A stretch of 64,000 bases of DNA from a virus, in IMG/VR virus record IMGVR_UViG_3300035162_004467, positions 21,311-85,310 of that record; one strand, given 5' to 3'. Shown in pieces: positions 1-64,000 of the stretch; position 1 is the stretch's first letter; each line of letters opens with the position of its first letter. The translations under genes and the position numbers were made by a program. The notes under the pieces were generated by a model. That model had not been told where the DNA came from and searched no databases. It saw nothing but the letters and a program-made list of their open reading frames with translations.

Positions 1-1
1 C

Positions 2-379
2 GCTAAACTCCTTGAATTCCCAATTGACGTAACCATGAGCATTAGTTCACTTACTAGGGACTTTGCTTCAGGCGCACTTGAGTATGCTTTGACTGGAACT
101 GCTGAGAATAATAAGACTGACATCACGTTGGATGTTAAAGAAGAGGGAGCTGATAAGCTAAAATACGTTCTCAAAGGAGCTGTTCTTGATAATCAGTCAT
201 TCTCGCAAGGGCTTGATGACAACGAGACTGTTGATCTTACCTTCTCTGCTCAGATTGGTGGTGCTGCTACCACTGACCAAGGTTTGTTCTTCTTCCCACA
301 AGCTACTGTCCCTCCATTTGCAGTTGTAAGTGGAGCTGCACACAAAGAGACGGCCCAGCCGATCTCTTTCATTTCGTAG
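2..379 (+). CDS. Probable major tail tube protein, C-terminal part (5' truncated)
   Basis: Frame is open from position 2 (AKLLEFPIDVTMSIS...). Beta-strand pattern, strong terminator downstream, position upstream of chaperone and tape measure genes. Confidence 0.55.
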   Translation, partial: AKLLEFPIDVTMSISSLTRDFASGALEYALTGTAENNKTDITLDVKEEGADKLKYVLKGAVLDNQSFSQGLDDNETVDLTFSAQIGGAATTDQGLFFFPQATVPPFAVVSGAAHKETAQPISFIS

Positions 380-410
380 AGGAGCAATAAAAAACTATAA
401 AACTCACAAA

Positions 411-442
411 GCAGCCTCACCGAAAGGTGGGGCTGTTTTTTT
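411..442 (+). terminator. Rho-independent terminator
   Basis: GCAGCCTCACC-GAAA-GGTGGGGCTGT stem with GNRA loop, followed by a T run. Confidence 0.9.
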
Positions 443-448
443 GTGTAA
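443..448 (+). promoter_or_regulatory. GTGTAW putative phage promoter motif
   Basis: GTGTAA immediately after a terminator and 10 nt before ATG 459; the same motif precedes 10 other genes. Confidence 0.65.
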
Positions 449-458
449 TATATAGAGA

Positions 459-845
459 ATGAAGGTTTATCAGCAAGTAACAGGTAAAGAAGAGTCAATT
501 GTTAATTTAGATATATTAGTCGAGAATACTTACTCTGGATTCTATGTAGCTGCTGGCACTGGAGATGTTGTTACTGGAGAAGGAGGTAGCACAGGATTAC
601 TTAACAGTGGCTTTGTGTTTTCTGGATATGAGGGGTATGTGTTTGATCAGTCTGGCAGGTTTGTTGGAGGATATGCACCAAATGTCCCAGTCAATATTTC
701 CGTTCATATGAAAAGCGACGACACTTACTCTTATTTTATCGATGATGTGTTGATCGCCAATAATGTTTCGGGTTCGACTGGATTTGATTATATTGAGTTT
801 GAAAAACATGGGGATGCTTCTCTTAATATTGAGTATATTTTTTAG
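459..845 (+). CDS. Small putative virion protein, S/T-G rich
   Basis: 128 aa, acidic, beta-rich, in tail module; 10 of 17 Gly are preceded by S/T. Confidence 0.6.
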   Translation: MKVYQQVTGKEESIVNLDILVENTYSGFYVAAGTGDVVTGEGGSTGLLNSGFVFSGYEGYVFDQSGRFVGGYAPNVPVNISVHMKSDDTYSYFIDDVLIANNVSGSTGFDYIEFEKHGDASLNIEYIF

Positions 846-896
846 TATTTGTTGATATATTCTTTTTTTTTACGATAATATGTCGTTGAAAAGCAT

Positions 897-1679
897 ATGA
901 AAGAGCTGTATTCATTCCAAATTAAAAGAAAAGCAAAGCTTAAAACCATTGTCCAGAAAGAGAATGCGAAAGGGAAGATTGTAGAGTCTACAAAGACTAC
1001 AACTAAAACCATTTCTCACAAAGTTATTTTTGCTAAGCCCTCTTACGCAGAAATTGAAAATGCAGAATTCTTTTATGGGCAGCAATATAATGATTACATT
1101 AATGCTGGGTATCTTACTAGATACTTATTAAATAAGAAAATTGAGGATGCTGGAGGAGGTTCTTCTAAGTCAAGTAATGATTTCATTAATAAAGCTTTTG
1201 TTGACAATATGGAGGCAGCTAAAGTTATTGAGTTCTACGAAGGTCAAAAAGATTTAGATGAGGAACAAAAGAAAAAATTAGAGGGAGCTAAAGAGGTATT
1301 TGTTGAAACACAAAAAAATGTATCGGATTTCGAAGAGTTCCATAGAATCCAATATAATCAGACAGCAGAAGCAAAATCTGAACAAAAGCTTATTGAGTGG
1401 TTTATTTTTAATTTTTCTTACTATGAAGATAAAATACAAGACTCTACTGAGACTTTCCCGCTTTTTGTAGGGGATGATTTCACAGAAAAAAGAGAGCATT
1501 ACTTGCAACTTTGTGAAGATGAGGAGGATCTAGAAGACCCAACTATCTTGAAGAACAAAGGTATTTTTGACCTTTCTTTCGAGACCTTGGCTAAAGTGGC
1601 GAACTTGTGGTATAACAAGATGGGTTCAGGCCAAAAAGAAATTGAAGAGAGTATTAAGGAAGTATTTGGTGATGGATGA
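897..1679 (+). CDS. Hypothetical protein, possible tail assembly chaperone
   Basis: 260 aa charged helical ORF between tube and tape measure genes; call is from synteny only. Confidence 0.45.
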   Translation: MKELYSFQIKRKAKLKTIVQKENAKGKIVESTKTTTKTISHKVIFAKPSYAEIENAEFFYGQQYNDYINAGYLTRYLLNKKIEDAGGGSSKSSNDFINKAFVDNMEAAKVIEFYEGQKDLDEEQKKKLEGAKEVFVETQKNVSDFEEFHRIQYNQTAEAKSEQKLIEWFIFNFSYYEDKIQDSTETFPLFVGDDFTEKREHYLQLCEDEEDLEDPTILKNKGIFDLSFETLAKVANLWYNKMGSGQKEIEESIKEVFGDG

Positions 1680-2536
1680 GCGAACGAACTTCATTGCTAC
1701 TCTTAGATATATTAAGGGGTTATAGTAAAATAACCTATAAATATAAAAAATACTATTTTAAACACTTCAAGATATACGATAGTCTAAAACTTGAAGAGTT
1801 TGAGTCAGATTGTATACATCAAGCTAAGAAACAGGGCATTAAGGGTGAAAAGCAACTCTTAGAACAAGCTATTAAAAGAGGCAATTGGTCGAAGGAGGAG
1901 GAAGCTTCACAGAAAGATTTGAAGTGGATGATTGATAAATCAAGAAAAGCCTCTTTAAAGATAGCAGATAATAATACGAAAAAAAGTTTTGAGGATTCTA
2001 TTCGGAAACAAGTTGATGAACTTGCCGAACTAGAAATTAAAAAAAATCAATTCATCATTCATAGTGCTGAAAATTTAGCCAGAAGGAAAAGGGTAAATGA
2101 AGAAATTAGTCTGAGTCTTTTTTACAATGAAGAGATGACAGAAATTATTAGTGAAGACGACCTAATTTTATTACTTCCCGAAGTTAACTTATTAATAAAT
2201 GACCTAAGTAATTCTGAAAAGATACTTAAGGTTTCTTACGATCCTTCTTTTTTTGATATCTATTGTTTAAATTATAGACAGCCGAACAAGATAATAGACA
2301 AAACCATTTATGACATAACTATATGGCAAAAAAATCTGTTGTCTTACGCTTCTGTTCTTTTAAATAAGCTGCAAAACTATGATATTCCTGACGATGTTAA
2401 AGAGGATGCATTGAAATTATATAATTTCCAGCAAAAAGAGGACTCCTCGAAAGAAGATAAAGTCACAGAAGGGGTATCTGATCTGAGGGCTAAAATGGCG
2501 CAAAATGGAGGAAAGCTGACAGCAGAAGACTTTTAG
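1676..2536 (+). CDS. Hypothetical protein, possible tail assembly chaperone
   Basis: 286 aa helical ORF, ATGA-coupled to the previous gene, directly upstream of the tape measure gene. Confidence 0.45.
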   Translation: MSERTSLLLLDILRGYSKITYKYKKYYFKHFKIYDSLKLEEFESDCIHQAKKQGIKGEKQLLEQAIKRGNWSKEEEASQKDLKWMIDKSRKASLKIADNNTKKSFEDSIRKQVDELAELEIKKNQFIIHSAENLARRKRVNEEISLSLFYNEEMTEIISEDDLILLLPEVNLLINDLSNSEKILKVSYDPSFFDIYCLNYRQPNKIIDKTIYDITIWQKNLLSYASVLLNKLQNYDIPDDVKEDALKLYNFQQKEDSSKEDKVTEGVSDLRAKMAQNGGKLTAEDF

Positions 2537-2541
2537 TGTAT
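2536..2541 (+). promoter_or_regulatory. GTGTAW motif upstream of tape measure gene
   Basis: GTGTAT 9 nt before ATG 2551. Confidence 0.55.
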
Positions 2542-2550
2542 TAAATTGCG

Positions 2551-5500
2551 ATGCCTGCTCCAATTAATATTAATGCTAATTTAAACTTAAATCCAGCTAG
2601 TATCAATGCCTCTGCCAAGCAGGTGCAACAAGCTTTAGGTAGAATTACAGGCCAAGCTTCTGAGTTTCAAAAATCTCTAGATGCGTCTACCGCTCGTGTC
2701 TTTGCTTTTGGAGCTACTACTACTGTGATTAACGGGATTACCCAATCTTTTAGGGCATTAGTGTCAACCACTATTAATGTAGAAGCGAAGTTAAAAGAGA
2801 TTAATTCTATCTTAGGTGCAGGAGCTTCAGAGTTCAACAAATATAGAAATTCAATTTTTCAGGTAGCTAAAAGCACAGGGCAATCGTTTAACACTGTAGC
2901 AGAAGGTGCTGCTGAACTTGCTAGGCAAGGTCTTGGTGCAGCAGAGAGTGCTAAAAGATTAGAAGCCGCTCTTGTTCTTACTAGGATTTCTGGACTTGGA
3001 GCGGAGCAATCAGTGAAGGCTCTAACAGCAGCAATGAATGGTTTCACTTCTGCTGGGTTAACTGCGGAGCAAGTGGTTAACAAAATTGTTGCTGTTGATA
3101 CTGCATTTGCTGTTTCTGCTCAAGACCTTGCCGATGGTTTTAGTCGAGCTGGATCTACGGCAGAAGATGCGGGAGTTTCTTTCGATGAACTGCTTGGTTT
3201 AATTACCGCTGTTGAGCAGAGGACTGCGCGAGGTGGAGCTGTTATTGGTAACGCATTTAAATCAATTTTTACTCGCTTGAGCAGGGGTTCTACAATCGAA
3301 GATCTACAATCATTGGGCGTTGCGATAGATGCAAACCAGTCTGGTGTACAAAAATTAAAATCTTTATCTGACGCATTGGAAAAGATATCTGATCCAACTA
3401 TAGCAAGTCAAATCAAAGAACTCGCTGGTGGTGTGTTCCAAATTAACGTTGTTAGTGCCGCATTAAAAGATATTGGCAACGATGCTTCTATTTTTGGGGA
3501 GGCCACCACGACTTCTTTTAAGGCTATAAACGAAGCTACGGAAAAAAATAATGCTCTTAATGATACACTGAAAGCCAACTTAAATTCTCTTGTTGTTAGC
3601 GCGACAAGCCTTGGAGAGAAGATAGGCCAGCTTACTTTCGCTCCTTTGTTGGGGAGCCTAGTTGGGATTGGGACAACCTTAGCAGAAGGGCTAGATAAAG
3701 CTCTTGATCCAGAAAAAGGCAATAAATTTGTTCAAGGATTATTCAAGATTATTGGAGGATTTATCTCTGGTCCGGGGTTAGCATTATTTACATTAGCTTT
3801 TGTTAAGATCTTTAAGACCGTCCTCAGATTCGCTAGAGAAGGATTTAAGACGGTAATGGAAATGGGTTCTGCTGCCGAAAGAGTCAAGAATATTGAAGGT
3901 GGTATTGTTGGCTTATTACAGAAAGATGCTGGCTTAAGGAAGAAACTTGTAAGCACTACTGCGACACAAGCTCAAAAAGAACAAGCTGTAATCGCGGCCA
4001 TTAAAAAAGAGAACAGCTTATTAACTCAACAAGAACAGCTAGTAAGAAGGATTGCGAAGGCAACAGCTGCAAGAGGAGTTAGAGGGTATGGTGGATCAAC
4101 TGGTTTCACTGGCAAGCGAGGGAAGCGTTTCGCTGCTGGAGGGGAGGGACAAATGGAGCCGAACTTGATGACCGCTATGGCGAAGGAGGCTAGAGATGCT
4201 CCTAGTGGAGCGTCTCCTTTTGTAACTAATTTTAGAGGCAACCCTGCTGTTATGAACACTTCCGAAATGCAAGTTCGCATTAATGGAAGAGAACAAATCT
4301 TGCGCGAAGATCAAATCCCTAGATTTAACAAAGGTAGCGGGAAGAAGAACAAATTCAAAGGTCCAAAAGCGGGAGCCACAGGGACTAAGGTTGCGAATGA
4401 TAAAGAATTTGGAGATCGTTTCGTGATGTTGACTCCGAAAATAGACGAAAGAAGTCATTTCGGTCCAATGACGGTGGATGATAAGAAGCACAAGGCGACG
4501 CATCAAGTTCATGGAATAAAGTCATCTCAAATTAAAAAAGCGTCTGACAAGGAAGAAAATTCTCTAGAGAAAAGAGTTAAAGACAATTTATTTAAAGAGG
4601 CTGCTGATTGGACTTCAAGAATAAAGCCATTAGATAAATCTGCACCAGTATCTGAAATAGCAAAAGGATTTGATAGTACTCGTGGGGCCAAAGGAGCTTT
4701 ACAAGCTGCTATTGGGTCTGCATTTGAAGTGGGCATAAGCAAATCTTTAAAGTATGAGGCTAGAGAGAGAGATCAGGGTGGTGATTTCGATGTTAGAGGA
4801 GGGCCAAATATCAGCCAAATTCAAAAGCTTTTTGGGATACGTCAGACTATTGGTGATTTTAAAAATGCTAGCTCTGATGGAAACAAGAGATCATTCGTAA
4901 GAAAAGTAAGAAGAGAGAAACTGGCTGGAGCATTTACTAAAGAAGAGGCCGATCAACAAGCTGCAAAAGCAGCCGACAAAAAAGGAACGAACCTTAGATC
5001 CGAAAAGAGGAAAGCATATAGCGCACAAAGAGCGAGTAGAATGCCAAACTTACGTCGTAGAGTCCCAACTAATGCGAAAGGTTCATTGCCAAATTTAAAG
5101 TTAAACAAACATGTCCCTAATTACGCAGCTGGTAGTCTAATAAGACCTTTGCTAGGTCTTCTCAAAGGAGGGGGGAGAAGTAGTAAACTTCTTGGAGGAG
5201 GGGCGAGGAAAGCTTCTTTTGGGAAGAGAGCGAAACACCTTGTAGGCAGAGGGGTTGAGGGCGCAAAGCAGAGAGTCAAGGGTAGCGGAAGTTTAGGCGC
5301 GAGTATCGGCTTGAGCATGTTGTCAACCCAACTGCAAGAGGCGAACAAAGCAATAGAAGGTGAAGCGATAACTACCAAGCAAGCTCTTACGACTGTCGGG
5401 ACTGAGATGGCTAGTTTCGCTGCGACCGGAGCAGCGATAGGGGGTCCGATTGGTGCAGCTGCTGGAGCTTTAGTTGGTTTAGGAATAGGCTTATTTAAAA

Positions 5501-6948
5501 ATAAATCAGCTTTGGAAGAATACGGGGCAGCGTTGAAAGCTAATGAAGAGAAACAAAAGAAGCTTCAAAAAATAACGATAGCTCAAAGCGAAGGCTTTCA
5601 AGGGCGGAGTAAAGATACTGTCATGAGCCAATTAAGCAAGGTTGGTGGGGCAGGTTTCGAGAATCTTGATCTTAGAGCACCACTCCAAAATTTAGAGAAC
5701 CAACTAAAAGCATTAACAATGGAAGCTCCTACAGAAGAAAGGGGGCAGGATCAGATTGATAAGGAGCATGCAGCCACTTTAGTACAATATACAAAAAAAA
5801 CAAAAGAAGCAGGGGCAATAGCAGCAAAAACTGGGGAAATAATAAGAAAAGTAAATAAAGTAAGAGAACTTGAAGCAAAAATATTAAAATTTAAAAGCCA
5901 AAACGAAGGAAAAGCATTAAAATCAGCAGTAGCAAAACAGAGATCGAAACTTGATGATGCGTCAGACTTAATGAAAGGAGTCCAAGGGCCATTTGCAGGG
6001 ATTATAAACAGAGACCTTGATGTTGGAAAAAAACAAACAGATGCGGCTGATGCGAGGGGTGATCTTGAAGATTTAAAAACTCAGTTAAGAGTAACGCAAA
6101 ATCCAACCGAAAGGCTCGCGCTTAATGCAGAAATAAATAAGGCATCAGAAAACTTTAGCAAAAAAGTAAAAGATGCCGCTATTTTCATGGTGCAGAAGCA
6201 AACAGAAATAGCGAATAGACAAGCAGAAGTTGCTAAAGAGTCTGCTAAATTACAAACTGAAGCTATTCAGACTGCTATATCAGGCATCTCCAAAGGAGTC
6301 CGAGGCGAAAAGATTAATCTCAACAATATATCAGATTTCAGGAAAGATTTCAAGGGCGCAAAGACAGACGAAGACAAGGCCAAGCTTATTGCTGAATTTG
6401 AAGGAACGACACTTTCTGGTTTGTCTGAAGCAATGAAAGAGGCTTTAAGGAAAGCGGCTGGATTAGCGTCTGGAGACAGTAGAGAGCTAATAGGCGAAAG
6501 TGGTCTAACGAGCCTTAATGAAAGTGCTCGTATCGAAGGAGGGGACAAGCTAGATAAAAAATCAAGAGATGATATCTATAATTCGATGCCATCAAAAGCT
6601 AATGACAAAAGAAGGAACGATTTGGACCAAATTGCAGCAGCATTAAAAACACAAGCTGATGGATTAGCGACAAAAATGAAGGACTTCGGGAAAGCATTTC
6701 AGGCTGAAGCCGTAACAGCTGAGATGGCGAAAGTGGGAGCGGCATTGAACAAAGCAGCTGAAAATGCAGAAGCATTAGCTGGGGCGACAGGTGTAGTTAC
6801 CAGCATAGCAACAAAGGTCAATGGACTAATAACTAGGGTCGATGTAAACCTTGATGTCCAAGCGAAAAGACTGGATGTACTTGAAGGACAAAGAGATACA
6901 ACGAACGCACAAGTGAACGACATGGCTGAAGCTCTAGCACCCAAATGA
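2551..6948 (+). CDS. Tail tape measure protein (TP901-like core)
   Basis: 1465 aa Ala/Gly/Lys-rich helical protein; core motifs ELARQGL, AGSTAEDAGVSFDELLGLITA, GGAVIGNAFKSIFTRL; hydrophobic segments. Confidence 0.9.
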   Translation: MPAPININANLNLNPASINASAKQVQQALGRITGQASEFQKSLDASTARVFAFGATTTVINGITQSFRALVSTTINVEAKLKEINSILGAGASEFNKYRNSIFQVAKSTGQSFNTVAEGAAELARQGLGAAESAKRLEAALVLTRISGLGAEQSVKALTAAMNGFTSAGLTAEQVVNKIVAVDTAFAVSAQDLADGFSRAGSTAEDAGVSFDELLGLITAVEQRTARGGAVIGNAFKSIFTRLSRGSTIEDLQSLGVAIDANQSGVQKLKSLSDALEKISDPTIASQIKELAGGVFQINVVSAALKDIGNDASIFGEATTTSFKAINEATEKNNALNDTLKANLNSLVVSATSLGEKIGQLTFAPLLGSLVGIGTTLAEGLDKALDPEKGNKFVQGLFKIIGGFISGPGLALFTLAFVKIFKTVLRFAREGFKTVMEMGSAAERVKNIEGGIVGLLQKDAGLRKKLVSTTATQAQKEQAVIAAIKKENSLLTQQEQLVRRIAKATAARGVRGYGGSTGFTGKRGKRFAAGGEGQMEPNLMTAMAKEARDAPSGASPFVTNFRGNPAVMNTSEMQVRINGREQILREDQIPRFNKGSGKKNKFKGPKAGATGTKVANDKEFGDRFVMLTPKIDERSHFGPMTVDDKKHKATHQVHGIKSSQIKKASDKEENSLEKRVKDNLFKEAADWTSRIKPLDKSAPVSEIAKGFDSTRGAKGALQAAIGSAFEVGISKSLKYEARERDQGGDFDVRGGPNISQIQKLFGIRQTIGDFKNASSDGNKRSFVRKVRREKLAGAFTKEEADQQAAKAADKKGTNLRSEKRKAYSAQRASRMPNLRRRVPTNAKGSLPNLKLNKHVPNYAAGSLIRPLLGLLKGGGRSSKLLGGGARKASFGKRAKHLVGRGVEGAKQRVKGSGSLGASIGLSMLSTQLQEANKAIEGEAITTKQALTTVGTEMASFAATGAAIGGPIGAAAGALVGLGIGLFKNKSALEEYGAALKANEEKQKKLQKITIAQSEGFQGRSKDTVMSQLSKVGGAGFENLDLRAPLQNLENQLKALTMEAPTEERGQDQIDKEHAATLVQYTKKTKEAGAIAAKTGEIIRKVNKVRELEAKILKFKSQNEGKALKSAVAKQRSKLDDASDLMKGVQGPFAGIINRDLDVGKKQTDAADARGDLEDLKTQLRVTQNPTERLALNAEINKASENFSKKVKDAAIFMVQKQTEIANRQAEVAKESAKLQTEAIQTAISGISKGVRGEKINLNNISDFRKDFKGAKTDEDKAKLIAEFEGTTLSGLSEAMKEALRKAAGLASGDSRELIGESGLTSLNESARIEGGDKLDKKSRDDIYNSMPSKANDKRRNDLDQIAAALKTQADGLATKMKDFGKAFQAEAVTAEMAKVGAALNKAAENAEALAGATGVVTSIATKVNGLITRVDVNLDVQAKRLDVLEGQRDTTNAQVNDMAEALAPK

Positions 6949-6969
6949 TTAGCTGATAATTTTTTTTAA

Positions 6970-8514
6970 ATGAGCCTTTTAGTAAATAATGTAGTCGATT
7001 CTAACTCGCAAATCTCGTACTCTTATTTAGAGAGTGAAGATGTCTTTGGGTATTTAGTTACTTTAAACTATACTTTAAAAATAGAAGATGTGCTTTTCGA
7101 TAATAACGATGGAGTTCTTCTTTCTGGTAGAGCAGCAATTAGGGCAGCTTACAAAAGACAAAATATAACAGCAAGGATCGCTGGTGACGAAATCCTTAAT
7201 GGATTAATTACTAACGTTTCCTTTGGAGAAGGATCTCTCAATGGTGAAGATACAGTTAGTATTGGGATTCAAGAAAGGAGGAGATTAGATGATTACAGTT
7301 CAAAGACTTTTGCGAAATACATCCCTAACCCTCATTTATTAGAAAGCTTCGCAGAAAGCTATACATTCAGTAGGTCTGGTTCAGATTACTCATATTCAAG
7401 GAATATATCTATTAAGTATTCTCAAGATGCAGGAAATCAATTTTTGACAAACGCCAAGATATTTCTCACTAACTATTACTACTCTAATAGGCCCAACTTA
7501 GGATACTATGAAGATGGTATATCTGAAAACGCTAGGTTTAATGATAATTATAATGGAACTCTCAATCAGGCAATAGATTTAGTAAACTTATCTGTTAATC
7601 TTCAAGAAAATTTTGACTCTTCTTTTATTGTTGATTCTGAAAATGTATCTAAGAAAATTACTAATTCAATCTCTATTGATCAAAGAGGTTATTTGGAGAA
7701 AGTAATTAATGTTGAATTTACTTCTATAAAGTATGATTCATCTAATGTTTTAGGTTCTGCTATCGCGTCAACAATAGATAGCATAATTTCTGACGAACAG
7801 ACTAAATTTGGGAAGCCATTTTCAATAGAAAAAGGGATAGCCAAAGATTCAAGAAGGGCTAATCTATCTATTAGCTTCTCTACTAACCCAGCGCTATCAC
7901 AAGATAATAGCGTTATTTATAACTGCGCCAAAAATAAAGCTGGAGCATTTTTTGAATACGATTTGAGTGTTACATACAAAGCTAAAGATAAGAACTCTCA
8001 AACAAGATATGACAGCGTTTTAGCTTTATGGACCTCCAACAAAGATAAAAATGAAAGCAAGGTTGTAGGTTTGTTTTCAGAAGCCACAGACATATACGAG
8101 AAATCAAGATCGTCTACAATTGATAAACCCAAAGGGTTAGTGACAGAAAATATAAAATATACTACTGATGACTCGTATGACTCTGGTCCTTTACCAAAAG
8201 GCATATTAAAATTCAATATTTCGGTTCAGAAGCAAGATAAGGTTAAAAGAAGTTCTGTTGTTCTTGATTTAACAAATCTAAAGCAAAAGCTCGTGACTTC
8301 CGATTTAAATAAGCTGGGTTCAGCTACTGTCACAGCTACCGTTACTTCAGACCCAGCATACGGGAACTTTCATGGGAAGGACTTCTTAAATGGGAAAACC
8401 TCAGAAATGAATGCATTTTTAGAAGAGACAACCTTTTATGCTGCGAGTGATATTGTATCATCTAATTTGTCAGATGGGACTACAACTCGTGTAATACAAT
8501 ATATAATCGCTTAA
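6970..8514 (+). CDS. Putative tail/baseplate structural protein
   Basis: 514 aa S/T/N/Y-rich beta protein directly after the tape measure gene. Confidence 0.55.
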   Translation: MSLLVNNVVDSNSQISYSYLESEDVFGYLVTLNYTLKIEDVLFDNNDGVLLSGRAAIRAAYKRQNITARIAGDEILNGLITNVSFGEGSLNGEDTVSIGIQERRRLDDYSSKTFAKYIPNPHLLESFAESYTFSRSGSDYSYSRNISIKYSQDAGNQFLTNAKIFLTNYYYSNRPNLGYYEDGISENARFNDNYNGTLNQAIDLVNLSVNLQENFDSSFIVDSENVSKKITNSISIDQRGYLEKVINVEFTSIKYDSSNVLGSAIASTIDSIISDEQTKFGKPFSIEKGIAKDSRRANLSISFSTNPALSQDNSVIYNCAKNKAGAFFEYDLSVTYKAKDKNSQTRYDSVLALWTSNKDKNESKVVGLFSEATDIYEKSRSSTIDKPKGLVTENIKYTTDDSYDSGPLPKGILKFNISVQKQDKVKRSSVVLDLTNLKQKLVTSDLNKLGSATVTATVTSDPAYGNFHGKDFLNGKTSEMNAFLEETTFYAASDIVSSNLSDGTTTRVIQYIIA

Positions 8515-8515
8515 A

Positions 8516-10129
8516 ATGGCAACTTCGATCACATACGGGAGCTACTCTTTCCCAGAACCAATACCTCTTTTCTCCGAAGAAGATCAGGTTGTGAAACTTG
8601 CTGGCCTTTCGGATCATAGCACAATTAGGGTGAATTTGATTGGTTTTCTCACTGGGAGTGATTTAAGTGGATTATATTTGCAAAAAATGCAAATGGTTAG
8701 TGGTTTTCTAAATGAATATGAAGACTTAACTATTACAATTGGGAATGAGACTAAAACTTGTCCTTGTTCCTTCGTAGAGGGTGTTGAGTTCGGTCAAAGT
8801 GACTCTACTACAGTCCTACCATATAACTTAACTGCACTATATTATTCTGGAGAAACTTTTTCAGAATATTTTGGAGTTACAGACCCACAAAACTCTTGGT
8901 CTTATGACGAGGGGGATAATAAAGTAATTACCGCTACTCATACTCTTTCGGCGAAAGGACTGAAAGTAAATTCTGAAGATCCCTTTAGTAATGCTCGTAC
9001 ATTTGTGGAAGGGAAGCTTGCTGATGGATTTGAAAATATCGCTTTATTCAATAGTGGCGATAATGCCTTCTTGATATCTAGGACGGAAAATGTAGATAAA
9101 AAATCTAATGTTTATGGAGTCACTGAGGTATACTCATACTCTGCTGCTGATAGAGATAACTCTGCTAGATCTTATTCTGATAGTGGCGTTGTAGATCTTT
9201 CAACTTCTATTAGCTTTAGTAACGATAGTCAACTTTCAATTGCTGTTAATGGGAGTATCAAAGGCAGTATAGATGCAAACACAGGTACTCAAGTTGGGTT
9301 ATTAACTACTGGGAATTTTACTTCAGCACAAGCGACTGATGTTGCGATGAATGCGCTAGTTAATTCCTACTCTGATTATGAATCAGGGGTTTATAGTTTT
9401 GTCCAAGAAGGTCCAACTGCGTTTAATTACAATTTAAATACTGGAGCTAATTTACTTGAATTTTCATTCACTTTCGATGACGCTGATAAAGTAGATTTAA
9501 TAAATGGTAACGTTTTACATTCCTACGTTTCCTCTATTAGTTTGTCAAAAGATTCTGCTGTGTCTTCTGTCTCCATCCAAGGAGATCTAAAATATTTTGG
9601 GACTTTGTCTATTGACTCGACAGGAGAATTTGAAAACAATGCTCGCTTTCAGGCTATAGAATCAGCCCTCAGTGAAGTAGATCAATATTCAATAGCTGTA
9701 TCTGCCATTCAAGATTTCTCTGGAGTAGCTACTGGTTACGAAATTAATTCATCTTATATCAAAGTCGAGCCAGAATCTTTCTCTATATCGAAAGATCCTG
9801 TTGAAAATACCATTTCATATAATTATAATTATAATAACCAAATAGACTTTTCGACAGGGCAATTAAAAAATTTATCTCTTAACATTCAGGACAAACCACC
9901 TCTTGTTATTAATAGTGTCCAAGAAACAATAAGTGGATTCCAAGCTGCTGAAGTTATATCTAGAAGTTTAGGCAATTATTCTATTTCGGCAACCTGTAAT
10001 AATGATGGGAGTAAATTAGATACGTTGAGGGGGCTGATATCTGGTTATTGCACTGGAGTTTATGTCATATCAGAGTCTTATTCTACAGGACAAAATTCAA
10101 TATCATATAATTTAGCAAAATATTACTAA
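8516..10129 (+). CDS. Putative tail/baseplate structural protein
   Basis: 537 aa, beta-rich, translationally coupled; 18 S/T-G dipeptides. Confidence 0.55.
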   Translation: MATSITYGSYSFPEPIPLFSEEDQVVKLAGLSDHSTIRVNLIGFLTGSDLSGLYLQKMQMVSGFLNEYEDLTITIGNETKTCPCSFVEGVEFGQSDSTTVLPYNLTALYYSGETFSEYFGVTDPQNSWSYDEGDNKVITATHTLSAKGLKVNSEDPFSNARTFVEGKLADGFENIALFNSGDNAFLISRTENVDKKSNVYGVTEVYSYSAADRDNSARSYSDSGVVDLSTSISFSNDSQLSIAVNGSIKGSIDANTGTQVGLLTTGNFTSAQATDVAMNALVNSYSDYESGVYSFVQEGPTAFNYNLNTGANLLEFSFTFDDADKVDLINGNVLHSYVSSISLSKDSAVSSVSIQGDLKYFGTLSIDSTGEFENNARFQAIESALSEVDQYSIAVSAIQDFSGVATGYEINSSYIKVEPESFSISKDPVENTISYNYNYNNQIDFSTGQLKNLSLNIQDKPPLVINSVQETISGFQAAEVISRSLGNYSISATCNNDGSKLDTLRGLISGYCTGVYVISESYSTGQNSISYNLAKYY

Positions 10130-11511
10130 TGAGCGATATAGGTTTACTTTTTAAATTGCAAGATAAGCAATCGTCTAACCAGAAGCTATCAGCTTTTTAT
10201 GATTTTACATTTGACTCTTCAGATGAAGCCAATGTACAAGGAGATAGTAGTAGTTCGACTTACACAGGAGTGCAAGTCAACTCTACTTTCGCCAATGATA
10301 CTTCTTTACATACTGGATTTTTACTTGGGTCTATAGATAGTAGTGAAGCTAGTTCACTGATAAAGGCTTCGGGTATATTGCAAGGAAATAAGCTAAATTT
10401 AACTTCTGGAAATTTTCAAGTTCCTTTCGATGGTTTGAACGCAAACGATATATCAGTCTTGATCGATTTCGAGTTTGCTGACGGAGATTTTGATGATGGA
10501 ATTATCATGGGTTGTTTCAAAACTGGAGAAGAAACGATTAATTCCTTAAATATAGAAACTTCTGAAGGATTCAATATTGGAGTTACCGATAGGGGTCATT
10601 TGTTTTGTCAAACTTTTGGACCTAATGGTGATGCGATTAATATAGCTCACCCTATAGAGCTATCTAAAAGAAATTTAATTTCAGTATCTACAACAGATAC
10701 TTTTATCACACTTAGTTATTTTGATTATTTCAATGACTTAGTGAGAAGCTTGGCGTTGCCTGTAGATAGAAATTATATTTCCTCTACTTCAGTGTTGAAT
10801 TTCGGAGGTAGCGATACTTATTTTAGATCAACGGACAATGAAACTGCAACATTTAGCGGGAGTTTAAATAGTCTAGCCATTTTCTCTGGTTACATAGAAG
10901 AAGAGTTTTTAAAAGATTTGGGGGAAGGTATGCTTGGTAGTTACAGCTTTACTGCTGGGTCTACAGTCACAGAGCAAAGACTTACTGGATATGCTGATAC
11001 AATCAGTTATAAAACTGGAATAACTGGCTATGATTATATCTCTACTGGCACATTAGAGATAATTACAGGAAGAGAAGAATTTACTGGTAGTACATCACCG
11101 GCTTCTCCAGACAGTAAAAAAGAAGGGGAGCGTTACTACAAGTATTATACGTTAAATAATGGTAACGTTAAAACATTCTATAAAGAAGAGTTGGGCCAAC
11201 TCCATTCAGATTCTGGATATATTTATTATCCAACGGGAGAAGGCGCTTTTGACACTTTAGGTTTAAACGATATATCTGAATCAATAGATGCTTATACAGA
11301 GCTTACTGGGATGACTCAAGATAAAATAACGATTGATTTGTTTGGGAAGACTCCTTTGACTGGCACACTTTCTGAAGTCAGTGGAGTTGTCCAGACTGCT
11401 TTGGAAGAAACTTATTCTATATATACCCCAAGTTCTTCTGGAGTAACTCTTGAAGAAGATAGCGAAGATTTTAAGAAAAACTTTATTTATTACATGGGAG
11501 GTCGGTCATGA
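10129..11511 (+). CDS. Putative virion protein with LamG/ConA-like N-terminal half
   Basis: GFNIGVTDRGHLF and LNFGG...FSGSLNSLAIFS resemble LamG-like domain motifs; TG-rich C-terminal half. Confidence 0.5.
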   Translation: MSDIGLLFKLQDKQSSNQKLSAFYDFTFDSSDEANVQGDSSSSTYTGVQVNSTFANDTSLHTGFLLGSIDSSEASSLIKASGILQGNKLNLTSGNFQVPFDGLNANDISVLIDFEFADGDFDDGIIMGCFKTGEETINSLNIETSEGFNIGVTDRGHLFCQTFGPNGDAINIAHPIELSKRNLISVSTTDTFITLSYFDYFNDLVRSLALPVDRNYISSTSVLNFGGSDTYFRSTDNETATFSGSLNSLAIFSGYIEEEFLKDLGEGMLGSYSFTAGSTVTEQRLTGYADTISYKTGITGYDYISTGTLEIITGREEFTGSTSPASPDSKKEGERYYKYYTLNNGNVKTFYKEELGQLHSDSGYIYYPTGEGAFDTLGLNDISESIDAYTELTGMTQDKITIDLFGKTPLTGTLSEVSGVVQTALEETYSIYTPSSSGVTLEEDSEDFKKNFIYYMGGRS

Positions 11512-12314
11512 CTTACAATTATATTGTATCTACTGGAGACTCTACTATATCAGGTAGTGTTCTAAATATTTTGGATAACAATCAAATCTCTTATTCTAGA
11601 CAACAATATGAAAAAGATATATATGTCATTCGAGACGAGGATGGGGAACAAAAAGAAAACCCATTTTATTTTAATGATTCTATAATCACGGGATCAAATT
11701 GCTCTTTATTAAGCCTCAACTCTCAAACTTTACTTGAGGGAGGATTTTCTATCACAACTGGGGCAAACAAATATTATTATAATATAAATGACTCTGGTAA
11801 TTATGTTGTTGATGCAGAGAATTCAAAAGGTAATATTATTTTTGATCCAGTTTTAACCTTAGGCTATCAGGATTTCATCCTTTATGATAAAAGAGATTTT
11901 GCTACTGGAATTTTAATTTACTCTACTTCTTCTTTTGATTTTATAGCTATTGATGCTCTTAGATCTAAAGTAGATTCTGCTTATTCTAATGCTTCGACAG
12001 CAGGGCTTTTATTTGATAATTACGATGTTTTTTTTAATGGGCAAAAGTTAAAGTTATATGAATACCCCAATTCTACTGTTACAGGGAACTTCTTTGCTAT
12101 CCCCAAAAAAGATGGAATAATTGATGTGCATTCTGATGAGCCTGATTTATTCGGGTCAGGATTTGTAGAGCACCACCTTGATCTTTATTTAAATGGAATG
12201 GAGCAAGATAATCAAGATTGTCTTCAATTGTATACTGGAGTGTATATGATAGAGACAGGGGTGAACTCTTCGTTCACTTTGGTTAGTGAAGAAACAGAAA
12301 CTTATGTATTGTAA
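11508..12314 (+). CDS. Putative virion structural protein
   Basis: 268 aa, acidic; two D(V/L)(F/Y)(F/L)NG motifs; tail operon context. Confidence 0.5.
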   Translation: MTYNYIVSTGDSTISGSVLNILDNNQISYSRQQYEKDIYVIRDEDGEQKENPFYFNDSIITGSNCSLLSLNSQTLLEGGFSITTGANKYYYNINDSGNYVVDAENSKGNIIFDPVLTLGYQDFILYDKRDFATGILIYSTSSFDFIAIDALRSKVDSAYSNASTAGLLFDNYDVFFNGQKLKLYEYPNSTVTGNFFAIPKKDGIIDVHSDEPDLFGSGFVEHHLDLYLNGMEQDNQDCLQLYTGVYMIETGVNSSFTLVSEETETYVL

Positions 12315-14830
12315 TGGCTATTATTGGTGAAAGAGAAACATTAACATCTTTAGACTTTAATTTCTCCAGTTCAGGAGGTAATCATTCTGCAACTGTTCAA
12401 AGCGTTTTTGACGCAAAAGATTTGTCTGATTCAGAAAGTGAACTTGGGACATTGATTGGTTCTAGTGCTGGTAAGGTTACATTTTCTAATGATGAAATTG
12501 ATAACTTGATGAAGAATTTCATACAAGTTGAGAAGACCGTGCAACAAGATGGAAACAAAAAAACAGTTTCTAGAAAACTTCAAGATTCAACATCTCTAAG
12601 ATTAAAATCTCACTGTTTTATTGTCAGAGGTAGGGACTCCCATCCTCATGATAAGGGGGTTTCTGGAATAAGTAATGCTCAAGTAAGAGATTTGACTGCT
12701 TCTGGAATGCTGATTGACGGATTGGGGATTTCTAAGCCTAGAGTTTCTTCTGGAGCAGGAGCAGAAGTAATTCTTCCTTATTTCGGAGAATTACCTAATA
12801 GCCCAATAACAAGTTCTGCACAAAGATTTCCCTTCAGGAGACCGACAAGGTTGAATGGTAGTGGGGTTATAGCAATTGGGAATGTTTATAATGAAGAAAG
12901 CTCTGTAAATTCTGACGGAAGAAAAACTTCTTTGTCTTATCAAAGTGGGGATCTGAAAGAGAAGATTAGTTTCAACGAAGAGTACGTAAGTACTTTTTAT
13001 AAAGACAATCCAGATTTATCTAATTACGACTTGAATTTTGGCTACACTTTGCGGGAAGCGAAGCGAGGTTTCGGTTTGGCTGGCATCACATTGGCAGGAT
13101 TGCCAGAATCAGCCACAGATGAAGTCTTGTTTAGCGAGTCTGGAACTTTAGATTCAATAGCGTCAAGCATTGCTTCTAAATATGGATATTATTGGTTTAT
13201 CGATCCATTTAGCTTTGGATTAATAAAATTCATAAACTCAGCTTCTGCTTCTCAATTAGGTATAACAAATCCATTGACGCAATCAGGAGATCTTCAAGAA
13301 AAATATGTAAACGCTTCATTCACGCAAAGCAATCTATCCCCAAAGATAGTCAATGCCTTTGGTTCGACAATTGAGAAACGGACTCAAACTTTTGATTTTG
13401 CTGAAGGCCAAAGATATGTTCGTTTCCATAAGCTGCAAATGAAGGGGATGAGTCAGTTTTTTAAATTTGATGAAAGTTTATTAGGATTATTTTATGGATT
13501 ATATCTCTCTGGTAAATTTGATGCATTTACTTTCGATGCTTTAGCTCATTATGCTACCTTTATAGACAAAAACAATAATGTTGAATGGGGTGACAATTGG
13601 GGAAATTCAGATCAAATCCGTGATGGGAAAACATGTGGATGGGGTACTTCTATAGCTGGTACGACAGTTAGAAAATACATGGAAGATCAATGGGATGGAG
13701 ATTTCAATTTAAAAACTGGAACATATGTGACGTTCCGAAAAAGTGTTGGCGGTGTGACAGGGGGGGGGAGGTTAACCAACCCATCTAGAAATAAGATATT
13801 TGGAAATCTAAAAGATTTTTTCGATTTAATATCTAGTTCTATTTATGTGTCTAACAAATTCTCACAATATAAAGCTAGAAGAATGCAGTGGGGAAGCTCA
13901 GATATGAGCATCTCTGGTCCTTTCGACATTCACGATAAGGACATCTCAGAGGTAGATGGACTTCAAACATTATACTCAGTATTAGAGTTAAATGGATTTG
14001 GAAATAAGAAATTAAATGATATATTTGCAAAATCAGACTCTTCTGGGACAGGGGGAAACCATGGATTTGTTGGAATAATTAAGGGGAACCAAAGACTTGC
14101 TGCGGGAAATAGCAAAAAAGATTTTGATTACGAGGCCGTTAATGATGAAAATTTTATTTTCATCAAAAATCCTCACACTAACGAAAACTTTTTTGGTTTC
14201 TCTAATAAATTCAAGAACAGCGTAGATAATTTGATAACGAAATCTGTTGGGATGTATCAAAAAATTAAGGCATCGGAAAGCCGAGATGCTCCAAACACAT
14301 CAAAAGCTTATTATACTAGAGTTAGACAGCCAACAGATGAAGAAGGAACAGAAGAAGACAGAAAGCAGGAGGAAGCCAGAAATAGAAGGCAAGCAGGACT
14401 TGATGCCGCTGCTGAAAAACTCTCAGAGGTAGCGGAAAGATTTGATATAAGATACTTTAACGTTAAAACGAATGGGGCTTCTGGTGATCCGCTAGTTCCT
14501 ATTACTCTTGACACAAAGAATGGGAAAATTTCAGACATCAAAGCTTTAGAAGCAGCGAACTTTTCCGCAAGGCAATCTAGCTCTCAAAAAACTGCAACTT
14601 CTAGTAGGACTATAGTTGGTATCAGTTTACCGGATGTTTTTTCTGTTACACTTTCTGGCCTGACCCTAAAGCTGGGCAGTTCTGGAGTGACCACAACGAT
14701 TCAAGAATCGACGATGAAGCTATTGAAGCCTGATGAACAATTAATAATCAATGATGGCCAAAGAGCAGCCTTGGCTACAAGTTTCAATACTAATTTCTCT
14801 GCGAAACAGAAAAACTTCTTGGGGCTATAA
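12314..14830 (+). CDS. Putative baseplate hub / tail tip protein
   Basis: 838 aa, last gene of the tail operon; SGTLDSIASSIASKYGYYWFID resembles hub-protein segments. Confidence 0.45.
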   Translation: MAIIGERETLTSLDFNFSSSGGNHSATVQSVFDAKDLSDSESELGTLIGSSAGKVTFSNDEIDNLMKNFIQVEKTVQQDGNKKTVSRKLQDSTSLRLKSHCFIVRGRDSHPHDKGVSGISNAQVRDLTASGMLIDGLGISKPRVSSGAGAEVILPYFGELPNSPITSSAQRFPFRRPTRLNGSGVIAIGNVYNEESSVNSDGRKTSLSYQSGDLKEKISFNEEYVSTFYKDNPDLSNYDLNFGYTLREAKRGFGLAGITLAGLPESATDEVLFSESGTLDSIASSIASKYGYYWFIDPFSFGLIKFINSASASQLGITNPLTQSGDLQEKYVNASFTQSNLSPKIVNAFGSTIEKRTQTFDFAEGQRYVRFHKLQMKGMSQFFKFDESLLGLFYGLYLSGKFDAFTFDALAHYATFIDKNNNVEWGDNWGNSDQIRDGKTCGWGTSIAGTTVRKYMEDQWDGDFNLKTGTYVTFRKSVGGVTGGGRLTNPSRNKIFGNLKDFFDLISSSIYVSNKFSQYKARRMQWGSSDMSISGPFDIHDKDISEVDGLQTLYSVLELNGFGNKKLNDIFAKSDSSGTGGNHGFVGIIKGNQRLAAGNSKKDFDYEAVNDENFIFIKNPHTNENFFGFSNKFKNSVDNLITKSVGMYQKIKASESRDAPNTSKAYYTRVRQPTDEEGTEEDRKQEEARNRRQAGLDAAAEKLSEVAERFDIRYFNVKTNGASGDPLVPITLDTKNGKISDIKALEAANFSARQSSSQKTATSSRTIVGISLPDVFSVTLSGLTLKLGSSGVTTTIQESTMKLLKPDEQLIINDGQRAALATSFNTNFSAKQKNFLGL

Positions 14831-15601
14831 TTTTCTGATCGCAGCCCTTATCTTCCGAACTTCTTTTACTGGGATATCGCTAAAATCATTCCAGTTTTGA
14901 GCGTCTTCATTTTTATAAATTTCTTGCTTCCATAAAGAACGCAAAGCTCCTTTTTTAAAGTCTTCAAAATTGTGGCCTCCACCAGTTTGATCTTGCCAGT
15001 CTTGGAATAGTCTTGCATGAGGAGAAAGAATACGATCTATACTTTCATCGCTACAAGATTCAATTGATTGCGAATTGACAGCTCCTTTCGATTTATCAAT
15101 CTCATCAGCTCCAACGATATGAATGTTCAGGAAGTTACGGACACATCTTACGAAAGCTCTATTACAAGCAATAGTCTCTAGAAACTTTGCCGCGAAAGAA
15201 CCTGTATTTTGCAATGTAGCATTCGCCACATCTTGGTAACCAATGCGCTCTTTGTTGCTTTCATAGTTAGGAGACCAAACAATTTCACAACTAGCCACAA
15301 CATAAGTATCGTTAAGGTGGTTAGTATCGAATGAGACGCTTTCAAATCCTCTGAGTCGGGCCAACTCTTTAATGCCTCCTAACATAATCAAGAGCTGTTT
15401 ATCATCCAAGCCTTCTGAAGAAGTGGGGACATCTTTTTTGCGAGCTTCAAACCAGTCCTTGTTTGGATAAAGGAACTCTGATTTAATCATTGCCCTCCAA
15501 TCTACAGAACCATCCTCGCTAAATTCGTATTCTACATTTTCTAAAAGCCCATGTTCATTGCGCTTGTAAAGATCAGGTCCGTAAATTTTTTTATCACTCA
15601 T
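14825..15601 (-). CDS. Putative single-strand annealing protein (Rad52/RedBeta-like fold)
   Basis: Pattern LGGIKELA...beta strands...ANAT...LETIACNRAFVRCVRNFLNI...ADEI resembles the SSAP helix motif. Confidence 0.55.
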   Translation of the reverse strand: MSDKKIYGPDLYKRNEHGLLENVEYEFSEDGSVDWRAMIKSEFLYPNKDWFEARKKDVPTSSEGLDDKQLLIMLGGIKELARLRGFESVSFDTNHLNDTYVVASCEIVWSPNYESNKERIGYQDVANATLQNTGSFAAKFLETIACNRAFVRCVRNFLNIHIVGADEIDKSKGAVNSQSIESCSDESIDRILSPHARLFQDWQDQTGGGHNFEDFKKGALRSLWKQEIYKNEDAQNWNDFSDIPVKEVRKIRAAIRKL

Positions 15602-15602
15602 T

Positions 15603-16712
15603 TCAATCAGTATAAAGCATAAGTTTATCTAAGTCAACGAAAATATCGTCTAAATTTTCTTCGCTGTTAGCTTCGAAAAGAGAGTGATACGCTTTTCTAT
15701 TCTTGAAGTAAATTGTATAAGATTTTATTTTTAAATTCTTTTTAGGCAGTTTTAGCTGTTTTTTATTTTTTTCTATTTTTTCAGATTCGTCAATTAGAGC
15801 GATCTGATCATCAAAAAACTTATACCTTTCCTCTTCGAGAGTTTCTTCGTTTGTGCAAAACAAACGCAAAGCAACTCCTTTCTTTTTAGCTTGTTCGATG
15901 AACTCTGCATCAAAGCGATCAGAGAAATAATTTATACAGTTTATGTTTTTTTGACTTAAAACTTGGTCCCCTAAAGGTTTGTTGGTAACGATTGAAATTT
16001 GGTTGTCTTTGAATAAATGAAGAGTATTTTCTTCGTTATGAAGTAAATCAAACCTAAGGACTATCTTTTTGGAAGATGCATCATATTTATGATCTGGTAT
16101 AATATGAATGAATTCTTCTTTATATTTACCCCCAATAAAAATCGTTTTTCTAGAACTTTTATTTTTACCTAATTTTTTAAGAATAGCATTAGCTATTTGC
16201 TCTGGATTAATTAAGTTAATTTGTTTGGGGTTCTCTTTCAAAGAGTAGGATGGTTTCTTCCCATTTCTATGAGATTCAATTATCGCATGGTTCTTTTTCG
16301 AACCCCAAACTGGACTGCAAGTAGAGGCATGTGTGTGCGCGTATATCGCAACAATAGGCTTGTCAAAAGAAGAGGCAATGTGAACTGGCAAACTATCTAT
16401 CCCAACATGCATAAGCCCATTCTTAATAATGTAAGCAGATTGCTTGATACTTTGAGTAGCAGCGAACTTTGTAACGTTTTTTATTTTTGGTTCTCCCCCA
16501 GAGCCTATTTGAATAAACTTAATATCTGGAGCTTTTTGCTTGACTAAAGATATAACCTCCTCCCAATAATCGTATTCTTTAGATTGAACTTTATTATCAT
16601 TGTGAATGGTAATATAATTCTCTTCAAGAAGAGGAAAAAAATGAGGTTTAAAATGTGGTTCACCAATCTTAACTCCCAAATCTTTTGCGTAAACTTCTAC
16701 TAGGTGGCTCAT
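15603..16712 (-). CDS. Glycosyltransferase family 9-like (heptosyltransferase-like) protein
   Basis: KEYDYWEEVI, IQIG, HVGIDSLPVHIASSFDKPIVAIY are the GT9 nucleotide-binding signature. Confidence 0.8.
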   Translation of the reverse strand: MSHLVEVYAKDLGVKIGEPHFKPHFFPLLEENYITIHNDNKVQSKEYDYWEEVISLVKQKAPDIKFIQIGSGGEPKIKNVTKFAATQSIKQSAYIIKNGLMHVGIDSLPVHIASSFDKPIVAIYAHTHASTCSPVWGSKKNHAIIESHRNGKKPSYSLKENPKQINLINPEQIANAILKKLGKNKSSRKTIFIGGKYKEEFIHIIPDHKYDASSKKIVLRFDLLHNEENTLHLFKDNQISIVTNKPLGDQVLSQKNINCINYFSDRFDAEFIEQAKKKGVALRLFCTNEETLEEERYKFFDDQIALIDESEKIEKNKKQLKLPKKNLKIKSYTIYFKNRKAYHSLFEANSEENLDDIFVDLDKLMLYTD

Positions 16713-18415
16713 CTTAATCTAAATTGAATTTTATCTTTCCCGTTGTGGTTGTAGCTGTATGTTTTTTGAGTCATGCAGTGTGGTAAGAAAGCAATATCGA
16801 AAAGACCTTCGTGGTCGCCCCTACCCTCAAGTACATACATATTATCAAGAGAGTCAGAATATGGTATAACTTTGTGGACAAAAGGATTGTCATTTATAAG
16901 GTCATAAAATTCTGGCTGAGTAACGAAGAATATTTTTTTATTAGGATAAAGGTTATGCAGATTCTCCATCAGAGAGTTTGCCATTAATACATCTCCTGCT
17001 GACCTTGGAAGAACTACAGCGATTCTATCTTTGAGAGGCACATCTTTTAGGAAGTCTTCTAGTTTCGGTTTCTGAGCTTTCGGCTCTTCTTCCTTTTTCT
17101 TCTTTGTTCTTAATTCAACTGATTTAATAAAATGCTTTAATCTCTCTGTTGTGTTTTGAACTGAGAATCTTTCTTGAACATATTTTTTGCCAGTTTCAAT
17201 GAGTTTTAATTTAGACTCTTCGTCCATTTCGTAAACTTGCTGTAGCCTCTCGCAAATACTATCTGGACATGTCGTGGCTTTGATGAACTGAGTGCTTGGT
17301 TCTCTATATTCATTCCAAGCTAAAGGAATCCCACCTTGATGCTCATATGCGGAGTCAGTCCCGCAAGAGTAGTCTGTAACGAGAGTAATAAGACCAGCGG
17401 CTTTAGCTTCTTGAATAGGTAGTTCTTGCCCTCCACTTGTAAATGGATGGCAGTAAACATCCATCATGTTGTATAGTTCATTTAACTCCTTCTCTCCTAC
17501 CCCCTTACCGCTATTTTTAGTTTTTACAGATTTCTTAGAACCGCAAGAAGAGCAATCTTTATCTTCTCCAAAATATGGTTGAACAAAGTAGTCATCGCAT
17601 TTGTGGCAGATATAAGTCGCCAAGACACTTTTATCTTCAAGATTCTTCTCTTTTAGGTATCTTGGAATATCCCACCCTTGTTGTTTCTCTCCCCAGTCTG
17701 TATGGAGTAGGAGTTTAGCTGATACCTCTGGATTTTTTGCTTTGAATTTTTTAAATCCTTCAAGTAGGTTTGGAACGGACTTCCTGAGTTGATTTTTGAA
17801 AACAAACCCAACCACAAAATCGTCTTTTAGCCCATGAAGCTCTCTTAGCTTATCTCTATCGTCTAGTGGCTTGAAATGGCTGTAATCTACGGCCCCGTGG
17901 ACAGTTTCCACTGTAGAATGCCCAAGTTCCTTCATTGCCTTCTCAGCAAAGCTAGCCCAAACTAGCATTTGATCACATTTAGGTTCCATGTCGATAGCTT
18001 GATCTAAAATCGGCAAGCTATCTAAAGTTGTCCAAATTATTTTCCTTGTTTCATCCCACCAAGATTTTTTTTCATAATCTCTAAACGCCCAAACATCTTC
18101 AATTCCTAAAAATACATCTGGCTTAACTTTTTCTACAATTTTGTCGATTGAATAGAATCCATATTGAGCAGCTCTCTTTCTTACTGGCTCCTTCTCTATT
18201 TCGATTAAAGTTTTCTGGTCCGAAGGATATGTCCCATAAGATTCCCAAGGCGTATAGATGTCTCTACCGTATGGGACTCCATTGGCAGCTTCTACTACTT
18301 CAATATCTGGATCATTATGAAGAGCTAAGAGAATATTTTTCATATTCTTCCCAAACCCCGTTACCATACGGGAATAATTAGATTGAACTAATACTTTAAT
18401 TTTAGAAGGGGACAT
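16709..18415 (-). CDS. GT4-like glycosyltransferase with CxxC...CxxC insert and C-terminal GT9-like N-domain
   Basis: TGFGK, NQLRK, YNMMDVYCHPFTSGGQELPIQEAKAAG (GT-B); CHKC...CSSC; C-terminal PRSAGDVLM...NPFVHKVI. Start chosen at MSPSK. Confidence 0.8.
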   Translation of the reverse strand: MSPSKIKVLVQSNYSRMVTGFGKNMKNILLALHNDPDIEVVEAANGVPYGRDIYTPWESYGTYPSDQKTLIEIEKEPVRKRAAQYGFYSIDKIVEKVKPDVFLGIEDVWAFRDYEKKSWWDETRKIIWTTLDSLPILDQAIDMEPKCDQMLVWASFAEKAMKELGHSTVETVHGAVDYSHFKPLDDRDKLRELHGLKDDFVVGFVFKNQLRKSVPNLLEGFKKFKAKNPEVSAKLLLHTDWGEKQQGWDIPRYLKEKNLEDKSVLATYICHKCDDYFVQPYFGEDKDCSSCGSKKSVKTKNSGKGVGEKELNELYNMMDVYCHPFTSGGQELPIQEAKAAGLITLVTDYSCGTDSAYEHQGGIPLAWNEYREPSTQFIKATTCPDSICERLQQVYEMDEESKLKLIETGKKYVQERFSVQNTTERLKHFIKSVELRTKKKKEEEPKAQKPKLEDFLKDVPLKDRIAVVLPRSAGDVLMANSLMENLHNLYPNKKIFFVTQPEFYDLINDNPFVHKVIPYSDSLDNMYVLEGRGDHEGLFDIAFLPHCMTQKTYSYNHNGKDKIQFRLR

Positions 18416-18992
18416 CATCATCGTCGTCCTCAACTACGGACGCTTTAGGTGCAGATTTCTGATAAGTTTTTTGTGACTGTTCCTGTTTATAATCCTTCTT
18501 GTAAGCTTCTGATTGAGCAATCAGGCTTTCTTTAATATACCCTTCAAGGAGAACCGCTAAACATTCAGCTTCTCCAGCTTCAATTGGTAGCTTGAAGAAT
18601 TGTGAAGAGTTTTTTGTAATAGTTAAACCCCAAGCTGGAGATTTGAAGGTTTCTTGGCCATCTTTGTTCTTGATAATGCGATTTTTATCCCAAGGAGTAA
18701 ATTTAATGATGGTGGTTTTTTCTTCTGTTTTATGAAAGCCCACAAAAGGAATGCGTGTTTTCATGCAAGACAGGAATTCGCCAGCTTCATTTTCTGTTAA
18801 CTTAATCGTAGTTGACTTATCTGGATTTTTAGCATTTTGCTTAAAAGAGCCTGTTTTCGTCTGATCATTCCAACTGTGTTGTAGGATCATTGAAACAAAA
18901 AGTACAGACTTCCCATTTCTGTCTTTAGTAGAATCAAAAGTGAAAGCAGATCCAGTATTCTTAGCATTTGGCTTATAAAGTGTAAATTTCAT
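18402..18992 (-). CDS. Single-stranded DNA-binding protein, Whirly/PC4-like core with SSB-type acidic tail
   Basis: Ends in EDDDDDVPF; two repeats of beta strands plus helix (IKLTENEAGEFL; LPIEAGEAECL). Confidence 0.65.
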   Translation of the reverse strand: MKFTLYKPNAKNTGSAFTFDSTKDRNGKSVLFVSMILQHSWNDQTKTGSFKQNAKNPDKSTTIKLTENEAGEFLSCMKTRIPFVGFHKTEEKTTIIKFTPWDKNRIIKNKDGQETFKSPAWGLTITKNSSQFFKLPIEAGEAECLAVLLEGYIKESLIAQSEAYKKDYKQEQSQKTYQKSAPKASVVEDDDDDVPF

Positions 18993-19030
18993 AGAAAAAG
19001 TGTATTCTTATTTAGATAATCTATTGTAAC

Positions 19031-20023
19031 ATGGCATTTACTAAAATTCAACCACAACAATTACAATTACCTACTTTTACTAGTCCTAGTGGTGATTTTT
19101 CATTTACTGATCTCTCCACTGGAATCCAGATCAATTTAGATAGGACTATCACTGGTCCAATGGTCATCACTGAACTCAAAACCAGTGCAGAAACAACTAT
19201 TCTTACTGTCGCAGATAATAATTCATTTTCGGAAAATTCAATTTGCATTGCTGGCGTGAACAATCGTGTTTCAGGAGATAATAATGTTTTATTAAACGGA
19301 CGATCCACAACTGAATTTTCAGGATCATTTAACACTCTTGTTAACGGAAAATCAGTTAATTTTGGGGCGAGTGGACAGCAAAATACAATTTTAGGTGGAG
19401 ACGGAGTCTCTTTTGCCGATCAAGTCACAGGATCAGTGATATTAGCTGATCACGAGACAGCTGTAACTAATAGCACGAATCATTCTTTAATGGTTTCTTT
19501 TGAAAGCGGGGTTACCTTCCAAAATGGTGATGTCCAATTCAATGGTGATAATGCTAATTTTAGCTCCCATCTAAAAGTTGATTCAAGTCACTCTGGAATA
19601 TTTAGCGGAAATTGCTCTATAGGAGGGGCTCTAGATGTACACGATCTGATTGTTACTGGAGCCACTCAATTTTCTGGATCTGTTGATATGGATGATCCAG
19701 TAAGATTTCACGACAGTGTACTTTTACAAGACTCTTCGGAAGCAGCATCACAGACTTGGGTTAACGAAACGGGAGTTAAGTTGCTAATGGGCGCACCCGG
19801 AAATTCAGCTTTAGCGCCTTACTTAAATACTGCGGTTGGAACTAGTTTCGGAACGAACGCTTTTTCTAAAATGGGTACGAATGATACCTTGTCAGGCCAT
19901 TTATTAGTAGATACTATTGGAGACCCAGACAAGGCAAGATTAGTATTCACCTGCCATGGATTTACAGGAGTAATTGCTTTTGACGCTTTCCAAACTGGAG
20001 CGATTCCCGAACACTTTCCTTAG
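19031..20023 (+). CDS. Putative virion fibre/adhesin-like protein
   Basis: G/N/S/T-rich beta-roll-like repeats; shares GSVILAD...HSL...FESGV and A-x-x-TWV motifs with 46910..48133; GTGTAT at 19000. Confidence 0.6.
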   Translation: MAFTKIQPQQLQLPTFTSPSGDFSFTDLSTGIQINLDRTITGPMVITELKTSAETTILTVADNNSFSENSICIAGVNNRVSGDNNVLLNGRSTTEFSGSFNTLVNGKSVNFGASGQQNTILGGDGVSFADQVTGSVILADHETAVTNSTNHSLMVSFESGVTFQNGDVQFNGDNANFSSHLKVDSSHSGIFSGNCSIGGALDVHDLIVTGATQFSGSVDMDDPVRFHDSVLLQDSSEAASQTWVNETGVKLLMGAPGNSALAPYLNTAVGTSFGTNAFSKMGTNDTLSGHLLVDTIGDPDKARLVFTCHGFTGVIAFDAFQTGAIPEHFP

Positions 20024-20048
20024 GCGCATCAATATCTTCTCCAACATC

Positions 20049-20432
20049 TTAATCAAGATCTATCTTTATCTTGGGAGTTCCGATAGCCTTTTGTTTGTCG
20101 GACATGTGCTTTTTGCCCACTTTCTTTTCGTAGTCATTAAAAGCTTTCCTTTTGACTGGATCTTCTCCACCGTTAGCTCCTGCCCTTTTCTCTGACAATT
20201 CTGAGGAATAATCCAGAACATCACCTATAGTTCCTTTCATTTTGCCAGTTTTCTCTACAAACCCATTGTGATCCCAAGCGTCATCTTTAGTGTCAATTGA
20301 TGCATGAGGGGCTATAAATACTCTTTTCCATTCTAGGCCGAACTCATCAATATGGATGTGTTCTTCATTCATTCCTTGAACGACTTCTTTGTGTTCTCCT
20401 GTCTCTGGGTGTTTGTAGATATAAATGGCCAT
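20049..20432 (-). CDS. FmdB-like zinc-ribbon-fold protein lacking cysteines
   Basis: MAIYIYKHPETGEHKEVVQGM...WKRVF matches the FmdB-like pattern without the Cys ligands. Confidence 0.5.
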   Translation of the reverse strand: MAIYIYKHPETGEHKEVVQGMNEEHIHIDEFGLEWKRVFIAPHASIDTKDDAWDHNGFVEKTGKMKGTIGDVLDYSSELSEKRAGANGGEDPVKRKAFNDYEKKVGKKHMSDKQKAIGTPKIKIDLD

Positions 20433-20433
20433 A

Positions 20434-21516
20434 TTAGTAGATTTTTTCTAGAATTTTTTCAATACTTTTTTCGTAAGTAAACTCTTTCTGCAATTTTAAT
20501 CCCTCTGTATTTTCTGATTTAGCCATCTGGACGGATTGATCAATTGATGCTGAAATCTGCTCTCCGTTGAGTCTGTAATATTCTCCTTGATTGAATTTAG
20601 CTCCTTGGTGGAAAAAGATATTATCATAGCAGGGTTGTTTGCCTATAGGATTTAAAAGTAAAGAATTATTTTCATTAGCCCAATCTTTATGTGAGCTGCA
20701 ATTACTGACTATAGACCACTTCCCCAAAGCTGTTGCATTAAATGCTGGCAAGTTCCAACCCTCTCCATTGGATAAACCAGACAAGTCAATATCAATTGAA
20801 TTGATTAAATCATTTACCTCGCTGTTTGTTTTAAGTCGGGGCAAAAAGTTTACATTTGAATATTTTTGATTATTCGTCGCTTGAACGCACATTTGATGCA
20901 TTTGTTCTTTTTTTAAGAACGGGTTTCCGACTAAACAAGTTAGTTGATACCTTGGATTGTTACCAAATTTATTACACCATAGCTGTATGAGAGCTTGGGT
21001 GTTTTTTCTACGTTCCATCTTCCCAATAAGTCCAAAATGTATTATATCCTCACCAAGGTATTCTTTATTTGTCTTGTGGAAGTCTGGGTCAAAACCAAGG
21101 GGGACATAGGACACATTATTACACCCCTTATCCTTAAATGATTGAGCAGCCTCAGAGCAAGAAAAGAAAACATGGTTTTGAGCTTTTACAATGCTAACCT
21201 CCTCTTCTGTAGGAGAGTCCACTTCATAAAAAGTATATAAAAATTGATTATCTCCGATCTTTTTTTCTGATCCGTTAATATGCCAAACTTTTAGAGTGGG
21301 GGTTGACCTATCTAAACGACTTACCGCTTTGTCGGCATTTTGAGTTATGTAGTCTTGGTCTTCTTTTGATAACTTGTCAAAGGCTGAGAAGTCTAAATTG
21401 CCTATTGGGAAGATGTTTAGATCTAAATCTTTTTTCTTTAATTGCCTAAGAAAGTTTAAAGAAACATTCCCTAAGCTTAAAGAGTTGAATGGTGCATTGA
21501 GGTTCAGCTTATGCAT
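20434..21516 (-). CDS. GT4-like glycosyltransferase
   Basis: VPLGFD, GKMERRKN, SNGEGWNLPAFNATALGK GT-B motifs. Confidence 0.8.
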   Translation of the reverse strand: MHKLNLNAPFNSLSLGNVSLNFLRQLKKKDLDLNIFPIGNLDFSAFDKLSKEDQDYITQNADKAVSRLDRSTPTLKVWHINGSEKKIGDNQFLYTFYEVDSPTEEEVSIVKAQNHVFFSCSEAAQSFKDKGCNNVSYVPLGFDPDFHKTNKEYLGEDIIHFGLIGKMERRKNTQALIQLWCNKFGNNPRYQLTCLVGNPFLKKEQMHQMCVQATNNQKYSNVNFLPRLKTNSEVNDLINSIDIDLSGLSNGEGWNLPAFNATALGKWSIVSNCSSHKDWANENNSLLLNPIGKQPCYDNIFFHQGAKFNQGEYYRLNGEQISASIDQSVQMAKSENTEGLKLQKEFTYEKSIEKILEKIY

Positions 21517-22096
21517 TTTTTTTAATTTGTTTTTTAAATTCTTGTAGAGACTTGTGGTGTATGTTTATACATCCTTGGGCAGATATGCCGATCTTATCTC
21601 CAATATTCTTCCAAGTGTTGAGTTTACCTCTCTCTCCTCCGAAATATCTTTCTTTAAAAATAATTTTTACTCTTTCGTCACGATGGTTATTTATCAAGTC
21701 AATGATTGCGGTGAAGCTTTCTCTGATTTGACAGCTTTGATCTGGGTGTAAATCCTTAGACTCTTCAGAATAATCAATAGAATCGAAAGACAGAGTGTTT
21801 TTGTTTTTTTTCCTAGCAGTCTTTCTGCTTAAACAGAGGTATTTGGCTTTATTGCCAACATGGGTCGAAAATTTAGCTTTATTTTCATCATAATCTAAAG
21901 CTGCCTTATAGATAATATAATCTTTGTCGTTGATAATATCGGCTATGTCATTGGTGGGAAGAGACTTGGATGCGTACCTCCTAACCATATCAATGTATAT
22001 GCCAGAGTGTCTGCATATTAAAAGATTTAATGCTTCCTCGTGATCTTCCTCTTTGATCAAGTTTGTTAATTCGGGGTCGGTAGATTGATTATCCAT
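21509..22096 (-). CDS. Phage RNA polymerase sigma factor (sigma70 family, regions 2 and 4)
   Basis: AALDYDENKAKFSTHV (region 2); IFKERYF...TWKNIGDKIGISAQGC (region 4 HTH). Confidence 0.85.
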   Translation of the reverse strand: MDNQSTDPELTNLIKEEDHEEALNLLICRHSGIYIDMVRRYASKSLPTNDIADIINDKDYIIYKAALDYDENKAKFSTHVGNKAKYLCLSRKTARKKNKNTLSFDSIDYSEESKDLHPDQSCQIRESFTAIIDLINNHRDERVKIIFKERYFGGERGKLNTWKNIGDKIGISAQGCINIHHKSLQEFKKQIKKNA

Positions 22097-22153
22097 GCTT
22101 AACTATGGATTATGCTAGGGGTATTCTGGTAAAAATCAAGTAATTTTTTTTTG

Positions 22154-22181
22154 TTGACGGATTTTTTTCCACCAATAGAAT
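22154..22181 (+). promoter_or_regulatory. sigma70-like promoter
   Basis: TTGACG-16 nt-TAGAAT with an upstream T tract, in a divergent intergenic region. Confidence 0.5.
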
Positions 22182-22293
22182 AGACGTATTGGAAGCCGCA
22201 TCAGTAAGGATACGAACCTTTGCAGTACAGTAAGGATGCGTAGTAAAGATACGTATTCTATTAATACTCACTTCGTTCGCATTAATAGAATAG
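22174..22293. repeat. Three 13-bp direct repeats plus overlapping inverted repeats
   Basis: YAGTAARGATRCG at 22202, 22228, 22241; TATTCTATTAAT (22254-22265) pairs with ATTAATAGAATA (22281-22292). Confidence 0.8.
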
Positions 22294-22338
22294 CTTCGCC
22301 AGATTTTTTCATTTTTTCCTTGCCTATCAACTCCGCTG

Positions 22339-22344
22339 GTGTAA
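22339..22344 (+). promoter_or_regulatory. GTGTAW motif upstream of nrdB
   Basis: GTGTAA 11 nt before ATG 22356. Confidence 0.55.
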
Positions 22345-22355
22345 TTAGATAGGAA

Positions 22356-23327
22356 ATGATTTTTGAAGAGCAAGTATCACGCAAGCCTGACCACTATTCT
22401 TGGGCAGGAGATTTTATCGAAGCAATGCACAACGGGTTTTGGACCGACAAAGAATTTAGTTTCACCTCTGATTTGCAAGACTTCAACGTGTCATTAAGTG
22501 AGCAGGAAAAAGAGATCATTGTCAGGACTCTTTCAGCTATTGGGCAGATCGAAGTCGCTGTTAAAAAGTTTTGGAGTAAGTTGGGAGATAATTTGCCTCA
22601 CCCATCATTGAGTGATTTGGGATTTGTTATGGCGAACGTAGAAGTTATTCACAATAATGCTTACGAGCGGTTGCTTCAGGTGTTGGGCTTAGAAGAAGTA
22701 TTTGAGGAGAACCTAAAATTAGATTTTATTGAGGGGCGGGTGAATTATTTGCGGAAGTATACGCACAAGTTTTATAAGAATAGTAAGAAGCAATATGTTT
22801 ATGCCTTAATTCTATTCACCCTTTTTGTGGAGAATGTGTCGTTGTTTTCCCAATTTTACGTTATAAACTGGTTTGCCCGTCATAAGAATGTATTAAAGGA
22901 CACTGATCAACAAGTTAAGTATACTCGTAACGAAGAGAACCTCCATGCTTTTGTCGGAATGAAGATAATTAATACCATCCGCGAAGAACATCCTGAGCTT
23001 TTCGACGAAGAGTTAGAAGCGCGTGTTCTTGATGAAGCCCAAGAAGCTTTCAATGCTGAAAGCAAGATTGTAGATTGGATGATTAATGGTATTCGTGAGA
23101 AAGGATTAAACGCAATTGTACTCAAGGAGTTCATTAAAAATAGAATTAACGATTCTTTGGATAAAATAGGCTTCAAACAAGCTTTTGATGTTGACAAAAA
23201 TCTGCTGAAAGATACCATCTGGTTTGAAGAGGAGTTGCTTGGAAATAATGCCACTGACTTCTTTTATGCTCGACCAGTCGAGTATTCAAAAAATTCGCAG
23301 ACGTTCAACGCCGACGACTTGTTTTAA
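22356..23327 (+). CDS. nrdB: Ribonucleotide reductase class I beta subunit (class Id-like)
   Basis: FWTDKE, QIEVAVK, EVIHNNAY, FVENVSLFSQF, EENLH, C-terminal DFF. Confidence 0.93.
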   Translation: MIFEEQVSRKPDHYSWAGDFIEAMHNGFWTDKEFSFTSDLQDFNVSLSEQEKEIIVRTLSAIGQIEVAVKKFWSKLGDNLPHPSLSDLGFVMANVEVIHNNAYERLLQVLGLEEVFEENLKLDFIEGRVNYLRKYTHKFYKNSKKQYVYALILFTLFVENVSLFSQFYVINWFARHKNVLKDTDQQVKYTRNEENLHAFVGMKIINTIREEHPELFDEELEARVLDEAQEAFNAESKIVDWMINGIREKGLNAIVLKEFIKNRINDSLDKIGFKQAFDVDKNLLKDTIWFEEELLGNNATDFFYARPVEYSKNSQTFNADDLF

Positions 23328-24974
23328 ATGACTGATTACTATTGGCTAAATGATAAATCAAGGTTATTCCTTGAGCGGGGATATCTTGAAAAAGGAGAAA
23401 CTCCAGAACAGAGGATTCGTGATATTGCAGATACTGCCGAAGCGTATCTCAATATGGACGGGTTTGCTGACAAGTTCGTAAGTTATATGAAGCGGGGGTT
23501 TTTCTCTCTAGCTTCTCCTGTATGGTCTAATTTTGGTCGTGATCGTGGCTTGCCTATATCTTGCAATGGAGTTTATGTGCCAGATAGGATGGATGGCATT
23601 TTAGCTAAACAGTGTGAGGTGGGCATGCAGACAAAGTATGGCTCAGGGACATCTGCTTACTTCGGAGATCTTCGCGAGCGTGGCGCACCAATCAATTCTG
23701 GAGGAGAATCTTCTGGGGCCGTCCATTTTATGGAACTGTTTGATAAGGTCGCTGCTGTTGTTTCTCAGGGGAATGTTCGTCGTGGTTCTTTCGCGGCTTA
23801 TCTCCCTATCGAACATCCTGATGTAAAAGAGTTTCTCCGCATTAAGAGTGAGGGTAACGCTATTCAAGAGATGTCTTTCGCTCTTACTGTAACTGATGAT
23901 TGGATGGAAAGCATGATTGATGGTGATCAAGAAAAGCGTCAGCTTTGGGCTTCTATAATCAGAAAGCGTTTCGAGACTGGGTATCCATACATCTTTTTTC
24001 AAGACACTGCGAATAAGAATGCGCCTGATTGTTATAAAGACAAAGGCATGAAGATTTATGCTTCTAATCTTTGCAACGAGATTAGCTTGCCGTCTAAAGA
24101 AGATGAGTCTTTTGTTTGCTGTTTATCCTCTTTGAATCTAGTTAGATGGGATGATATTATAGAGACTGATGCCATTGAAATCTTAGTCAAGTTCCTTGAC
24201 GCAGTAATGGAGGAATACATCCTGAAAACAAATAATATGCCGTTCATGGAGTCTTCCCATAACTTTGCCAAGCGTCACAGAGCTTTGGGCATGGGAGTTC
24301 TTGGTTGGCACTCTTACCTACAAAGCAAGATGATCAGCTTTGAAAGTATGGAGGCTAAAATGCAAAATAGTTCTATTTGGAAGACTATCCGTCAACGTGC
24401 AGATAAGGCTACAGAAGAATTGGCTCAAGAGTTAGGGGAACCTATGTATTGTGAGGGCTATGGTCGTCGGAATACCACCACCCTAGCTATCGCCCCGACT
24501 ACAAGTAGCTCGTTTATCTTGGGTCAGGTTTCTCCGTCTATCGAACCTCTCAATGGTAATTATTTTACTAAAGCCCTCGCCAAAGGTAAATTCACCTTTA
24601 GGAATCCTTACCTCAAAACCCTCTTGGCCGAGAAGGGTAAAGATAATGACGAAGTTTGGATGAGTATTCTAGGAACAGGAGGGTCAGTGCAGCATTTATC
24701 CTTCTTTTCTGAGGAAGAGAAGGAAGTATTCAAAACTTTTGGAGAGATCAGCCAAAAAGAAATTGTTATTCAAGCAGCCCAAAGACAAAAGTATATTGAT
24801 CAAGGGCAATCTTTAAATCTCATGGTTGCTCCTAAAGCTCCCGCGAAAGAAGTGAACCAGCTTCTAATTTATGGATGGCAGAATGGCATCAAAGGATTCT
24901 ATTATCAGAGAAGTGCTAACCCTAGCCAAGAACTAGCAAGATCCATGATGGAATGTAAATCTTGTGAAGGGTAA
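23328..24974 (+). CDS. nrdA: Ribonucleotide reductase class I alpha subunit, no ATP cone
   Basis: SPVWSN, PISC, SNLCNEI, CCLSSLN, APTTSSS, IDQGQSLN, FYYQR, C-terminal CKSC. Confidence 0.95.
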   Translation: MTDYYWLNDKSRLFLERGYLEKGETPEQRIRDIADTAEAYLNMDGFADKFVSYMKRGFFSLASPVWSNFGRDRGLPISCNGVYVPDRMDGILAKQCEVGMQTKYGSGTSAYFGDLRERGAPINSGGESSGAVHFMELFDKVAAVVSQGNVRRGSFAAYLPIEHPDVKEFLRIKSEGNAIQEMSFALTVTDDWMESMIDGDQEKRQLWASIIRKRFETGYPYIFFQDTANKNAPDCYKDKGMKIYASNLCNEISLPSKEDESFVCCLSSLNLVRWDDIIETDAIEILVKFLDAVMEEYILKTNNMPFMESSHNFAKRHRALGMGVLGWHSYLQSKMISFESMEAKMQNSSIWKTIRQRADKATEELAQELGEPMYCEGYGRRNTTTLAIAPTTSSSFILGQVSPSIEPLNGNYFTKALAKGKFTFRNPYLKTLLAEKGKDNDEVWMSILGTGGSVQHLSFFSEEEKEVFKTFGEISQKEIVIQAAQRQKYIDQGQSLNLMVAPKAPAKEVNQLLIYGWQNGIKGFYYQRSANPSQELARSMMECKSCEG

Positions 24975-25012
24975 AATTCCCCAAGATTCTGGATCGTGTA
25001 TATACATGCACT

Positions 25013-25114
25013 ATGACTGAACCGGAAATTAATTTTACAGACGAGGTAGAACTCGACGAAACAATAGCATTTATACTAGACCGTATCGACGAAGCACAAT
25101 TCGGCGAAGATTGA
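25013..25114 (+). CDS. Small acidic protein, 33 aa (not in ORF track)
   Basis: MTEPEINFTDEVELDETIAFILDRIDEAQFGED; GTGTAT at 24996, 11 nt before the ATG. Confidence 0.55.
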   Translation: MTEPEINFTDEVELDETIAFILDRIDEAQFGED

Positions 25115-25193
25115 TTTAGTATATCTCTATTGTCTGAGAATTTCCAGCACCCAAATGGGGCTAGAAAAACAAAAACTAACTAAAAATAGTAGT

Positions 25194-25619
25194 ATGACAA
25201 TGATGATAAACAAAATGTTGGCTCCCTTGGTTTTCGAGGGAGATATCTTTAAGCGTATGCAGTTGTTAGCTAATGAAGCTAATGCTCCATTGTATTCAGG
25301 CTCTGAGCCTTTTGATGCTTATAAAGACAAGGATGATAATTTTATTCTTGAGTTTGCATTGGTCGGATTAGATCAGAAAGATATTTCTGTATTTGTAGCT
25401 GGTCAAACCTTAAAGATTGAGGCAGGATCTCAGCAAAAAGATAACGATGCTGAATTCTACCATAGAAAAATATCTCGACGCTCTGTCAAGAAGCACTTTA
25501 CCTTGCACCAGAACGTTGATAAGGATTCCATTGAGGCAGAATATAAAAATGGCCTATTAAGAATCAAAATACCTCTTGAGAAAGAGGAACAAAAAGATAT
25601 AATGATCAAAGTTAAGTAA
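25194..25619 (+). CDS. Small heat shock protein (Hsp20/alpha-crystallin)
   Basis: FILEFALVG...DISV...LKIEA, AEYKNGLLRIKIP; start chosen at ATG 25194. Confidence 0.92.
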   Translation: MTMMINKMLAPLVFEGDIFKRMQLLANEANAPLYSGSEPFDAYKDKDDNFILEFALVGLDQKDISVFVAGQTLKIEAGSQQKDNDAEFYHRKISRRSVKKHFTLHQNVDKDSIEAEYKNGLLRIKIPLEKEEQKDIMIKVK

Positions 25620-25641
25620 GGCTTTGAGGTGACTTGTATCG

Positions 25642-25679
25642 CTCCTTCTAGGTTGTGCTTACCTAGAAGGAGTTTTTTT
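25642..25679 (+). terminator. Rho-independent terminator
   Basis: CTCCTTCTAGGT / ACCTAGAAGGAG 12-bp stem followed by T7. Confidence 0.9.
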
Positions 25680-26294
25680 ATGATCACTTACGGCATAACA
25701 GTAGCAGACGAGTTTTTCGAATTTAAAAGATTAATTAATTCACTTGAGCCATATGTTTTACCAGATGAGGAGATTGTCATCTTGGCAGATCAGAACAAAG
25801 TAACCAAAGAGATCGAAGAGTTTTGTGAGCTTTGCGGGTTGGAAGTGAACTATTTTGATTTCCAAAAAGATTTTTCTGAGTTTAAAAACACTTTGTTTGA
25901 CTTGTCTACTAAAGACTACTTGATGCAGATAGATGCTGATGAGCAGATACCCCCTTCTCTACTACATGCTTTGAGGACTGTCGGCCAACAAAAGCCAGAG
26001 ATTGACCTCCTTTGGATACCAAGAATTAACGTTGTTCGCGGGGCGACAGGAGAGCATATCAAAAAATACAACTGGAAAATAGACGATATGGGCTGGGAAG
26101 GATTTCCTGATTTTCAATCTCGTTTTGCTTCTACCAAAGGCCATATTAAGTGGGAGAATAAAGTTCACGAGGTTTTAGTGGGATCGAACAACCCATCAAA
26201 ACTTCTTGAATTCCCAGTTGAGAATTTTTCTATCCTTCATGTTAAGGATATTCAGAAGCAAGAAAAACAAAATGAACTCTACGAAACTATATAA
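25680..26294 (+). CDS. Glycosyltransferase family 2 protein
   Basis: DFSEFKN, QIDADE (DxD), FPDFQSR, WENKVHE; GT-A fold. ATG at 25680. Confidence 0.85.
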   Translation: MITYGITVADEFFEFKRLINSLEPYVLPDEEIVILADQNKVTKEIEEFCELCGLEVNYFDFQKDFSEFKNTLFDLSTKDYLMQIDADEQIPPSLLHALRTVGQQKPEIDLLWIPRINVVRGATGEHIKKYNWKIDDMGWEGFPDFQSRFASTKGHIKWENKVHEVLVGSNNPSKLLEFPVENFSILHVKDIQKQEKQNELYETI

Positions 26295-26296
26295 TT

Positions 26297-26872
26297 ATGA
26301 ACATTAATTTTGAAGGTATTGAACGTATTAACCATGTTTGTGAAGTTGGTTGTTTTTTGCCAGACACTATTCAATCAAAACAGTTTTTAGGCACACACGT
26401 AAAAACAACTTTAATAGAGCCAAATCCAAAAGCATTTAAACAGTTGCAAAAGTCTTTTGGTAGTCATAAAAATGTTTCATTGTTGAATTTGGCGATTACG
26501 GATAAAGGGGGAAAAGTAAAAATGTATAATAGGTGGGATGATGCAGATGCTTCTTGCTTTGTCGATTCGGAGTTTAGTCCAGCTATTGTAAATGATCAAT
26601 ATGTAAAAAACGATGAAGATAGCTTTATGGTAGATTCTGTATCCTTTGATAAAATTGATAATGGTAATATAGATATTTTATCCGTTGATACAGAAGGTCA
26701 TGAATGGTTTGTGATTAAAAACATGAAGAGTAGACCAAAGTTTATAATCTTGGAAACTCATGGTCAAAGTTATATTAATCCGTATATTAATAATATCACA
26801 ATGTGGATGAATCAAAACGGTTACGTTGTCTTAAAAAAAGATGAGTCAGATACATTATACTCAAAGACTTAA
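26297..26872 (+). CDS. FkbM-family SAM-dependent methyltransferase
   Basis: EVGC, LIEPNP, LNLAI, IDILSVDTEGHE. Confidence 0.85.
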   Translation: MNINFEGIERINHVCEVGCFLPDTIQSKQFLGTHVKTTLIEPNPKAFKQLQKSFGSHKNVSLLNLAITDKGGKVKMYNRWDDADASCFVDSEFSPAIVNDQYVKNDEDSFMVDSVSFDKIDNGNIDILSVDTEGHEWFVIKNMKSRPKFIILETHGQSYINPYINNITMWMNQNGYVVLKKDESDTLYSKT

Positions 26873-27674
26873 TATTTTAGTTAGAGTTGAAGGTGGGTTA
26901 GGAGATTGCTTACTTTCTAATAGATTTATTCCTGCCATCAGGGAATATCACTCTGATTGTCATATTACTTTCGCATTCGATAATGATAGGGGAGAGGGTT
27001 ACCAACTAGATGTCTTAAAAAAATTCTATCCAAGCATATCTGATAGATATTGTTTTTGGGGTGAGATTGATAAAAGTGATTATGATTTCTTTTATGATCT
27101 CCATATCGACAAAATGGAATGGACGACTTATGATTTTGATTGGTTGAGTAGATTCTATTATTTCCCCAAGCCAGAGATTACAGTCCAAAAAGGAGATTAT
27201 GTTTGTTTGCATTTGACTCATAATTTATGGGAGCCAAAAAATCTTAAGAAGGATTATGTCACCAAACTGGTCAACTCTCTTTATGATACTGGCAATAAGC
27301 TAGTCGCGATTTGCACAGAAAAAGAAAAAGAGCGTTACTCTGATGTTTTGGATAAAGTTAAAATAGTTTGCTCTAGTATTGATAAAGCATGTATTACCGT
27401 AATGGGAGCTAAAGCTTTTGTAACTATTGATTCTGGTTTTAAATATATAGCTTATGCGAATGGAGTTCCGACTATTGAAACAGCAGATTATTATTCTCAA
27501 GTCGGGGCTACTCATCCAATGATTAAAGCAAGGTGGTTGCCATTCCAAGAGCGTGGTTTACCACTTTATTCTGATCCTGAGTATTTCTTAGTTGGTTTGA
27601 GAAGCATTTTAGAAAATAGAATTTCTTCTATATTCCCTTATAATAATTCCAATAAAAAAACATTTAAACTATGA
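26841..27674 (+). CDS. GT9-like glycosyltransferase
   Basis: GGLGDCLL at the N-terminus; FVTIDSGFKYIAYANGVPT. Confidence 0.75.
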   Translation: MSQIHYTQRLNILVRVEGGLGDCLLSNRFIPAIREYHSDCHITFAFDNDRGEGYQLDVLKKFYPSISDRYCFWGEIDKSDYDFFYDLHIDKMEWTTYDFDWLSRFYYFPKPEITVQKGDYVCLHLTHNLWEPKNLKKDYVTKLVNSLYDTGNKLVAICTEKEKERYSDVLDKVKIVCSSIDKACITVMGAKAFVTIDSGFKYIAYANGVPTIETADYYSQVGATHPMIKARWLPFQERGLPLYSDPEYFLVGLRSILENRISSIFPYNNSNKKTFKL

Positions 27675-28390
27675 ATAAGTTACAAATAGTAGAAGGTATA
27701 CTTGATGAGTTAAGACCATATGCGATTCCTTTCACTATGCGTAGGTATGGCAATCCAAATAGAGATGGTGGATATGGTTTACTAAAAAAAATTACTGAAG
27801 AGTCTCCAATTGTTTACTCTCTAGGCGTAGGGGTGTTTATTGAAAATATTTTATTCGATTTACAAATGGCTGACTCTGGGAAAAGGGTATACCTATATGA
27901 TGATAACTTAGATGAGCTACCCAAAAACCACGAAAACTTTACTTACAAAAGAAGTTATGTCTCTTCTGAAAATGCGTCAAAGCATATTGAAGAAAATGGG
28001 CATAAAGATGAAACAGATATTCTCGGACAAATAGACATTGAAGGTGCTGAGTATGAATTATTTTCTGAAGTAGATGAGTCTTATTTCAAACATTTTTCTC
28101 AACTAAGCGTAGAATTTCATGATCTTCACGAGCCTACGGTTGAAATGTTGAATGTATTTAAAAAGTTAAATAAGTATTATTATATTTATCATATTCATGC
28201 TAATAATAATAGAATGGTGTTTGATTCAGAAAAAGGGATTCTTCCGCAAGTTTTGGAGATTTGTTTTTTAAGAAAAGATAAGTTGGATTTTAATCCTTAT
28301 TTCTGTAAAATACCTCGGCCTATTAACGGTATAGATAAACCTTGCAGGATTGAAGATCCAGATATTTTTTTACAATGGTGGTGTGATTAG
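27671..28390 (+). CDS. FkbM-like (Methyltransf_22-type) methyltransferase
   Basis: RYGNPNRDGGY, VYSLGVG, QIDIEGAEY, QLSVEFH, HIHANN. Confidence 0.8.
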   Translation: MNKLQIVEGILDELRPYAIPFTMRRYGNPNRDGGYGLLKKITEESPIVYSLGVGVFIENILFDLQMADSGKRVYLYDDNLDELPKNHENFTYKRSYVSSENASKHIEENGHKDETDILGQIDIEGAEYELFSEVDESYFKHFSQLSVEFHDLHEPTVEMLNVFKKLNKYYYIYHIHANNNRMVFDSEKGILPQVLEICFLRKDKLDFNPYFCKIPRPINGIDKPCRIEDPDIFLQWWCD

Positions 28391-28392
28391 TT

Positions 28393-29133
28393 ATGGAAAA
28401 ATTAGGAATAGTAATACCAGAGATACTAGGAGTAGGAGATAAAGTTCAATTTTCTCATATTCCAGAAAATTTCTATAAAAATCATGGTATTAAATTAATT
28501 GATATTTCTAAATGCTGGACTCTTGATAAAAATCCATACATTCAAAGAGGAGTCAAGCCTGATAAAGTTCTTGATTTGTGGAAACTATCTTGTAGTTCTG
28601 GCCATTACTTAAGCAGGGCAGAATTAATGAATTCCGTTTTAAAATTTGAAAAAATATATTGTCGATCTCCTAGACTTTATTTTAACGAAGAGCCGAAATA
28701 TGTTATACAAAATAAAATTTGTTTACATTCTCAGGGAGTTAGTTCAAAATCAATTTTTTCTGATAAGATAATCAAAACTATTAAGGAGAGATATCCTAAT
28801 TATCATATTGTTCAGATAGGAGGGGGAGGTGATGTTGATTGTGGTGTAAATGATTTGCGTGGGTTAAATATGTGGGATACTGTTAGAGAGATTTCGACTT
28901 CTGCTATTTTTATTGGTGTTAATAGTGGGATGATGAATATAGCTAATTGCTACCCGCATATAAATAAAAAACTCATAATTGATTTGTCTTCTGGAGAATT
29001 TGATCAAAATTTGAATAAATTTCATCCCTTATCCTTTAATCATCATTTATTTTTATGGGTGGATTATGGTTGGCAATATTACAATGATTCCGAAATTGAT
29101 ATTGGATGCACTTATTCTTACAATAAAATATAA
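28393..29133 (+). CDS. GT9-like glycosyltransferase
   Basis: GVGDKV, NPY, VQIGG, DLRGL, FIGVNSGMMNIA. Confidence 0.7.
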   Translation: MEKLGIVIPEILGVGDKVQFSHIPENFYKNHGIKLIDISKCWTLDKNPYIQRGVKPDKVLDLWKLSCSSGHYLSRAELMNSVLKFEKIYCRSPRLYFNEEPKYVIQNKICLHSQGVSSKSIFSDKIIKTIKERYPNYHIVQIGGGGDVDCGVNDLRGLNMWDTVREISTSAIFIGVNSGMMNIANCYPHINKKLIIDLSSGEFDQNLNKFHPLSFNHHLFLWVDYGWQYYNDSEIDIGCTYSYNKI

Positions 29134-29474
29134 TGATTAAGTTAAAAGTAGATGAGGGATACGCTTTTGATTACTTAGCTATCCTAGAGGTTAAGAAGAA
29201 CAATAATGCAGAACAGACAGAACTTTGGCTAAATTGCTCTGCTTATTTATCAAGTCAATTTTCTAAAGAGTTTTGGGACAATTTAATCTCGTCCAAAGAA
29301 TACGAGGATATGGTTTTAGTTAACCAGAAAACTTTTGATGCAGTTGATAAAGCTCGTTATGGAGAAATAACTGCCAAAGAAGTTGATGATTGTAATATGG
29401 AAAGATATAATGCTAAACAAACCTTCCTCAATAAATTTTTTCCAGAAAGTGGCCAGCAAGAATTCAAAACATAA
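29133..29474 (+). CDS. Helical hypothetical protein (DUF6165-like pattern)
   Basis: FDYLAILEVK...VNQKTFDAVD...NMERYNAKQ. Confidence 0.5.
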   Translation: MIKLKVDEGYAFDYLAILEVKKNNNAEQTELWLNCSAYLSSQFSKEFWDNLISSKEYEDMVLVNQKTFDAVDKARYGEITAKEVDDCNMERYNAKQTFLNKFFPESGQQEFKT

Positions 29475-30174
29475 TCATAAAAGAGCATTTGATAAAACGA
29501 TATCTCTTTTTACTTATATTTCATCAGAAGATGAGGTAGAGATAACCTTGGGGGTTGTTGAACATTGCACTTCTGTTTTCGAATTTGATGATATAGTTAT
29601 CTGCTCAAAAATTCCTAATCTAGATACCTCTAAATTTGAAACACTTGGAGCTAGATTCGTTTTTGAAGATGACTTAGACTCCAGTTATGAATCCTATAAT
29701 TTTTTTAAACTTAATCGTTTAGATGATCATATAAAGACGGATTTTGTTTTGACGGTAGAAAATGATGGCTTTATCATTGATGCTTCACTTTGGAAAGATG
29801 AATTTCTTGATTATGATTACATCGCCCCCCCTTGGTATGACCCAGTAGATGATCCTAAATATAGAGTTGGGAATGGGGGCTTTTCTCTTAGAAGCAAGAA
29901 ATTATTGGAGGCAACTAAAATAATAACAGATTCTCGTGATGGCCCCTTTGGTAATGAAGATATATTCATTTGTTGGAAGTCGAAAAAAGTGCTGGAGTCC
30001 TTCTATAAAGTCAAATTTGCTCCAGTTGAGTTGGCAGCTGAATTCGGAGTTGAGAATAATCTTTGCCCAGAACAGAATCACGTTGTAATGGACAACCTCT
30101 CAACTTATGACACATTTGGGTTTCATGGTTTTGAACATATACCTTTGATGCATTCTACTTTTTTAAAAAAATAA
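29410..30174 (+). CDS. DUF5672-like GT-A fold protein
   Basis: LTVENDGF, FLDYDYIAPPW, VGNGGFSLRSK, NEDIF, FGFHG. Start uncertain (29383, 29386 or 29410). Confidence 0.8.
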   Translation: MLNKPSSINFFQKVASKNSKHNHKRAFDKTISLFTYISSEDEVEITLGVVEHCTSVFEFDDIVICSKIPNLDTSKFETLGARFVFEDDLDSSYESYNFFKLNRLDDHIKTDFVLTVENDGFIIDASLWKDEFLDYDYIAPPWYDPVDDPKYRVGNGGFSLRSKKLLEATKIITDSRDGPFGNEDIFICWKSKKVLESFYKVKFAPVELAAEFGVENNLCPEQNHVVMDNLSTYDTFGFHGFEHIPLMHSTFLKK

Positions 30175-30177
30175 GAT

Positions 30178-31206
30178 ATGAAAAAAATAATTATTACAGG
30201 AGTAACAGGGCAAGATGGTAGCTTCATGGCAGACTACCTTTTGAAGAATACTGAACATGCTATTGTCGCTGGAGTTCGACGTTTGAGTGTAAAAAACCAT
30301 GGTAACATTAATCATCTGGTAGATAATCCACGATTCAAGCTCATTGATCTTGACGTTGCAGATCAGGCTAATACAGAGGCAGTGATAGAAGAGGAGAAGC
30401 CAGATTACTTCATTAATTTCGCCGCTAATTCTTTTGTCGGTGTGAGTTGGAAAATGCCAGTTAATCACATGGAGACAAACGCGATGGCTGTTCTTTATCA
30501 ACTAGAAGCTATAAGGAAGCATCGCCCTAATTGCCGCTACTACAACGCTGGCTCCTCAGAGGAGTTTGGGGACGTTTTACATTCTCCTCAGTCAGAGCTT
30601 CATCCTTTGCGTCCAAGAAGCCCCTACGGGGTTTCTAAGGCTAGCGCGAGGCACATGGTAAAAGCATGGAGGGATTCTTATAACCTTTACGCTATTCAGG
30701 GCTGGTTATTCAACCACGAAGGAACTCGTCGCGGGGAAGAATTTGTTACCCGTAAGATCACCAAGAATGTCGCTCGTATCAAATACGAGTATATTTTAAA
30801 TGATTTTAAACCCCTTGAGTTAGGCAATATTGATGCGAAGAGAGACTGGAGCGATGCTGAAGATTTTGTTGAAGGCGTTTGGTTGATGCTCAACCAAGAG
30901 TACCCAAAAGAATACGTGCTTTCTTCAAACGAAACTCATACCATTCGTGAATTTGTTGAGGAGGCTTTTAATTTTGCAGGGTTTGGTTCCGAGAAGTGTC
31001 GTTGGGAAGGCCGTGGAGTTGATGAAAAATATTACCACGGAGATAAGGTGCTGGTGCAGATCAACCCTGAATTCTATCGTCCTGCTGAAGTAGACCTCCT
31101 TTTAGGAGATTCCTCATTAGCAAGAAGAGAGCTTAACTGGAACCCTCAGACTGATTTTCTAGAATTAGTCAGAAAAATGGTTGCACACGATCTCAGGGAG
31201 TGCTAA
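30178..31206 (+). CDS. gmd: GDP-mannose 4,6-dehydratase
   Basis: ITGVTGQDGS, PRSPYGVSK, LFNHEG, FVTRKIT, LGNIDAKRDW, RPAEVDLLLGD. Confidence 0.93.
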   Translation: MKKIIITGVTGQDGSFMADYLLKNTEHAIVAGVRRLSVKNHGNINHLVDNPRFKLIDLDVADQANTEAVIEEEKPDYFINFAANSFVGVSWKMPVNHMETNAMAVLYQLEAIRKHRPNCRYYNAGSSEEFGDVLHSPQSELHPLRPRSPYGVSKASARHMVKAWRDSYNLYAIQGWLFNHEGTRRGEEFVTRKITKNVARIKYEYILNDFKPLELGNIDAKRDWSDAEDFVEGVWLMLNQEYPKEYVLSSNETHTIREFVEEAFNFAGFGSEKCRWEGRGVDEKYYHGDKVLVQINPEFYRPAEVDLLLGDSSLARRELNWNPQTDFLELVRKMVAHDLREC

Positions 31207-31209
31207 CCT
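31181..31209 (+). promoter_or_regulatory. sigma70-like promoter of replication operon, probably leaderless
   Basis: TTGCAC-17 nt-(TGC)TAACCT; ATG begins 7 nt after the -10 hexamer. Confidence 0.5.
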
Positions 31210-31215
31210 AGATTC

Positions 31216-31662
31216 ATGCCAAGAGGTAAAAGGGAATGTCCAAAGTGTTCTGCTTCATGTTCTACCCGCGCTTCAGTGTGTGAGTGCGGTTTTAGTTTTA
31301 AAAGCCAAAAAAAAATACCCAAAAAGCCTACTTATTTTAAAGAGAGGCAACAGTTTATAAGGAAGATGCTGAATGATCAGTCTTCTATTGACTATAAACT
31401 GGATATGATCGCAGCTACAAAGCTGTTCAAGCATTTCAAAAATGAGGTTGACTTTTTGCTGAAGGTTAAAGCTCCTTTCAAGTTTGATCGTTCAATAAAA
31501 TATTTTTTATCCAAGGAGGGTTTAGATTATTTAGATAAAAAACATAAAGAGTTTCACTATAAGCCAAAAAACTCTGAGAAAATGGTTGACCAAAAGGTCA
31601 AATCAGGAGAGGATATGTTGATCGAAAAAAGAAAAACCCTGAGAGATTTTTTAGATGAGTAA
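31216..31662 (+). CDS. Basic protein with N-terminal zinc ribbon
   Basis: CPKC-x9-CECG; Lys-rich; first gene of the replication operon. Confidence 0.6.
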   Translation: MPRGKRECPKCSASCSTRASVCECGFSFKSQKKIPKKPTYFKERQQFIRKMLNDQSSIDYKLDMIAATKLFKHFKNEVDFLLKVKAPFKFDRSIKYFLSKEGLDYLDKKHKEFHYKPKNSEKMVDQKVKSGEDMLIEKRKTLRDFLDE

Positions 31663-32782
31663 GAAAAGTACGAAAGAAACAGTTGGGACTTCGGAATTCA
31701 TGTCGAAGTTTTTTAAGAGCAATAAAGATTACCATTACAACTACGAAGAAACTGCGAAACCTTATGTGGTTTCAACTGGCTCTCTAATTCTGGATCAGTT
31801 TGTAGGTGGTGGTCTTGGAGCTGGACTCCAGCGTTTTATTGGTTGCAATGAGGGGGGCAAAACAAATGAAGCACTTCATGTTATGAAGAATATGCTTGAG
31901 ACTGTAGAAAAAACAAAAGGTCTGTATATTAAAGCGGAAGGTCGTTTGTCAGAAGATATTCAAAAACGTTCTGGCTTGAAATTTGTGACCGACCCAGAAG
32001 ACTGGGAATTGGGTAATTGCCTTGTTTGGGAGTGCAATATTTATGATGTAGTTTTCGATGGCCTTAGAGAACTACTAAAGAATAACCCAGATAAAGAAAA
32101 ATTTTGCATTGTCATCGATAGTATGGATAGCTTGCTTCCTAAATCTGATCTAGAGAAGACCACCAGTGACGCAGCAAAAGTTGCAGCAGGTGCGTCTCTA
32201 ACTTCAGATTTCCTAAAGCGAGTTAGTCTTGGTATGGGTAAGTTTGGTCATATGTGCATTATGATCTCTCAGGTTCGGTCAACTATTAAAACGAGTCAGT
32301 ATGCGGCTAGTGATCCAAACAACCAAACTAATTCTAGCGGTGGCAATGCAGCTCTTCACTATCCAGACTGGATTATAAACTTCGAAAGAAGAAATCAGTC
32401 TGATTTGATTTTACAAGATCAAAAAGCAAGACCAAGCCCAGAGAATTCTATCATAGGCCATTATGCGAAAGTTCATATTCAGAAGTCTACGAATGAAAGC
32501 ACTGGGATGCGTATCCGTTACCCAATCAAGCATGGTCGTACTGACGGGAAGTCTATTTGGATTGAGCGAGAGATTATTGAAATGCTTTTAATGTGGAACT
32601 TCATTGAGAAGGCTGGTTCTTGGTTCAAGATTGATGATGAGCTTATTAAGTATCTCGCTGATAGGGGAGTTGAAGTTCAAGAGAAGTATCAGGGAATGAA
32701 ATCTCTCTATGACCTTTTGGAGAACAATGAAGAAACAGCCAAAGGAATGCACTTGTTTATTGCTGAGAATATTTTTGTATGA
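31655..32782 (+). CDS. recA: RecA/UvsX-like recombinase
   Basis: STGSLILD, GCNEGGKT (Walker A), IVIDS (Walker B), ISQVR, SGGNA, KAGSWF. Confidence 0.9.
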   Translation: MSKKSTKETVGTSEFMSKFFKSNKDYHYNYEETAKPYVVSTGSLILDQFVGGGLGAGLQRFIGCNEGGKTNEALHVMKNMLETVEKTKGLYIKAEGRLSEDIQKRSGLKFVTDPEDWELGNCLVWECNIYDVVFDGLRELLKNNPDKEKFCIVIDSMDSLLPKSDLEKTTSDAAKVAAGASLTSDFLKRVSLGMGKFGHMCIMISQVRSTIKTSQYAASDPNNQTNSSGGNAALHYPDWIINFERRNQSDLILQDQKARPSPENSIIGHYAKVHIQKSTNESTGMRIRYPIKHGRTDGKSIWIEREIIEMLLMWNFIEKAGSWFKIDDELIKYLADRGVEVQEKYQGMKSLYDLLENNEETAKGMHLFIAENIFV

Positions 32783-33186
32783 TTTTTCTGACGACAACTG
32801 GTCGTGAACAGAAGCTGAAAAACTCTTCGAAATATTTAATCAACTGGGACGAGAAATGTCGTAGTAAAATCCAAAAAAGAGTAAAAGACCTTTTGCACTC
32901 ACACTGGATCTCTGATATAGTTTTTGAAGAGTTCCCTGTTCTTGGGACTAGAATGACTATAGACTTCTACAACGCAAATAAAAAACTTGCAATAGAAGTC
33001 GATGGCAATCAGCATTACAAATATAATAAATTTTTCCATTCAAACTCTAGGCAGAATTTCTTGTCACAATTGCAGAGAGATGAGAAGAAGGAATATTTTT
33101 GCGAAATCAACAAAATTAGACTTGTAAGAATACTGGAGAAGGATACTCTCAATGAAGATCTGCTGAACAAGTTAGACGTAATATGA
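32779..33186 (+). CDS. DUF559/Vsr-like endonuclease
   Basis: IDFY...LAIEVDGNQH...RDEKK...LVRI. Confidence 0.8.
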   Translation: MIFLTTTGREQKLKNSSKYLINWDEKCRSKIQKRVKDLLHSHWISDIVFEEFPVLGTRMTIDFYNANKKLAIEVDGNQHYKYNKFFHSNSRQNFLSQLQRDEKKEYFCEINKIRLVRILEKDTLNEDLLNKLDVI

Positions 33187-33404
33187 ACTTTTTTGACAAA
33201 ACAGACAATACCTTACCTCAAAGCATTCTTACTAAATTGTTCGACTGCACTGGCTCCCCAAGTGGAGGAAACAAAGGGTTCTTCCTATTTTACATAAATG
33301 AAGTTGGTCATCCTACTCTCTCGACTAAAACAGACAATACTTGTGTTGATATGGCTCTCTCTAAATTAGTCGAAATATCTCAACAGCAGGAGGTGAGCGA
33401 ATGA
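33183..33404 (+). CDS. Hypothetical protein
   Basis: 73 aa, ATGA-coupled on both sides. Confidence 0.6.
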   Translation: MNFFDKTDNTLPQSILTKLFDCTGSPSGGNKGFFLFYINEVGHPTLSTKTDNTCVDMALSKLVEISQQQEVSE

Positions 33405-34948
33405 TAGCTAGCTTAGACTTAGAGAAGACGGTTTTAAAGGGACTTCTCCAACATCCCAATAAGTGGGCTGAAGCTTCAGTATTCTTAAATCAAAAAGATT
33501 TCTTTAGCGATGATTCTGTTGTAAACCTCTCTATCTTTAAACTCATCCGAAATGCTCTGGATAATGCAGAGACTATAGATGACACTATACTCATACCAAG
33601 GTTAGAACAACTCAAGGTTAGTTTCCCAGACAGCATCGATCTTCCAGAATACATACGGTCTTTGGTTTACCACAAGATAACCGAAGATATCTTTATTTCT
33701 TCGGTTAGAGAATTAAAGAAGTTCTCTGCTCGTAGAGAAATTTATCGTGCTGCGAAAGACGTTGCGTCTTACGTTAAGAAGGTAGACCCAAATCTCAAGT
33801 ATTCAGAGATTATTGACAAGTCAGACGAAATTTATAACAAGAATATAAAAGAGTTTGAGTTCAATGATGAAGGTCCAATCAACCTATTCGATATTATGGA
33901 AGAGTTGGTTGAAGGCAGGGGGAACAATCCGATTGAAGAAGCTGGTCTAATGGGGCCGCACCAACGCATCAATGATATTTACGGTTCTCTACTTTTAGAA
34001 GGTAACATCTCTGTTATTGTTGCTCGCTCTGGTGTTGGTAAAACTCAGTTCTGTATGGACTATACAATTAGAACTGGAGCTAAATACAATATCCCTATTC
34101 TTCACTTCGATAATGGAGAGATGAGTGAAGAAGAGTTAACTCTTCGCCAGTGTTCTGCAATGACAGGTATACCAATTTATCTTTTGCAAAGTGGTAAGTG
34201 GAGAACATCTAGTTATAAAGACTGGACTGTAGAACAGGTTATAGGAAAAGTTCGTAGTGCTTGGCAGCAGATTAAGGAAGGTAAGATGAAATTCTATTAC
34301 CAAAATGTTGCTGGTATGTCTGCTGAAGAGATGTGTTCTTATTTGAAAAGGTTTTATTACTCTAAAGTTGGTAGGGGGAATAAGATGATTTTTAGCTTTG
34401 ATTACATTAAAACAGACTTTAATAATCTGGGTAAAAACGAAGGTTGGCAACAAGTAGCCTCAATGGTTCATTTGTTTAAACAAACGATTCATAGGGATTT
34501 GTGTTTTGATGGCAAACCTTGCGTCTCAATGATGACTTCTGTTCAAGCGAATAGGCTTGGGATAACAGGGAATAGGGGAGTAGATTCGATAGTCGATGAT
34601 GAAAGCGTAGTCTCTCTTTCAGATGGCATCACTCAGTTTTGTTCTCATTTGTTTTTATTGAGGAAAAAAATACCAGATGAAGTTCATGAAGATGGAGATC
34701 GTTTCGGCACTCATAAGCTAGTTAACCTAAAGGCTCGGCACTTGGGTAAAGATGCCCTTCGTGCGATCAATCCTGTAGAAATGCCAGATGGCTCTAATCG
34801 TAAAAACTTCATCAACTTGAATATTGAAAACTTCAGGGTTGAGGAAAGGGGCGACCTTCAAGATGTTGTAAACTCTGCCAATAATATTGACGTTTCTTTG
34901 GAGACTAATGAAGAGAATGACGATATCCCAATGGTTCTTTCGCGATGA
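33401..34948 (+). CDS. dnaB: Replicative DNA helicase (DnaB family)
   Basis: N-terminal EKTVL domain, ARSGVGKT, GEMSEEE, FDYIK, VQANR, KARH. Confidence 0.9.
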   Translation: MIASLDLEKTVLKGLLQHPNKWAEASVFLNQKDFFSDDSVVNLSIFKLIRNALDNAETIDDTILIPRLEQLKVSFPDSIDLPEYIRSLVYHKITEDIFISSVRELKKFSARREIYRAAKDVASYVKKVDPNLKYSEIIDKSDEIYNKNIKEFEFNDEGPINLFDIMEELVEGRGNNPIEEAGLMGPHQRINDIYGSLLLEGNISVIVARSGVGKTQFCMDYTIRTGAKYNIPILHFDNGEMSEEELTLRQCSAMTGIPIYLLQSGKWRTSSYKDWTVEQVIGKVRSAWQQIKEGKMKFYYQNVAGMSAEEMCSYLKRFYYSKVGRGNKMIFSFDYIKTDFNNLGKNEGWQQVASMVHLFKQTIHRDLCFDGKPCVSMMTSVQANRLGITGNRGVDSIVDDESVVSLSDGITQFCSHLFLLRKKIPDEVHEDGDRFGTHKLVNLKARHLGKDALRAINPVEMPDGSNRKNFINLNIENFRVEERGDLQDVVNSANNIDVSLETNEENDDIPMVLSR

Positions 34949-35994
34949 CTGATTACAGATCTATTTTAGAGGACTTAGGTTATAAGCTAAAAGACCACGG
35001 CTCTTATTGGAGAACTAGTGCAGTCTACAGGTCTGGGGGCAATAATACTGCCCTTCAAATTTACAAAGACACTGGAGTCTGGAAAGATTATGTGGAGGAT
35101 TCTATATTCCTTCCGTTTGAAGCGTTACTTCAAAAAACTCTCAATACAAACGATAAGAATGTTTTAAGTTCTTATTTAAAGACTGATGGTGTAAATATAT
35201 ATGAACGCACCAAAAAAAAGCATCTTTTGAGTGAGGAAAAAACATACCCAGACACTTGTTTGAATAGGCTATTGCCTCATTATGATTTTTATTTTAATAG
35301 AGGAATCTCAGAAGATACTCTCAAAAAATTTAAATGTGGGCTAGCTATGTCTGGCAAAATGTATCAGCGAGTTATATTCCCTATCTCACGCTCTGATGGT
35401 AAGATACATGGGTTTTCAGGTCGCAAGGTAACAGATGACCCTAGACCTAAGTGGTTACACAATGGGCGTTGTTCAGACTGGTTCTATCCTTACTATACTA
35501 TAGATGATGTTGCTGCTGCAATTCAGGAGCATCGTTGCGTATATGTCGTAGAATCTATTGGAGACTGTATTTCTTTGTTTGATGCTGGAGTCAAAAATGT
35601 TCTTGTTTCTTTTGGGTTGAATATTTCGCCAAAGTTTATTTCTAAACTACATGGCTTGCCTTTGGATAAAGTCATCATTGCTTTTAATAATGATTTTAAT
35701 TCAGGTTCCAACAGAGGATTTGAAGGTTCGATCAAGTCTATATTTAAACTCTGTGATCAAATTGATTTTGACAAAGTATTCTTTTCTCCTCCTCCAGAAA
35801 ATGACTTTGGGGACATGAGCGAGAAGCAAATACATAAATATGTTGAATATTGTGCGTCGATTCAGCATAATGAATCGATGGCTAACGTTATTGATTTCGC
35901 CAAAGAGATGAATAAGCGAGGAGTCAACAAAACTTTCTCTAGTAATTTGAGAAAGCTTGAAAAGAAATTCGACTTCCATTATGGAGAAATCTGA
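34945..35994 (+). CDS. dnaG: DNA primase (DnaG-like, TOPRIM)
   Basis: RGIS, RVIFPI, GFSGR, PKWLH, VVESIGD, AFNND, NDFGD. Confidence 0.85.
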   Translation: MTDYRSILEDLGYKLKDHGSYWRTSAVYRSGGNNTALQIYKDTGVWKDYVEDSIFLPFEALLQKTLNTNDKNVLSSYLKTDGVNIYERTKKKHLLSEEKTYPDTCLNRLLPHYDFYFNRGISEDTLKKFKCGLAMSGKMYQRVIFPISRSDGKIHGFSGRKVTDDPRPKWLHNGRCSDWFYPYYTIDDVAAAIQEHRCVYVVESIGDCISLFDAGVKNVLVSFGLNISPKFISKLHGLPLDKVIIAFNNDFNSGSNRGFEGSIKSIFKLCDQIDFDKVFFSPPPENDFGDMSEKQIHKYVEYCASIQHNESMANVIDFAKEMNKRGVNKTFSSNLRKLEKKFDFHYGEI

Positions 35995-37027
35995 AAATAA
36001 GCCCTTATCAGCATCTCGCATCAAAACGATGCAAACCTGCACTTGGCAATATTGGGCGAAGTATCACTTGCGTTTGCCAGACAAGTCTAATCACGGCTCT
36101 CTTCGTGGAACCATTTGTCACGCAGTATTTGAGAATCTAGGAAATCCTCGTCATAGAAAGCACTATAGAGCGATTATAAAGGCTCAAGATATAAATGTCA
36201 GTTCTTCGATCAAGAGAATGGTGGAAGCTTATGCCAAAAAGTATGAGATAGACGATTTCGAAAATATGGATTTGATCAACAAGATGACAGTTGAGGGTCT
36301 AAATTTTGATTTCTTTGGAGACACAGATAGTAAGCCCACAGAATCCATCTCTGAGAAAGATTTCGATATATCTGTAGCAGATGGAGATAAAAACTATAGA
36401 ATCTTAGGATTTATTGACAAACTCTTTTTGTTCAAGAGGAGGAAGACTGCTATCATTAGAGACTTTAAAACTTCTAAAAGTATTTTTGAGGGCAAAGAGT
36501 ATTCGGACAATATGCAGGACTACATGTATTGCCTTGCGGTAAAATATCTATACCCAGAATACCTAAAACGCAAGATGGAATTTTTATTTTTAAAATTTGA
36601 CCTTGAAGGGGAAGGTTGTTTGGAAATGCAACCACTAGACGACTTAGATTTAGAGGGCTTCGAATACTTCTTAACTGACATCCAAAAAGTCATCAATAAC
36701 TTTAATGAAAAAACAGCCGTAAGTGGACTTGCTTGGGACAAGGGATACCCTGCAAAAGAAGATGGGTTTGCGGGTAAGATTGTTTGCGGTAGGGCGACTT
36801 ACGTTGGTCAGTTAAAAAAGAATGGAGACTTGATGTGGCATTGTCCGTTTAAGTTCCCATTTGATTATTATCATCTACTTGGCGACAACGATAAGTTCAT
36901 TAAATCCTCTTATGTCAAAAAAGACTTGCAATACATGCTCGACGAAGGAGTGGGAACTCATATCGAAAGCAAAAAATATTCAGGATGCCCTTCTTTTTCA
37001 TTTGACAAGTCGGTAGATCTTATTTAG
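35981..37027 (+). CDS. Cas4/RecB-like PD-(D/E)xK exonuclease
   Basis: LSASRI...C, GTICH, GFIDKL, IRDFKTS, QDYMY; one N-terminal and three C-terminal Cys. Confidence 0.85.
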   Translation: MEKSENKPLSASRIKTMQTCTWQYWAKYHLRLPDKSNHGSLRGTICHAVFENLGNPRHRKHYRAIIKAQDINVSSSIKRMVEAYAKKYEIDDFENMDLINKMTVEGLNFDFFGDTDSKPTESISEKDFDISVADGDKNYRILGFIDKLFLFKRRKTAIIRDFKTSKSIFEGKEYSDNMQDYMYCLAVKYLYPEYLKRKMEFLFLKFDLEGEGCLEMQPLDDLDLEGFEYFLTDIQKVINNFNEKTAVSGLAWDKGYPAKEDGFAGKIVCGRATYVGQLKKNGDLMWHCPFKFPFDYYHLLGDNDKFIKSSYVKKDLQYMLDEGVGTHIESKKYSGCPSFSFDKSVDLI

Positions 37028-37030
37028 GAT
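37002..37030 (+). promoter_or_regulatory. sigma70-like promoter, probably leaderless
   Basis: TTGACA-17 nt-TAGGAT; ATG 37037 begins 7 nt after the -10 hexamer. Confidence 0.6.
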
Positions 37031-37036
37031 CTAGCC

Positions 37037-37738
37037 ATGGTTCCTCTTTTTAAGAGTCAATTCAGTGTAGGAAAGTCTATCCTCACCTCAGAGAAAATAT
37101 TAGACATAGCTAAAATAAACCAATTAGAAAAGGTTGTTTTATTGGAGGATACTTTTTATGGGTTTAGGGTATTCAATAAGCTCTTTCAGGAGGAAGGAAT
37201 CCCTCTTGTTTTTGGATTGAGAATATCTGTTGTTAATACGGATGGAGATTTTAATGAAAAACCTAGCAAGCTAGCTATTTTTGCAAAAAATAATCAAGGA
37301 ATACAAGATTTAAAGAGGATATCTTCTAATGCAGCTTTGAATGATCGGAACTCTCTAGTCTTGTCTGAATATGGCGAAAGTGATTTTGAGAATCTAAAGG
37401 TTTGCGTCCCCTTCTACGATTCTTATGTATTTAATAATTTATTCCACTTTGGGCTATCCCACATAGATATTAAACATTTAGATCCAGTTTACTTTATCGA
37501 AGATAATAATCACCCATTTGATTTCCAAATCAAGTCTGTTATTGACAATCTGGGAGTAAAAACTCAAACTGCAAAAACAATCCTCCACCACAACAAAGAT
37601 GAATTTGAGGCTTTGCAAATGTATAAGGCTTCTTGTAGTAGATCTCAAGGACGAGCGCCTACTTTTCAAAGACCAAACTTAGACCACTTCTGTTCAGATA
37701 ATTTCTGTTGGGAGTCTTATAAAGATGTTACCGTATAA
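37037..37738 (+). CDS. Stand-alone PHP domain of DNA polymerase III alpha
   Basis: FKSQFSVGKSIL, FGLRI, FAKNNQGIQDLKRISS match the DnaE N-terminal PHP pattern; metal-binding His residues absent. Confidence 0.75.
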   Translation: MVPLFKSQFSVGKSILTSEKILDIAKINQLEKVVLLEDTFYGFRVFNKLFQEEGIPLVFGLRISVVNTDGDFNEKPSKLAIFAKNNQGIQDLKRISSNAALNDRNSLVLSEYGESDFENLKVCVPFYDSYVFNNLFHFGLSHIDIKHLDPVYFIEDNNHPFDFQIKSVIDNLGVKTQTAKTILHHNKDEFEALQMYKASCSRSQGRAPTFQRPNLDHFCSDNFCWESYKDVTV

Positions 37739-38339
37739 TCAAAAATATTTAGTATTCGATACTGAGACGGAGGGTTTGAATCTTCATTCTTCTCGCACTT
37801 GGCAAGTCTCTTGGCTTATATGTCAGGGAGGTAGGGTTTTGAAAGAAAATGATCGGTATATAAACCACAACAATCTACAGATAAATTCAGTTGTAGCTAA
37901 ATTAACGGGTTTTTCTTGGGAAGAATATGATCGAAGGAAGGAGCCTTTGAAAAATGTCTGGTCTGATTTTAAAAAAGATTTATTCAATCCTGAGTATAAG
38001 GTTGTTGGTCAAAATTTATTAGGTTTTGATGTTTATATGGTAGCAGCGATGCAAAGAGCTTTGGGTGAGATCCCAGACTATAGTTACTTAGAAAGAATTT
38101 ACGATACTAGAGCTTTCGGCAAGGCTTACAGGGAAGATCTTGGCAAACCCAAGAAGGATTTATTGAGTTGGCAGTATAAGATAATTCATGACCGATCCCT
38201 CAAGGCGAGAGTTTCTCAAAATCAGTTGCTCAAATTCTTCGGTATAGAATTTGAGGAAGATAAACTGCATGATGCCTTATATGATAACAAGATGTGCTTT
38301 AAGGTTTTTTCTGCACTTAAAAAAGAAATGAATTTGTGA
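37725..38339 (+). CDS. DEDDh 3'-5' exonuclease (Pol III epsilon-like)
   Basis: FDTETEGL, GQNLLGFD, IYDT, LHDALYD. Confidence 0.9.
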   Translation: MLPYNQKYLVFDTETEGLNLHSSRTWQVSWLICQGGRVLKENDRYINHNNLQINSVVAKLTGFSWEEYDRRKEPLKNVWSDFKKDLFNPEYKVVGQNLLGFDVYMVAAMQRALGEIPDYSYLERIYDTRAFGKAYREDLGKPKKDLLSWQYKIIHDRSLKARVSQNQLLKFFGIEFEEDKLHDALYDNKMCFKVFSALKKEMNL

Positions 38340-40900
38340 TGTTTGAAGATTTTTCTATTTATGATGATTGTGAGCCGCTTGGTGTGGAATTGCCAAAGAC
38401 TTCAGTGAGCGAAACTGTTTTGAAGAGCATCGACCTTGATAAAAAAAGCTCGACTAAAGAGATCATGTATGAGCTTGCTCGTAAGGGTTTACGAGACAAG
38501 GGCATTACAAACTTTAGTAATAAAAAAGAATATTTTGATAGGACTATACAAGAGCTAGAAACTTTCGAAGAGCTTGGGTTTACAGATTATATTTTGTTGA
38601 ACTGGGATGTTCTAAACTTCTGTCATGAGAATAAAATTCCTACTGGAGCAGGTCGCGGCTCCGCTGCTGGGTCTTTAGTTTTGTATTTGCTTGGGGTCAC
38701 TAATATTGATCCTATCCCTCATAATTTGTTCTTTGAACGTTTTGTATCAAAGAGTCGTGCTAAAAAAGTTTACGATAAACGAAACAAAGAGTTCCTTGTT
38801 GGTAGTCTTCTTCCTGACGTTGACTCAGATATTAGTTACGATCAGAGGCAAAAAGTGATTCAATATATTGAAAAAAAACATGAGGGCAGGACAGCAAAGA
38901 TCTTAACCTTCAACACTTTTAGTTCCAAGCTTTGCATCAGAGAAGCCACTAAGTATTTTGATGAAGCTAAGGAAGACCAAGCTAATTCGGTTAGTGACAT
39001 GATCCCCAAGCTTCATGGTAAGGTGTCCTCTTTAGAGAGCGCGAGAGAAGAGAATGAAAGGTTTGACAGTTGGGCAATTAAACATGATAGGACTTTTGTC
39101 AATGCTAAGAGGATTGAGAATCTAATTAAAAATACGGGTGTTCATCCATCTGGCATTGCTATTTGCTCACAATCAATCGGAGATGTTGTGCCTCTTCAAA
39201 AGACCAAAGATGGAGACTTGATAACAGGCTATAACATGCATGATGTCGCTGACCTTATGGTTAAGTTCGATATTCTTGGACTAAGAACACTTACAATCGC
39301 TCACAGAACTTGTGACAAAATTGGGATTAGCGTAGATGATATAGATGCTAATGACTCATTCATATACGATAAACTTCAAAGTTACAACCACCCAGAAGGT
39401 CTTTTCCAAATCTCTGCGGATACTAACTTTAGGGTTTGCCAAGAAGTTAAGCCAGATAATCTAGACGAGCTTTCTGACGTTGTCGCTCTGGCTCGCCCCG
39501 CTGCCTTGCAATTCGTTGCTGAGTATTGTAACCAGAAGATGGCTCCTTCTGATTTGAATCTTCACCCAGAGTTAGATAAGATTCTTTCTTGGTCTAAAAA
39601 TGTTATCTTGTACCAAGAGCAGTTGATGCAAATTGCTCACAAGGTGTTTGGGTTTACACTTGAAGAGGCTGAAACACTTAGGCGTATCGTTGGTAAGAAG
39701 AAAGTTGATGAGATGCCAGCATGGGAAGAAAAAATTTATACTGCTGGAGAAAAGCTTGGTCTTGGAGAAGAGATTTGTAAATTCTACTGGGACGCTCTTG
39801 ATGCTTCTGCGAACTATTCCTTTAATAAGTCCCACAGTTTTGCTTACGCTGAATTAGCAGCGAAGACTGTATACTTAAAATACAAATACCCTAGAGAGTT
39901 TTTCTTATCTGTTCTTGAGTCTTCTGAGTTCGACCCAGATCCTTTGGGAGTTGTCTCTTCTGTCCATCAAGAGTTAGACTACTTTGGTATTAAATTACTT
40001 CCCCCGAATTTATTTAAATCGAAAATGAATTTTTCTATTGAGGGAGATGATATCAGATATGGTCTAAATGGCATTAAAGGCATTTCCTCTAAATCTAAAG
40101 AGGGTCTTTTGTCTTTCAAAGGGTCAGATGGTTTTGAAGGTAAGTATGATGTATTCGCTGCTGCAAAGAATTGTGGCATTAACATTTCGGTATTAGCTGC
40201 TTTGATCCAAGCAGGAGCTATGGACGAGTCTACAAACAAAAGAGGAAGACTAGTTTTAGAGGCTCAAGCTTTCAACATCTTGACAGATAGGGAGAAGAGA
40301 AATTTTAATCTATTTAAAGAGAGGTTCGGCGATGATATTCTAAAAGCAATATCAGAAGTGATGAGGGTAAATGCTGTTGCTGATGATGGCCGTCCAATAA
40401 TGAAGGAGTCTAGGTTTGAGACTTTTAAGAGGAACTTCAAGAACTATAAAGAAATTTTTGACAAAAATAAGCCATTCCAGAAGTTTTGTAATTGGTGGTA
40501 TGAGAACACTTTGCTGGGCTATAGTTACTCTTTCGATTTGAGAGATTGCTTCGAAGATGAATTTGGCTCCATGAGCTGTTTAAGAGACGTAGATGAAATC
40601 TCAGAAAGAACAAGCTTCAAGGTGGTTTGCCAAGTAAAAGATTTTTTTACGAACATATCTCAAAGCGGTAATAAGTATATGATGATTCATGGTTCTGACA
40701 ATACAGGATCAGCTAAATTCTTAATTATGGATAATTCTAGATCAAGCACTCTCTCTGATTTTCTCTCACAATACAAAATATCAAAAGATTGCATTTTGGT
40801 CTTGAACGCCAGCAAGGGTCGTGGTACTAGTTTTGTGAACTCAGCGAGGGTGGTCGATACAAAGATTATGATGAAGCTGAAAGATCTGAATAAAAAATGA
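38336..40900 (+). CDS. dnaE: DNA polymerase III alpha catalytic subunit lacking PHP
   Basis: GRGSAAGS, FFERF, PDVDSD, HPSG, KFDILGL, YQEQLM, YSFNKSH, C-terminal OB fold. Confidence 0.93.
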   Translation: MMFEDFSIYDDCEPLGVELPKTSVSETVLKSIDLDKKSSTKEIMYELARKGLRDKGITNFSNKKEYFDRTIQELETFEELGFTDYILLNWDVLNFCHENKIPTGAGRGSAAGSLVLYLLGVTNIDPIPHNLFFERFVSKSRAKKVYDKRNKEFLVGSLLPDVDSDISYDQRQKVIQYIEKKHEGRTAKILTFNTFSSKLCIREATKYFDEAKEDQANSVSDMIPKLHGKVSSLESAREENERFDSWAIKHDRTFVNAKRIENLIKNTGVHPSGIAICSQSIGDVVPLQKTKDGDLITGYNMHDVADLMVKFDILGLRTLTIAHRTCDKIGISVDDIDANDSFIYDKLQSYNHPEGLFQISADTNFRVCQEVKPDNLDELSDVVALARPAALQFVAEYCNQKMAPSDLNLHPELDKILSWSKNVILYQEQLMQIAHKVFGFTLEEAETLRRIVGKKKVDEMPAWEEKIYTAGEKLGLGEEICKFYWDALDASANYSFNKSHSFAYAELAAKTVYLKYKYPREFFLSVLESSEFDPDPLGVVSSVHQELDYFGIKLLPPNLFKSKMNFSIEGDDIRYGLNGIKGISSKSKEGLLSFKGSDGFEGKYDVFAAAKNCGINISVLAALIQAGAMDESTNKRGRLVLEAQAFNILTDREKRNFNLFKERFGDDILKAISEVMRVNAVADDGRPIMKESRFETFKRNFKNYKEIFDKNKPFQKFCNWWYENTLLGYSYSFDLRDCFEDEFGSMSCLRDVDEISERTSFKVVCQVKDFFTNISQSGNKYMMIHGSDNTGSAKFLIMDNSRSSTLSDFLSQYKISKDCILVLNASKGRGTSFVNSARVVDTKIMMKLKDLNKK

Positions 40901-43188
40901 TTGATTTAACTTTTACTCCTCAAATTAGGTCTGTATTCGAAAAGTCTCGTGACTTGTCTCTTGATTTGAAGAGGAACGGTGTGGATATGGACATATTCTT
41001 CCACTGTTTCATTCATGACCTTAGTTTGTCTTGTCAGACTATACTGGATAAATATAGATGCCTCAATGCCTTGAAATTGGCCTCTAAGAAGGTTATGTCC
41101 GAGAAGAAAGAGACTAAAGTAATTTCTAAGAGATACACCCCCAAGTTAAATAAATTTATTGAGTATTGTGAAATAACGCAGTTGGAGTTTTTTGGAGGAG
41201 ATTATATTTCGCCAGAAATAATCCTTTTAAACTTTCTTAATGAAGACTATACTCCCAAGGCTTTTTCTGAAGTTTTAGATCAGGACATACATACAGATTT
41301 GGTTTATGATATATCAAAGTTTTGTCGGGACGAGGATGTTGAAGAAGAGATACAAGATGGTTCATGGGAATCTCTTTCCAAAGATGTCACAGAAGATTGG
41401 ATAGACATGTTTGATGAAAACCCAACTCTTGATCAGTTCGCAGAAAATTTAAATTTGAAAGCTTCCCGCCAAGAGTTTGATAAAATAGTAGATTTTGATG
41501 ATAAAATATCAGAGATAGCCACCATCCTTTGTCGGAAGAAAAAGCCAAATGCAATTTTAGTGGGACCAGCGGGAACTGGTAAAACATCTTTGATTGAAGG
41601 ATTAGCGTCTCAAATCGTCAATGGAGAAGCTCCAGAGCTTATTGCTAATAAAGTGATCTACTCTCTTAGCTTGTCTAGTATGGTTGCTGGAACGCAGTAT
41701 CGTGGTCAGTTTGAAGAGAGGTTGGAAAAGTTTGTGGATGAAATTAAGAAGTACAATAATATTATTTTGTTTATTGACGAAGTCCATACTCTTGTCGGGG
41801 CTGGAGGAACTACAGAAAATTCTTTAGAAGCTTCTAATATACTCAAGCCTGAGCTTGCTCGTGGTACTATTAGTTGCATTGGAGCTACCACAATTAACGA
41901 ATATACAAACACGATTAAAAAAGACTCTGCTTTAGATCGTCGTTTTGAAAGAGTGGTCATCAAAGAGCCTTCCAAGTTCCAGATGAAGGAGATCCTACCT
42001 ACTATAGCTTCTCACTACGAAGACTTTCATGCGGTAAAGTATACTGAAGATTTTATTGATCATGTTATTGATTTCTGTGAGAAATATATCCCCAATAAAT
42101 TTTATCCAGATAAGGCGATTGATGTGATTGATCATTGTGGAGCGCAAGCTAAAGTTTCTCACTGGGGAAGCGATAGCTCATTAAAAGACTTGCGGAAAGA
42201 AATAGAAGATAGTGATGTAGATCTTGCCTCAACAGAATCGTTATTGTCATTTGTAACAGGGAAATTATCAGATTGGTCTGAAAGTAAGGATGTTGAAGAC
42301 CCAAATGTTACAATAAAGCATCTTAAAGATTTCTTTTCAAAGAAAGAGAACCCTCTTAGGAAACCAAAAAATTTATCTGACCTCTCTACGGGCTTGAAGA
42401 AAAAGCTTATAGGTAATAACAAGGTTATCGATTCTCTTATTGGATCGATCTCTCTATCTAATTACGGGATGCATAAAAAAGGGGCAGCTCCTAGTATTTA
42501 TTGTATCACTGGAGTAGAGTCTAGCGGCAAAAGCTTTTTCTGTTCAACTTTGAAGGATTCTCTTGAGAAAAGTGGGATAAATGTGCTGAACTACAGCGGA
42601 GTCCATTTTTCTGACGAGTTTGCTAAGTTCAAAGTTTTGCCAGAAGTGATGAACAATACTTCTCTATGTGAGAAGATCAATATCCACCCCAATAGTGTTA
42701 TTATTATTGATGACTTTCATAAACTACACCCCTCTGTAAAGACCATATTTGCTCAAATATTAAAGGATGGCAAGCTCCAGATGTCAAATGGTGACCTAGC
42801 AGACTTCTCTAACGCTAAAATATTTGTGACAAGTGGAGTAGAGAATGCAGTATCAATGGGCTTTAATTCAGAAGAGGATTCTCCAACTTCATCTATTTTT
42901 AAAGAGTTATTATCTCTAGTTGATTGCAACTTAGTATTAAATGAGGTTCGTAAAAAAGACATATTCAGAATCCTATACCACAAGCTACAGAAGATTAACG
43001 AGGATTTGAGATTGAGCGATATAGAGGTTGTGTTTACACTGAGTTTCCTAAAAGAATTCGCTCGTTCTTCAAAAAATTTGGTGGATTTCCAAGATCGTTT
43101 TGATAACCAGATTAATAAGTTCATATGCCAAGAGTTGACGGGAAATGCCTCAAAAATAAATTTAGCCGAAATGAGCTTTCTTAGTTGA
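40897..43188 (+). CDS. ClpA/ClpC-like AAA+ ATPase
   Basis: GPAGTGKT, AGTQYRGQFEER, IDEVHTLVGAG, LKPELARG, ALDRRF, PDKAID; divergent second module GVESSGKS / IIIDDFHK; SMGF loop. Confidence 0.9.
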   Translation: MIDLTFTPQIRSVFEKSRDLSLDLKRNGVDMDIFFHCFIHDLSLSCQTILDKYRCLNALKLASKKVMSEKKETKVISKRYTPKLNKFIEYCEITQLEFFGGDYISPEIILLNFLNEDYTPKAFSEVLDQDIHTDLVYDISKFCRDEDVEEEIQDGSWESLSKDVTEDWIDMFDENPTLDQFAENLNLKASRQEFDKIVDFDDKISEIATILCRKKKPNAILVGPAGTGKTSLIEGLASQIVNGEAPELIANKVIYSLSLSSMVAGTQYRGQFEERLEKFVDEIKKYNNIILFIDEVHTLVGAGGTTENSLEASNILKPELARGTISCIGATTINEYTNTIKKDSALDRRFERVVIKEPSKFQMKEILPTIASHYEDFHAVKYTEDFIDHVIDFCEKYIPNKFYPDKAIDVIDHCGAQAKVSHWGSDSSLKDLRKEIEDSDVDLASTESLLSFVTGKLSDWSESKDVEDPNVTIKHLKDFFSKKENPLRKPKNLSDLSTGLKKKLIGNNKVIDSLIGSISLSNYGMHKKGAAPSIYCITGVESSGKSFFCSTLKDSLEKSGINVLNYSGVHFSDEFAKFKVLPEVMNNTSLCEKINIHPNSVIIIDDFHKLHPSVKTIFAQILKDGKLQMSNGDLADFSNAKIFVTSGVENAVSMGFNSEEDSPTSSIFKELLSLVDCNLVLNEVRKKDIFRILYHKLQKINEDLRLSDIEVVFTLSFLKEFARSSKNLVDFQDRFDNQINKFICQELTGNASKINLAEMSFLS

Positions 43189-43212
43189 TAAAAGCCCATT
43201 CCCCCTTACAAT
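43185..43212 (+). promoter_or_regulatory. sigma70-like promoter
   Basis: TTGATA-16 nt-TACAAT upstream of the small-ORF cluster. Confidence 0.5.
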
Positions 43213-43221
43213 AATGCGATT

Positions 43222-43431
43222 ATGAAATTAAACAGGAAGCAGCAAACTGCACTTAATGTTATTCGCGGAACTCGTGGCCGTTTCTTTGGTCTTCGGACCT
43301 CTCAGGGAGAGACTTTTAACGCTCAATTCCGTGGCGAGACGGACAGCTATATCCAAATATTTGACCGCAATAATGGTCTTCTTCGTCGTTTCGCTAAAAC
43401 AAGTCTTGACAAAGTCTCATTTGGCAAGTAA
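43222..43431 (+). CDS. Small basic hypothetical protein
   Basis: 69 aa, Arg/Lys-rich, promoter upstream, TAATG-coupled to the next ORF. Confidence 0.65.
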   Translation: MKLNRKQQTALNVIRGTRGRFFGLRTSQGETFNAQFRGETDSYIQIFDRNNGLLRRFAKTSLDKVSFGK

Positions 43432-43580
43432 TGAGTGGTTCTACCTCAAGGTATTTGAGAAACTTGATTTCATTTCAAGCAGACCCAATCATGAAAAGAG
43501 TTTACAAGCGCCTTAAGAAGCGCTATACTGAACTTCCTCACAATAAAAAGCATTTAATTAAATCTTATATTAATCTATGA
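43431..43580 (+). CDS. Small basic protein, 49 aa (not in ORF track)
   Basis: MSGSTSRYLRNLISFQADPIMKRVYKRLKKRY...; TAATG and ATGA coupling at its two ends. Confidence 0.65.
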   Translation: MSGSTSRYLRNLISFQADPIMKRVYKRLKKRYTELPHNKKHLIKSYINL

Positions 43581-43780
43581 ACGAAAATAATACATCCAGT
43601 GAATGGTCAGAGCGTGAAATCGGAGCCTTATGGCGTAAAGGTGGCGATAAGCCATTTTATTCTGGCAACCTCACAATCGGAGACGAAAAAGTTGAAATCG
43701 TAATCTTTAAGAACAAATTTAAAGAGAAGGATACTCAGCCAGATCTTCGCATTTATAAAAGTAAAGCCTTACAGAAGTAA
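43577..43780 (+). CDS. DUF736-like small protein
   Basis: IGALWRK...FYSGNL...NKFK...QPDLRIY. Confidence 0.65.
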   Translation: MNENNTSSEWSEREIGALWRKGGDKPFYSGNLTIGDEKVEIVIFKNKFKEKDTQPDLRIYKSKALQK

Positions 43781-43968
43781 TGGCTCCAGAGCAAGAACAA
43801 GAGCTTCATGCAGCTCTTGTGAATCATATTACAAGCAACTTAACTTTCGCAGAGTTAATAGATATAATCTCTACTTTAGTCAAAGATGAGGTTGATCGAA
43901 AGTTTGAAAATATGAGTGAAGAAGAAAAGCTTCAAAGTTATAATGAAATTTTTAAAAAAGAAGTGTAA
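43780..43968 (+). CDS. Small acidic hypothetical protein
   Basis: 62 aa helical ORF, TAATG-coupled. Confidence 0.6.
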   Translation: MAPEQEQELHAALVNHITSNLTFAELIDIISTLVKDEVDRKFENMSEEEKLQSYNEIFKKEV

Positions 43969-43977
43969 CATCATTTG

Positions 43978-44961
43978 ATGGAATACGATTTTTCTAAAGA
44001 AGCTAAAGAATTTCTTGATTCTCAAGCTGCCAAAAAATCTGGGCCTGAAAGTGGAGCGGAAACTCCAGCGGAAACTCCAGCGGAGCCTAGTGAACGCGAA
44101 AAAGGTTCTAGCAAGAACAAGAAAGGCAGTGCGGGTAAAGATGGAAAGAAAATAGCCTTCTCAGAAAAAGTTGTTACTGCTCTAAAAAATAAAGTTAAGG
44201 AGCATAACGCAAAGCATTCTAAAAAGGTTTCGCTTACACAACTTAAAAAAATATACCGCAGAGGTGCGGGGGCATTTAGTTCTAGTCATCGCGTTGGAAA
44301 GACCAGAGGTCAGTGGGCGATGGCTAGGGTTAATATGTTTTTAAAAATGGTGAGTGGAGGCGAAGTCAAGAAGTCTTACCGTGCAGCAGATCAAGATGTT
44401 GTCGAGGGTTCAGAAGAATACTACCTAGAAGAAGAAAATCTGGCTTTTGTATGCTTTGATGAATTGGATTTCGCTTTAGCTCGTTTTGATCTTCAAAGAG
44501 TTGATGCTTTAGAAGAATCAACTCAAGAGATCGAAGATCTTGAGTATACAGAAGCAGAGAAAAAAACTTTAAATAAGCCTTTCCGTTTAAAGGATGGCAA
44601 GAAGAAGTTTGGCGTTTATGTGAAGAATCCAAAAACTGGCAATGTCATTATGGTCAAATTTGGTGATCCCAATATGGAGATCAAGCGTGATGACCCAGAC
44701 CGTCGCCGTAATTTTCGCGCTCGCCACAAGTGTGACACAGCTAAAGACAAAACTACTCCCCGCTACTGGAGTTGTAAATTTTGGTCTAAAAAGCCTGTTA
44801 GCTCAATGGCTTCTGAAGAAGTTATCGCTTGGGACGATAACGAGCAGTTCTCTCAGTGGTGCTGGAACGATGAGTCTTTTGCAGAGCATCAAGATTTATT
44901 GAATGGATATCCATTCTTAGAATCAGTAAAAAAAATTGTAGAAGACGAAGGCGAACTTTAA
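43978..44961 (+). CDS. Two-module basic protein with acidic linkers (first module DUF5824-like)
   Basis: KIYRRGAGAFSSSHR...QWAMARVN and KFGVYVKN...KFGDPNM...NFRARHKC...RYWSC; GTGTAA at 43963. Confidence 0.65.
   Translation: MEYDFSKEAKEFLDSQAAKKSGPESGAETPAETPAEPSEREKGSSKNKKGSAGKDGKKIAFSEKVVTALKNKVKEHNAKHSKKVSLTQLKKIYRRGAGAFSSSHRVGKTRGQWAMARVNMFLKMVSGGEVKKSYRAADQDVVEGSEEYYLEEENLAFVCFDELDFALARFDLQRVDALEESTQEIEDLEYTEAEKKTLNKPFRLKDGKKKFGVYVKNPKTGNVIMVKFGDPNMEIKRDDPDRRRNFRARHKCDTAKDKTTPRYWSCKFWSKKPVSSMASEEVIAWDDNEQFSQWCWNDESFAEHQDLLNGYPFLESVKKIVEDEGEL
44055..44084 (+). repeat. 12-bp tandem repeat, 2.5 copies
   Basis: AGCGGAAACTCC x2 plus AGCGGA, encoding AETPAETPAE. Confidence 0.85.
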
Positions 44962-44973
44962 TATAATACCTTT

Positions 44974-45774
44974 GTGAAAAGGGTATTAGTTACTGGTAGC
45001 GAGGGTTTTATTGGCAAGAATCTCTGTCCTTATCTTGAGAAAAGAGGAATAGAGGTAGTCCCTTACGACATTAAGTTCGGGGCTGGTTTGCCTCCTTTGA
45101 ATGGTATTGATGCGGTCATCCATCTTGGAGCTAATTCAAGCACTACGGAAACCGACTTAAAAAAGATTTTAAATGAGAATTTTATATTCTCTGGCACACT
45201 TTATCAATTGTGCGCGAATATGGATATTAAATTCCAATATTCTAGTAGTGGCTCTGTTTATGGGGCAGCAGAGACTTTTGAAGAGGATCAGTTCTGCGTC
45301 CCGCTAAATCCTTATGCTTACAGCAAATATATGTTTGACAACTGGCTCTTGAATGAGCATCATCCCCATCAAGGATTTCGTTATTTTAATGTGTATGGCC
45401 CACATGAGGAACACAAAGGAGACCAAGCTAGTCCAATAACTAAATTCATTAAACAAATCCAAAAAGATGGTGAGATCAAAGTATTTAGAGGAAGAGCTAG
45501 TAGAGACTTCGTGCATGTGGAAGATGTTTGTGAGGTTCATTATAGGATGCTCCATCATGATAATTCTGGCATCTTTAATGTTGGCACTGGCAACTCCGTA
45601 TCTTTTAAAGCTATTGCTGATAAAATGGCAGAAAACTCTGGGGCAAAAGTTAAACAGATTGCGATGCCAGAAAAACTGAAAGGGCAATATCAAAAATTCA
45701 CTCAAGCAGATATTACAAAGCTCACATCCGTGATTGGAGTGATGGAGTGGAAACAAGTTTTGGAGTGTATATAG
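44974..45774 (+). CDS. hldD: ADP-L-glycero-D-manno-heptose 6-epimerase-like SDR
   Basis: TGSEGFIG, HLGANSSTTE, PLNPYAYSK, FRYFNVYGPHEEHKG, RDFVHVED, YQKFTQAD; GTG start 7 nt after TATAAT. Confidence 0.85.
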   Translation: MKRVLVTGSEGFIGKNLCPYLEKRGIEVVPYDIKFGAGLPPLNGIDAVIHLGANSSTTETDLKKILNENFIFSGTLYQLCANMDIKFQYSSSGSVYGAAETFEEDQFCVPLNPYAYSKYMFDNWLLNEHHPHQGFRYFNVYGPHEEHKGDQASPITKFIKQIQKDGEIKVFRGRASRDFVHVEDVCEVHYRMLHHDNSGIFNVGTGNSVSFKAIADKMAENSGAKVKQIAMPEKLKGQYQKFTQADITKLTSVIGVMEWKQVLECI

Positions 45775-45784
45775 ATTAAGAATA

Positions 45785-46051
45785 ATGTCTTTAATTAAAA
45801 CTTTAGCTCAAAGCCTTAAATTGTACCTTGAATTAAGGAATAAATTGGCTTTCTTTGAAATTAAAAATAACCATAGAAAGATAAAAGATGAACTCATTAA
45901 TGAAATTGAAGAACTACGGGCTGCTGGTGATAGTAACTCCTCTGATCGCGCTGACCTCTTGCGGAAGCGTCTCAAATCCGAAAACGACGACTTTGAACAT
46001 ATATCAGCCGTCTTCATTAAAGCTCAAGGCGGGTCAACCAATTCAGACTGA
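45785..46051 (+). CDS. Putative i-spanin-like (Rz-like) coiled-coil protein
   Basis: 88 aa, helical; overlapped in the +1 frame by a lipoprotein gene; GTGTAT at 45765. Confidence 0.5.
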   Translation: MSLIKTLAQSLKLYLELRNKLAFFEIKNNHRKIKDELINEIEELRAAGDSNSSDRADLLRKRLKSENDDFEHISAVFIKAQGGSTNSD

Positions 46052-46136
46052 AGAGGGGGTTTACACCCCTCAGACGGATGAAGTTTGGCATTCAGATGTT
46101 CGTTACAGGAAGCTGGAGCGAGAACTTTTTGATTAA
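45888..46136 (+). CDS. Putative o-spanin-like (Rz1-like) lipoprotein
   Basis: Signal peptide KLKNYGLLVIVTPLIALTS-C with lipobox; 164 nt overlap with the upstream gene. Confidence 0.6.
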   Translation: MNSLMKLKNYGLLVIVTPLIALTSCGSVSNPKTTTLNIYQPSSLKLKAGQPIQTEEGVYTPQTDEVWHSDVRYRKLERELFD

Positions 46137-46228
46137 TTAAATCTAGTTCTCCGTCTTAATAGTAAAATTATAGGCAAGGCAACCACATATTCATAGACAA
46201 AAACTTTTTTTGGTGTAATGTATTTTAC

Positions 46229-46543
46229 ATGGATTTTAAAAATCTTATTAGAGAGTTTTTAGATGGTGGTTGGGTAATTCCTGTGATTGGGGCATCTGGC
46301 ATGATCGCTCGGATGCTTACATACAAAGGGAATGTTTCGATAAGATCTTTTTTTGGTAATGTCTTGGCTGCTGCTATATTATCTGGCATTCTATGGTTTG
46401 TTTTGCAGGATGCGCCTATAAGTGATTTTATTAAGGCTATTTCTTATGGTGTTGTTGGAGTAGTAGCCCCAGAGATAATCAATGGAGTAATCGTTTTAGC
46501 AAAAAAGTTTGAGAAGAATCCTGATAAATTCTTAAAAAAATAG
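46229..46543 (+). CDS. Putative holin
   Basis: 104 aa, three hydrophobic segments, basic C-terminus, next to the spanin-like pair; GTGTAA at 46213. Confidence 0.65.
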   Translation: MDFKNLIREFLDGGWVIPVIGASGMIARMLTYKGNVSIRSFFGNVLAAAILSGILWFVLQDAPISDFIKAISYGVVGVVAPEIINGVIVLAKKFEKNPDKFLKK

Positions 46544-46565
46544 GAAATTAGTGTAACATAAAACA

Positions 46566-46913
46566 ATGGCTGGGACAAAATATGATATCGTTATTGAGCA
46601 GGGCGCTTGTCTCGACATTCCTTTAACTTTAAAGGATGACTCTAATACGGCCTATGATTTAAGGACGGATCAGGTTTATTTGACTGGAGTTATTTACCGT
46701 GATTACGATCAGGCGGTTCAAGCAACTTTCACTTATTCTGAAACTGATGCTATTAATGGTGCTGCCAAAATGTCTTTGAGTAGTTCTGATACTCAAGCTA
46801 TGGAACCAGCTTATAGTTCTTACGATATCTTTTTAATTAAATCTGATGGTTGTGTTGACAGGTTGTTATATGGAATGGCGACTATTAGCGGAACCTCCGT
46901 TCCTCTTCCATGA
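46566..46913 (+). CDS. Small virion beta-sandwich protein (fibre adaptor-like)
   Basis: YDIVIEQGA...YDL...LSSSDT...YDI...RLLYG pattern, commonly seen before fibre genes; GTGTAA at 46551. Confidence 0.6.
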   Translation: MAGTKYDIVIEQGACLDIPLTLKDDSNTAYDLRTDQVYLTGVIYRDYDQAVQATFTYSETDAINGAAKMSLSSSDTQAMEPAYSSYDIFLIKSDGCVDRLLYGMATISGTSVPLP

Positions 46914-48133
46914 GTATTAATGTAACAGTCACAGAGACTCCAAGTGTAGACTTGTCGATATCTTCTTCGACGGGGCTGAATGTAGGTGTTGGTGGAACAT
47001 CTCACGATTCTCTTGTCGGAATTCAAGGGGGGGATACAGGCGAATATTATCACCTTACTTTAGGACAATATAATCAAATAGGTGGTGATCCAGATGCCTT
47101 TGTAAATATTACAGGCTCTGAGACAATAAGTGGAGTCAAGTCTTTTGAATCTGGTTTTATTGTTAATGCTGGTGGGCAAGATATCTTTGTTACAGGAGAT
47201 CTTGATGGCTCGGAAAGGAAGCTTTATATTGATGCAGATGCTCTTATCGTTGGAGATAACGCAGTAAACTCACTAAATTCTGCTGCTATATTAGGTAGTG
47301 GTAACCAAATTTTTGGTGATTATGATATTATAGCAGGAGGTGAATTAAATGCTATTAGTGGAGATGATTACTCTGTTATTATCGGAGGCAGATCTAATTT
47401 AATAGAATTAGGGGGATTAGGTTATAATACAATAAATGGCGGTACATCACACTCTATTAAGCAGTCTACAGCTTCTTTAGTGGATGGAGGTTATGATAAT
47501 GACATCTTAGGAGCTTCTAATGCAGTTATTGTTGGTGGACAAAGTAGTAATATTACTAGTGGTACTATAGCTCCTGATCATTCCATAATTTTAGGTGGTG
47601 AGAATAACAATATTCAAGATGCATCTAATGCTATTGTTGTTGGTGGTGCTAATAATTTTGCTAGTGGGTCTTTTTCTACGGTTATGGCTGGAAGAGGTGG
47701 TAGGGCAATACATCAAGGCTCAATGGTTTTAGCTGACGGTAAATTGGGTAGAATTAAAACTTCTTTCGCGGAACATGGTTTGACAATTGATTTCGCAAGT
47801 GGGGTAGATGTGCCAACAGGTAATTTAGCGGTAGCAGAAGACATAACTATGGGTGGAGAGACGGTGGCTACGAGAACTTGGGTTCAATCTCAAGAAACTA
47901 GCCAGAGGTTCGATACAGTTTTGCCTTCTGGGATAGATGAGACAGGAATAGAATTCAGCACTGCATTTTCTTCTGCGCCAATGGTTCAATGCGAATTACA
48001 GCTACCAAGTGGAGGAGAAAGAACTTACTTTTTAGCAGTGAGAGACATAACTACTACTGGTTTCTTCGTAGAATTTTCAGATAATATCGGTACAGGGTAC
48101 ATATTACAAACTAGATCAATCCCAAATACATAA
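46910..48133 (+). CDS. Fibre/adhesin-like virion protein with GGxxN beta-roll repeats
   Basis: HDSLVGIQGGDTGEYYHLT; repeated I/V-x-GG-x-x-N-x-I; C-terminal FSTAFSSAPMV...ITTTGF (H-type lectin/gp53-like). Confidence 0.7.
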   Translation: MSINVTVTETPSVDLSISSSTGLNVGVGGTSHDSLVGIQGGDTGEYYHLTLGQYNQIGGDPDAFVNITGSETISGVKSFESGFIVNAGGQDIFVTGDLDGSERKLYIDADALIVGDNAVNSLNSAAILGSGNQIFGDYDIIAGGELNAISGDDYSVIIGGRSNLIELGGLGYNTINGGTSHSIKQSTASLVDGGYDNDILGASNAVIVGGQSSNITSGTIAPDHSIILGGENNNIQDASNAIVVGGANNFASGSFSTVMAGRGGRAIHQGSMVLADGKLGRIKTSFAEHGLTIDFASGVDVPTGNLAVAEDITMGGETVATRTWVQSQETSQRFDTVLPSGIDETGIEFSTAFSSAPMVQCELQLPSGGERTYFLAVRDITTTGFFVEFSDNIGTGYILQTRSIPNT

Positions 48134-48672
48134 TGGCATTAGAAGTAAAATTAAAGAATTTGGTTGTAGAGACTCTTAACACAGAGAATGTCTCTAAAAC
48201 TATTTTTGGAGATGGGTCTCAAAATGCGAATCTTGATTCTCAACAGAGCCAGTTTATAATTTCGAACGGGTACTTTTCTACAGCTGGAGATGCTCAAAAT
48301 GCAATTTTTCTTTTACGAGGTTATTCTACAGACGCTTCAGAAACCGAATTATTTTTAGATGGTACTAATGCTAGATTTGTTTTGGAGGATAACACCTCTT
48401 ACTTCTTTAATTGCCAGTTTATAGGGAGAGCGCAAAATGGAGACACGGTAGTCATGCATGTTAATGGTGGGGCTAAAAGGGGCAGTAGCGCGAATACAGT
48501 AAGTTTATTGGGAGTGCCTCATAACCATATTATTCATGATGAAATTGGGGTAGGGGAGGTTAAATTTGCAGTGAGTCCTTCGAATGGCTCTTTAAAGTTT
48601 CATGCGAAAGGGAAAGCTGCTACGAATATTCGCTGGTTGGGCAAGGTCGATTTAACTCAATTGAAGTATTAA
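48133..48672 (+). CDS. Putative virion fibre-associated protein
   Basis: GYFSTAGDAQ...LRGYSTD...ELFLDG; similar to the C-terminal domain of 48723..50639. Confidence 0.6.
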   Translation: MALEVKLKNLVVETLNTENVSKTIFGDGSQNANLDSQQSQFIISNGYFSTAGDAQNAIFLLRGYSTDASETELFLDGTNARFVLEDNTSYFFNCQFIGRAQNGDTVVMHVNGGAKRGSSANTVSLLGVPHNHIIHDEIGVGEVKFAVSPSNGSLKFHAKGKAATNIRWLGKVDLTQLKY

Positions 48673-48722
48673 TTTTCTGATTTGTCTTTTATTGTGTAAC
48701 TAGATTTAACTAGTTACTCACC

Positions 48723-50639
48723 ATGGCGAATAATACAGCGACCAATATAATTTATAAAGGCCAACTCGACGGCACTCAGGTAAACTTCGAAACAGGCAAC
48801 CTGACAGACATATCAACTTTTACTGGAGACGTAAGGGGGGTAGCGATACAGGACTCCATTACAGATGGGGTTACTGATATAGGAGCATCTCAAGATGCAA
48901 TTTATTCAATGTCTGGGTATCTGGCAGCAAACGCACACCCATCTGTTACTCCAGCGTCGAATGTATCTATTAATAACTCAAGTGGTACGGTTCTTCAAGA
49001 TGCTACCTTCGCTTTCGATACTGATGGTCATGTTACTGGTTCTGCATTTGTATCTAAAGACTTAGATGACATTTACTCCACTCACAATCAGGTTAGTTCT
49101 ATTTCGGGGGATTTAAATGCAAAAATTTTCAGCAATGACGGTGAATTACAGACTCTTAGGGATGCTACGGGCTATATAAGTGGGCTGATCTCCTCTAATG
49201 ATACAGAACTTACGGTTTTAAGGACTGCTACTGGTTATATAAGTGGGCAAATCGCCTCTAATGACACTGAACTTGGAATCTTAAGGACTGCTACTGGTTA
49301 TTTAGAAAATGAGATTGACTCTCTCCAAGCTGTTTCAGGATCTTTCCTAAGCCTTAATTTAGATAATGTCACTGACGTTAATGCTGTTACAACCAATGAT
49401 ATTACTGTTGGTGATATTCGTGTTGATGGCGGTACTATTACAGGTCCAGCTACAATCACGATTGATCCAGACGCTGCTGGTGCAGACGGAAAAGTTATTA
49501 TCGCTGGAAACCTTCAGGTTGATGGCACAACAACGACCATTAATTCTACAAGCGTCCAAATTGATGATCTTAGCTTAGTTCTTGGCACTGGTGTGCCTAA
49601 TGCTGCGGCTGCTGATGGTGGAGGTATTATCATTGATGGAACTGGGGCCGCGAATGTTGCTGAGTTTACTTTTGATGGCACGAATAATCGTTGGAAAACT
49701 AATGGCATAGACATTGCTGCTGATCTTGCAGGTACTGCTTCTAGTGCAGAGGTTTGGGCGACTTCACGCACAATTACTCTTGGTGGAGATCTTACTGGTA
49801 GTGTTTCATTTAATGGTGGGGCTGATGAGACTCTGACTACAACAATTGCGGCTGATGCGGTGCAAGCAGTCCATCTAAATGATGATATTGGAGGTGATAA
49901 TATCACTATTACTGACGGAGAAATTAGTGTCGCTGATGGAGATATTAGAGCAGCAGTTTTCCCTAGTTCTAGTACTTTAAGTATTGGTAAAGCCTTAATA
50001 TCAGACGCTAATGGTAAAGTTGTTGCTTCGGCAATTGGCTCTTCAGAATTAGACCATCTTGACGGCATTGATACTAACATCAAGGCGGGGCTGGATGCCA
50101 AAGCTCTTAAGACAATAACAGTGACTGGTTCTGCCGGTTTAACTGGAGGAGGTACTCTTGCCGCTGATAGATCTTTCTCTACAACCGCTGATCAAGGTCA
50201 TCTTGATTCGATAGAGCTTGGTACGTCTAACACAACCGCCAGTAATGTAATTACTAAAGGGGGTGTTCTGATTTTACGAGGTACTGGTAATAACGGTATA
50301 ACAACTTCAGGTTCAGATGGCAATGCTGTAGCTTTAAATGATAAGACTACAGTTTCTTTCGAAGGAGTTGTCCAATCCATTGATACTGCTCAAGATGCAG
50401 ATAACGGGACTTATGTAGCGATGTGGAAGATACAAGGTGCTATTCGTAGGGATTCAAATAGTACGGATATGTTGTCCTCCTTTGTCACTAGTACCTTTGC
50501 TGGGTCCAACGCTTCCTCTTATTGTTTAGATGTCAGCGTTAATGGTAATGGATTGAAAATAGCAAACGATCAAACAACATCTACTTTAGTTACCTCTGCT
50601 ACCATTAATTACAACTGGGTCGAAGATACTTCAGCTTAA
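48723..50639 (+). CDS. Tail fibre-like protein
   Basis: Three 21-aa coiled-coil repeats, GNLQVDGTTTTINST, RTITLGGDLTGSVSFNG; GTGTAA at 48694. Confidence 0.75.
   Translation: MANNTATNIIYKGQLDGTQVNFETGNLTDISTFTGDVRGVAIQDSITDGVTDIGASQDAIYSMSGYLAANAHPSVTPASNVSINNSSGTVLQDATFAFDTDGHVTGSAFVSKDLDDIYSTHNQVSSISGDLNAKIFSNDGELQTLRDATGYISGLISSNDTELTVLRTATGYISGQIASNDTELGILRTATGYLENEIDSLQAVSGSFLSLNLDNVTDVNAVTTNDITVGDIRVDGGTITGPATITIDPDAAGADGKVIIAGNLQVDGTTTTINSTSVQIDDLSLVLGTGVPNAAAADGGGIIIDGTGAANVAEFTFDGTNNRWKTNGIDIAADLAGTASSAEVWATSRTITLGGDLTGSVSFNGGADETLTTTIAADAVQAVHLNDDIGGDNITITDGEISVADGDIRAAVFPSSSTLSIGKALISDANGKVVASAIGSSELDHLDGIDTNIKAGLDAKALKTITVTGSAGLTGGGTLAADRSFSTTADQGHLDSIELGTSNTTASNVITKGGVLILRGTGNNGITTSGSDGNAVALNDKTTVSFEGVVQSIDTAQDADNGTYVAMWKIQGAIRRDSNSTDMLSSFVTSTFAGSNASSYCLDVSVNGNGLKIANDQTTSTLVTSATINYNWVEDTSA
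49134..49310 (+). repeat. 63-bp tandem coding repeat, 3 copies
   Basis: Units begin at 49134, 49197, 49260 (NDxELxxLRxATGY). Confidence 0.85.
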
Positions 50640-50656
50640 TAAATAAAATAAATACT

Positions 50657-50693
50657 AAACCTGCTCCAATTAAACTTGGGGCAGGTTTTTTTT
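50657..50693 (+). terminator. Rho-independent terminator
   Basis: AAACCTGCTCCAA / TTGGGGCAGGTTT stem followed by a T run. Confidence 0.9.
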
Positions 50694-50712
50694 CTGCATT
50701 TGTTGTTAAATA

Positions 50713-50718
50713 GTGTAA
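50713..50718 (+). promoter_or_regulatory. GTGTAW motif upstream of giant fibre gene
   Basis: GTGTAA after the terminator, 21 nt before ATG 50740. Confidence 0.55.
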
Positions 50719-50739
50719 CAGAATGTATAATTCTTTAAT

Positions 50740-53700
50740 ATGTCTGAGTATTTCGTAGGAACAACAGGAGTAAATAGCCAAACCACCTTCGAATCTTTAA
50801 CGACTTCTGAAGTTCTGGATGATTTGCAGTTAAATACTACAGATTCTCCGACATTCGCCGATGTAACCGCTAATGCTTTTTACGGCGATGGCAGCAACCT
50901 AACAGGTTTATCCTCATCAACTGACAATACTAAACTACCACTGGCAGGTGGTACGTTGAGTGGGGATTTAACAATAAATGGAGATGTCACGTTGGGCGGT
51001 ACAGCTAAAAAGCTTATTGTACCTTACAAAAGAGTGGTAAATTTACCAGCAATAGGCACTAAGATGCGTATTCTGACATTGAGTGATAGCACTTTTATCA
51101 AAGTATTTATTATTTCGTCCGAGAACGGTTACGTGGAGCCGATAGAACTGGATATCCACTACAAGAGTTCCAGCGTCGGATCTCCTGTTATTCACAGGGT
51201 TAACAATTACACTTGGCATGCTCATAGTAATGATATTGCTTTTAGTTCTGATTCTAATGGCCATGTCTACATGGAGAAACTCAGTCATACTACTGGAAGA
51301 ACTGTAAGGGTTCATATCATAGAACAATATCAAGGGTCTGCGAGTTTATTAGACGGTAGCACAACCACCACAGCTAATACAGGTTCTGATGAGTCTAACA
51401 TAGGAAAGTTCGGCACTATTACGGCTGGAACATGGAATGGTGGGGTTATTGCCTCTGCTTACCTTGATACTGACACAGCTCACCTTACTGGGACTCAGAC
51501 GTTTACTGGAGCAAAGACATTTGGGAATATCACTTCTTCTGGTGGATACAAAGCGAATATAGCTGAATCATCTGACGCAGATAATATTACAAGTAATAAT
51601 ATTAAGTATGGCTATTTAGCTAATGCAGCTTCCAATAAGCCTGTTTCTGGCAACTCTCAGTATGCATCTGTTGGTAATATTACATTAACGCACTATGATG
51701 CGGCAGCCAATGATGATTTTTATATACGAGCAAAGGCTTATAACGGGGATACCTCTTGGGCTAAAGTATTTACCGATCAAAACTCATCTGGTATTACAAC
51801 AGTTGGAACGATTACTTCTGGAGGATGGAATGGTAGCGTTATTGCTTCCGCTTACTTAGACTCAGATACAGCTCATCTTTCTAATGACCAGATATTTAGT
51901 GGGGCTAAGACATTTAGTAGTGCATCAAAGTTTGCTAGTTTATGGAGTAGTTCTACTATAGAATCAAACTCTTTTTATGCTCAAAACAGCACAGATGGTT
52001 TTGCTTTTGGTGTAGGTACTGGTGTTTCAACTTGGTTTAGTTGGGATAATAATGCTGGATTAAAAAGAGCTATAGATGTTTGGAATGATGGTAGTAAAAT
52101 TCTTTTGGGGAATGATGGCCATGATGTAGAAGTATCAAATGATTTACTTGTATCGCAATACATGTATCATACTGGCGATACTGATACGTTTATTAGATTC
52201 CAAACTAATGATATCAACTTAACCGCTGCGGGGCAAAACATGCTTCGTGTTGATGGAAATTCAGCACAAAAGACTGTTGTGGTTAACGAGGTTGGGATTG
52301 ATGTTGACTTCAGAGTTGAAGGAAGCGGAGAAGCTAACGCTCTATTCGTAAGAGGTTCTGACGGCAACGTTGGTATAGGAGACGCAACCCCTTCTTACAA
52401 ACTAGACGTTAGTGGAACATTAAGAACAACAAGTGCGGCATACTTTAATAACGATATAATAGTTAGTAACAACGCTATCATCTCAGGTAACCTCACGGTC
52501 AATGGTACTACAACAACAATCAACAGCACAACCGTTCAAGTTGATGATAAGAACATTGAACTAGGAACTGTTGCAACACCGACTGTCACTACCGCTGACG
52601 GTGGTGGTATCACGTTATTAGCGGGGAGTAATGAGGTAGATCATAAAACAATTAAGTGGATTAACTCTACTGATGCTTGGACATTCAGTGAGAGGGTTTC
52701 GATTCCTGTTGGTTCCGCTGCTTCACCTTCCTTAACATTTGCTGGCGATACTGACACTGGAATTTATAGATTTGAATCTAGCGGCGCTGACTTTTTAGGT
52801 ATCACGACTGGGGGTGTTAAAAGAGCGCAGTTTAGTGGCGCTGGTATTTTTAGTAGTGCAAACGTTTATACTGCTGATACTAGTGAATTTAGAAACTATG
52901 GTGGCACATGGAAAGCCACTACTGGATTAACTGGCAACGGGTTCCAGTTTGTCAACTCAGTAGACGGTACAGCTTTAACTATTAGTTCTACTGGTGATAC
53001 AGTTGCTTCAGGGACTGTTAAAGCAAGTTCTTATTTTCTTGGTAGTAGCACTGAAATATCATTAGCAACTACAGGTGCAGGAAGCGTCTTTTTAAGACCT
53101 AATGGGCAATCGACTTCTGGTCAAATGCAACTTGCATCAACAGGTAATGCAACTTTTGCAGGTAATGTAAGCGCTCCAAATCTTATAGCATCAACAGCCG
53201 TATATTCAGGCGGTATTGTTTATGGTGGTAATACATTAAATTTAAAAAAATCAAACGGAACTTCTTATGTAGATTTTGATACTAATTTAAACGCAACTTT
53301 TGCAGGTACAATAACATCAGCAAATATATTACCAATAAGTGACGCTGCTTATACAATAGGTGGTGGCTCTTCAAGTTTAAGATGGAACTATCTTTATTTA
53401 AACAATACATTAAGTATTACTGATGGTAATATAAATGCTGGTACTACTTTTGATTTCAATCAAGGTGCTAATTTTCTGGGTAATGTAAGTATTGCCGAAA
53501 AATTAATACATACTGGAGATACAAATACTTATATACAATTTCCGGCCACTAATGATAAAATTGTTTTTGCAACAAATGGAAGTGATGTTTTAACATTAGA
53601 CGCTTCAAACACAGCAACTTTTGCAGGCAATGTTGAAATAGCGTATAACGGGATTGCTCTTGACATAGAAAACAGTTCGTTAAACGGTTCTGATACTGGC

Positions 53701-56700
53701 ATTAGAATTAGAGGCGCTAGAAACGGTCAGAACTATGCTACCAACAGCATTACATCATACATACTGCTGTCTAATTATGACGATAACACTACTCCAAATA
53801 GCTATGATTTAGTTAAAATCGGAGCGGGTATGTATGACGCAAGTGATGATACTGGATACCTTCGTTTCGAGACGAACAATGGTACAGCATTAACCAAAGC
53901 TTTCGATATTGATAAAAATCAAGATGCTAAGTTTTATGGTGATGTAGATTCTGATGGCGACATTACTGCTTCGAACCTAAACGTATCAAACTGGAATACT
54001 GCGCACACACATACTTCAGCCACAAACAACCCACATAGCGTTACGAAAACCCAAGTTGGTTTAGGCAATGCGACAAACGAGAGCAAGGCTACGATGTTCG
54101 CCAGTCCTACATTTACGGGGACCGTTGGTGGTGTAACTAAAGCTCACGTTGGCCTAGGTAGTGTTACAAACGAGAGCAAGGCTACGATGTTCGCCAGCCC
54201 TACATTTACGGGGACCGTTAGTGGTGTAACTAAAGGTCACGTTGGCCTAGGTAGTGTCGCCAACGAGAGCAAGGCTACGATGTTTACGAACGCTGCTCTC
54301 ACAGGAAATCCTACAGCAACTACGCAGAGTTCTAACGAAAACAGCACTAAGATAGCGACGACTTCTTATGTTAAAGCTCAAGGCTATATCACATCTGCTA
54401 ATGGGGGTAATGCTGGTACGTTAGATGGTTATGATAGCACACAATTCTTAAGAAGTGATGCTAATGATACAATGGCTGGGACATTAACCTTCTCTGGTGC
54501 AAGCTCTCATATTGCGTTGCAAATGGACCATGTTGTATTTAAGAGGTTTGACGTTACAGTTAATGAAGGCGTTACTAATTCTACCACTGCATACTTATTG
54601 TTATGCCGGAATGCACCATATAATGATGTCAATGGTACTGTCACTATGGACAGGACAAGCGGATTAAGACACGCTTGCTCAGTAGATATAGTTGTTTCAG
54701 CAGGTACTGGGACAAACCCCGCAGGAACTTGTCGTTCAATTGGCACAGCAGGAGGTAGTTCTCCTAGTTATGAGTTAGTTACTCTTACATACAGTTCGAA
54801 TTCTTTCATCGCATTAAAAATCACAAACCCAGATGCGTATTACGAAACATCTGGGCATTACTTTACAGGACGATTAGCTACTAGTGATACGACTAATGCG
54901 ATGCAAATGATCGCTCCTGCTTCTGTCTCAAGTGTTTCCGGTTTTTCATCAAACCCATCTCATCAAATAGATGGTTATTCAATTTTCCATGATGGTTATC
55001 ACCCGAATGCGGATATACTTACTACCACAAGAAACATCGCATTATCTGGAGATGTTACGGGGAACGTTAACTTTAACGGTTCTGCCGATGTTAGTATCGC
55101 AACAGCTCTCGCAGTTAATTCAGTTGGGTCATCTGAAATTGGACCTGATGAGGTTGGGGCCAGTGAGATTGCGGCTAATGCCGTTGGTGCTAGTGAACTT
55201 AATGTTAGTGGAAATGGGACCGCTACTCAGTATCTACGATCTGATGGTGACGGAACATTTACTTGGTTTACTCCACCGGACACGAATACTACGTACGATC
55301 TGTCTAGTTACGCTACGCAGTCTTATGTCGGGACACAGATAACCAATCTTATTGATTCATCTCCCGCCGCGCTCAACACACTTAATGAGTTAGCCTTTGC
55401 TCTCGGAGACGATGCGAACTTCTCAACTACTATTACGAATAGTATTGCTACTAAAGCCCCGCTAGCAACCACATTAAGTGGTTATGGGATTACGAATGGG
55501 ATAAATTCAACTGAACCTAACGAACCATTCAATCCATTTGGAGGGCAAAAGTTTCATGATGGTGTGTTAACAAACGCATTAGTTGGTAGACACGATAGGT
55601 TTGTTGTAACTATTGATGGCACTACAGAAGCTGGCGCTTCTTGGAAACTATCTAACCAAAACTTTGAAGAGTATAATCAAAATAGATTATTTGGCACAAG
55701 CGCAGGTGAAACTAAAGTTTTTAATATAAACGTCCAATCTTTAGCTACTGGATCTGTTAATTCAAGCGGTATAGTATATTCCTCTGGGTTTTTTGATATA
55801 AACTTTTACTCAAGCCCTTTCCCTGCTTCATGGTCTGCAAGATGTAAAAAGAGCGATGGTACTTGGACAACTGTTAGTAGCCTTACTAAAATAGGTAACT
55901 CTAAACTTAGAGGCGTTATACCTTTTGGCAACTACTTAACTGATATTGAGTTTACTTTAGTAGCTAGAACTAGCGCTCCATTTGTAACTGGAAATATAAC
56001 TTATGGGATATCTGAATTTGAACTGTTTTTTAGTAGAATGGCAGCTTCACAAGGTGGTAACATATCATCGATAGGAGGTTACTTAGGTGGGACAATAACA
56101 ACAGCAAGTGGGACAACCTCAACTGATTGGAACACAGCTTTTACACATACTTCAGTCACAAACAACCCACATAGCGTTACGAAAAGCCAAGTTGGTTTAA
56201 GCAATGTGACAAACGAGAGCAAGGCTACGATGTTCGCTAGTCCTACATTTACGGGGACCGTTAGTGGTGTAACTAAAAGTCACGTTGGCCTAGGTAGTGT
56301 CGCCAACGAGAGCAAGGCTACGATGTTTACGAACGCTGCTCTCACAGGAAATCCTACAGCAACTACGCAGAGTTCTAACGAAAACAGCACTAAGATAGCT
56401 ACTACGGAGTATGTTAAAAGTCAAAGTTATCTAACGGCATCTTCTACTCAAAGTAAATACTTAAGAAGTGATGCAAATGATACTTCTACAGGCAGTGCCG
56501 CTTTTGGCATTGGTGGCATCGATCCTGATAGCCATACATCTTTTGCTGGTGGATTTGGTAATATTAATGATGGTGGAGGTTGGGGTGCAAGAGGTTTATT
56601 TATTCATGGTGGAGGTACTGGTGATGCCGCTGCGATTGGTCATAATGGAACTAAATTATATTTCGGTATACAAAATGGATCAGCAACTAATAGCATGGAT

Positions 56701-58665
56701 ACTTGGTTACAGGTATCTCCAGCTAGGGTAATACAGTTTAATGGCACAGGATTAGAATACAATACTAATACAGTTTGGCATGCAGGCCATTTTGCAAACA
56801 ACTCATCCAACTGGAACACAGCTTATACGCATACTTCAGCCACAAACAACCCACATAGCGTTACGAAAAGCCAAGTTGGTTTAAGCAATGTGACAAACGA
56901 GAGCAAGGCTACGATGTTCGCTAGTCCTACATTTACGGGGACCGTTAGTGGTGTAACTAAAAGTCACGTTGGCCTAGGTAGTGTCGCCAACGAGAGCAAG
57001 GCTACGATGTTTACGAACGCTGCTCTCACAGGAAATCCTACAGCAACCACACAGAGTTCTAACGAAAACAGTACTAAGATAGCGACAACCGCTTATGTTA
57101 AATCTCAAGGCTATATTACGACTGACAACAACACTTTTAGATCAGTTACAGCAGGAGGTAATACGCTAGGTTCTACCGAAACTTTGGCCTTTACTGCTGG
57201 CTCTAATGTAACCATTACAGAAAGTGCTGGAGCTGTTACAATTGCGGTTGCTTCTCACTCCCATGCTGCATCCGACATTACTTCGGGTACGTTAGCTGCC
57301 GCACGTATCCCAAGTCTTGCCACTTCTAAGATTACGTCAGGGACTTTTGCTGACGCTCGCATTCCAAGTCTTGCCACTTCTAAGATTACGTCAGGGACTT
57401 TTGCTGACGCTCGCATTCCAAGTCTTGCCACTTCTAAGATTACGTCAGGGACTTTCGCTGACGCTCGCATTGCTGGAAGCAACGTAACACAGCACCAAGC
57501 AGCCCTTTCGATTACAGAGTCACAAATCAGTAACTTTGGTAGCTATGCTACAGCAGGTGATGAAAACATCATTGATGGTGCAACAGCTATTTGGAATGCA
57601 GACGGTGATGGTGACGTATTTAATTACAATGATTCAAACCCCACACACAATGGAAAATACGTTGGTGCGGTAATCAACATTCACGGAGATGGGGCTGCTG
57701 ACAGTTCTCTTGTGAGAGCGGGTCTATTCACATCGAATTTAATGTCTACCTTGAATGGATATTATGTTGGAGCTTTACTTGGGAATGCTAATTCAACAAC
57801 GACTCAAGTAATCAATAGTTCTGGAGCATGGACTGGAAGTGTTATTTCTGCCGCAAAGCTTAGTACAGCAACTACGCAGAGTTCCAATGAAAACAGCACT
57901 AAGATAGCGACAACTGCTTATGTAAAATCTCAAGGCTACAATAACTACACTCACCCAACTCACACTGGTGATGATATTAATATTGATACTGGAGCACTCA
58001 CAGGTGCAACGGTTATTTCTGATCTTGATTTCAATGTTACAACGAATACCTTGGGCCATGTTACAGATGCCAATGGCACAGTTGCTACAAGGACACTAAC
58101 TGCGGCAAATCTTGGTATCTCAGCACCTAACGCACCAGCAAGCGCGTCAGCAGCGATTGTCGGGAATACAGTAGAGGTTACGTTTGCAGAGTCTACTACT
58201 TCGGACATTGATTCTTATCTTGTTTATAGTTCAATTGATGGAAGTGATTATGGTTTGATTTCTATTGTACCACCTGATGACTTCGCCGCTTCAATGAGCA
58301 TTATTGATAATGCATTTGATGAAACAGGCACACAAGCATATCGTGTATATGCAATAAAATATGGTATTCTATCAAGTGCTACTACAGCGAGTATTGCTTA
58401 TGCAGTTTCTTCTGCTGAACCTACAACAATGAGTGTAGTAAACCTTAACAATGCATACTATGTACAATGGAATCCACCAAGTTCTAATGCAAGATTTGTT
58501 ACAGCATATAATGTTTATAAACACGAGCATGCAACACAAGGCAGCTTAAGTAGGAGTTCAGCATCATTACTTTATTCTGGAATGAATACTAACTTTATGT
58601 ATCAGATTAGCGGGACTAATAATAGCAACTTCCACCAATTCTGGGTAGAGACAACAATAGCATAA
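50740..58665 (+). CDS. Giant modular tail fibre protein, 2641 aa
   Basis: Fibre motifs KLPLAGGTLSG, GNVGIG, FLRSDAND, PAALNTLNELA, KIATT, VTKSQVGL; two FN3-like C-terminal domains. Confidence 0.85.
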   Translation: MSEYFVGTTGVNSQTTFESLTTSEVLDDLQLNTTDSPTFADVTANAFYGDGSNLTGLSSSTDNTKLPLAGGTLSGDLTINGDVTLGGTAKKLIVPYKRVVNLPAIGTKMRILTLSDSTFIKVFIISSENGYVEPIELDIHYKSSSVGSPVIHRVNNYTWHAHSNDIAFSSDSNGHVYMEKLSHTTGRTVRVHIIEQYQGSASLLDGSTTTTANTGSDESNIGKFGTITAGTWNGGVIASAYLDTDTAHLTGTQTFTGAKTFGNITSSGGYKANIAESSDADNITSNNIKYGYLANAASNKPVSGNSQYASVGNITLTHYDAAANDDFYIRAKAYNGDTSWAKVFTDQNSSGITTVGTITSGGWNGSVIASAYLDSDTAHLSNDQIFSGAKTFSSASKFASLWSSSTIESNSFYAQNSTDGFAFGVGTGVSTWFSWDNNAGLKRAIDVWNDGSKILLGNDGHDVEVSNDLLVSQYMYHTGDTDTFIRFQTNDINLTAAGQNMLRVDGNSAQKTVVVNEVGIDVDFRVEGSGEANALFVRGSDGNVGIGDATPSYKLDVSGTLRTTSAAYFNNDIIVSNNAIISGNLTVNGTTTTINSTTVQVDDKNIELGTVATPTVTTADGGGITLLAGSNEVDHKTIKWINSTDAWTFSERVSIPVGSAASPSLTFAGDTDTGIYRFESSGADFLGITTGGVKRAQFSGAGIFSSANVYTADTSEFRNYGGTWKATTGLTGNGFQFVNSVDGTALTISSTGDTVASGTVKASSYFLGSSTEISLATTGAGSVFLRPNGQSTSGQMQLASTGNATFAGNVSAPNLIASTAVYSGGIVYGGNTLNLKKSNGTSYVDFDTNLNATFAGTITSANILPISDAAYTIGGGSSSLRWNYLYLNNTLSITDGNINAGTTFDFNQGANFLGNVSIAEKLIHTGDTNTYIQFPATNDKIVFATNGSDVLTLDASNTATFAGNVEIAYNGIALDIENSSLNGSDTGIRIRGARNGQNYATNSITSYILLSNYDDNTTPNSYDLVKIGAGMYDASDDTGYLRFETNNGTALTKAFDIDKNQDAKFYGDVDSDGDITASNLNVSNWNTAHTHTSATNNPHSVTKTQVGLGNATNESKATMFASPTFTGTVGGVTKAHVGLGSVTNESKATMFASPTFTGTVSGVTKGHVGLGSVANESKATMFTNAALTGNPTATTQSSNENSTKIATTSYVKAQGYITSANGGNAGTLDGYDSTQFLRSDANDTMAGTLTFSGASSHIALQMDHVVFKRFDVTVNEGVTNSTTAYLLLCRNAPYNDVNGTVTMDRTSGLRHACSVDIVVSAGTGTNPAGTCRSIGTAGGSSPSYELVTLTYSSNSFIALKITNPDAYYETSGHYFTGRLATSDTTNAMQMIAPASVSSVSGFSSNPSHQIDGYSIFHDGYHPNADILTTTRNIALSGDVTGNVNFNGSADVSIATALAVNSVGSSEIGPDEVGASEIAANAVGASELNVSGNGTATQYLRSDGDGTFTWFTPPDTNTTYDLSSYATQSYVGTQITNLIDSSPAALNTLNELAFALGDDANFSTTITNSIATKAPLATTLSGYGITNGINSTEPNEPFNPFGGQKFHDGVLTNALVGRHDRFVVTIDGTTEAGASWKLSNQNFEEYNQNRLFGTSAGETKVFNINVQSLATGSVNSSGIVYSSGFFDINFYSSPFPASWSARCKKSDGTWTTVSSLTKIGNSKLRGVIPFGNYLTDIEFTLVARTSAPFVTGNITYGISEFELFFSRMAASQGGNISSIGGYLGGTITTASGTTSTDWNTAFTHTSVTNNPHSVTKSQVGLSNVTNESKATMFASPTFTGTVSGVTKSHVGLGSVANESKATMFTNAALTGNPTATTQSSNENSTKIATTEYVKSQSYLTASSTQSKYLRSDANDTSTGSAAFGIGGIDPDSHTSFAGGFGNINDGGGWGARGLFIHGGGTGDAAAIGHNGTKLYFGIQNGSATNSMDTWLQVSPARVIQFNGTGLEYNTNTVWHAGHFANNSSNWNTAYTHTSATNNPHSVTKSQVGLSNVTNESKATMFASPTFTGTVSGVTKSHVGLGSVANESKATMFTNAALTGNPTATTQSSNENSTKIATTAYVKSQGYITTDNNTFRSVTAGGNTLGSTETLAFTAGSNVTITESAGAVTIAVASHSHAASDITSGTLAAARIPSLATSKITSGTFADARIPSLATSKITSGTFADARIPSLATSKITSGTFADARIAGSNVTQHQAALSITESQISNFGSYATAGDENIIDGATAIWNADGDGDVFNYNDSNPTHNGKYVGAVINIHGDGAADSSLVRAGLFTSNLMSTLNGYYVGALLGNANSTTTQVINSSGAWTGSVISAAKLSTATTQSSNENSTKIATTAYVKSQGYNNYTHPTHTGDDINIDTGALTGATVISDLDFNVTTNTLGHVTDANGTVATRTLTAANLGISAPNAPASASAAIVGNTVEVTFAESTTSDIDSYLVYSSIDGSDYGLISIVPPDDFAASMSIIDNAFDETGTQAYRVYAIKYGILSSATTASIAYAVSSAEPTTMSVVNLNNAYYVQWNPPSSNARFVTAYNVYKHEHATQGSLSRSSASLLYSGMNTNFMYQISGTNNSNFHQFWVETTIA
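53989..54413 (+). repeat. Fibre shaft repeat cassette, copy A (one extra 93-bp unit)
   Basis: Near-identical DNA to 56128-56418, 56767-57116 and 61333-61706. Confidence 0.9.
56128..56418 (+). repeat. Fibre shaft repeat cassette, copy B
   Basis: Near-identical to copies A, C and D. Confidence 0.9.
56767..57116 (+). repeat. Fibre shaft repeat cassette, copy C
   Basis: Shares the 5' extension AATACAGTTTGGCATGCAGGCC with copy D in the next fibre gene. Confidence 0.9.
57310..57471 (+). repeat. 54-bp tandem coding repeat, 3 copies
   Basis: PSLATSKITSGTFADARI x3 at 57310, 57364, 57418, almost identical in DNA. Confidence 0.95.
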
Positions 58666-58666
58666 G

Positions 58667-58825
58667 ATGGAAGAAGGTTTAGAATATTGGCAGTGGATCG
58701 TGGATCAGAGGACAGAGGACTTAAATCTTGAAATAGAGAGAGATGAAGATGATGTGCTTATTCGTCTATTAGTAGAGGAAAAGGATATCGCTCAACAAAA
58801 AGTAGATGAATTAACCGATGAGTAA
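58667..58825 (+). CDS. Small acidic helical protein, 52 aa (not in ORF track); possible fibre chaperone
   Basis: MEEGLEYWQWIVDQRTEDLNLEIERDEDDVLIRLLVEEKDIAQQKVDELTDE fills the gap between two fibre-region genes. Confidence 0.6.
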   Translation: MEEGLEYWQWIVDQRTEDLNLEIERDEDDVLIRLLVEEKDIAQQKVDELTDE

Positions 58826-60566
58826 ACTAACAAAAGGTGACATTACGAGATCTAATATTATATCTCATAGTGGGGCAATTATCACTGATTCTAGTGACAA
58901 TTCAGGTTTCGCGATATTCCCTCAATTTAAAGGAGGGTTATCTAATTCTGTTGTACGCAGCGGATCTGGGGATTACGATGGGGGGGATAGAGTTATTAGT
59001 TTCCCTAACGGCTATGAGGTAGATGGTGACCTTTTGTTCACTGTAGGTTGGGGTGATGGATTTGGTGTGAGGCGTTTGAATAATGATGGGTCAATGACCA
59101 GAATATTTCAAGATTCTAACTTTTTATGGCGTGATACAGGAAGCACATATAATCATTTGAATGGAGTAGCAATCGATACGACTAATAAATTAGGCGTTGT
59201 AATGACTTACAATGTAGATGGATATACTACTTTTGATTATAGTGGTTGCGTAAATGGTGGGACTACTTTTGTAAAAGATGCTAGACCTACACACTCTAAT
59301 CCACAAAGATTTATTGGTGGGGCAGGTGACAGTGGTTTGAATATATCTAGTCACGGTGTCTATTACACCAGTGGCATAGTCGCGGCGGGGGAGTGGATAT
59401 ATGTTGGAGAGTATGATGCTCGTCATTATAGAAGAGCAGTTCGTCGCAATCTTAATACTGGAGTTGAAGAAGTAATTGGTAACAGTTCAGGAACTGGAGA
59501 TTTATATAGTGGCAGTGCTACGATTGACCGCAATGGTTATCGATACACAGTATGTTATGATGAAGTGAACGACAGAGTGTTTTACTTTTCTTATTCGGGA
59601 GCAGCAAGTTTTATTGTCGTTCTTGACGCAAGCACATCTTCTCCAGAATTATTGTGGTGTGACATGGGGGATACGGGGCAAGGAACAGCCTCATACGATA
59701 TGGGGATGCATATACCAGATCCAATAAATGCTCCCAATAGAATGTGGATAGGACATAACAATAGGTTTAACGATATTGATATTACCCCTTGTTTTACTGG
59801 ATCAGCACCTACGATCCACGCGAATATCCCCACAATTAAGTATTTCATAACAAACCCTTTAAATCGCTTAGGGACAAAGTATCAAAAGACAAGTGGTGTT
59901 CCTATGGATAAGATTCCTTCATACCCCAATTTGGTTCAATTGAGTGCAGATAGAGGTAGGTGTGACGTTGGCGGTTGGCTTGACACAGACAACAATGTTC
60001 CTGTAGCTATTGATAATTATTCTTCAGTCACAGAAGATACCAGCAATGGTAGAGGGGGGTCACCGTATTTCGATTATGGCTGCCCTGCTGTGTTAATGGA
60101 ATCCGCTAACGGAACTAAGTATTGGGTTAAAATGGGTTATGGAGGCCACGGACATTCGTTCCAAGTTTGGGCTGAAAACACAAAACCATACGAATTAAAG
60201 GGGAGTTGGGAGGTAGTATTCGGGACATACACTTTGGCGAACAGTGCTAATATCGATCATGTTTCTTTACCACAAGGAATTTCTTTTGGTGTCCCTAGTT
60301 CAACAACGTTAACGATATACGTATCCAATAATAATGGAAGCACTTGGGAAACATACGACAAAGATTCTACTGAAACTCATGTCTTCTCTACAAGTGGGAC
60401 ACAGTTAAGGATTAGATTCTCTGCTAATGGTCAACCAGACAAAGTACCTTATTATAGTGGTAATGGAGGAGATGGTCCTCTTAAGGTTTTTTATGGTTCA
60501 CTCCACGCAGCAGCGAAAGACTCCAACATTAAATTTAAGATAAATAGAAAAAGGTTAAGACACTAA
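58818..60566 (+). CDS. Putative beta-propeller virion / receptor-binding protein
   Basis: Blade-like strands (LLFTVGWGDGFGV, WIYVGEY, RVFYFSY, VVLDAS); C-terminal YVSNNNGSTWE...GTQLRIR. Confidence 0.55.
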   Translation: MSKLTKGDITRSNIISHSGAIITDSSDNSGFAIFPQFKGGLSNSVVRSGSGDYDGGDRVISFPNGYEVDGDLLFTVGWGDGFGVRRLNNDGSMTRIFQDSNFLWRDTGSTYNHLNGVAIDTTNKLGVVMTYNVDGYTTFDYSGCVNGGTTFVKDARPTHSNPQRFIGGAGDSGLNISSHGVYYTSGIVAAGEWIYVGEYDARHYRRAVRRNLNTGVEEVIGNSSGTGDLYSGSATIDRNGYRYTVCYDEVNDRVFYFSYSGAASFIVVLDASTSSPELLWCDMGDTGQGTASYDMGMHIPDPINAPNRMWIGHNNRFNDIDITPCFTGSAPTIHANIPTIKYFITNPLNRLGTKYQKTSGVPMDKIPSYPNLVQLSADRGRCDVGGWLDTDNNVPVAIDNYSSVTEDTSNGRGGSPYFDYGCPAVLMESANGTKYWVKMGYGGHGHSFQVWAENTKPYELKGSWEVVFGTYTLANSANIDHVSLPQGISFGVPSSTTLTIYVSNNNGSTWETYDKDSTETHVFSTSGTQLRIRFSANGQPDKVPYYSGNGGDGPLKVFYGSLHAAAKDSNIKFKINRKRLRH

Positions 60567-60570
60567 TATC

Positions 60571-63500
60571 ATGGCAACAGTAACTTCATCGAAAAGACAA
60601 CTAACACACACCTCTAATACTTACGAAAGTAATGGAGATGTTACTATAGGAGGGAACCTGAATATCAATGGTACTACTACGACCATTGATACAGCAAACC
60701 TATTAGTTGAGGACAAGAATATTATTATAGGTGATGTATCATCTCCTACTGATGTCACAGCAGATTTTGGTGGTATTACATTGAAAGGAGCGACTGATAA
60801 GACGATTAATTGGGTTAACTCTACTAATGCTTGGACATCTAATCAGATTTTCTCTGCTCCTAATTTAACATTAACTAGTTTATCCAATCATAGCTCAGAA
60901 GCTACTGCGTTGGTTGTTAATGGTAGTAATGTTGTTGGTACAAGAGAGCTTGGGTCTAATGCTTTTAATAGTACTTCATTTTTAACTAGTTATACTGAAA
61001 CAGACACACTATCTACTGTAACAGGTAGAGGAAGAGCGACTAATAGTGTTGGTTCCGCAGTTTGGAGCGCGACTACACAAGGAGCAAGTCAGGGCAATAT
61101 ACACATCATGAGTATAGGCACTGACCATGCGGGTGGTGCAATCACTTTCGATGCGTCTGATTCAAATGGCGCTCAAGCGGGTATCTATGTTAAGTCTGAT
61201 GGGAATTATGGTACAAAAATGTATCTATCGACGACAGATAGTTATTCCTCAGGTTCTATATCTGCAATATCAATTGACCATCAGGGCTATGTTAACATTG
61301 TAAGGGGTAGCGATAGACTAACGGTTAATGGGAATACAGTTTGGCATGCAGGCCATTTTGCGAACAACTCATCCAACTGGAACACAGCTTATACGCATAC
61401 TTCAGCCACAAACAACCCACATAGCGTTACGAAAAGCCAAGTTGGTTTAAGCAGTGTGACAAACGAGAGCAAGGCCACGATGTTCGCTAGTCCTACATTT
61501 ACGGGGACCGTTAGTGGTGTAACTAAAAGTCACGTTGGCCTAGGTAGTGTCGCCAACGAGAGTAAGGCTACGATGTTTACGAACGCTGCTCTCACAGGAA
61601 ATCCTACAGCAACTACGCAATCTTCAAATGAGAATAGTACTAAGATAGCGACAACTTCTTATGTAAAATCTCAAGGCTATATCACATCTGCTAATGGGGG
61701 TAATGCAACCACACTTGACGGTATTGATAGTTCTGCATTCTTAAGGAGTAATGCTTCTGATACTGCTTCAGGTGCTATCTCCTTTACTGGTGGTCACGGA
61801 GCGATTAACATAACTAACTCTTCGATTGTATCAAATAGAACTTCAACTTGGACAGGTAATCCGGGTACTCAAGGTAAAATACAATATCACTCAGCTAGAT
61901 GGTACATTGTAGCAGATTCAGCTTCAGATCGAATTGTACAGTTTAGAAGAGATGGCTCCGATGTATCTTATATTGCTAATAGCGGAAATTTTGTTGGGAA
62001 TGTTACAGGTAATGTTTCAGGAAGTTCAGGTTCTTGTACTGGCAATGCAGCTACAGCGACTACAGCGACTAAGTTAAACCATTACGTTAATAGAACTGAT
62101 TCAACTACCTACCCTATAACTTGGATGTCAGGGTCTCCTAGTCATGCGTATAGTTGTGCTGCGGTTACTATTACGTCAAGCGTTGGGCGAATAAACGCTA
62201 CCACGTTTAACGGAGCTTTGACAGGTAATGCAACTACAGCTACAACATTAGCAAACGCGAGAACGATTGCTGGAACGAGTTTTAATGGTTCAGCAAACAT
62301 TAGTATTAGCTATAATAATCTAACTAATAAACCTACAATCCCTTCTGCTTACTCCTTACCACTAGCTTCTTCTTCTACTAGAGGTGGCGTTAAGATTGGA
62401 TATAGTGAGAGCGGTAAGAATTACCCCGTCGAACTCTCATCTGAGAAGATGTATGTTAATGTTCCTTGGACGGACACGAATACGACTTACGATCTGTCTA
62501 GTTACGCTACGCAGTCTTACGTTGGGACGCAGATATCTAACTTAGTTGGCGGTGCGCCAGCAGCATTGGATACTCTTAACGAGTTAGCAGCTGCGCTTGG
62601 TGATGACGCGAGTTATGCTTCTTCCATAACTTCGGCACTGGCTGGAAAACAGGCAGCAGGAACATATAATACCATTATCGGAACAGATTCTGATATTAAT
62701 ACGTCTGGTTCTACTATCGTTGACAACATTTACGTTACTGATGGTGTCATCACCAGTATGGGGACTAGGGTACTAACACTCGCAAACCTTGGTTATACAG
62801 GAGCTACGAACGCTAACAACTATTCTCTGCCAAGCAATGTAGTAACCAACACTAATGCATACAACATCACTAATAGGCTGAGATTCTCAGCGAACCAGCA
62901 AAATAATTGGGATACTATCGCAACATCATCAGGCTCTCAAGGTGGTTTAGAGATATACAATACTGGATCTGGAAATGATGCTTTCATAGCTTTCCACGCA
63001 GGAGGAGATTACGCCGGATACTTCGGCTTAGACGCTGACACTAATGATTTGGCTTGGGGAGGGTGGTCAGTCGGAGCGGTTAAGCACAGAATGTTCCATG
63101 CCGGAAATAGCGCACAATATACTTCTTCGCTAAACACCAAACTGGGCGGTATCGCAACCAGTGCTAACAACTATTCGTTGCCTGCTGGATCTTCTTCTAC
63201 TAGAGGTGGTTTCAAGATTGGGTATAGTGAGAGTGGTAAGAACTACCCCGTCGAACTCTCATCTGAGAAGATGTATGTGAACGTCCCTTGGTCAGATACT
63301 AATACAAACACAACTTACTCGGCTGGGACTCACTTAGCTTTAAGCGGCACAACATTTAATCTGAACTTAGGGGCAACAGATAAAGTATTAAATATTGGTC
63401 ACAATGCTACCACCAATAATGAAGGTGAAATCATTCTTGATACTTCAAATGCTGGATCACCTCAGATTGGCTTCACAGAACACGGAGATGCAAGTTGGGC

Positions 63501-64000
63501 AATCGGTATTGATGATGGCGATAATAGCTTTAAAATTCATGGTAATGCAAACACTACCATACCTACGATTAATAATCTAACTACTCCCAAGTTTGAAGTC
63601 ACTACTGGTACAGCGGGTTACTTAAGTGGCAACAGAATCTTCGCAGACAACTACCACCCGAATGCAGACATATTAACTACATCAAGATATATTTCATTAG
63701 GTGGAGACCTTAGCGGCAGCGCGCAATTCAATGGAGGAAGCGACATTACTATTACTGCGGCTCTCACAGCTAATTCAGTTGCCGCGGCTGAAATCGCAGC
63801 TAGTGCTGTTGGAGCAAGTGAACTTAATGTTAGTGGTAATGGCACTACCGCGCAGTTTTTAAGAAGCGACGCGGATGGAACATTTACTTGGGCGACCCCA
63901 ACAGATACAAACACCAACACAACTTACTCAGGTGGCACTGGTATTACTTTAAGCGGGACTACGTTCAACCTAACTGATACAGCCGCTAAGCTATCACTAT
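60571..64000 (+). CDS. Second long modular tail fibre protein (3' truncated, not in ORF track)
   Basis: ATG 60571 (MATVTSSKRQ...GNLNINGTTTTID); frame matches fibre motifs throughout and is still open at the window end; shares DNA repeats with 50740..58665. Confidence 0.85.
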   Translation, partial: MATVTSSKRQLTHTSNTYESNGDVTIGGNLNINGTTTTIDTANLLVEDKNIIIGDVSSPTDVTADFGGITLKGATDKTINWVNSTNAWTSNQIFSAPNLTLTSLSNHSSEATALVVNGSNVVGTRELGSNAFNSTSFLTSYTETDTLSTVTGRGRATNSVGSAVWSATTQGASQGNIHIMSIGTDHAGGAITFDASDSNGAQAGIYVKSDGNYGTKMYLSTTDSYSSGSISAISIDHQGYVNIVRGSDRLTVNGNTVWHAGHFANNSSNWNTAYTHTSATNNPHSVTKSQVGLSSVTNESKATMFASPTFTGTVSGVTKSHVGLGSVANESKATMFTNAALTGNPTATTQSSNENSTKIATTSYVKSQGYITSANGGNATTLDGIDSSAFLRSNASDTASGAISFTGGHGAINITNSSIVSNRTSTWTGNPGTQGKIQYHSARWYIVADSASDRIVQFRRDGSDVSYIANSGNFVGNVTGNVSGSSGSCTGNAATATTATKLNHYVNRTDSTTYPITWMSGSPSHAYSCAAVTITSSVGRINATTFNGALTGNATTATTLANARTIAGTSFNGSANISISYNNLTNKPTIPSAYSLPLASSSTRGGVKIGYSESGKNYPVELSSEKMYVNVPWTDTNTTYDLSSYATQSYVGTQISNLVGGAPAALDTLNELAAALGDDASYASSITSALAGKQAAGTYNTIIGTDSDINTSGSTIVDNIYVTDGVITSMGTRVLTLANLGYTGATNANNYSLPSNVVTNTNAYNITNRLRFSANQQNNWDTIATSSGSQGGLEIYNTGSGNDAFIAFHAGGDYAGYFGLDADTNDLAWGGWSVGAVKHRMFHAGNSAQYTSSLNTKLGGIATSANNYSLPAGSSSTRGGFKIGYSESGKNYPVELSSEKMYVNVPWSDTNTNTTYSAGTHLALSGTTFNLNLGATDKVLNIGHNATTNNEGEIILDTSNAGSPQIGFTEHGDASWAIGIDDGDNSFKIHGNANTTIPTINNLTTPKFEVTTGTAGYLSGNRIFADNYHPNADILTTSRYISLGGDLSGSAQFNGGSDITITAALTANSVAAAEIAASAVGASELNVSGNGTTAQFLRSDADGTFTWATPTDTNTNTTYSGGTGITLSGTTFNLTDTAAKLSL
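61333..61706 (+). repeat. Fibre shaft repeat cassette, copy D
   Basis: 5' flank matches copy C; 3' flank (GGCTATATCACATCTGCTAATGGGGGTAATGC) matches copy A. Confidence 0.9.
62368..63290 (+). repeat. About 100-bp dispersed direct repeat (62368-62469 and 63190-63290)
   Basis: Both copies encode SSSTRGG(V/F)KIGYSESGKNYPVELSSEKMYVNVPW. Confidence 0.85.

What the first reader, a model, noticed from the sequence alone, without database searches (positions are those of the whole stretch)
459..12314. Ser/Thr-Gly dipeptides saturate a subset of virion proteins: candidate glycosylation sequon
Seen (hand counts): Gly preceded by S/T in 10 of 17 cases in 459..845 (S+T about 15% of residues, so about 2-3 expected), 18 of about 40 in 8516..10129 and 10 of 20 in 11508..12314; 19 sites in 10129..11511, 16 in 19031..20023, and 12 in the first ~210 aa of 48723..50639. 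Internal controls: the equally S/T-rich neighbour 6970..8514 has only 3 of about 29, RecA has 4 sites, and DnaE has 6 in 854 aa. Established: TibC/AAH-type heptosyltransferases modify Ser in Gly-containing repeats of autotransporters using ADP-heptose, and glycosylated virions are known for some mycobacteriophages. Inference: [S/T]G is the acceptor motif for this phage's own glycosyltransferases, giving a dense glycan coat on exposed tail parts.
Basis: partly seen in the sequence, partly recalled or inferred. Interest (0 to 1): 0.88.

Follow-up and report, generated by a model that had tools for sequence, protein, structure and literature searches.

The report
Ser/Thr-Gly motif on phage baseplate proteins
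Several unrelated tail-tip proteins of this uncultured marine phage and its relatives put a serine or threonine in front of about half of their glycines, a selected pattern their folds do not need and that may mark where the phage's own enzymes attach sugars, though no chemistry shows it.

Summary
In 5 of 52 window ORFs (459-845, 8516-10129, 10129-11511, 11508-12314, 19031-20023), and in the first 210 aa of 48723-50639, S/T precedes 41-60% of glycines (z 3.1-5.6). Neighbours, capsid, TMP and enzymes sit near 10-20%.

- **Kind of signal:** it acts at protein level, is directional, and is conserved in each family across about 30-45 relatives.
- **Families:** the five show no detectable relationship to one another.
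- **Fold:** the fold does not need the motif. Dit-like homologues without it carry ordinary loop residues at the same columns.
- **Sugar genes:** three glycosyltransferase genes (one GT9-type, apparently split) are core to the clade. A variable sugar-gene island and a heptose-epimerase-like gene are also present.
- **Missing control:** no relative shown to lack the transferases was found, so co-occurrence could not be tested.
- **TibC/AAH membership:** not supported.

Best reading (about 45%): [ST]G is an O-glycosylation acceptor motif. A structural idiom remains a serious rival (about 30%).

Earlier notes of this scan report the same pattern in other aquatic phages.

The parts
459..845 (+). 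p128, small tail-module protein; 10 of 17 Gly follow Ser/Thr
   Evidence: z 5.6; 29 orthologues, obs/exp 2.86, mean z 3.6; protein-language-model neighbours are small beta-sandwich/CBM-like domains (lead only). Not enriched in lineage L062 (3/16).
8516..10129 (+). p537, Dit-like baseplate hub protein; 18 of 40 Gly follow Ser/Thr
   Evidence: Model pLDDT 78. Residues 1-111 have the tail-tube/Dit fold, VIA Z 10.3-11.7 to 80alpha, SPP1 and TP901-1 Dit. None of the 18 site glycines lies inside a strand; 6 of the 22 other glycines do.
10129..11511 (+). p460, concanavalin-like lectin-fold domain plus long beta-ribbon; 19 of 46 Gly follow Ser/Thr; enriched in every relative seen
   Evidence: up to 29/45, z 7.9. 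Model pLDDT 80. N-domain Z about 15 to CBM/lectin sandwiches and phage tailspike domains. TG recurs every 3-10 residues at 286-320 inside the predicted ribbon.
11508..12314 (+). p268, baseplate-module protein of unknown fold; 10 of 20 Gly follow Ser/Thr
   Evidence: z 4.1; 39 orthologues, obs/exp 2.41. Up to 16/21 in L052.
19031..20023 (+). p330, repeat-rich fibre-like protein lying between the two transferase operons; 16 of 34 Gly follow Ser/Thr
   Evidence: z 3.9; 32 orthologues, obs/exp 2.21; 77% of its conserved Gly follow S/T.
48723..49352 (+). N-terminal about 210 aa of a 638-aa fibre-like protein; 12 of 20 Gly follow Ser/Thr, partly in 24-residue repeats
   Evidence: z 4.0, against 8/52 (z -1.4) in the rest. 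One search shows the repeats.
16709..18433 (-). GT4-type glycosyltransferase (574 aa) with a Cys/His cluster and a C-terminal piece resembling the N-terminus of GT9 enzymes
   Evidence: Pfam Glycos_transf_1 6.4e-7. PHROG glycosyltransferase 6.6e-23. Residues 470-523 match the heptosyltransferase II N-terminus at E 0.005 and GT9 3TOV at E 0.29. 57-90% identical across relatives. 45% identical in a remote lineage.
15603..16712 (-). 369-aa protein whose first about 170 aa are a GT9 (heptosyltransferase-type) donor-binding domain; the rest is unknown
   Evidence: Pfam Glyco_transf_9 3.9e-9, above cut-off. NCBIfam heptosyltransferase III/RfaQ/II/I, all far below cut-offs. Family profile against PDB: WaaF 1PSW at E 5e-4.
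20434..21516 (-). second GT4-type glycosyltransferase (360 aa)
   Evidence: PHROG glycosyltransferase 1.1e-17. Pfam Glycos_transf_1 2.7e-5, just below cut-off. Found in 24 of 26 relatives' records; both misses are truncated contigs.
25629..31206 (+). sugar-gene island: GT2-like, FkbM-type methyltransferase, four unknown ORFs, DUF5672, GDP-mannose 4,6-dehydratase
   Evidence: The island at the same place in relative G025 has different genes: GT2, GT47, GT-D-like, three methyltransferases, an epimerase and Gmd. G025 also has a sulfotransferase beside its fibre genes.
44974..45774 (+). NAD-dependent sugar epimerase, best match ADP-glyceromanno-heptose 6-epimerase
   Evidence: NCBIfam TIGR02197 2.9e-69, 233.6 bits, below the 274.6 cut-off. 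Pfam Epimerase 9.4e-41.
6970..8514 (+). p514, internal control: S/T-rich neighbour depleted in the motif (3 of 28)
   Evidence: 45 orthologues, obs/exp 0.48. Weak profile similarity to p537 (hhalign E 0.006 over about 390 columns, probability 6%).

Best explanation
[ST]G is a short acceptor motif selected on a defined set of baseplate and tail-tip proteins: a Dit-like hub, a lectin-fold protein, two small proteins, a fibre-like protein and the root of another fibre.

The phage's own soluble glycosyltransferases would O-glycosylate the Ser/Thr in the infected cell's cytoplasm before or during tail assembly. The Gly that follows leaves room for the enzyme.

Inferred steps:
1. The three conserved transferases (GT4 with a GT9 N-half, GT9 C-half, second GT4) add the first sugars.
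2. The strain-specific sugar island (Gmd, methyltransferases, further transferases) supplies and extends a variable glycan.

Shown: the motif and its selection, the identity of the folds, and the presence and conservation of the enzymes.

Inferred: that the enzymes act on these proteins, at this motif.
For: 1. The excess is strong, directional and limited to a few proteins: 5 of 52 ORFs in the window and 5 of 150 in a complete relative.

2. The five families show no detectable mutual similarity (hhalign probability below 1% for all pairs among them). Their folds differ.

3. The site contexts differ. In p537 the sites are strand ends, hairpins, helix ends and loops. In p460 they lie mostly inside predicted strands.

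4. The fold does not need the motif.
- Among 120 full-length representatives of the Dit-like family, z ranges from -2.9 to 7.1.
- At 18 columns where enriched members keep [ST]G, 10 non-enriched members have [ST]G in only 20 of 180 cells. Elsewhere they have NG, DG, NS, DS, PD and the like.
- 'Other' glycines stay at 22-28 per protein, while 0-30 [ST]G are added on top.

5. Both residues are kept. S/T at sites changes in 36% of comparisons, a third of them S-T swaps, against 57% for other S/T. G at sites changes in 20% against 33% (the pairs are not independent).

6. Which proteins carry the motif varies by lineage, while p460 and p268 always do.

7. Three transferase genes lie among these genes. 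They are present in every relative whose contig reaches them and are better conserved than the tail proteins.

8. A remote lineage (Dit 22% identical, GC 45%) has a GT4_574 homologue (45% identical). Its tail proteins reach 30/61 and 47/72 [ST]G per G, with irregular spacing.

9. A variable sugar island with Gmd and methyltransferases points to a complex glycan. A sulfotransferase gene lies beside the fibre genes of G025. No hydroxymethylase or TET-type gene was seen in the window, in the contig upstream of it, or among the G025 ORFs scanned (56 of the 92 without a match in this contig).
Against: - No chemistry exists.
- No relative shown to lack the transferases was found, so the association is untested. 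In L075 the transferases were not in the 21.6 kb seen, and the rest of the contig was not available.
- Flanking residues are often hydrophobic (I/V/F at -1; V/Y/I at +2). Sites sit at strand ends or inside a predicted beta-ribbon, as a structural motif would.
- The motif is strongest at the most conserved glycines (54-77% of glycines conserved in at least 90% of sequences).
- The most exposed parts, the 2641-aa and 1143-aa fibres and the capsid, are not enriched.
- The transferase operons also hold SSB-like and possibly recombination genes. They may therefore be early genes with another target, such as the host envelope or DNA.
- The glycosylated mycobacteriophage Che8 shows no such dipeptide bias.
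Confidence: 0.45

Rival explanations
1. The motif is a structural idiom. In this lineage [ST]G is the preferred way to end strands, make tight turns or bulges, and cap helices in the oligomeric beta-rich baseplate proteins. The Ser/Thr side chain would cap the backbone and Gly would take the left-handed conformation. The transferases would serve another purpose, such as changing the host envelope.
For: - In p537 the site glycines lie at strand ends, hairpins and helix ends; none of 18 is inside a strand.
- In p460, TG recurs every 3-10 residues along a long predicted beta-ribbon.
- p330 and the 48723 N-terminus carry the motif inside sequence repeats.
- Flanks are hydrophobic.
- The motif is most frequent at the best conserved glycines.
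- An earlier scan note on another marine phage reached this reading (e1-5938178; unchecked).
Against: - Homologues with the same fold do without it and use ordinary turn residues.
- T4 baseplate, beta-helix and fibre proteins show no excess.
- The contexts are too varied for one structural role.
- The neighbour p514, possibly a paralogue of p537, is depleted at 0.48x.
- The most extreme protein (47/72) has irregular spacing and SGSG/SGTG doublets rather than a regular repeat.
Confidence: 0.3
2. [ST]G is a recognition motif for something other than a glycosyltransferase. Candidates are another modification (for example phosphorylation), an assembly chaperone, or direct contacts of the hydroxyl-Gly loops with host surface polysaccharide.
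For: - The selection on a directional dipeptide across unrelated proteins says only that something reads or needs the sequence.
- p460 has a lectin-type fold.
- Many ORFs in the cassette and island have no known function.
Against: - No kinase or other protein-modifying enzyme was detected in the window, in the contig upstream of it, or among the 56 G025 ORFs scanned.
- The only conserved candidate enzymes beside these genes are transferases.
Confidence: 0.12
3. The excess is a chance or compositional artefact of S/T- and G-rich proteins.
For: The enriched proteins are rich in S/T (15-23%).
Against: - Shuffles keep composition and still give z 3-5.6.
- The equally S/T-rich p514 is depleted.
- The reverse dipeptide is not enriched.
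- The excess is conserved in about 30-45 orthologues per family.
Confidence: 0.01

Closest known systems
Bacterial autotransporter heptosyltransferases (BAHT: TibC/TibA, AAH/AIDA-I)
   Same: A soluble cytoplasmic GT-B enzyme of heptosyltransferase type hyperglycosylates many Ser residues of a beta-rich surface protein. The TibA test peptide used in PMC4358343 (passages read) has Ser directly before Gly. This phage has a GT9-type domain and a heptose-epimerase-like gene.
   Different: The GT9-like protein matches LPS heptosyltransferases, not TibC or a BAHT model. It appears split over two proteins. The candidate substrates are phage tail proteins of several folds, not autotransporter beta-helices. 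Thr is used more than Ser. The donor sugar is unknown.
Virion glycosylation of mycobacteriophages (Che8, Corndog, Myrna; Freeman et al. 2023)
   Same: Phage-encoded glycosyltransferases decorate the phage's own virion proteins.
   Different: There the glycans are reported at the C-termini of capsid and tail-tube subunits. I saw this only as cited in PMC12619734; the paper itself is not held. Here the capsid is not enriched and the motif is dispersed over baseplate proteins. Che8 proteins show no [ST]G excess.
Chlorovirus PBCV-1 capsid glycosylation by virus-encoded enzymes
   Same: A virus encodes its own Gmd, methyltransferases and several transferases and builds a glycan in the cytoplasm. 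This is recalled knowledge; the review PMC9614988 was seen only in a search listing.
   Different: That glycan is N-linked, on the capsid of a eukaryotic virus, at different sequons. No homology was tested here.
Ser-Gly acceptor of eukaryotic proteoglycan xylosyltransferase
   Same: A hydroxyl residue followed by Gly serves as a minimal O-glycosylation acceptor (recalled, from no call).
   Different: It belongs to the eukaryotic secretory pathway and an unrelated enzyme family. It is only an analogy for why Gly at +1 could matter.

Membership tests
BAHT (TibC/AAH) protein heptosyltransferases | GT-B catalytic domain of heptosyltransferase type | tested here: met
   Pfam Glyco_transf_9 3.9e-9, above cut-off, on residues 30-147 of 15603-16712. 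Family profile against WaaF 1PSW at E 5e-4. Only the donor-binding half lies in this protein.
BAHT (TibC/AAH) protein heptosyltransferases | Sequence match to TibC/AAH or a BAHT-specific model rather than to LPS heptosyltransferases | tested here: not met
   NCBIfam at E up to 0.01 lists only LPS heptosyltransferases I, II, III and RfaQ. The PDB profile search at E up to 10 lists WaaF, WaaC and NDH subunits, and no TibC.
BAHT (TibC/AAH) protein heptosyltransferases | Iron-finger motif, beta-hairpin thumb and dodecameric ring | not tested
A Cys/His cluster is invariant in the GT4 protein, but it was not compared with TibC.
BAHT (TibC/AAH) protein heptosyltransferases | ADP-heptose as donor | tested here: inconclusive
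   The epimerase 44974-45774 best matches ADP-glyceromanno-heptose 6-epimerase (2.9e-69) but scores below the family cut-off. No GmhA or HldE-type gene was seen in the ORFs scanned.
Phage virion glycosylation of the mycobacteriophage type | Phage-encoded transferases beside structural genes | tested here: met
Phage virion glycosylation of the mycobacteriophage type | Glycans on the C-termini of capsid and tail-tube subunits | not testable with these tools
   No chemistry. The capsid protein has 3/28 [ST]G per G. Che8 proteins show no [ST]G bias, so the motif is not shared.
Distal tail protein (Dit) / tail-tube fold, for 8516-10129 | N-terminal tube-like beta-sandwich domain, gene placed after the tape measure | tested here: met
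   VIA Z 11.7 (80alpha baseplate), 10.3 (SPP1 Dit) and 10.1 (TP901-1) over residues 1-111. The gene lies two ORFs after the TMP. Foldseek alone gave only weak rows.
Concanavalin-like lectin/glucanase fold, for 10129-11511 | About 200-residue jelly-roll sandwich | tested here: met
   VIA Z 15.5-12 over residues about 17-270 to CBM40, AbnA domain 4, PilC lectin module, and Pan3 and CBA120 tailspike domains. This shows fold only; sugar binding was not tested.
Split GT-B transferases (Alg13/Alg14 type), for the GT9 halves | N- and C-domains of one GT-B enzyme on two polypeptides | tested here: inconclusive
   The C-half is clear. The N-half at residues 466-524 of the 574-aa protein is weak: E 0.005 in NCBIfam and E 0.29 to 3TOV. 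The two-ORF arrangement is kept in 40 or more relatives.

The most novel reading that the evidence does not exclude
A large clade of uncultured aquatic phages of about 120-150 kb uses the two-residue sequon [ST]G. A conserved three-protein transferase set (GT4 fused to a GT9 N-half, GT9 C-half, second GT4) reads it and O-glycosylates 10-50 sites per protein on the baseplate. A swappable sugar-gene island then extends these primers into a strain-specific glycan, giving the adsorption apparatus a variable sugar coat. The set of coated proteins is reshuffled between lineages simply by gaining or losing the dipeptide.
Probability: 0.4. Interest if true: 0.85.

Novelty: new variant of a known kind. 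Interest (0 to 1): 0.7.

Why it matters
Virion glycosylation by phage-encoded enzymes is, to my knowledge, established only for a few mycobacteriophages, and there without a dispersed sequon.

If [ST]G is a sequon here, three things follow:
- It would show that abundant marine and freshwater phages sugar-coat their host-recognition machinery.
- It would give a sequence rule that predicts which virion proteins are coated directly from metagenomes.
- It would explain why these phages carry many transferases and variable sugar islands, usually read as host-modifying 'auxiliary' genes.

It would also bear on adsorption, on stability and grazing resistance of particles, and on how phage structural proteins are annotated.

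Even on the structural reading, a lineage-wide, fold-independent dipeptide rule is unusual. It is worth knowing when modelling such proteins.

Tried and rejected
1. **DNA-level motif:** rejected; 21 different codon pairs encode the sites.

2. **Composition artefact:** rejected.

3. **Shared ancestry of the enriched proteins:** hhalign found none among the five.

4. **Cultured relatives.**
- tblastn of p537 and p460 against 50,697 phage records gave no match.
- GT4_574 found only distant GT4 genes of three cyanophage records and a Pontimonas phage.

5. **Co-occurrence test with transferase-less relatives:** failed for lack of such relatives.
- All 54 IMG/VR loci are syntenic and carry the cassette wherever the contig reaches it.
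- Attempts to fetch contexts of non-enriched or remote Dit-like homologues:
  - alignments too divergent;
  - two loci, both with the cassette;
  - L062, with the GT9 gene present;
  - nothing found;
  - L071/L072, with the transferase present;

6. **Structure and sequence searches that gave little.**
- The Foldseek PDB search of the p537 model gave no row at E up to 0.001.
- Single-sequence PDB searches of the two transferases gave nothing useful.

7. **Literature.**
- Searches for a phage [ST]G or heptose sequon found nothing on it.
- The Freeman 2023 paper is not held.

8. **Not run or not possible.**
- Solvent exposure could not be computed. Only secondary structure and pLDDT are returned for models.


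Full report
**What the window is**

The window is bases 21311-85310 of an 85,310-nt IMG/VR viral contig, estimated 62% complete. Its G+C content is 31-44% in 2-kb windows. Homologues come largely from marine metagenomes, including Tara.

The gene order is that of a tailed phage:
- Upstream on the contig: terminase, a large ORF in the portal position, a weak capsid-protein match and neck-position ORFs.
- In the window: a 1465-aa tape measure (2551-6948), then five baseplate-module genes (6970-14830).
- Next, a minus-strand cassette (14825-18992), one plus-strand gene (19031-20023) and a second minus-strand cassette (20049-22373).
- After that: ribonucleotide reductase, a sugar-gene island, the replication genes, and very large fibre genes.

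No cultured relative exists in 50,697 phage records.

**The observation**

I translated 52 ORFs and compared [ST]G counts with 2000 shuffles each.

| ORF | [ST]G per G | z |
|---|---|---|
| 459-845 | 10/17 | 5.6 |
| 8516-10129 | 18/40 | 3.7 |
| 10129-11511 | 19/46 | 3.1 |
| 11508-12314 | 10/20 | 4.1 |
| 19031-20023 | 16/34 | 3.9 |

The controls it named are flat: 6970-8514 has 3/28, RecA 4/29 and DnaE 6/47. So are the tape measure (18/142), the 2641-aa and 1143-aa fibres, and the capsid protein upstream (3/28). The first 210 aa of 48723-50639 hold 12/20 (z 4.0), and the rest of that protein 8/52.

In the pooled enriched set, Thr before Gly is 3.0x and Ser 1.7x. In the rest of the proteome both are about 1.2x. 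Twenty-one codon pairs encode the sites, so the signal is in the protein.

The dipeptide is directional and specific. G[ST] is 0.67-0.96x, [ST]A about 1, [ND]G 0.6-1.0x and [ST]xG 0.55-0.84x.

Outside controls: 26 T4 proteins, including baseplate, beta-helix and fibre proteins, and 19 proteins of the glycosylated mycobacteriophage Che8. They reach at most z 2.2, with at most 30% of Gly after S/T.

**Conservation**

- A search of 5.8 billion proteins found 106 homologues of the 537-aa protein at 35-100% identity. Their mean z is 4.35, and on average 48% of their glycines follow S/T.
- IMG/VR gave 54 syntenic loci.
- Across their non-redundant orthologues, five families are enriched: p128 2.86x, p537 2.21x, p460 2.16x, p268 2.41x, p330 2.21x (mean z 3.6-4.5).
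- The families between them are not enriched: p260 0.29x, p286 0.67x, TMP 0.95x, p514 0.48x, p838 0.89x, p258 0.67x, and both transferases about 0.9x.
- In a complete relative (G025, 147,748 nt with about 23 kb of wrap-around), only 5 of 150 ORFs of 100 aa or more exceed z 3. Four are orthologues of p128, p460, p268 and p330; the fifth is an LRR-type fibre.

**Is it a property of the folds?**

The five families have no detectable mutual similarity (hhalign probability below 1%).

The p537 model:
- pLDDT is 78.
- It has a tail-tube/Dit N-domain, with VIA Z 10.3-11.7 to the 80alpha, SPP1 and TP901-1 Dit proteins.
- Foldseek alone was weak.

The p460 model:
- pLDDT is 80.
- It is a concanavalin-like lectin sandwich (Z about 15) followed by a long two-stranded ribbon.

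The site contexts differ between the two models:
- In p537 none of the 18 site glycines lies inside a strand: 14 are coil and 4 are at helix ends. Six of the 22 other glycines are inside strands.
- In p460 most sites are inside DSSP strands. Nine lie along the ribbon, where TG recurs every 3-10 residues.

So no single structural role fits.

A profile search of 1.84 billion representatives was more telling. It found 596 Dit-like proteins, and among 120 full-length ones z runs from -2.9 to 7.1. Some fairly close homologues (P0110, P0111, P0113, P0114, P0118, P0119, P0122, P0126, P0129) have only 4-18% of Gly after S/T.

At the 18 alignment columns where enriched members keep [ST]G, ten non-enriched members show the following in 180 cells:
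- [ST]G in 20;
- another residue plus Gly in 25;
- S/T plus another residue in 27;
- unrelated pairs such as NS, DS, PD or EK in 103;
- gaps in 5.

Only one site (T46-G47) is universal.

Across 212 family members the number of 'other' glycines stays at 22-28, while [ST]G adds 0-30 on top.

The set of enriched proteins also shifts between lineages:
- In L056, p537 has 3/24 while p460 has 29/45, p268 15/24 and p330 22/39.
- In L062, p537 (2/29) and p128 (3/16) are flat while p460 (22/47) and p268 (10/20) are enriched.

Within the enriched proteins both residues are kept better than their peers. S/T at sites changes in 36% of comparisons, a third of them S-T swaps, against 57% for other S/T. G at sites changes in 20% against 33% (the sequence pairs are not independent).

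Against a pure sequon reading:
- The association is strongest at the most conserved glycines (54-77%).
- The flanks are often hydrophobic.

**The enzymes**

- The protein at 15603-16712 has a GT9 donor-binding domain in its first about 170 residues: Pfam 3.9e-9 (above cut-off) and WaaF 1PSW at E 5e-4 with the family profile.
- NCBIfam lists only LPS heptosyltransferases for it, all far below their cut-offs. No BAHT model and no TibC appeared.
- The protein at 16709-18433 is a GT4-type enzyme. It has an invariant Cys/His cluster and a C-terminal stretch (466-524) that weakly matches the N-terminus of GT9 enzymes in two libraries (E 0.005 and 0.29). The GT9 enzyme therefore seems split over two proteins, an arrangement kept in 40 or more relatives.
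- The protein at 20434-21516 is a second GT4-type enzyme. It is present in 24 of 26 relatives' records, and the two misses are truncated contigs.
- All three are better conserved than the tail proteins.
- The phage also has a GT2-like gene, an FkbM methyltransferase, DUF5672 and GDP-mannose 4,6-dehydratase at 25629-31206.
- The epimerase at 44974-45774 best matches ADP-glyceromanno-heptose 6-epimerase (2.9e-69, below cut-off).
- In G025 the island at the same place holds different genes: GT2, GT47, GT-D-like, three methyltransferases, an epimerase and Gmd. A sulfotransferase lies beside its fibre genes.
- I saw no hydroxymethylase or TET-type gene in the window, in the contig upstream of it, or among the G025 ORFs scanned (56 of the 92 without a match in this contig). 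That makes DNA glycosylation less likely, though many ORFs remain unknown.
- The transferase cassettes also hold an SSB-like tail (18402-18992) and a protein with faint recombinase-like neighbours. The cassettes may therefore be early genes.

**Association with the transferases**

Every relative whose contig reaches the cassette has it, so there is no negative control.

A remote lineage (L072, GC 45%, Dit 22% identical) has a flat Dit. It also has two tail proteins with 30/61 (z 5.9) and 47/72 (z 9.9). The second has irregular spacing and SGSG/SGTG doublets. Its record carries a 45%-identical GT4_574 homologue.

Another lineage (L075, GC 34%) has 43/107 (z 5.9) in the protein after its Dit. 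No transferase lies in the 21.6 kb seen, and the rest of that contig could not be read.

**Reading**

The data show selection for an ordered dipeptide on a defined, lineage-variable set of baseplate proteins, independent of fold.

- The most economical cause is that something reads the sequence. The only conserved candidate readers beside these genes are the transferases, so I put O-glycosylation at [ST]G first (about 0.45).
- A structural idiom remains a serious rival (about 0.30). The sites sit where turns, caps and bulges occur and are best kept at conserved glycines.
- A non-glycan reader or ligand gets about 0.12.
- The remaining weight is left for causes not considered here.

The TibC/AAH comparison is an analogy, not a membership.

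**Literature**

- PMC4358343 (passages read) describes TibC as a GT-B-like dodecameric heptosyltransferase. It gives a Ser-rich TibA test peptide in which Ser precedes Gly.
- Mycobacteriophage virion glycosylation was seen only as cited in PMC12619734. The original is not held.
- Searches found no paper on an [ST]G or heptose sequon in phages.

**Earlier notes of this scan**

These are unchecked AI notes.
- They report the same [S/T]-G or Ser-Gly excess beside transferases in several other aquatic phages. One of them favours a structural cause.
- They also report the split GT9 and the conserved transferase set with a variable sugar island on other DNA.
- I found those features here independently, before reading the notes.

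Noticed in passing
15603-18433 (-): The GT9 heptosyltransferase-type enzyme appears split. Its N-terminal part sits at the C-terminus of the 574-aa GT4 protein (residues about 466-524; weak matches). Its donor-binding half sits at the start of the next ORF, which overlaps by 4 nt. The arrangement is kept in 40 or more relatives.
   Followed up: partly
16709-18433 (-): An invariant C276-H277-x-C279 ... C294-x2-C297 cluster lies inside the GT4 domain and looks like a zinc-ribbon insertion (alignment A6). The protein is unusually conserved (mean column identity 74%).
   Followed up: no
18402-18992 (-) and 14825-15601 (-): The ORFs flanking the transferases look like DNA-metabolism genes. The 196-aa protein ends like the SSB C-terminal tail. 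The highly conserved 258-aa protein has faint single-strand-annealing-protein neighbours in the protein atlas. This suggests the cassette is an early or middle operon.
   Followed up: no
25629-31206 (+); G025 72980-80244: A sugar-gene island between ribonucleotide reductase and RecA differs in content between relatives. Here it holds GT2-like, FkbM, DUF5672 and Gmd. In G025 it holds GT2, GT47, GT-D-like, three methyltransferases, an epimerase and Gmd. G025 also has a sulfotransferase beside its LRR-type fibres.
   Followed up: partly
6970-8514 and 8516-10129 (+): The two adjacent 514- and 537-aa proteins may be old paralogues (hhalign E 0.006 over about 390 columns, probability only 6%). One is depleted in [ST]G and the other enriched.
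   Followed up: partly
48723-49352 (+): Three 24-residue repeats of the form LR-x-A-TG-YI-SG-x-I-x-SNDTEL lie in the N-terminal part of the 638-aa fibre-like protein. Each carries two sites.
   Followed up: no
459-845 (+) and the 412-aa ORF ending at window 379: In five relatives the best match to p128 lies inside a protein of about 420 aa at the position of the upstream 412-aa ORF. p128 may therefore be a paralogue of one of that protein's domains.
   Followed up: no
L076 (MAG contig CAKZOO010000042.1): A 30-kb contig with an 80%-identical p537 is binned in an uncultured Flavobacteriaceae MAG. This is a weak hint at the host group, consistent with the low G+C.
   Followed up: no
G025 (L063-L070): The 'complete' 147,748-nt relative repeats about 23 kb at its ends: the same ORF series starts near 20.7 kb and 145.1 kb. 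The unit genome is therefore about 124 kb.
   Followed up: partly
32779-33186 (+): An HNH/homing-endonuclease-like ORF (PHROG 3.6e-17) lies between RecA and the DnaB-like helicase.
   Followed up: no
21509-22096 (-) and contig 7595-8296 (+): Two sigma-70-family-like proteins are present. There are also Hsp20 (25155-25619), a ClpB-like double AAA protein (40897-43188) and PhoH upstream.
   Followed up: no
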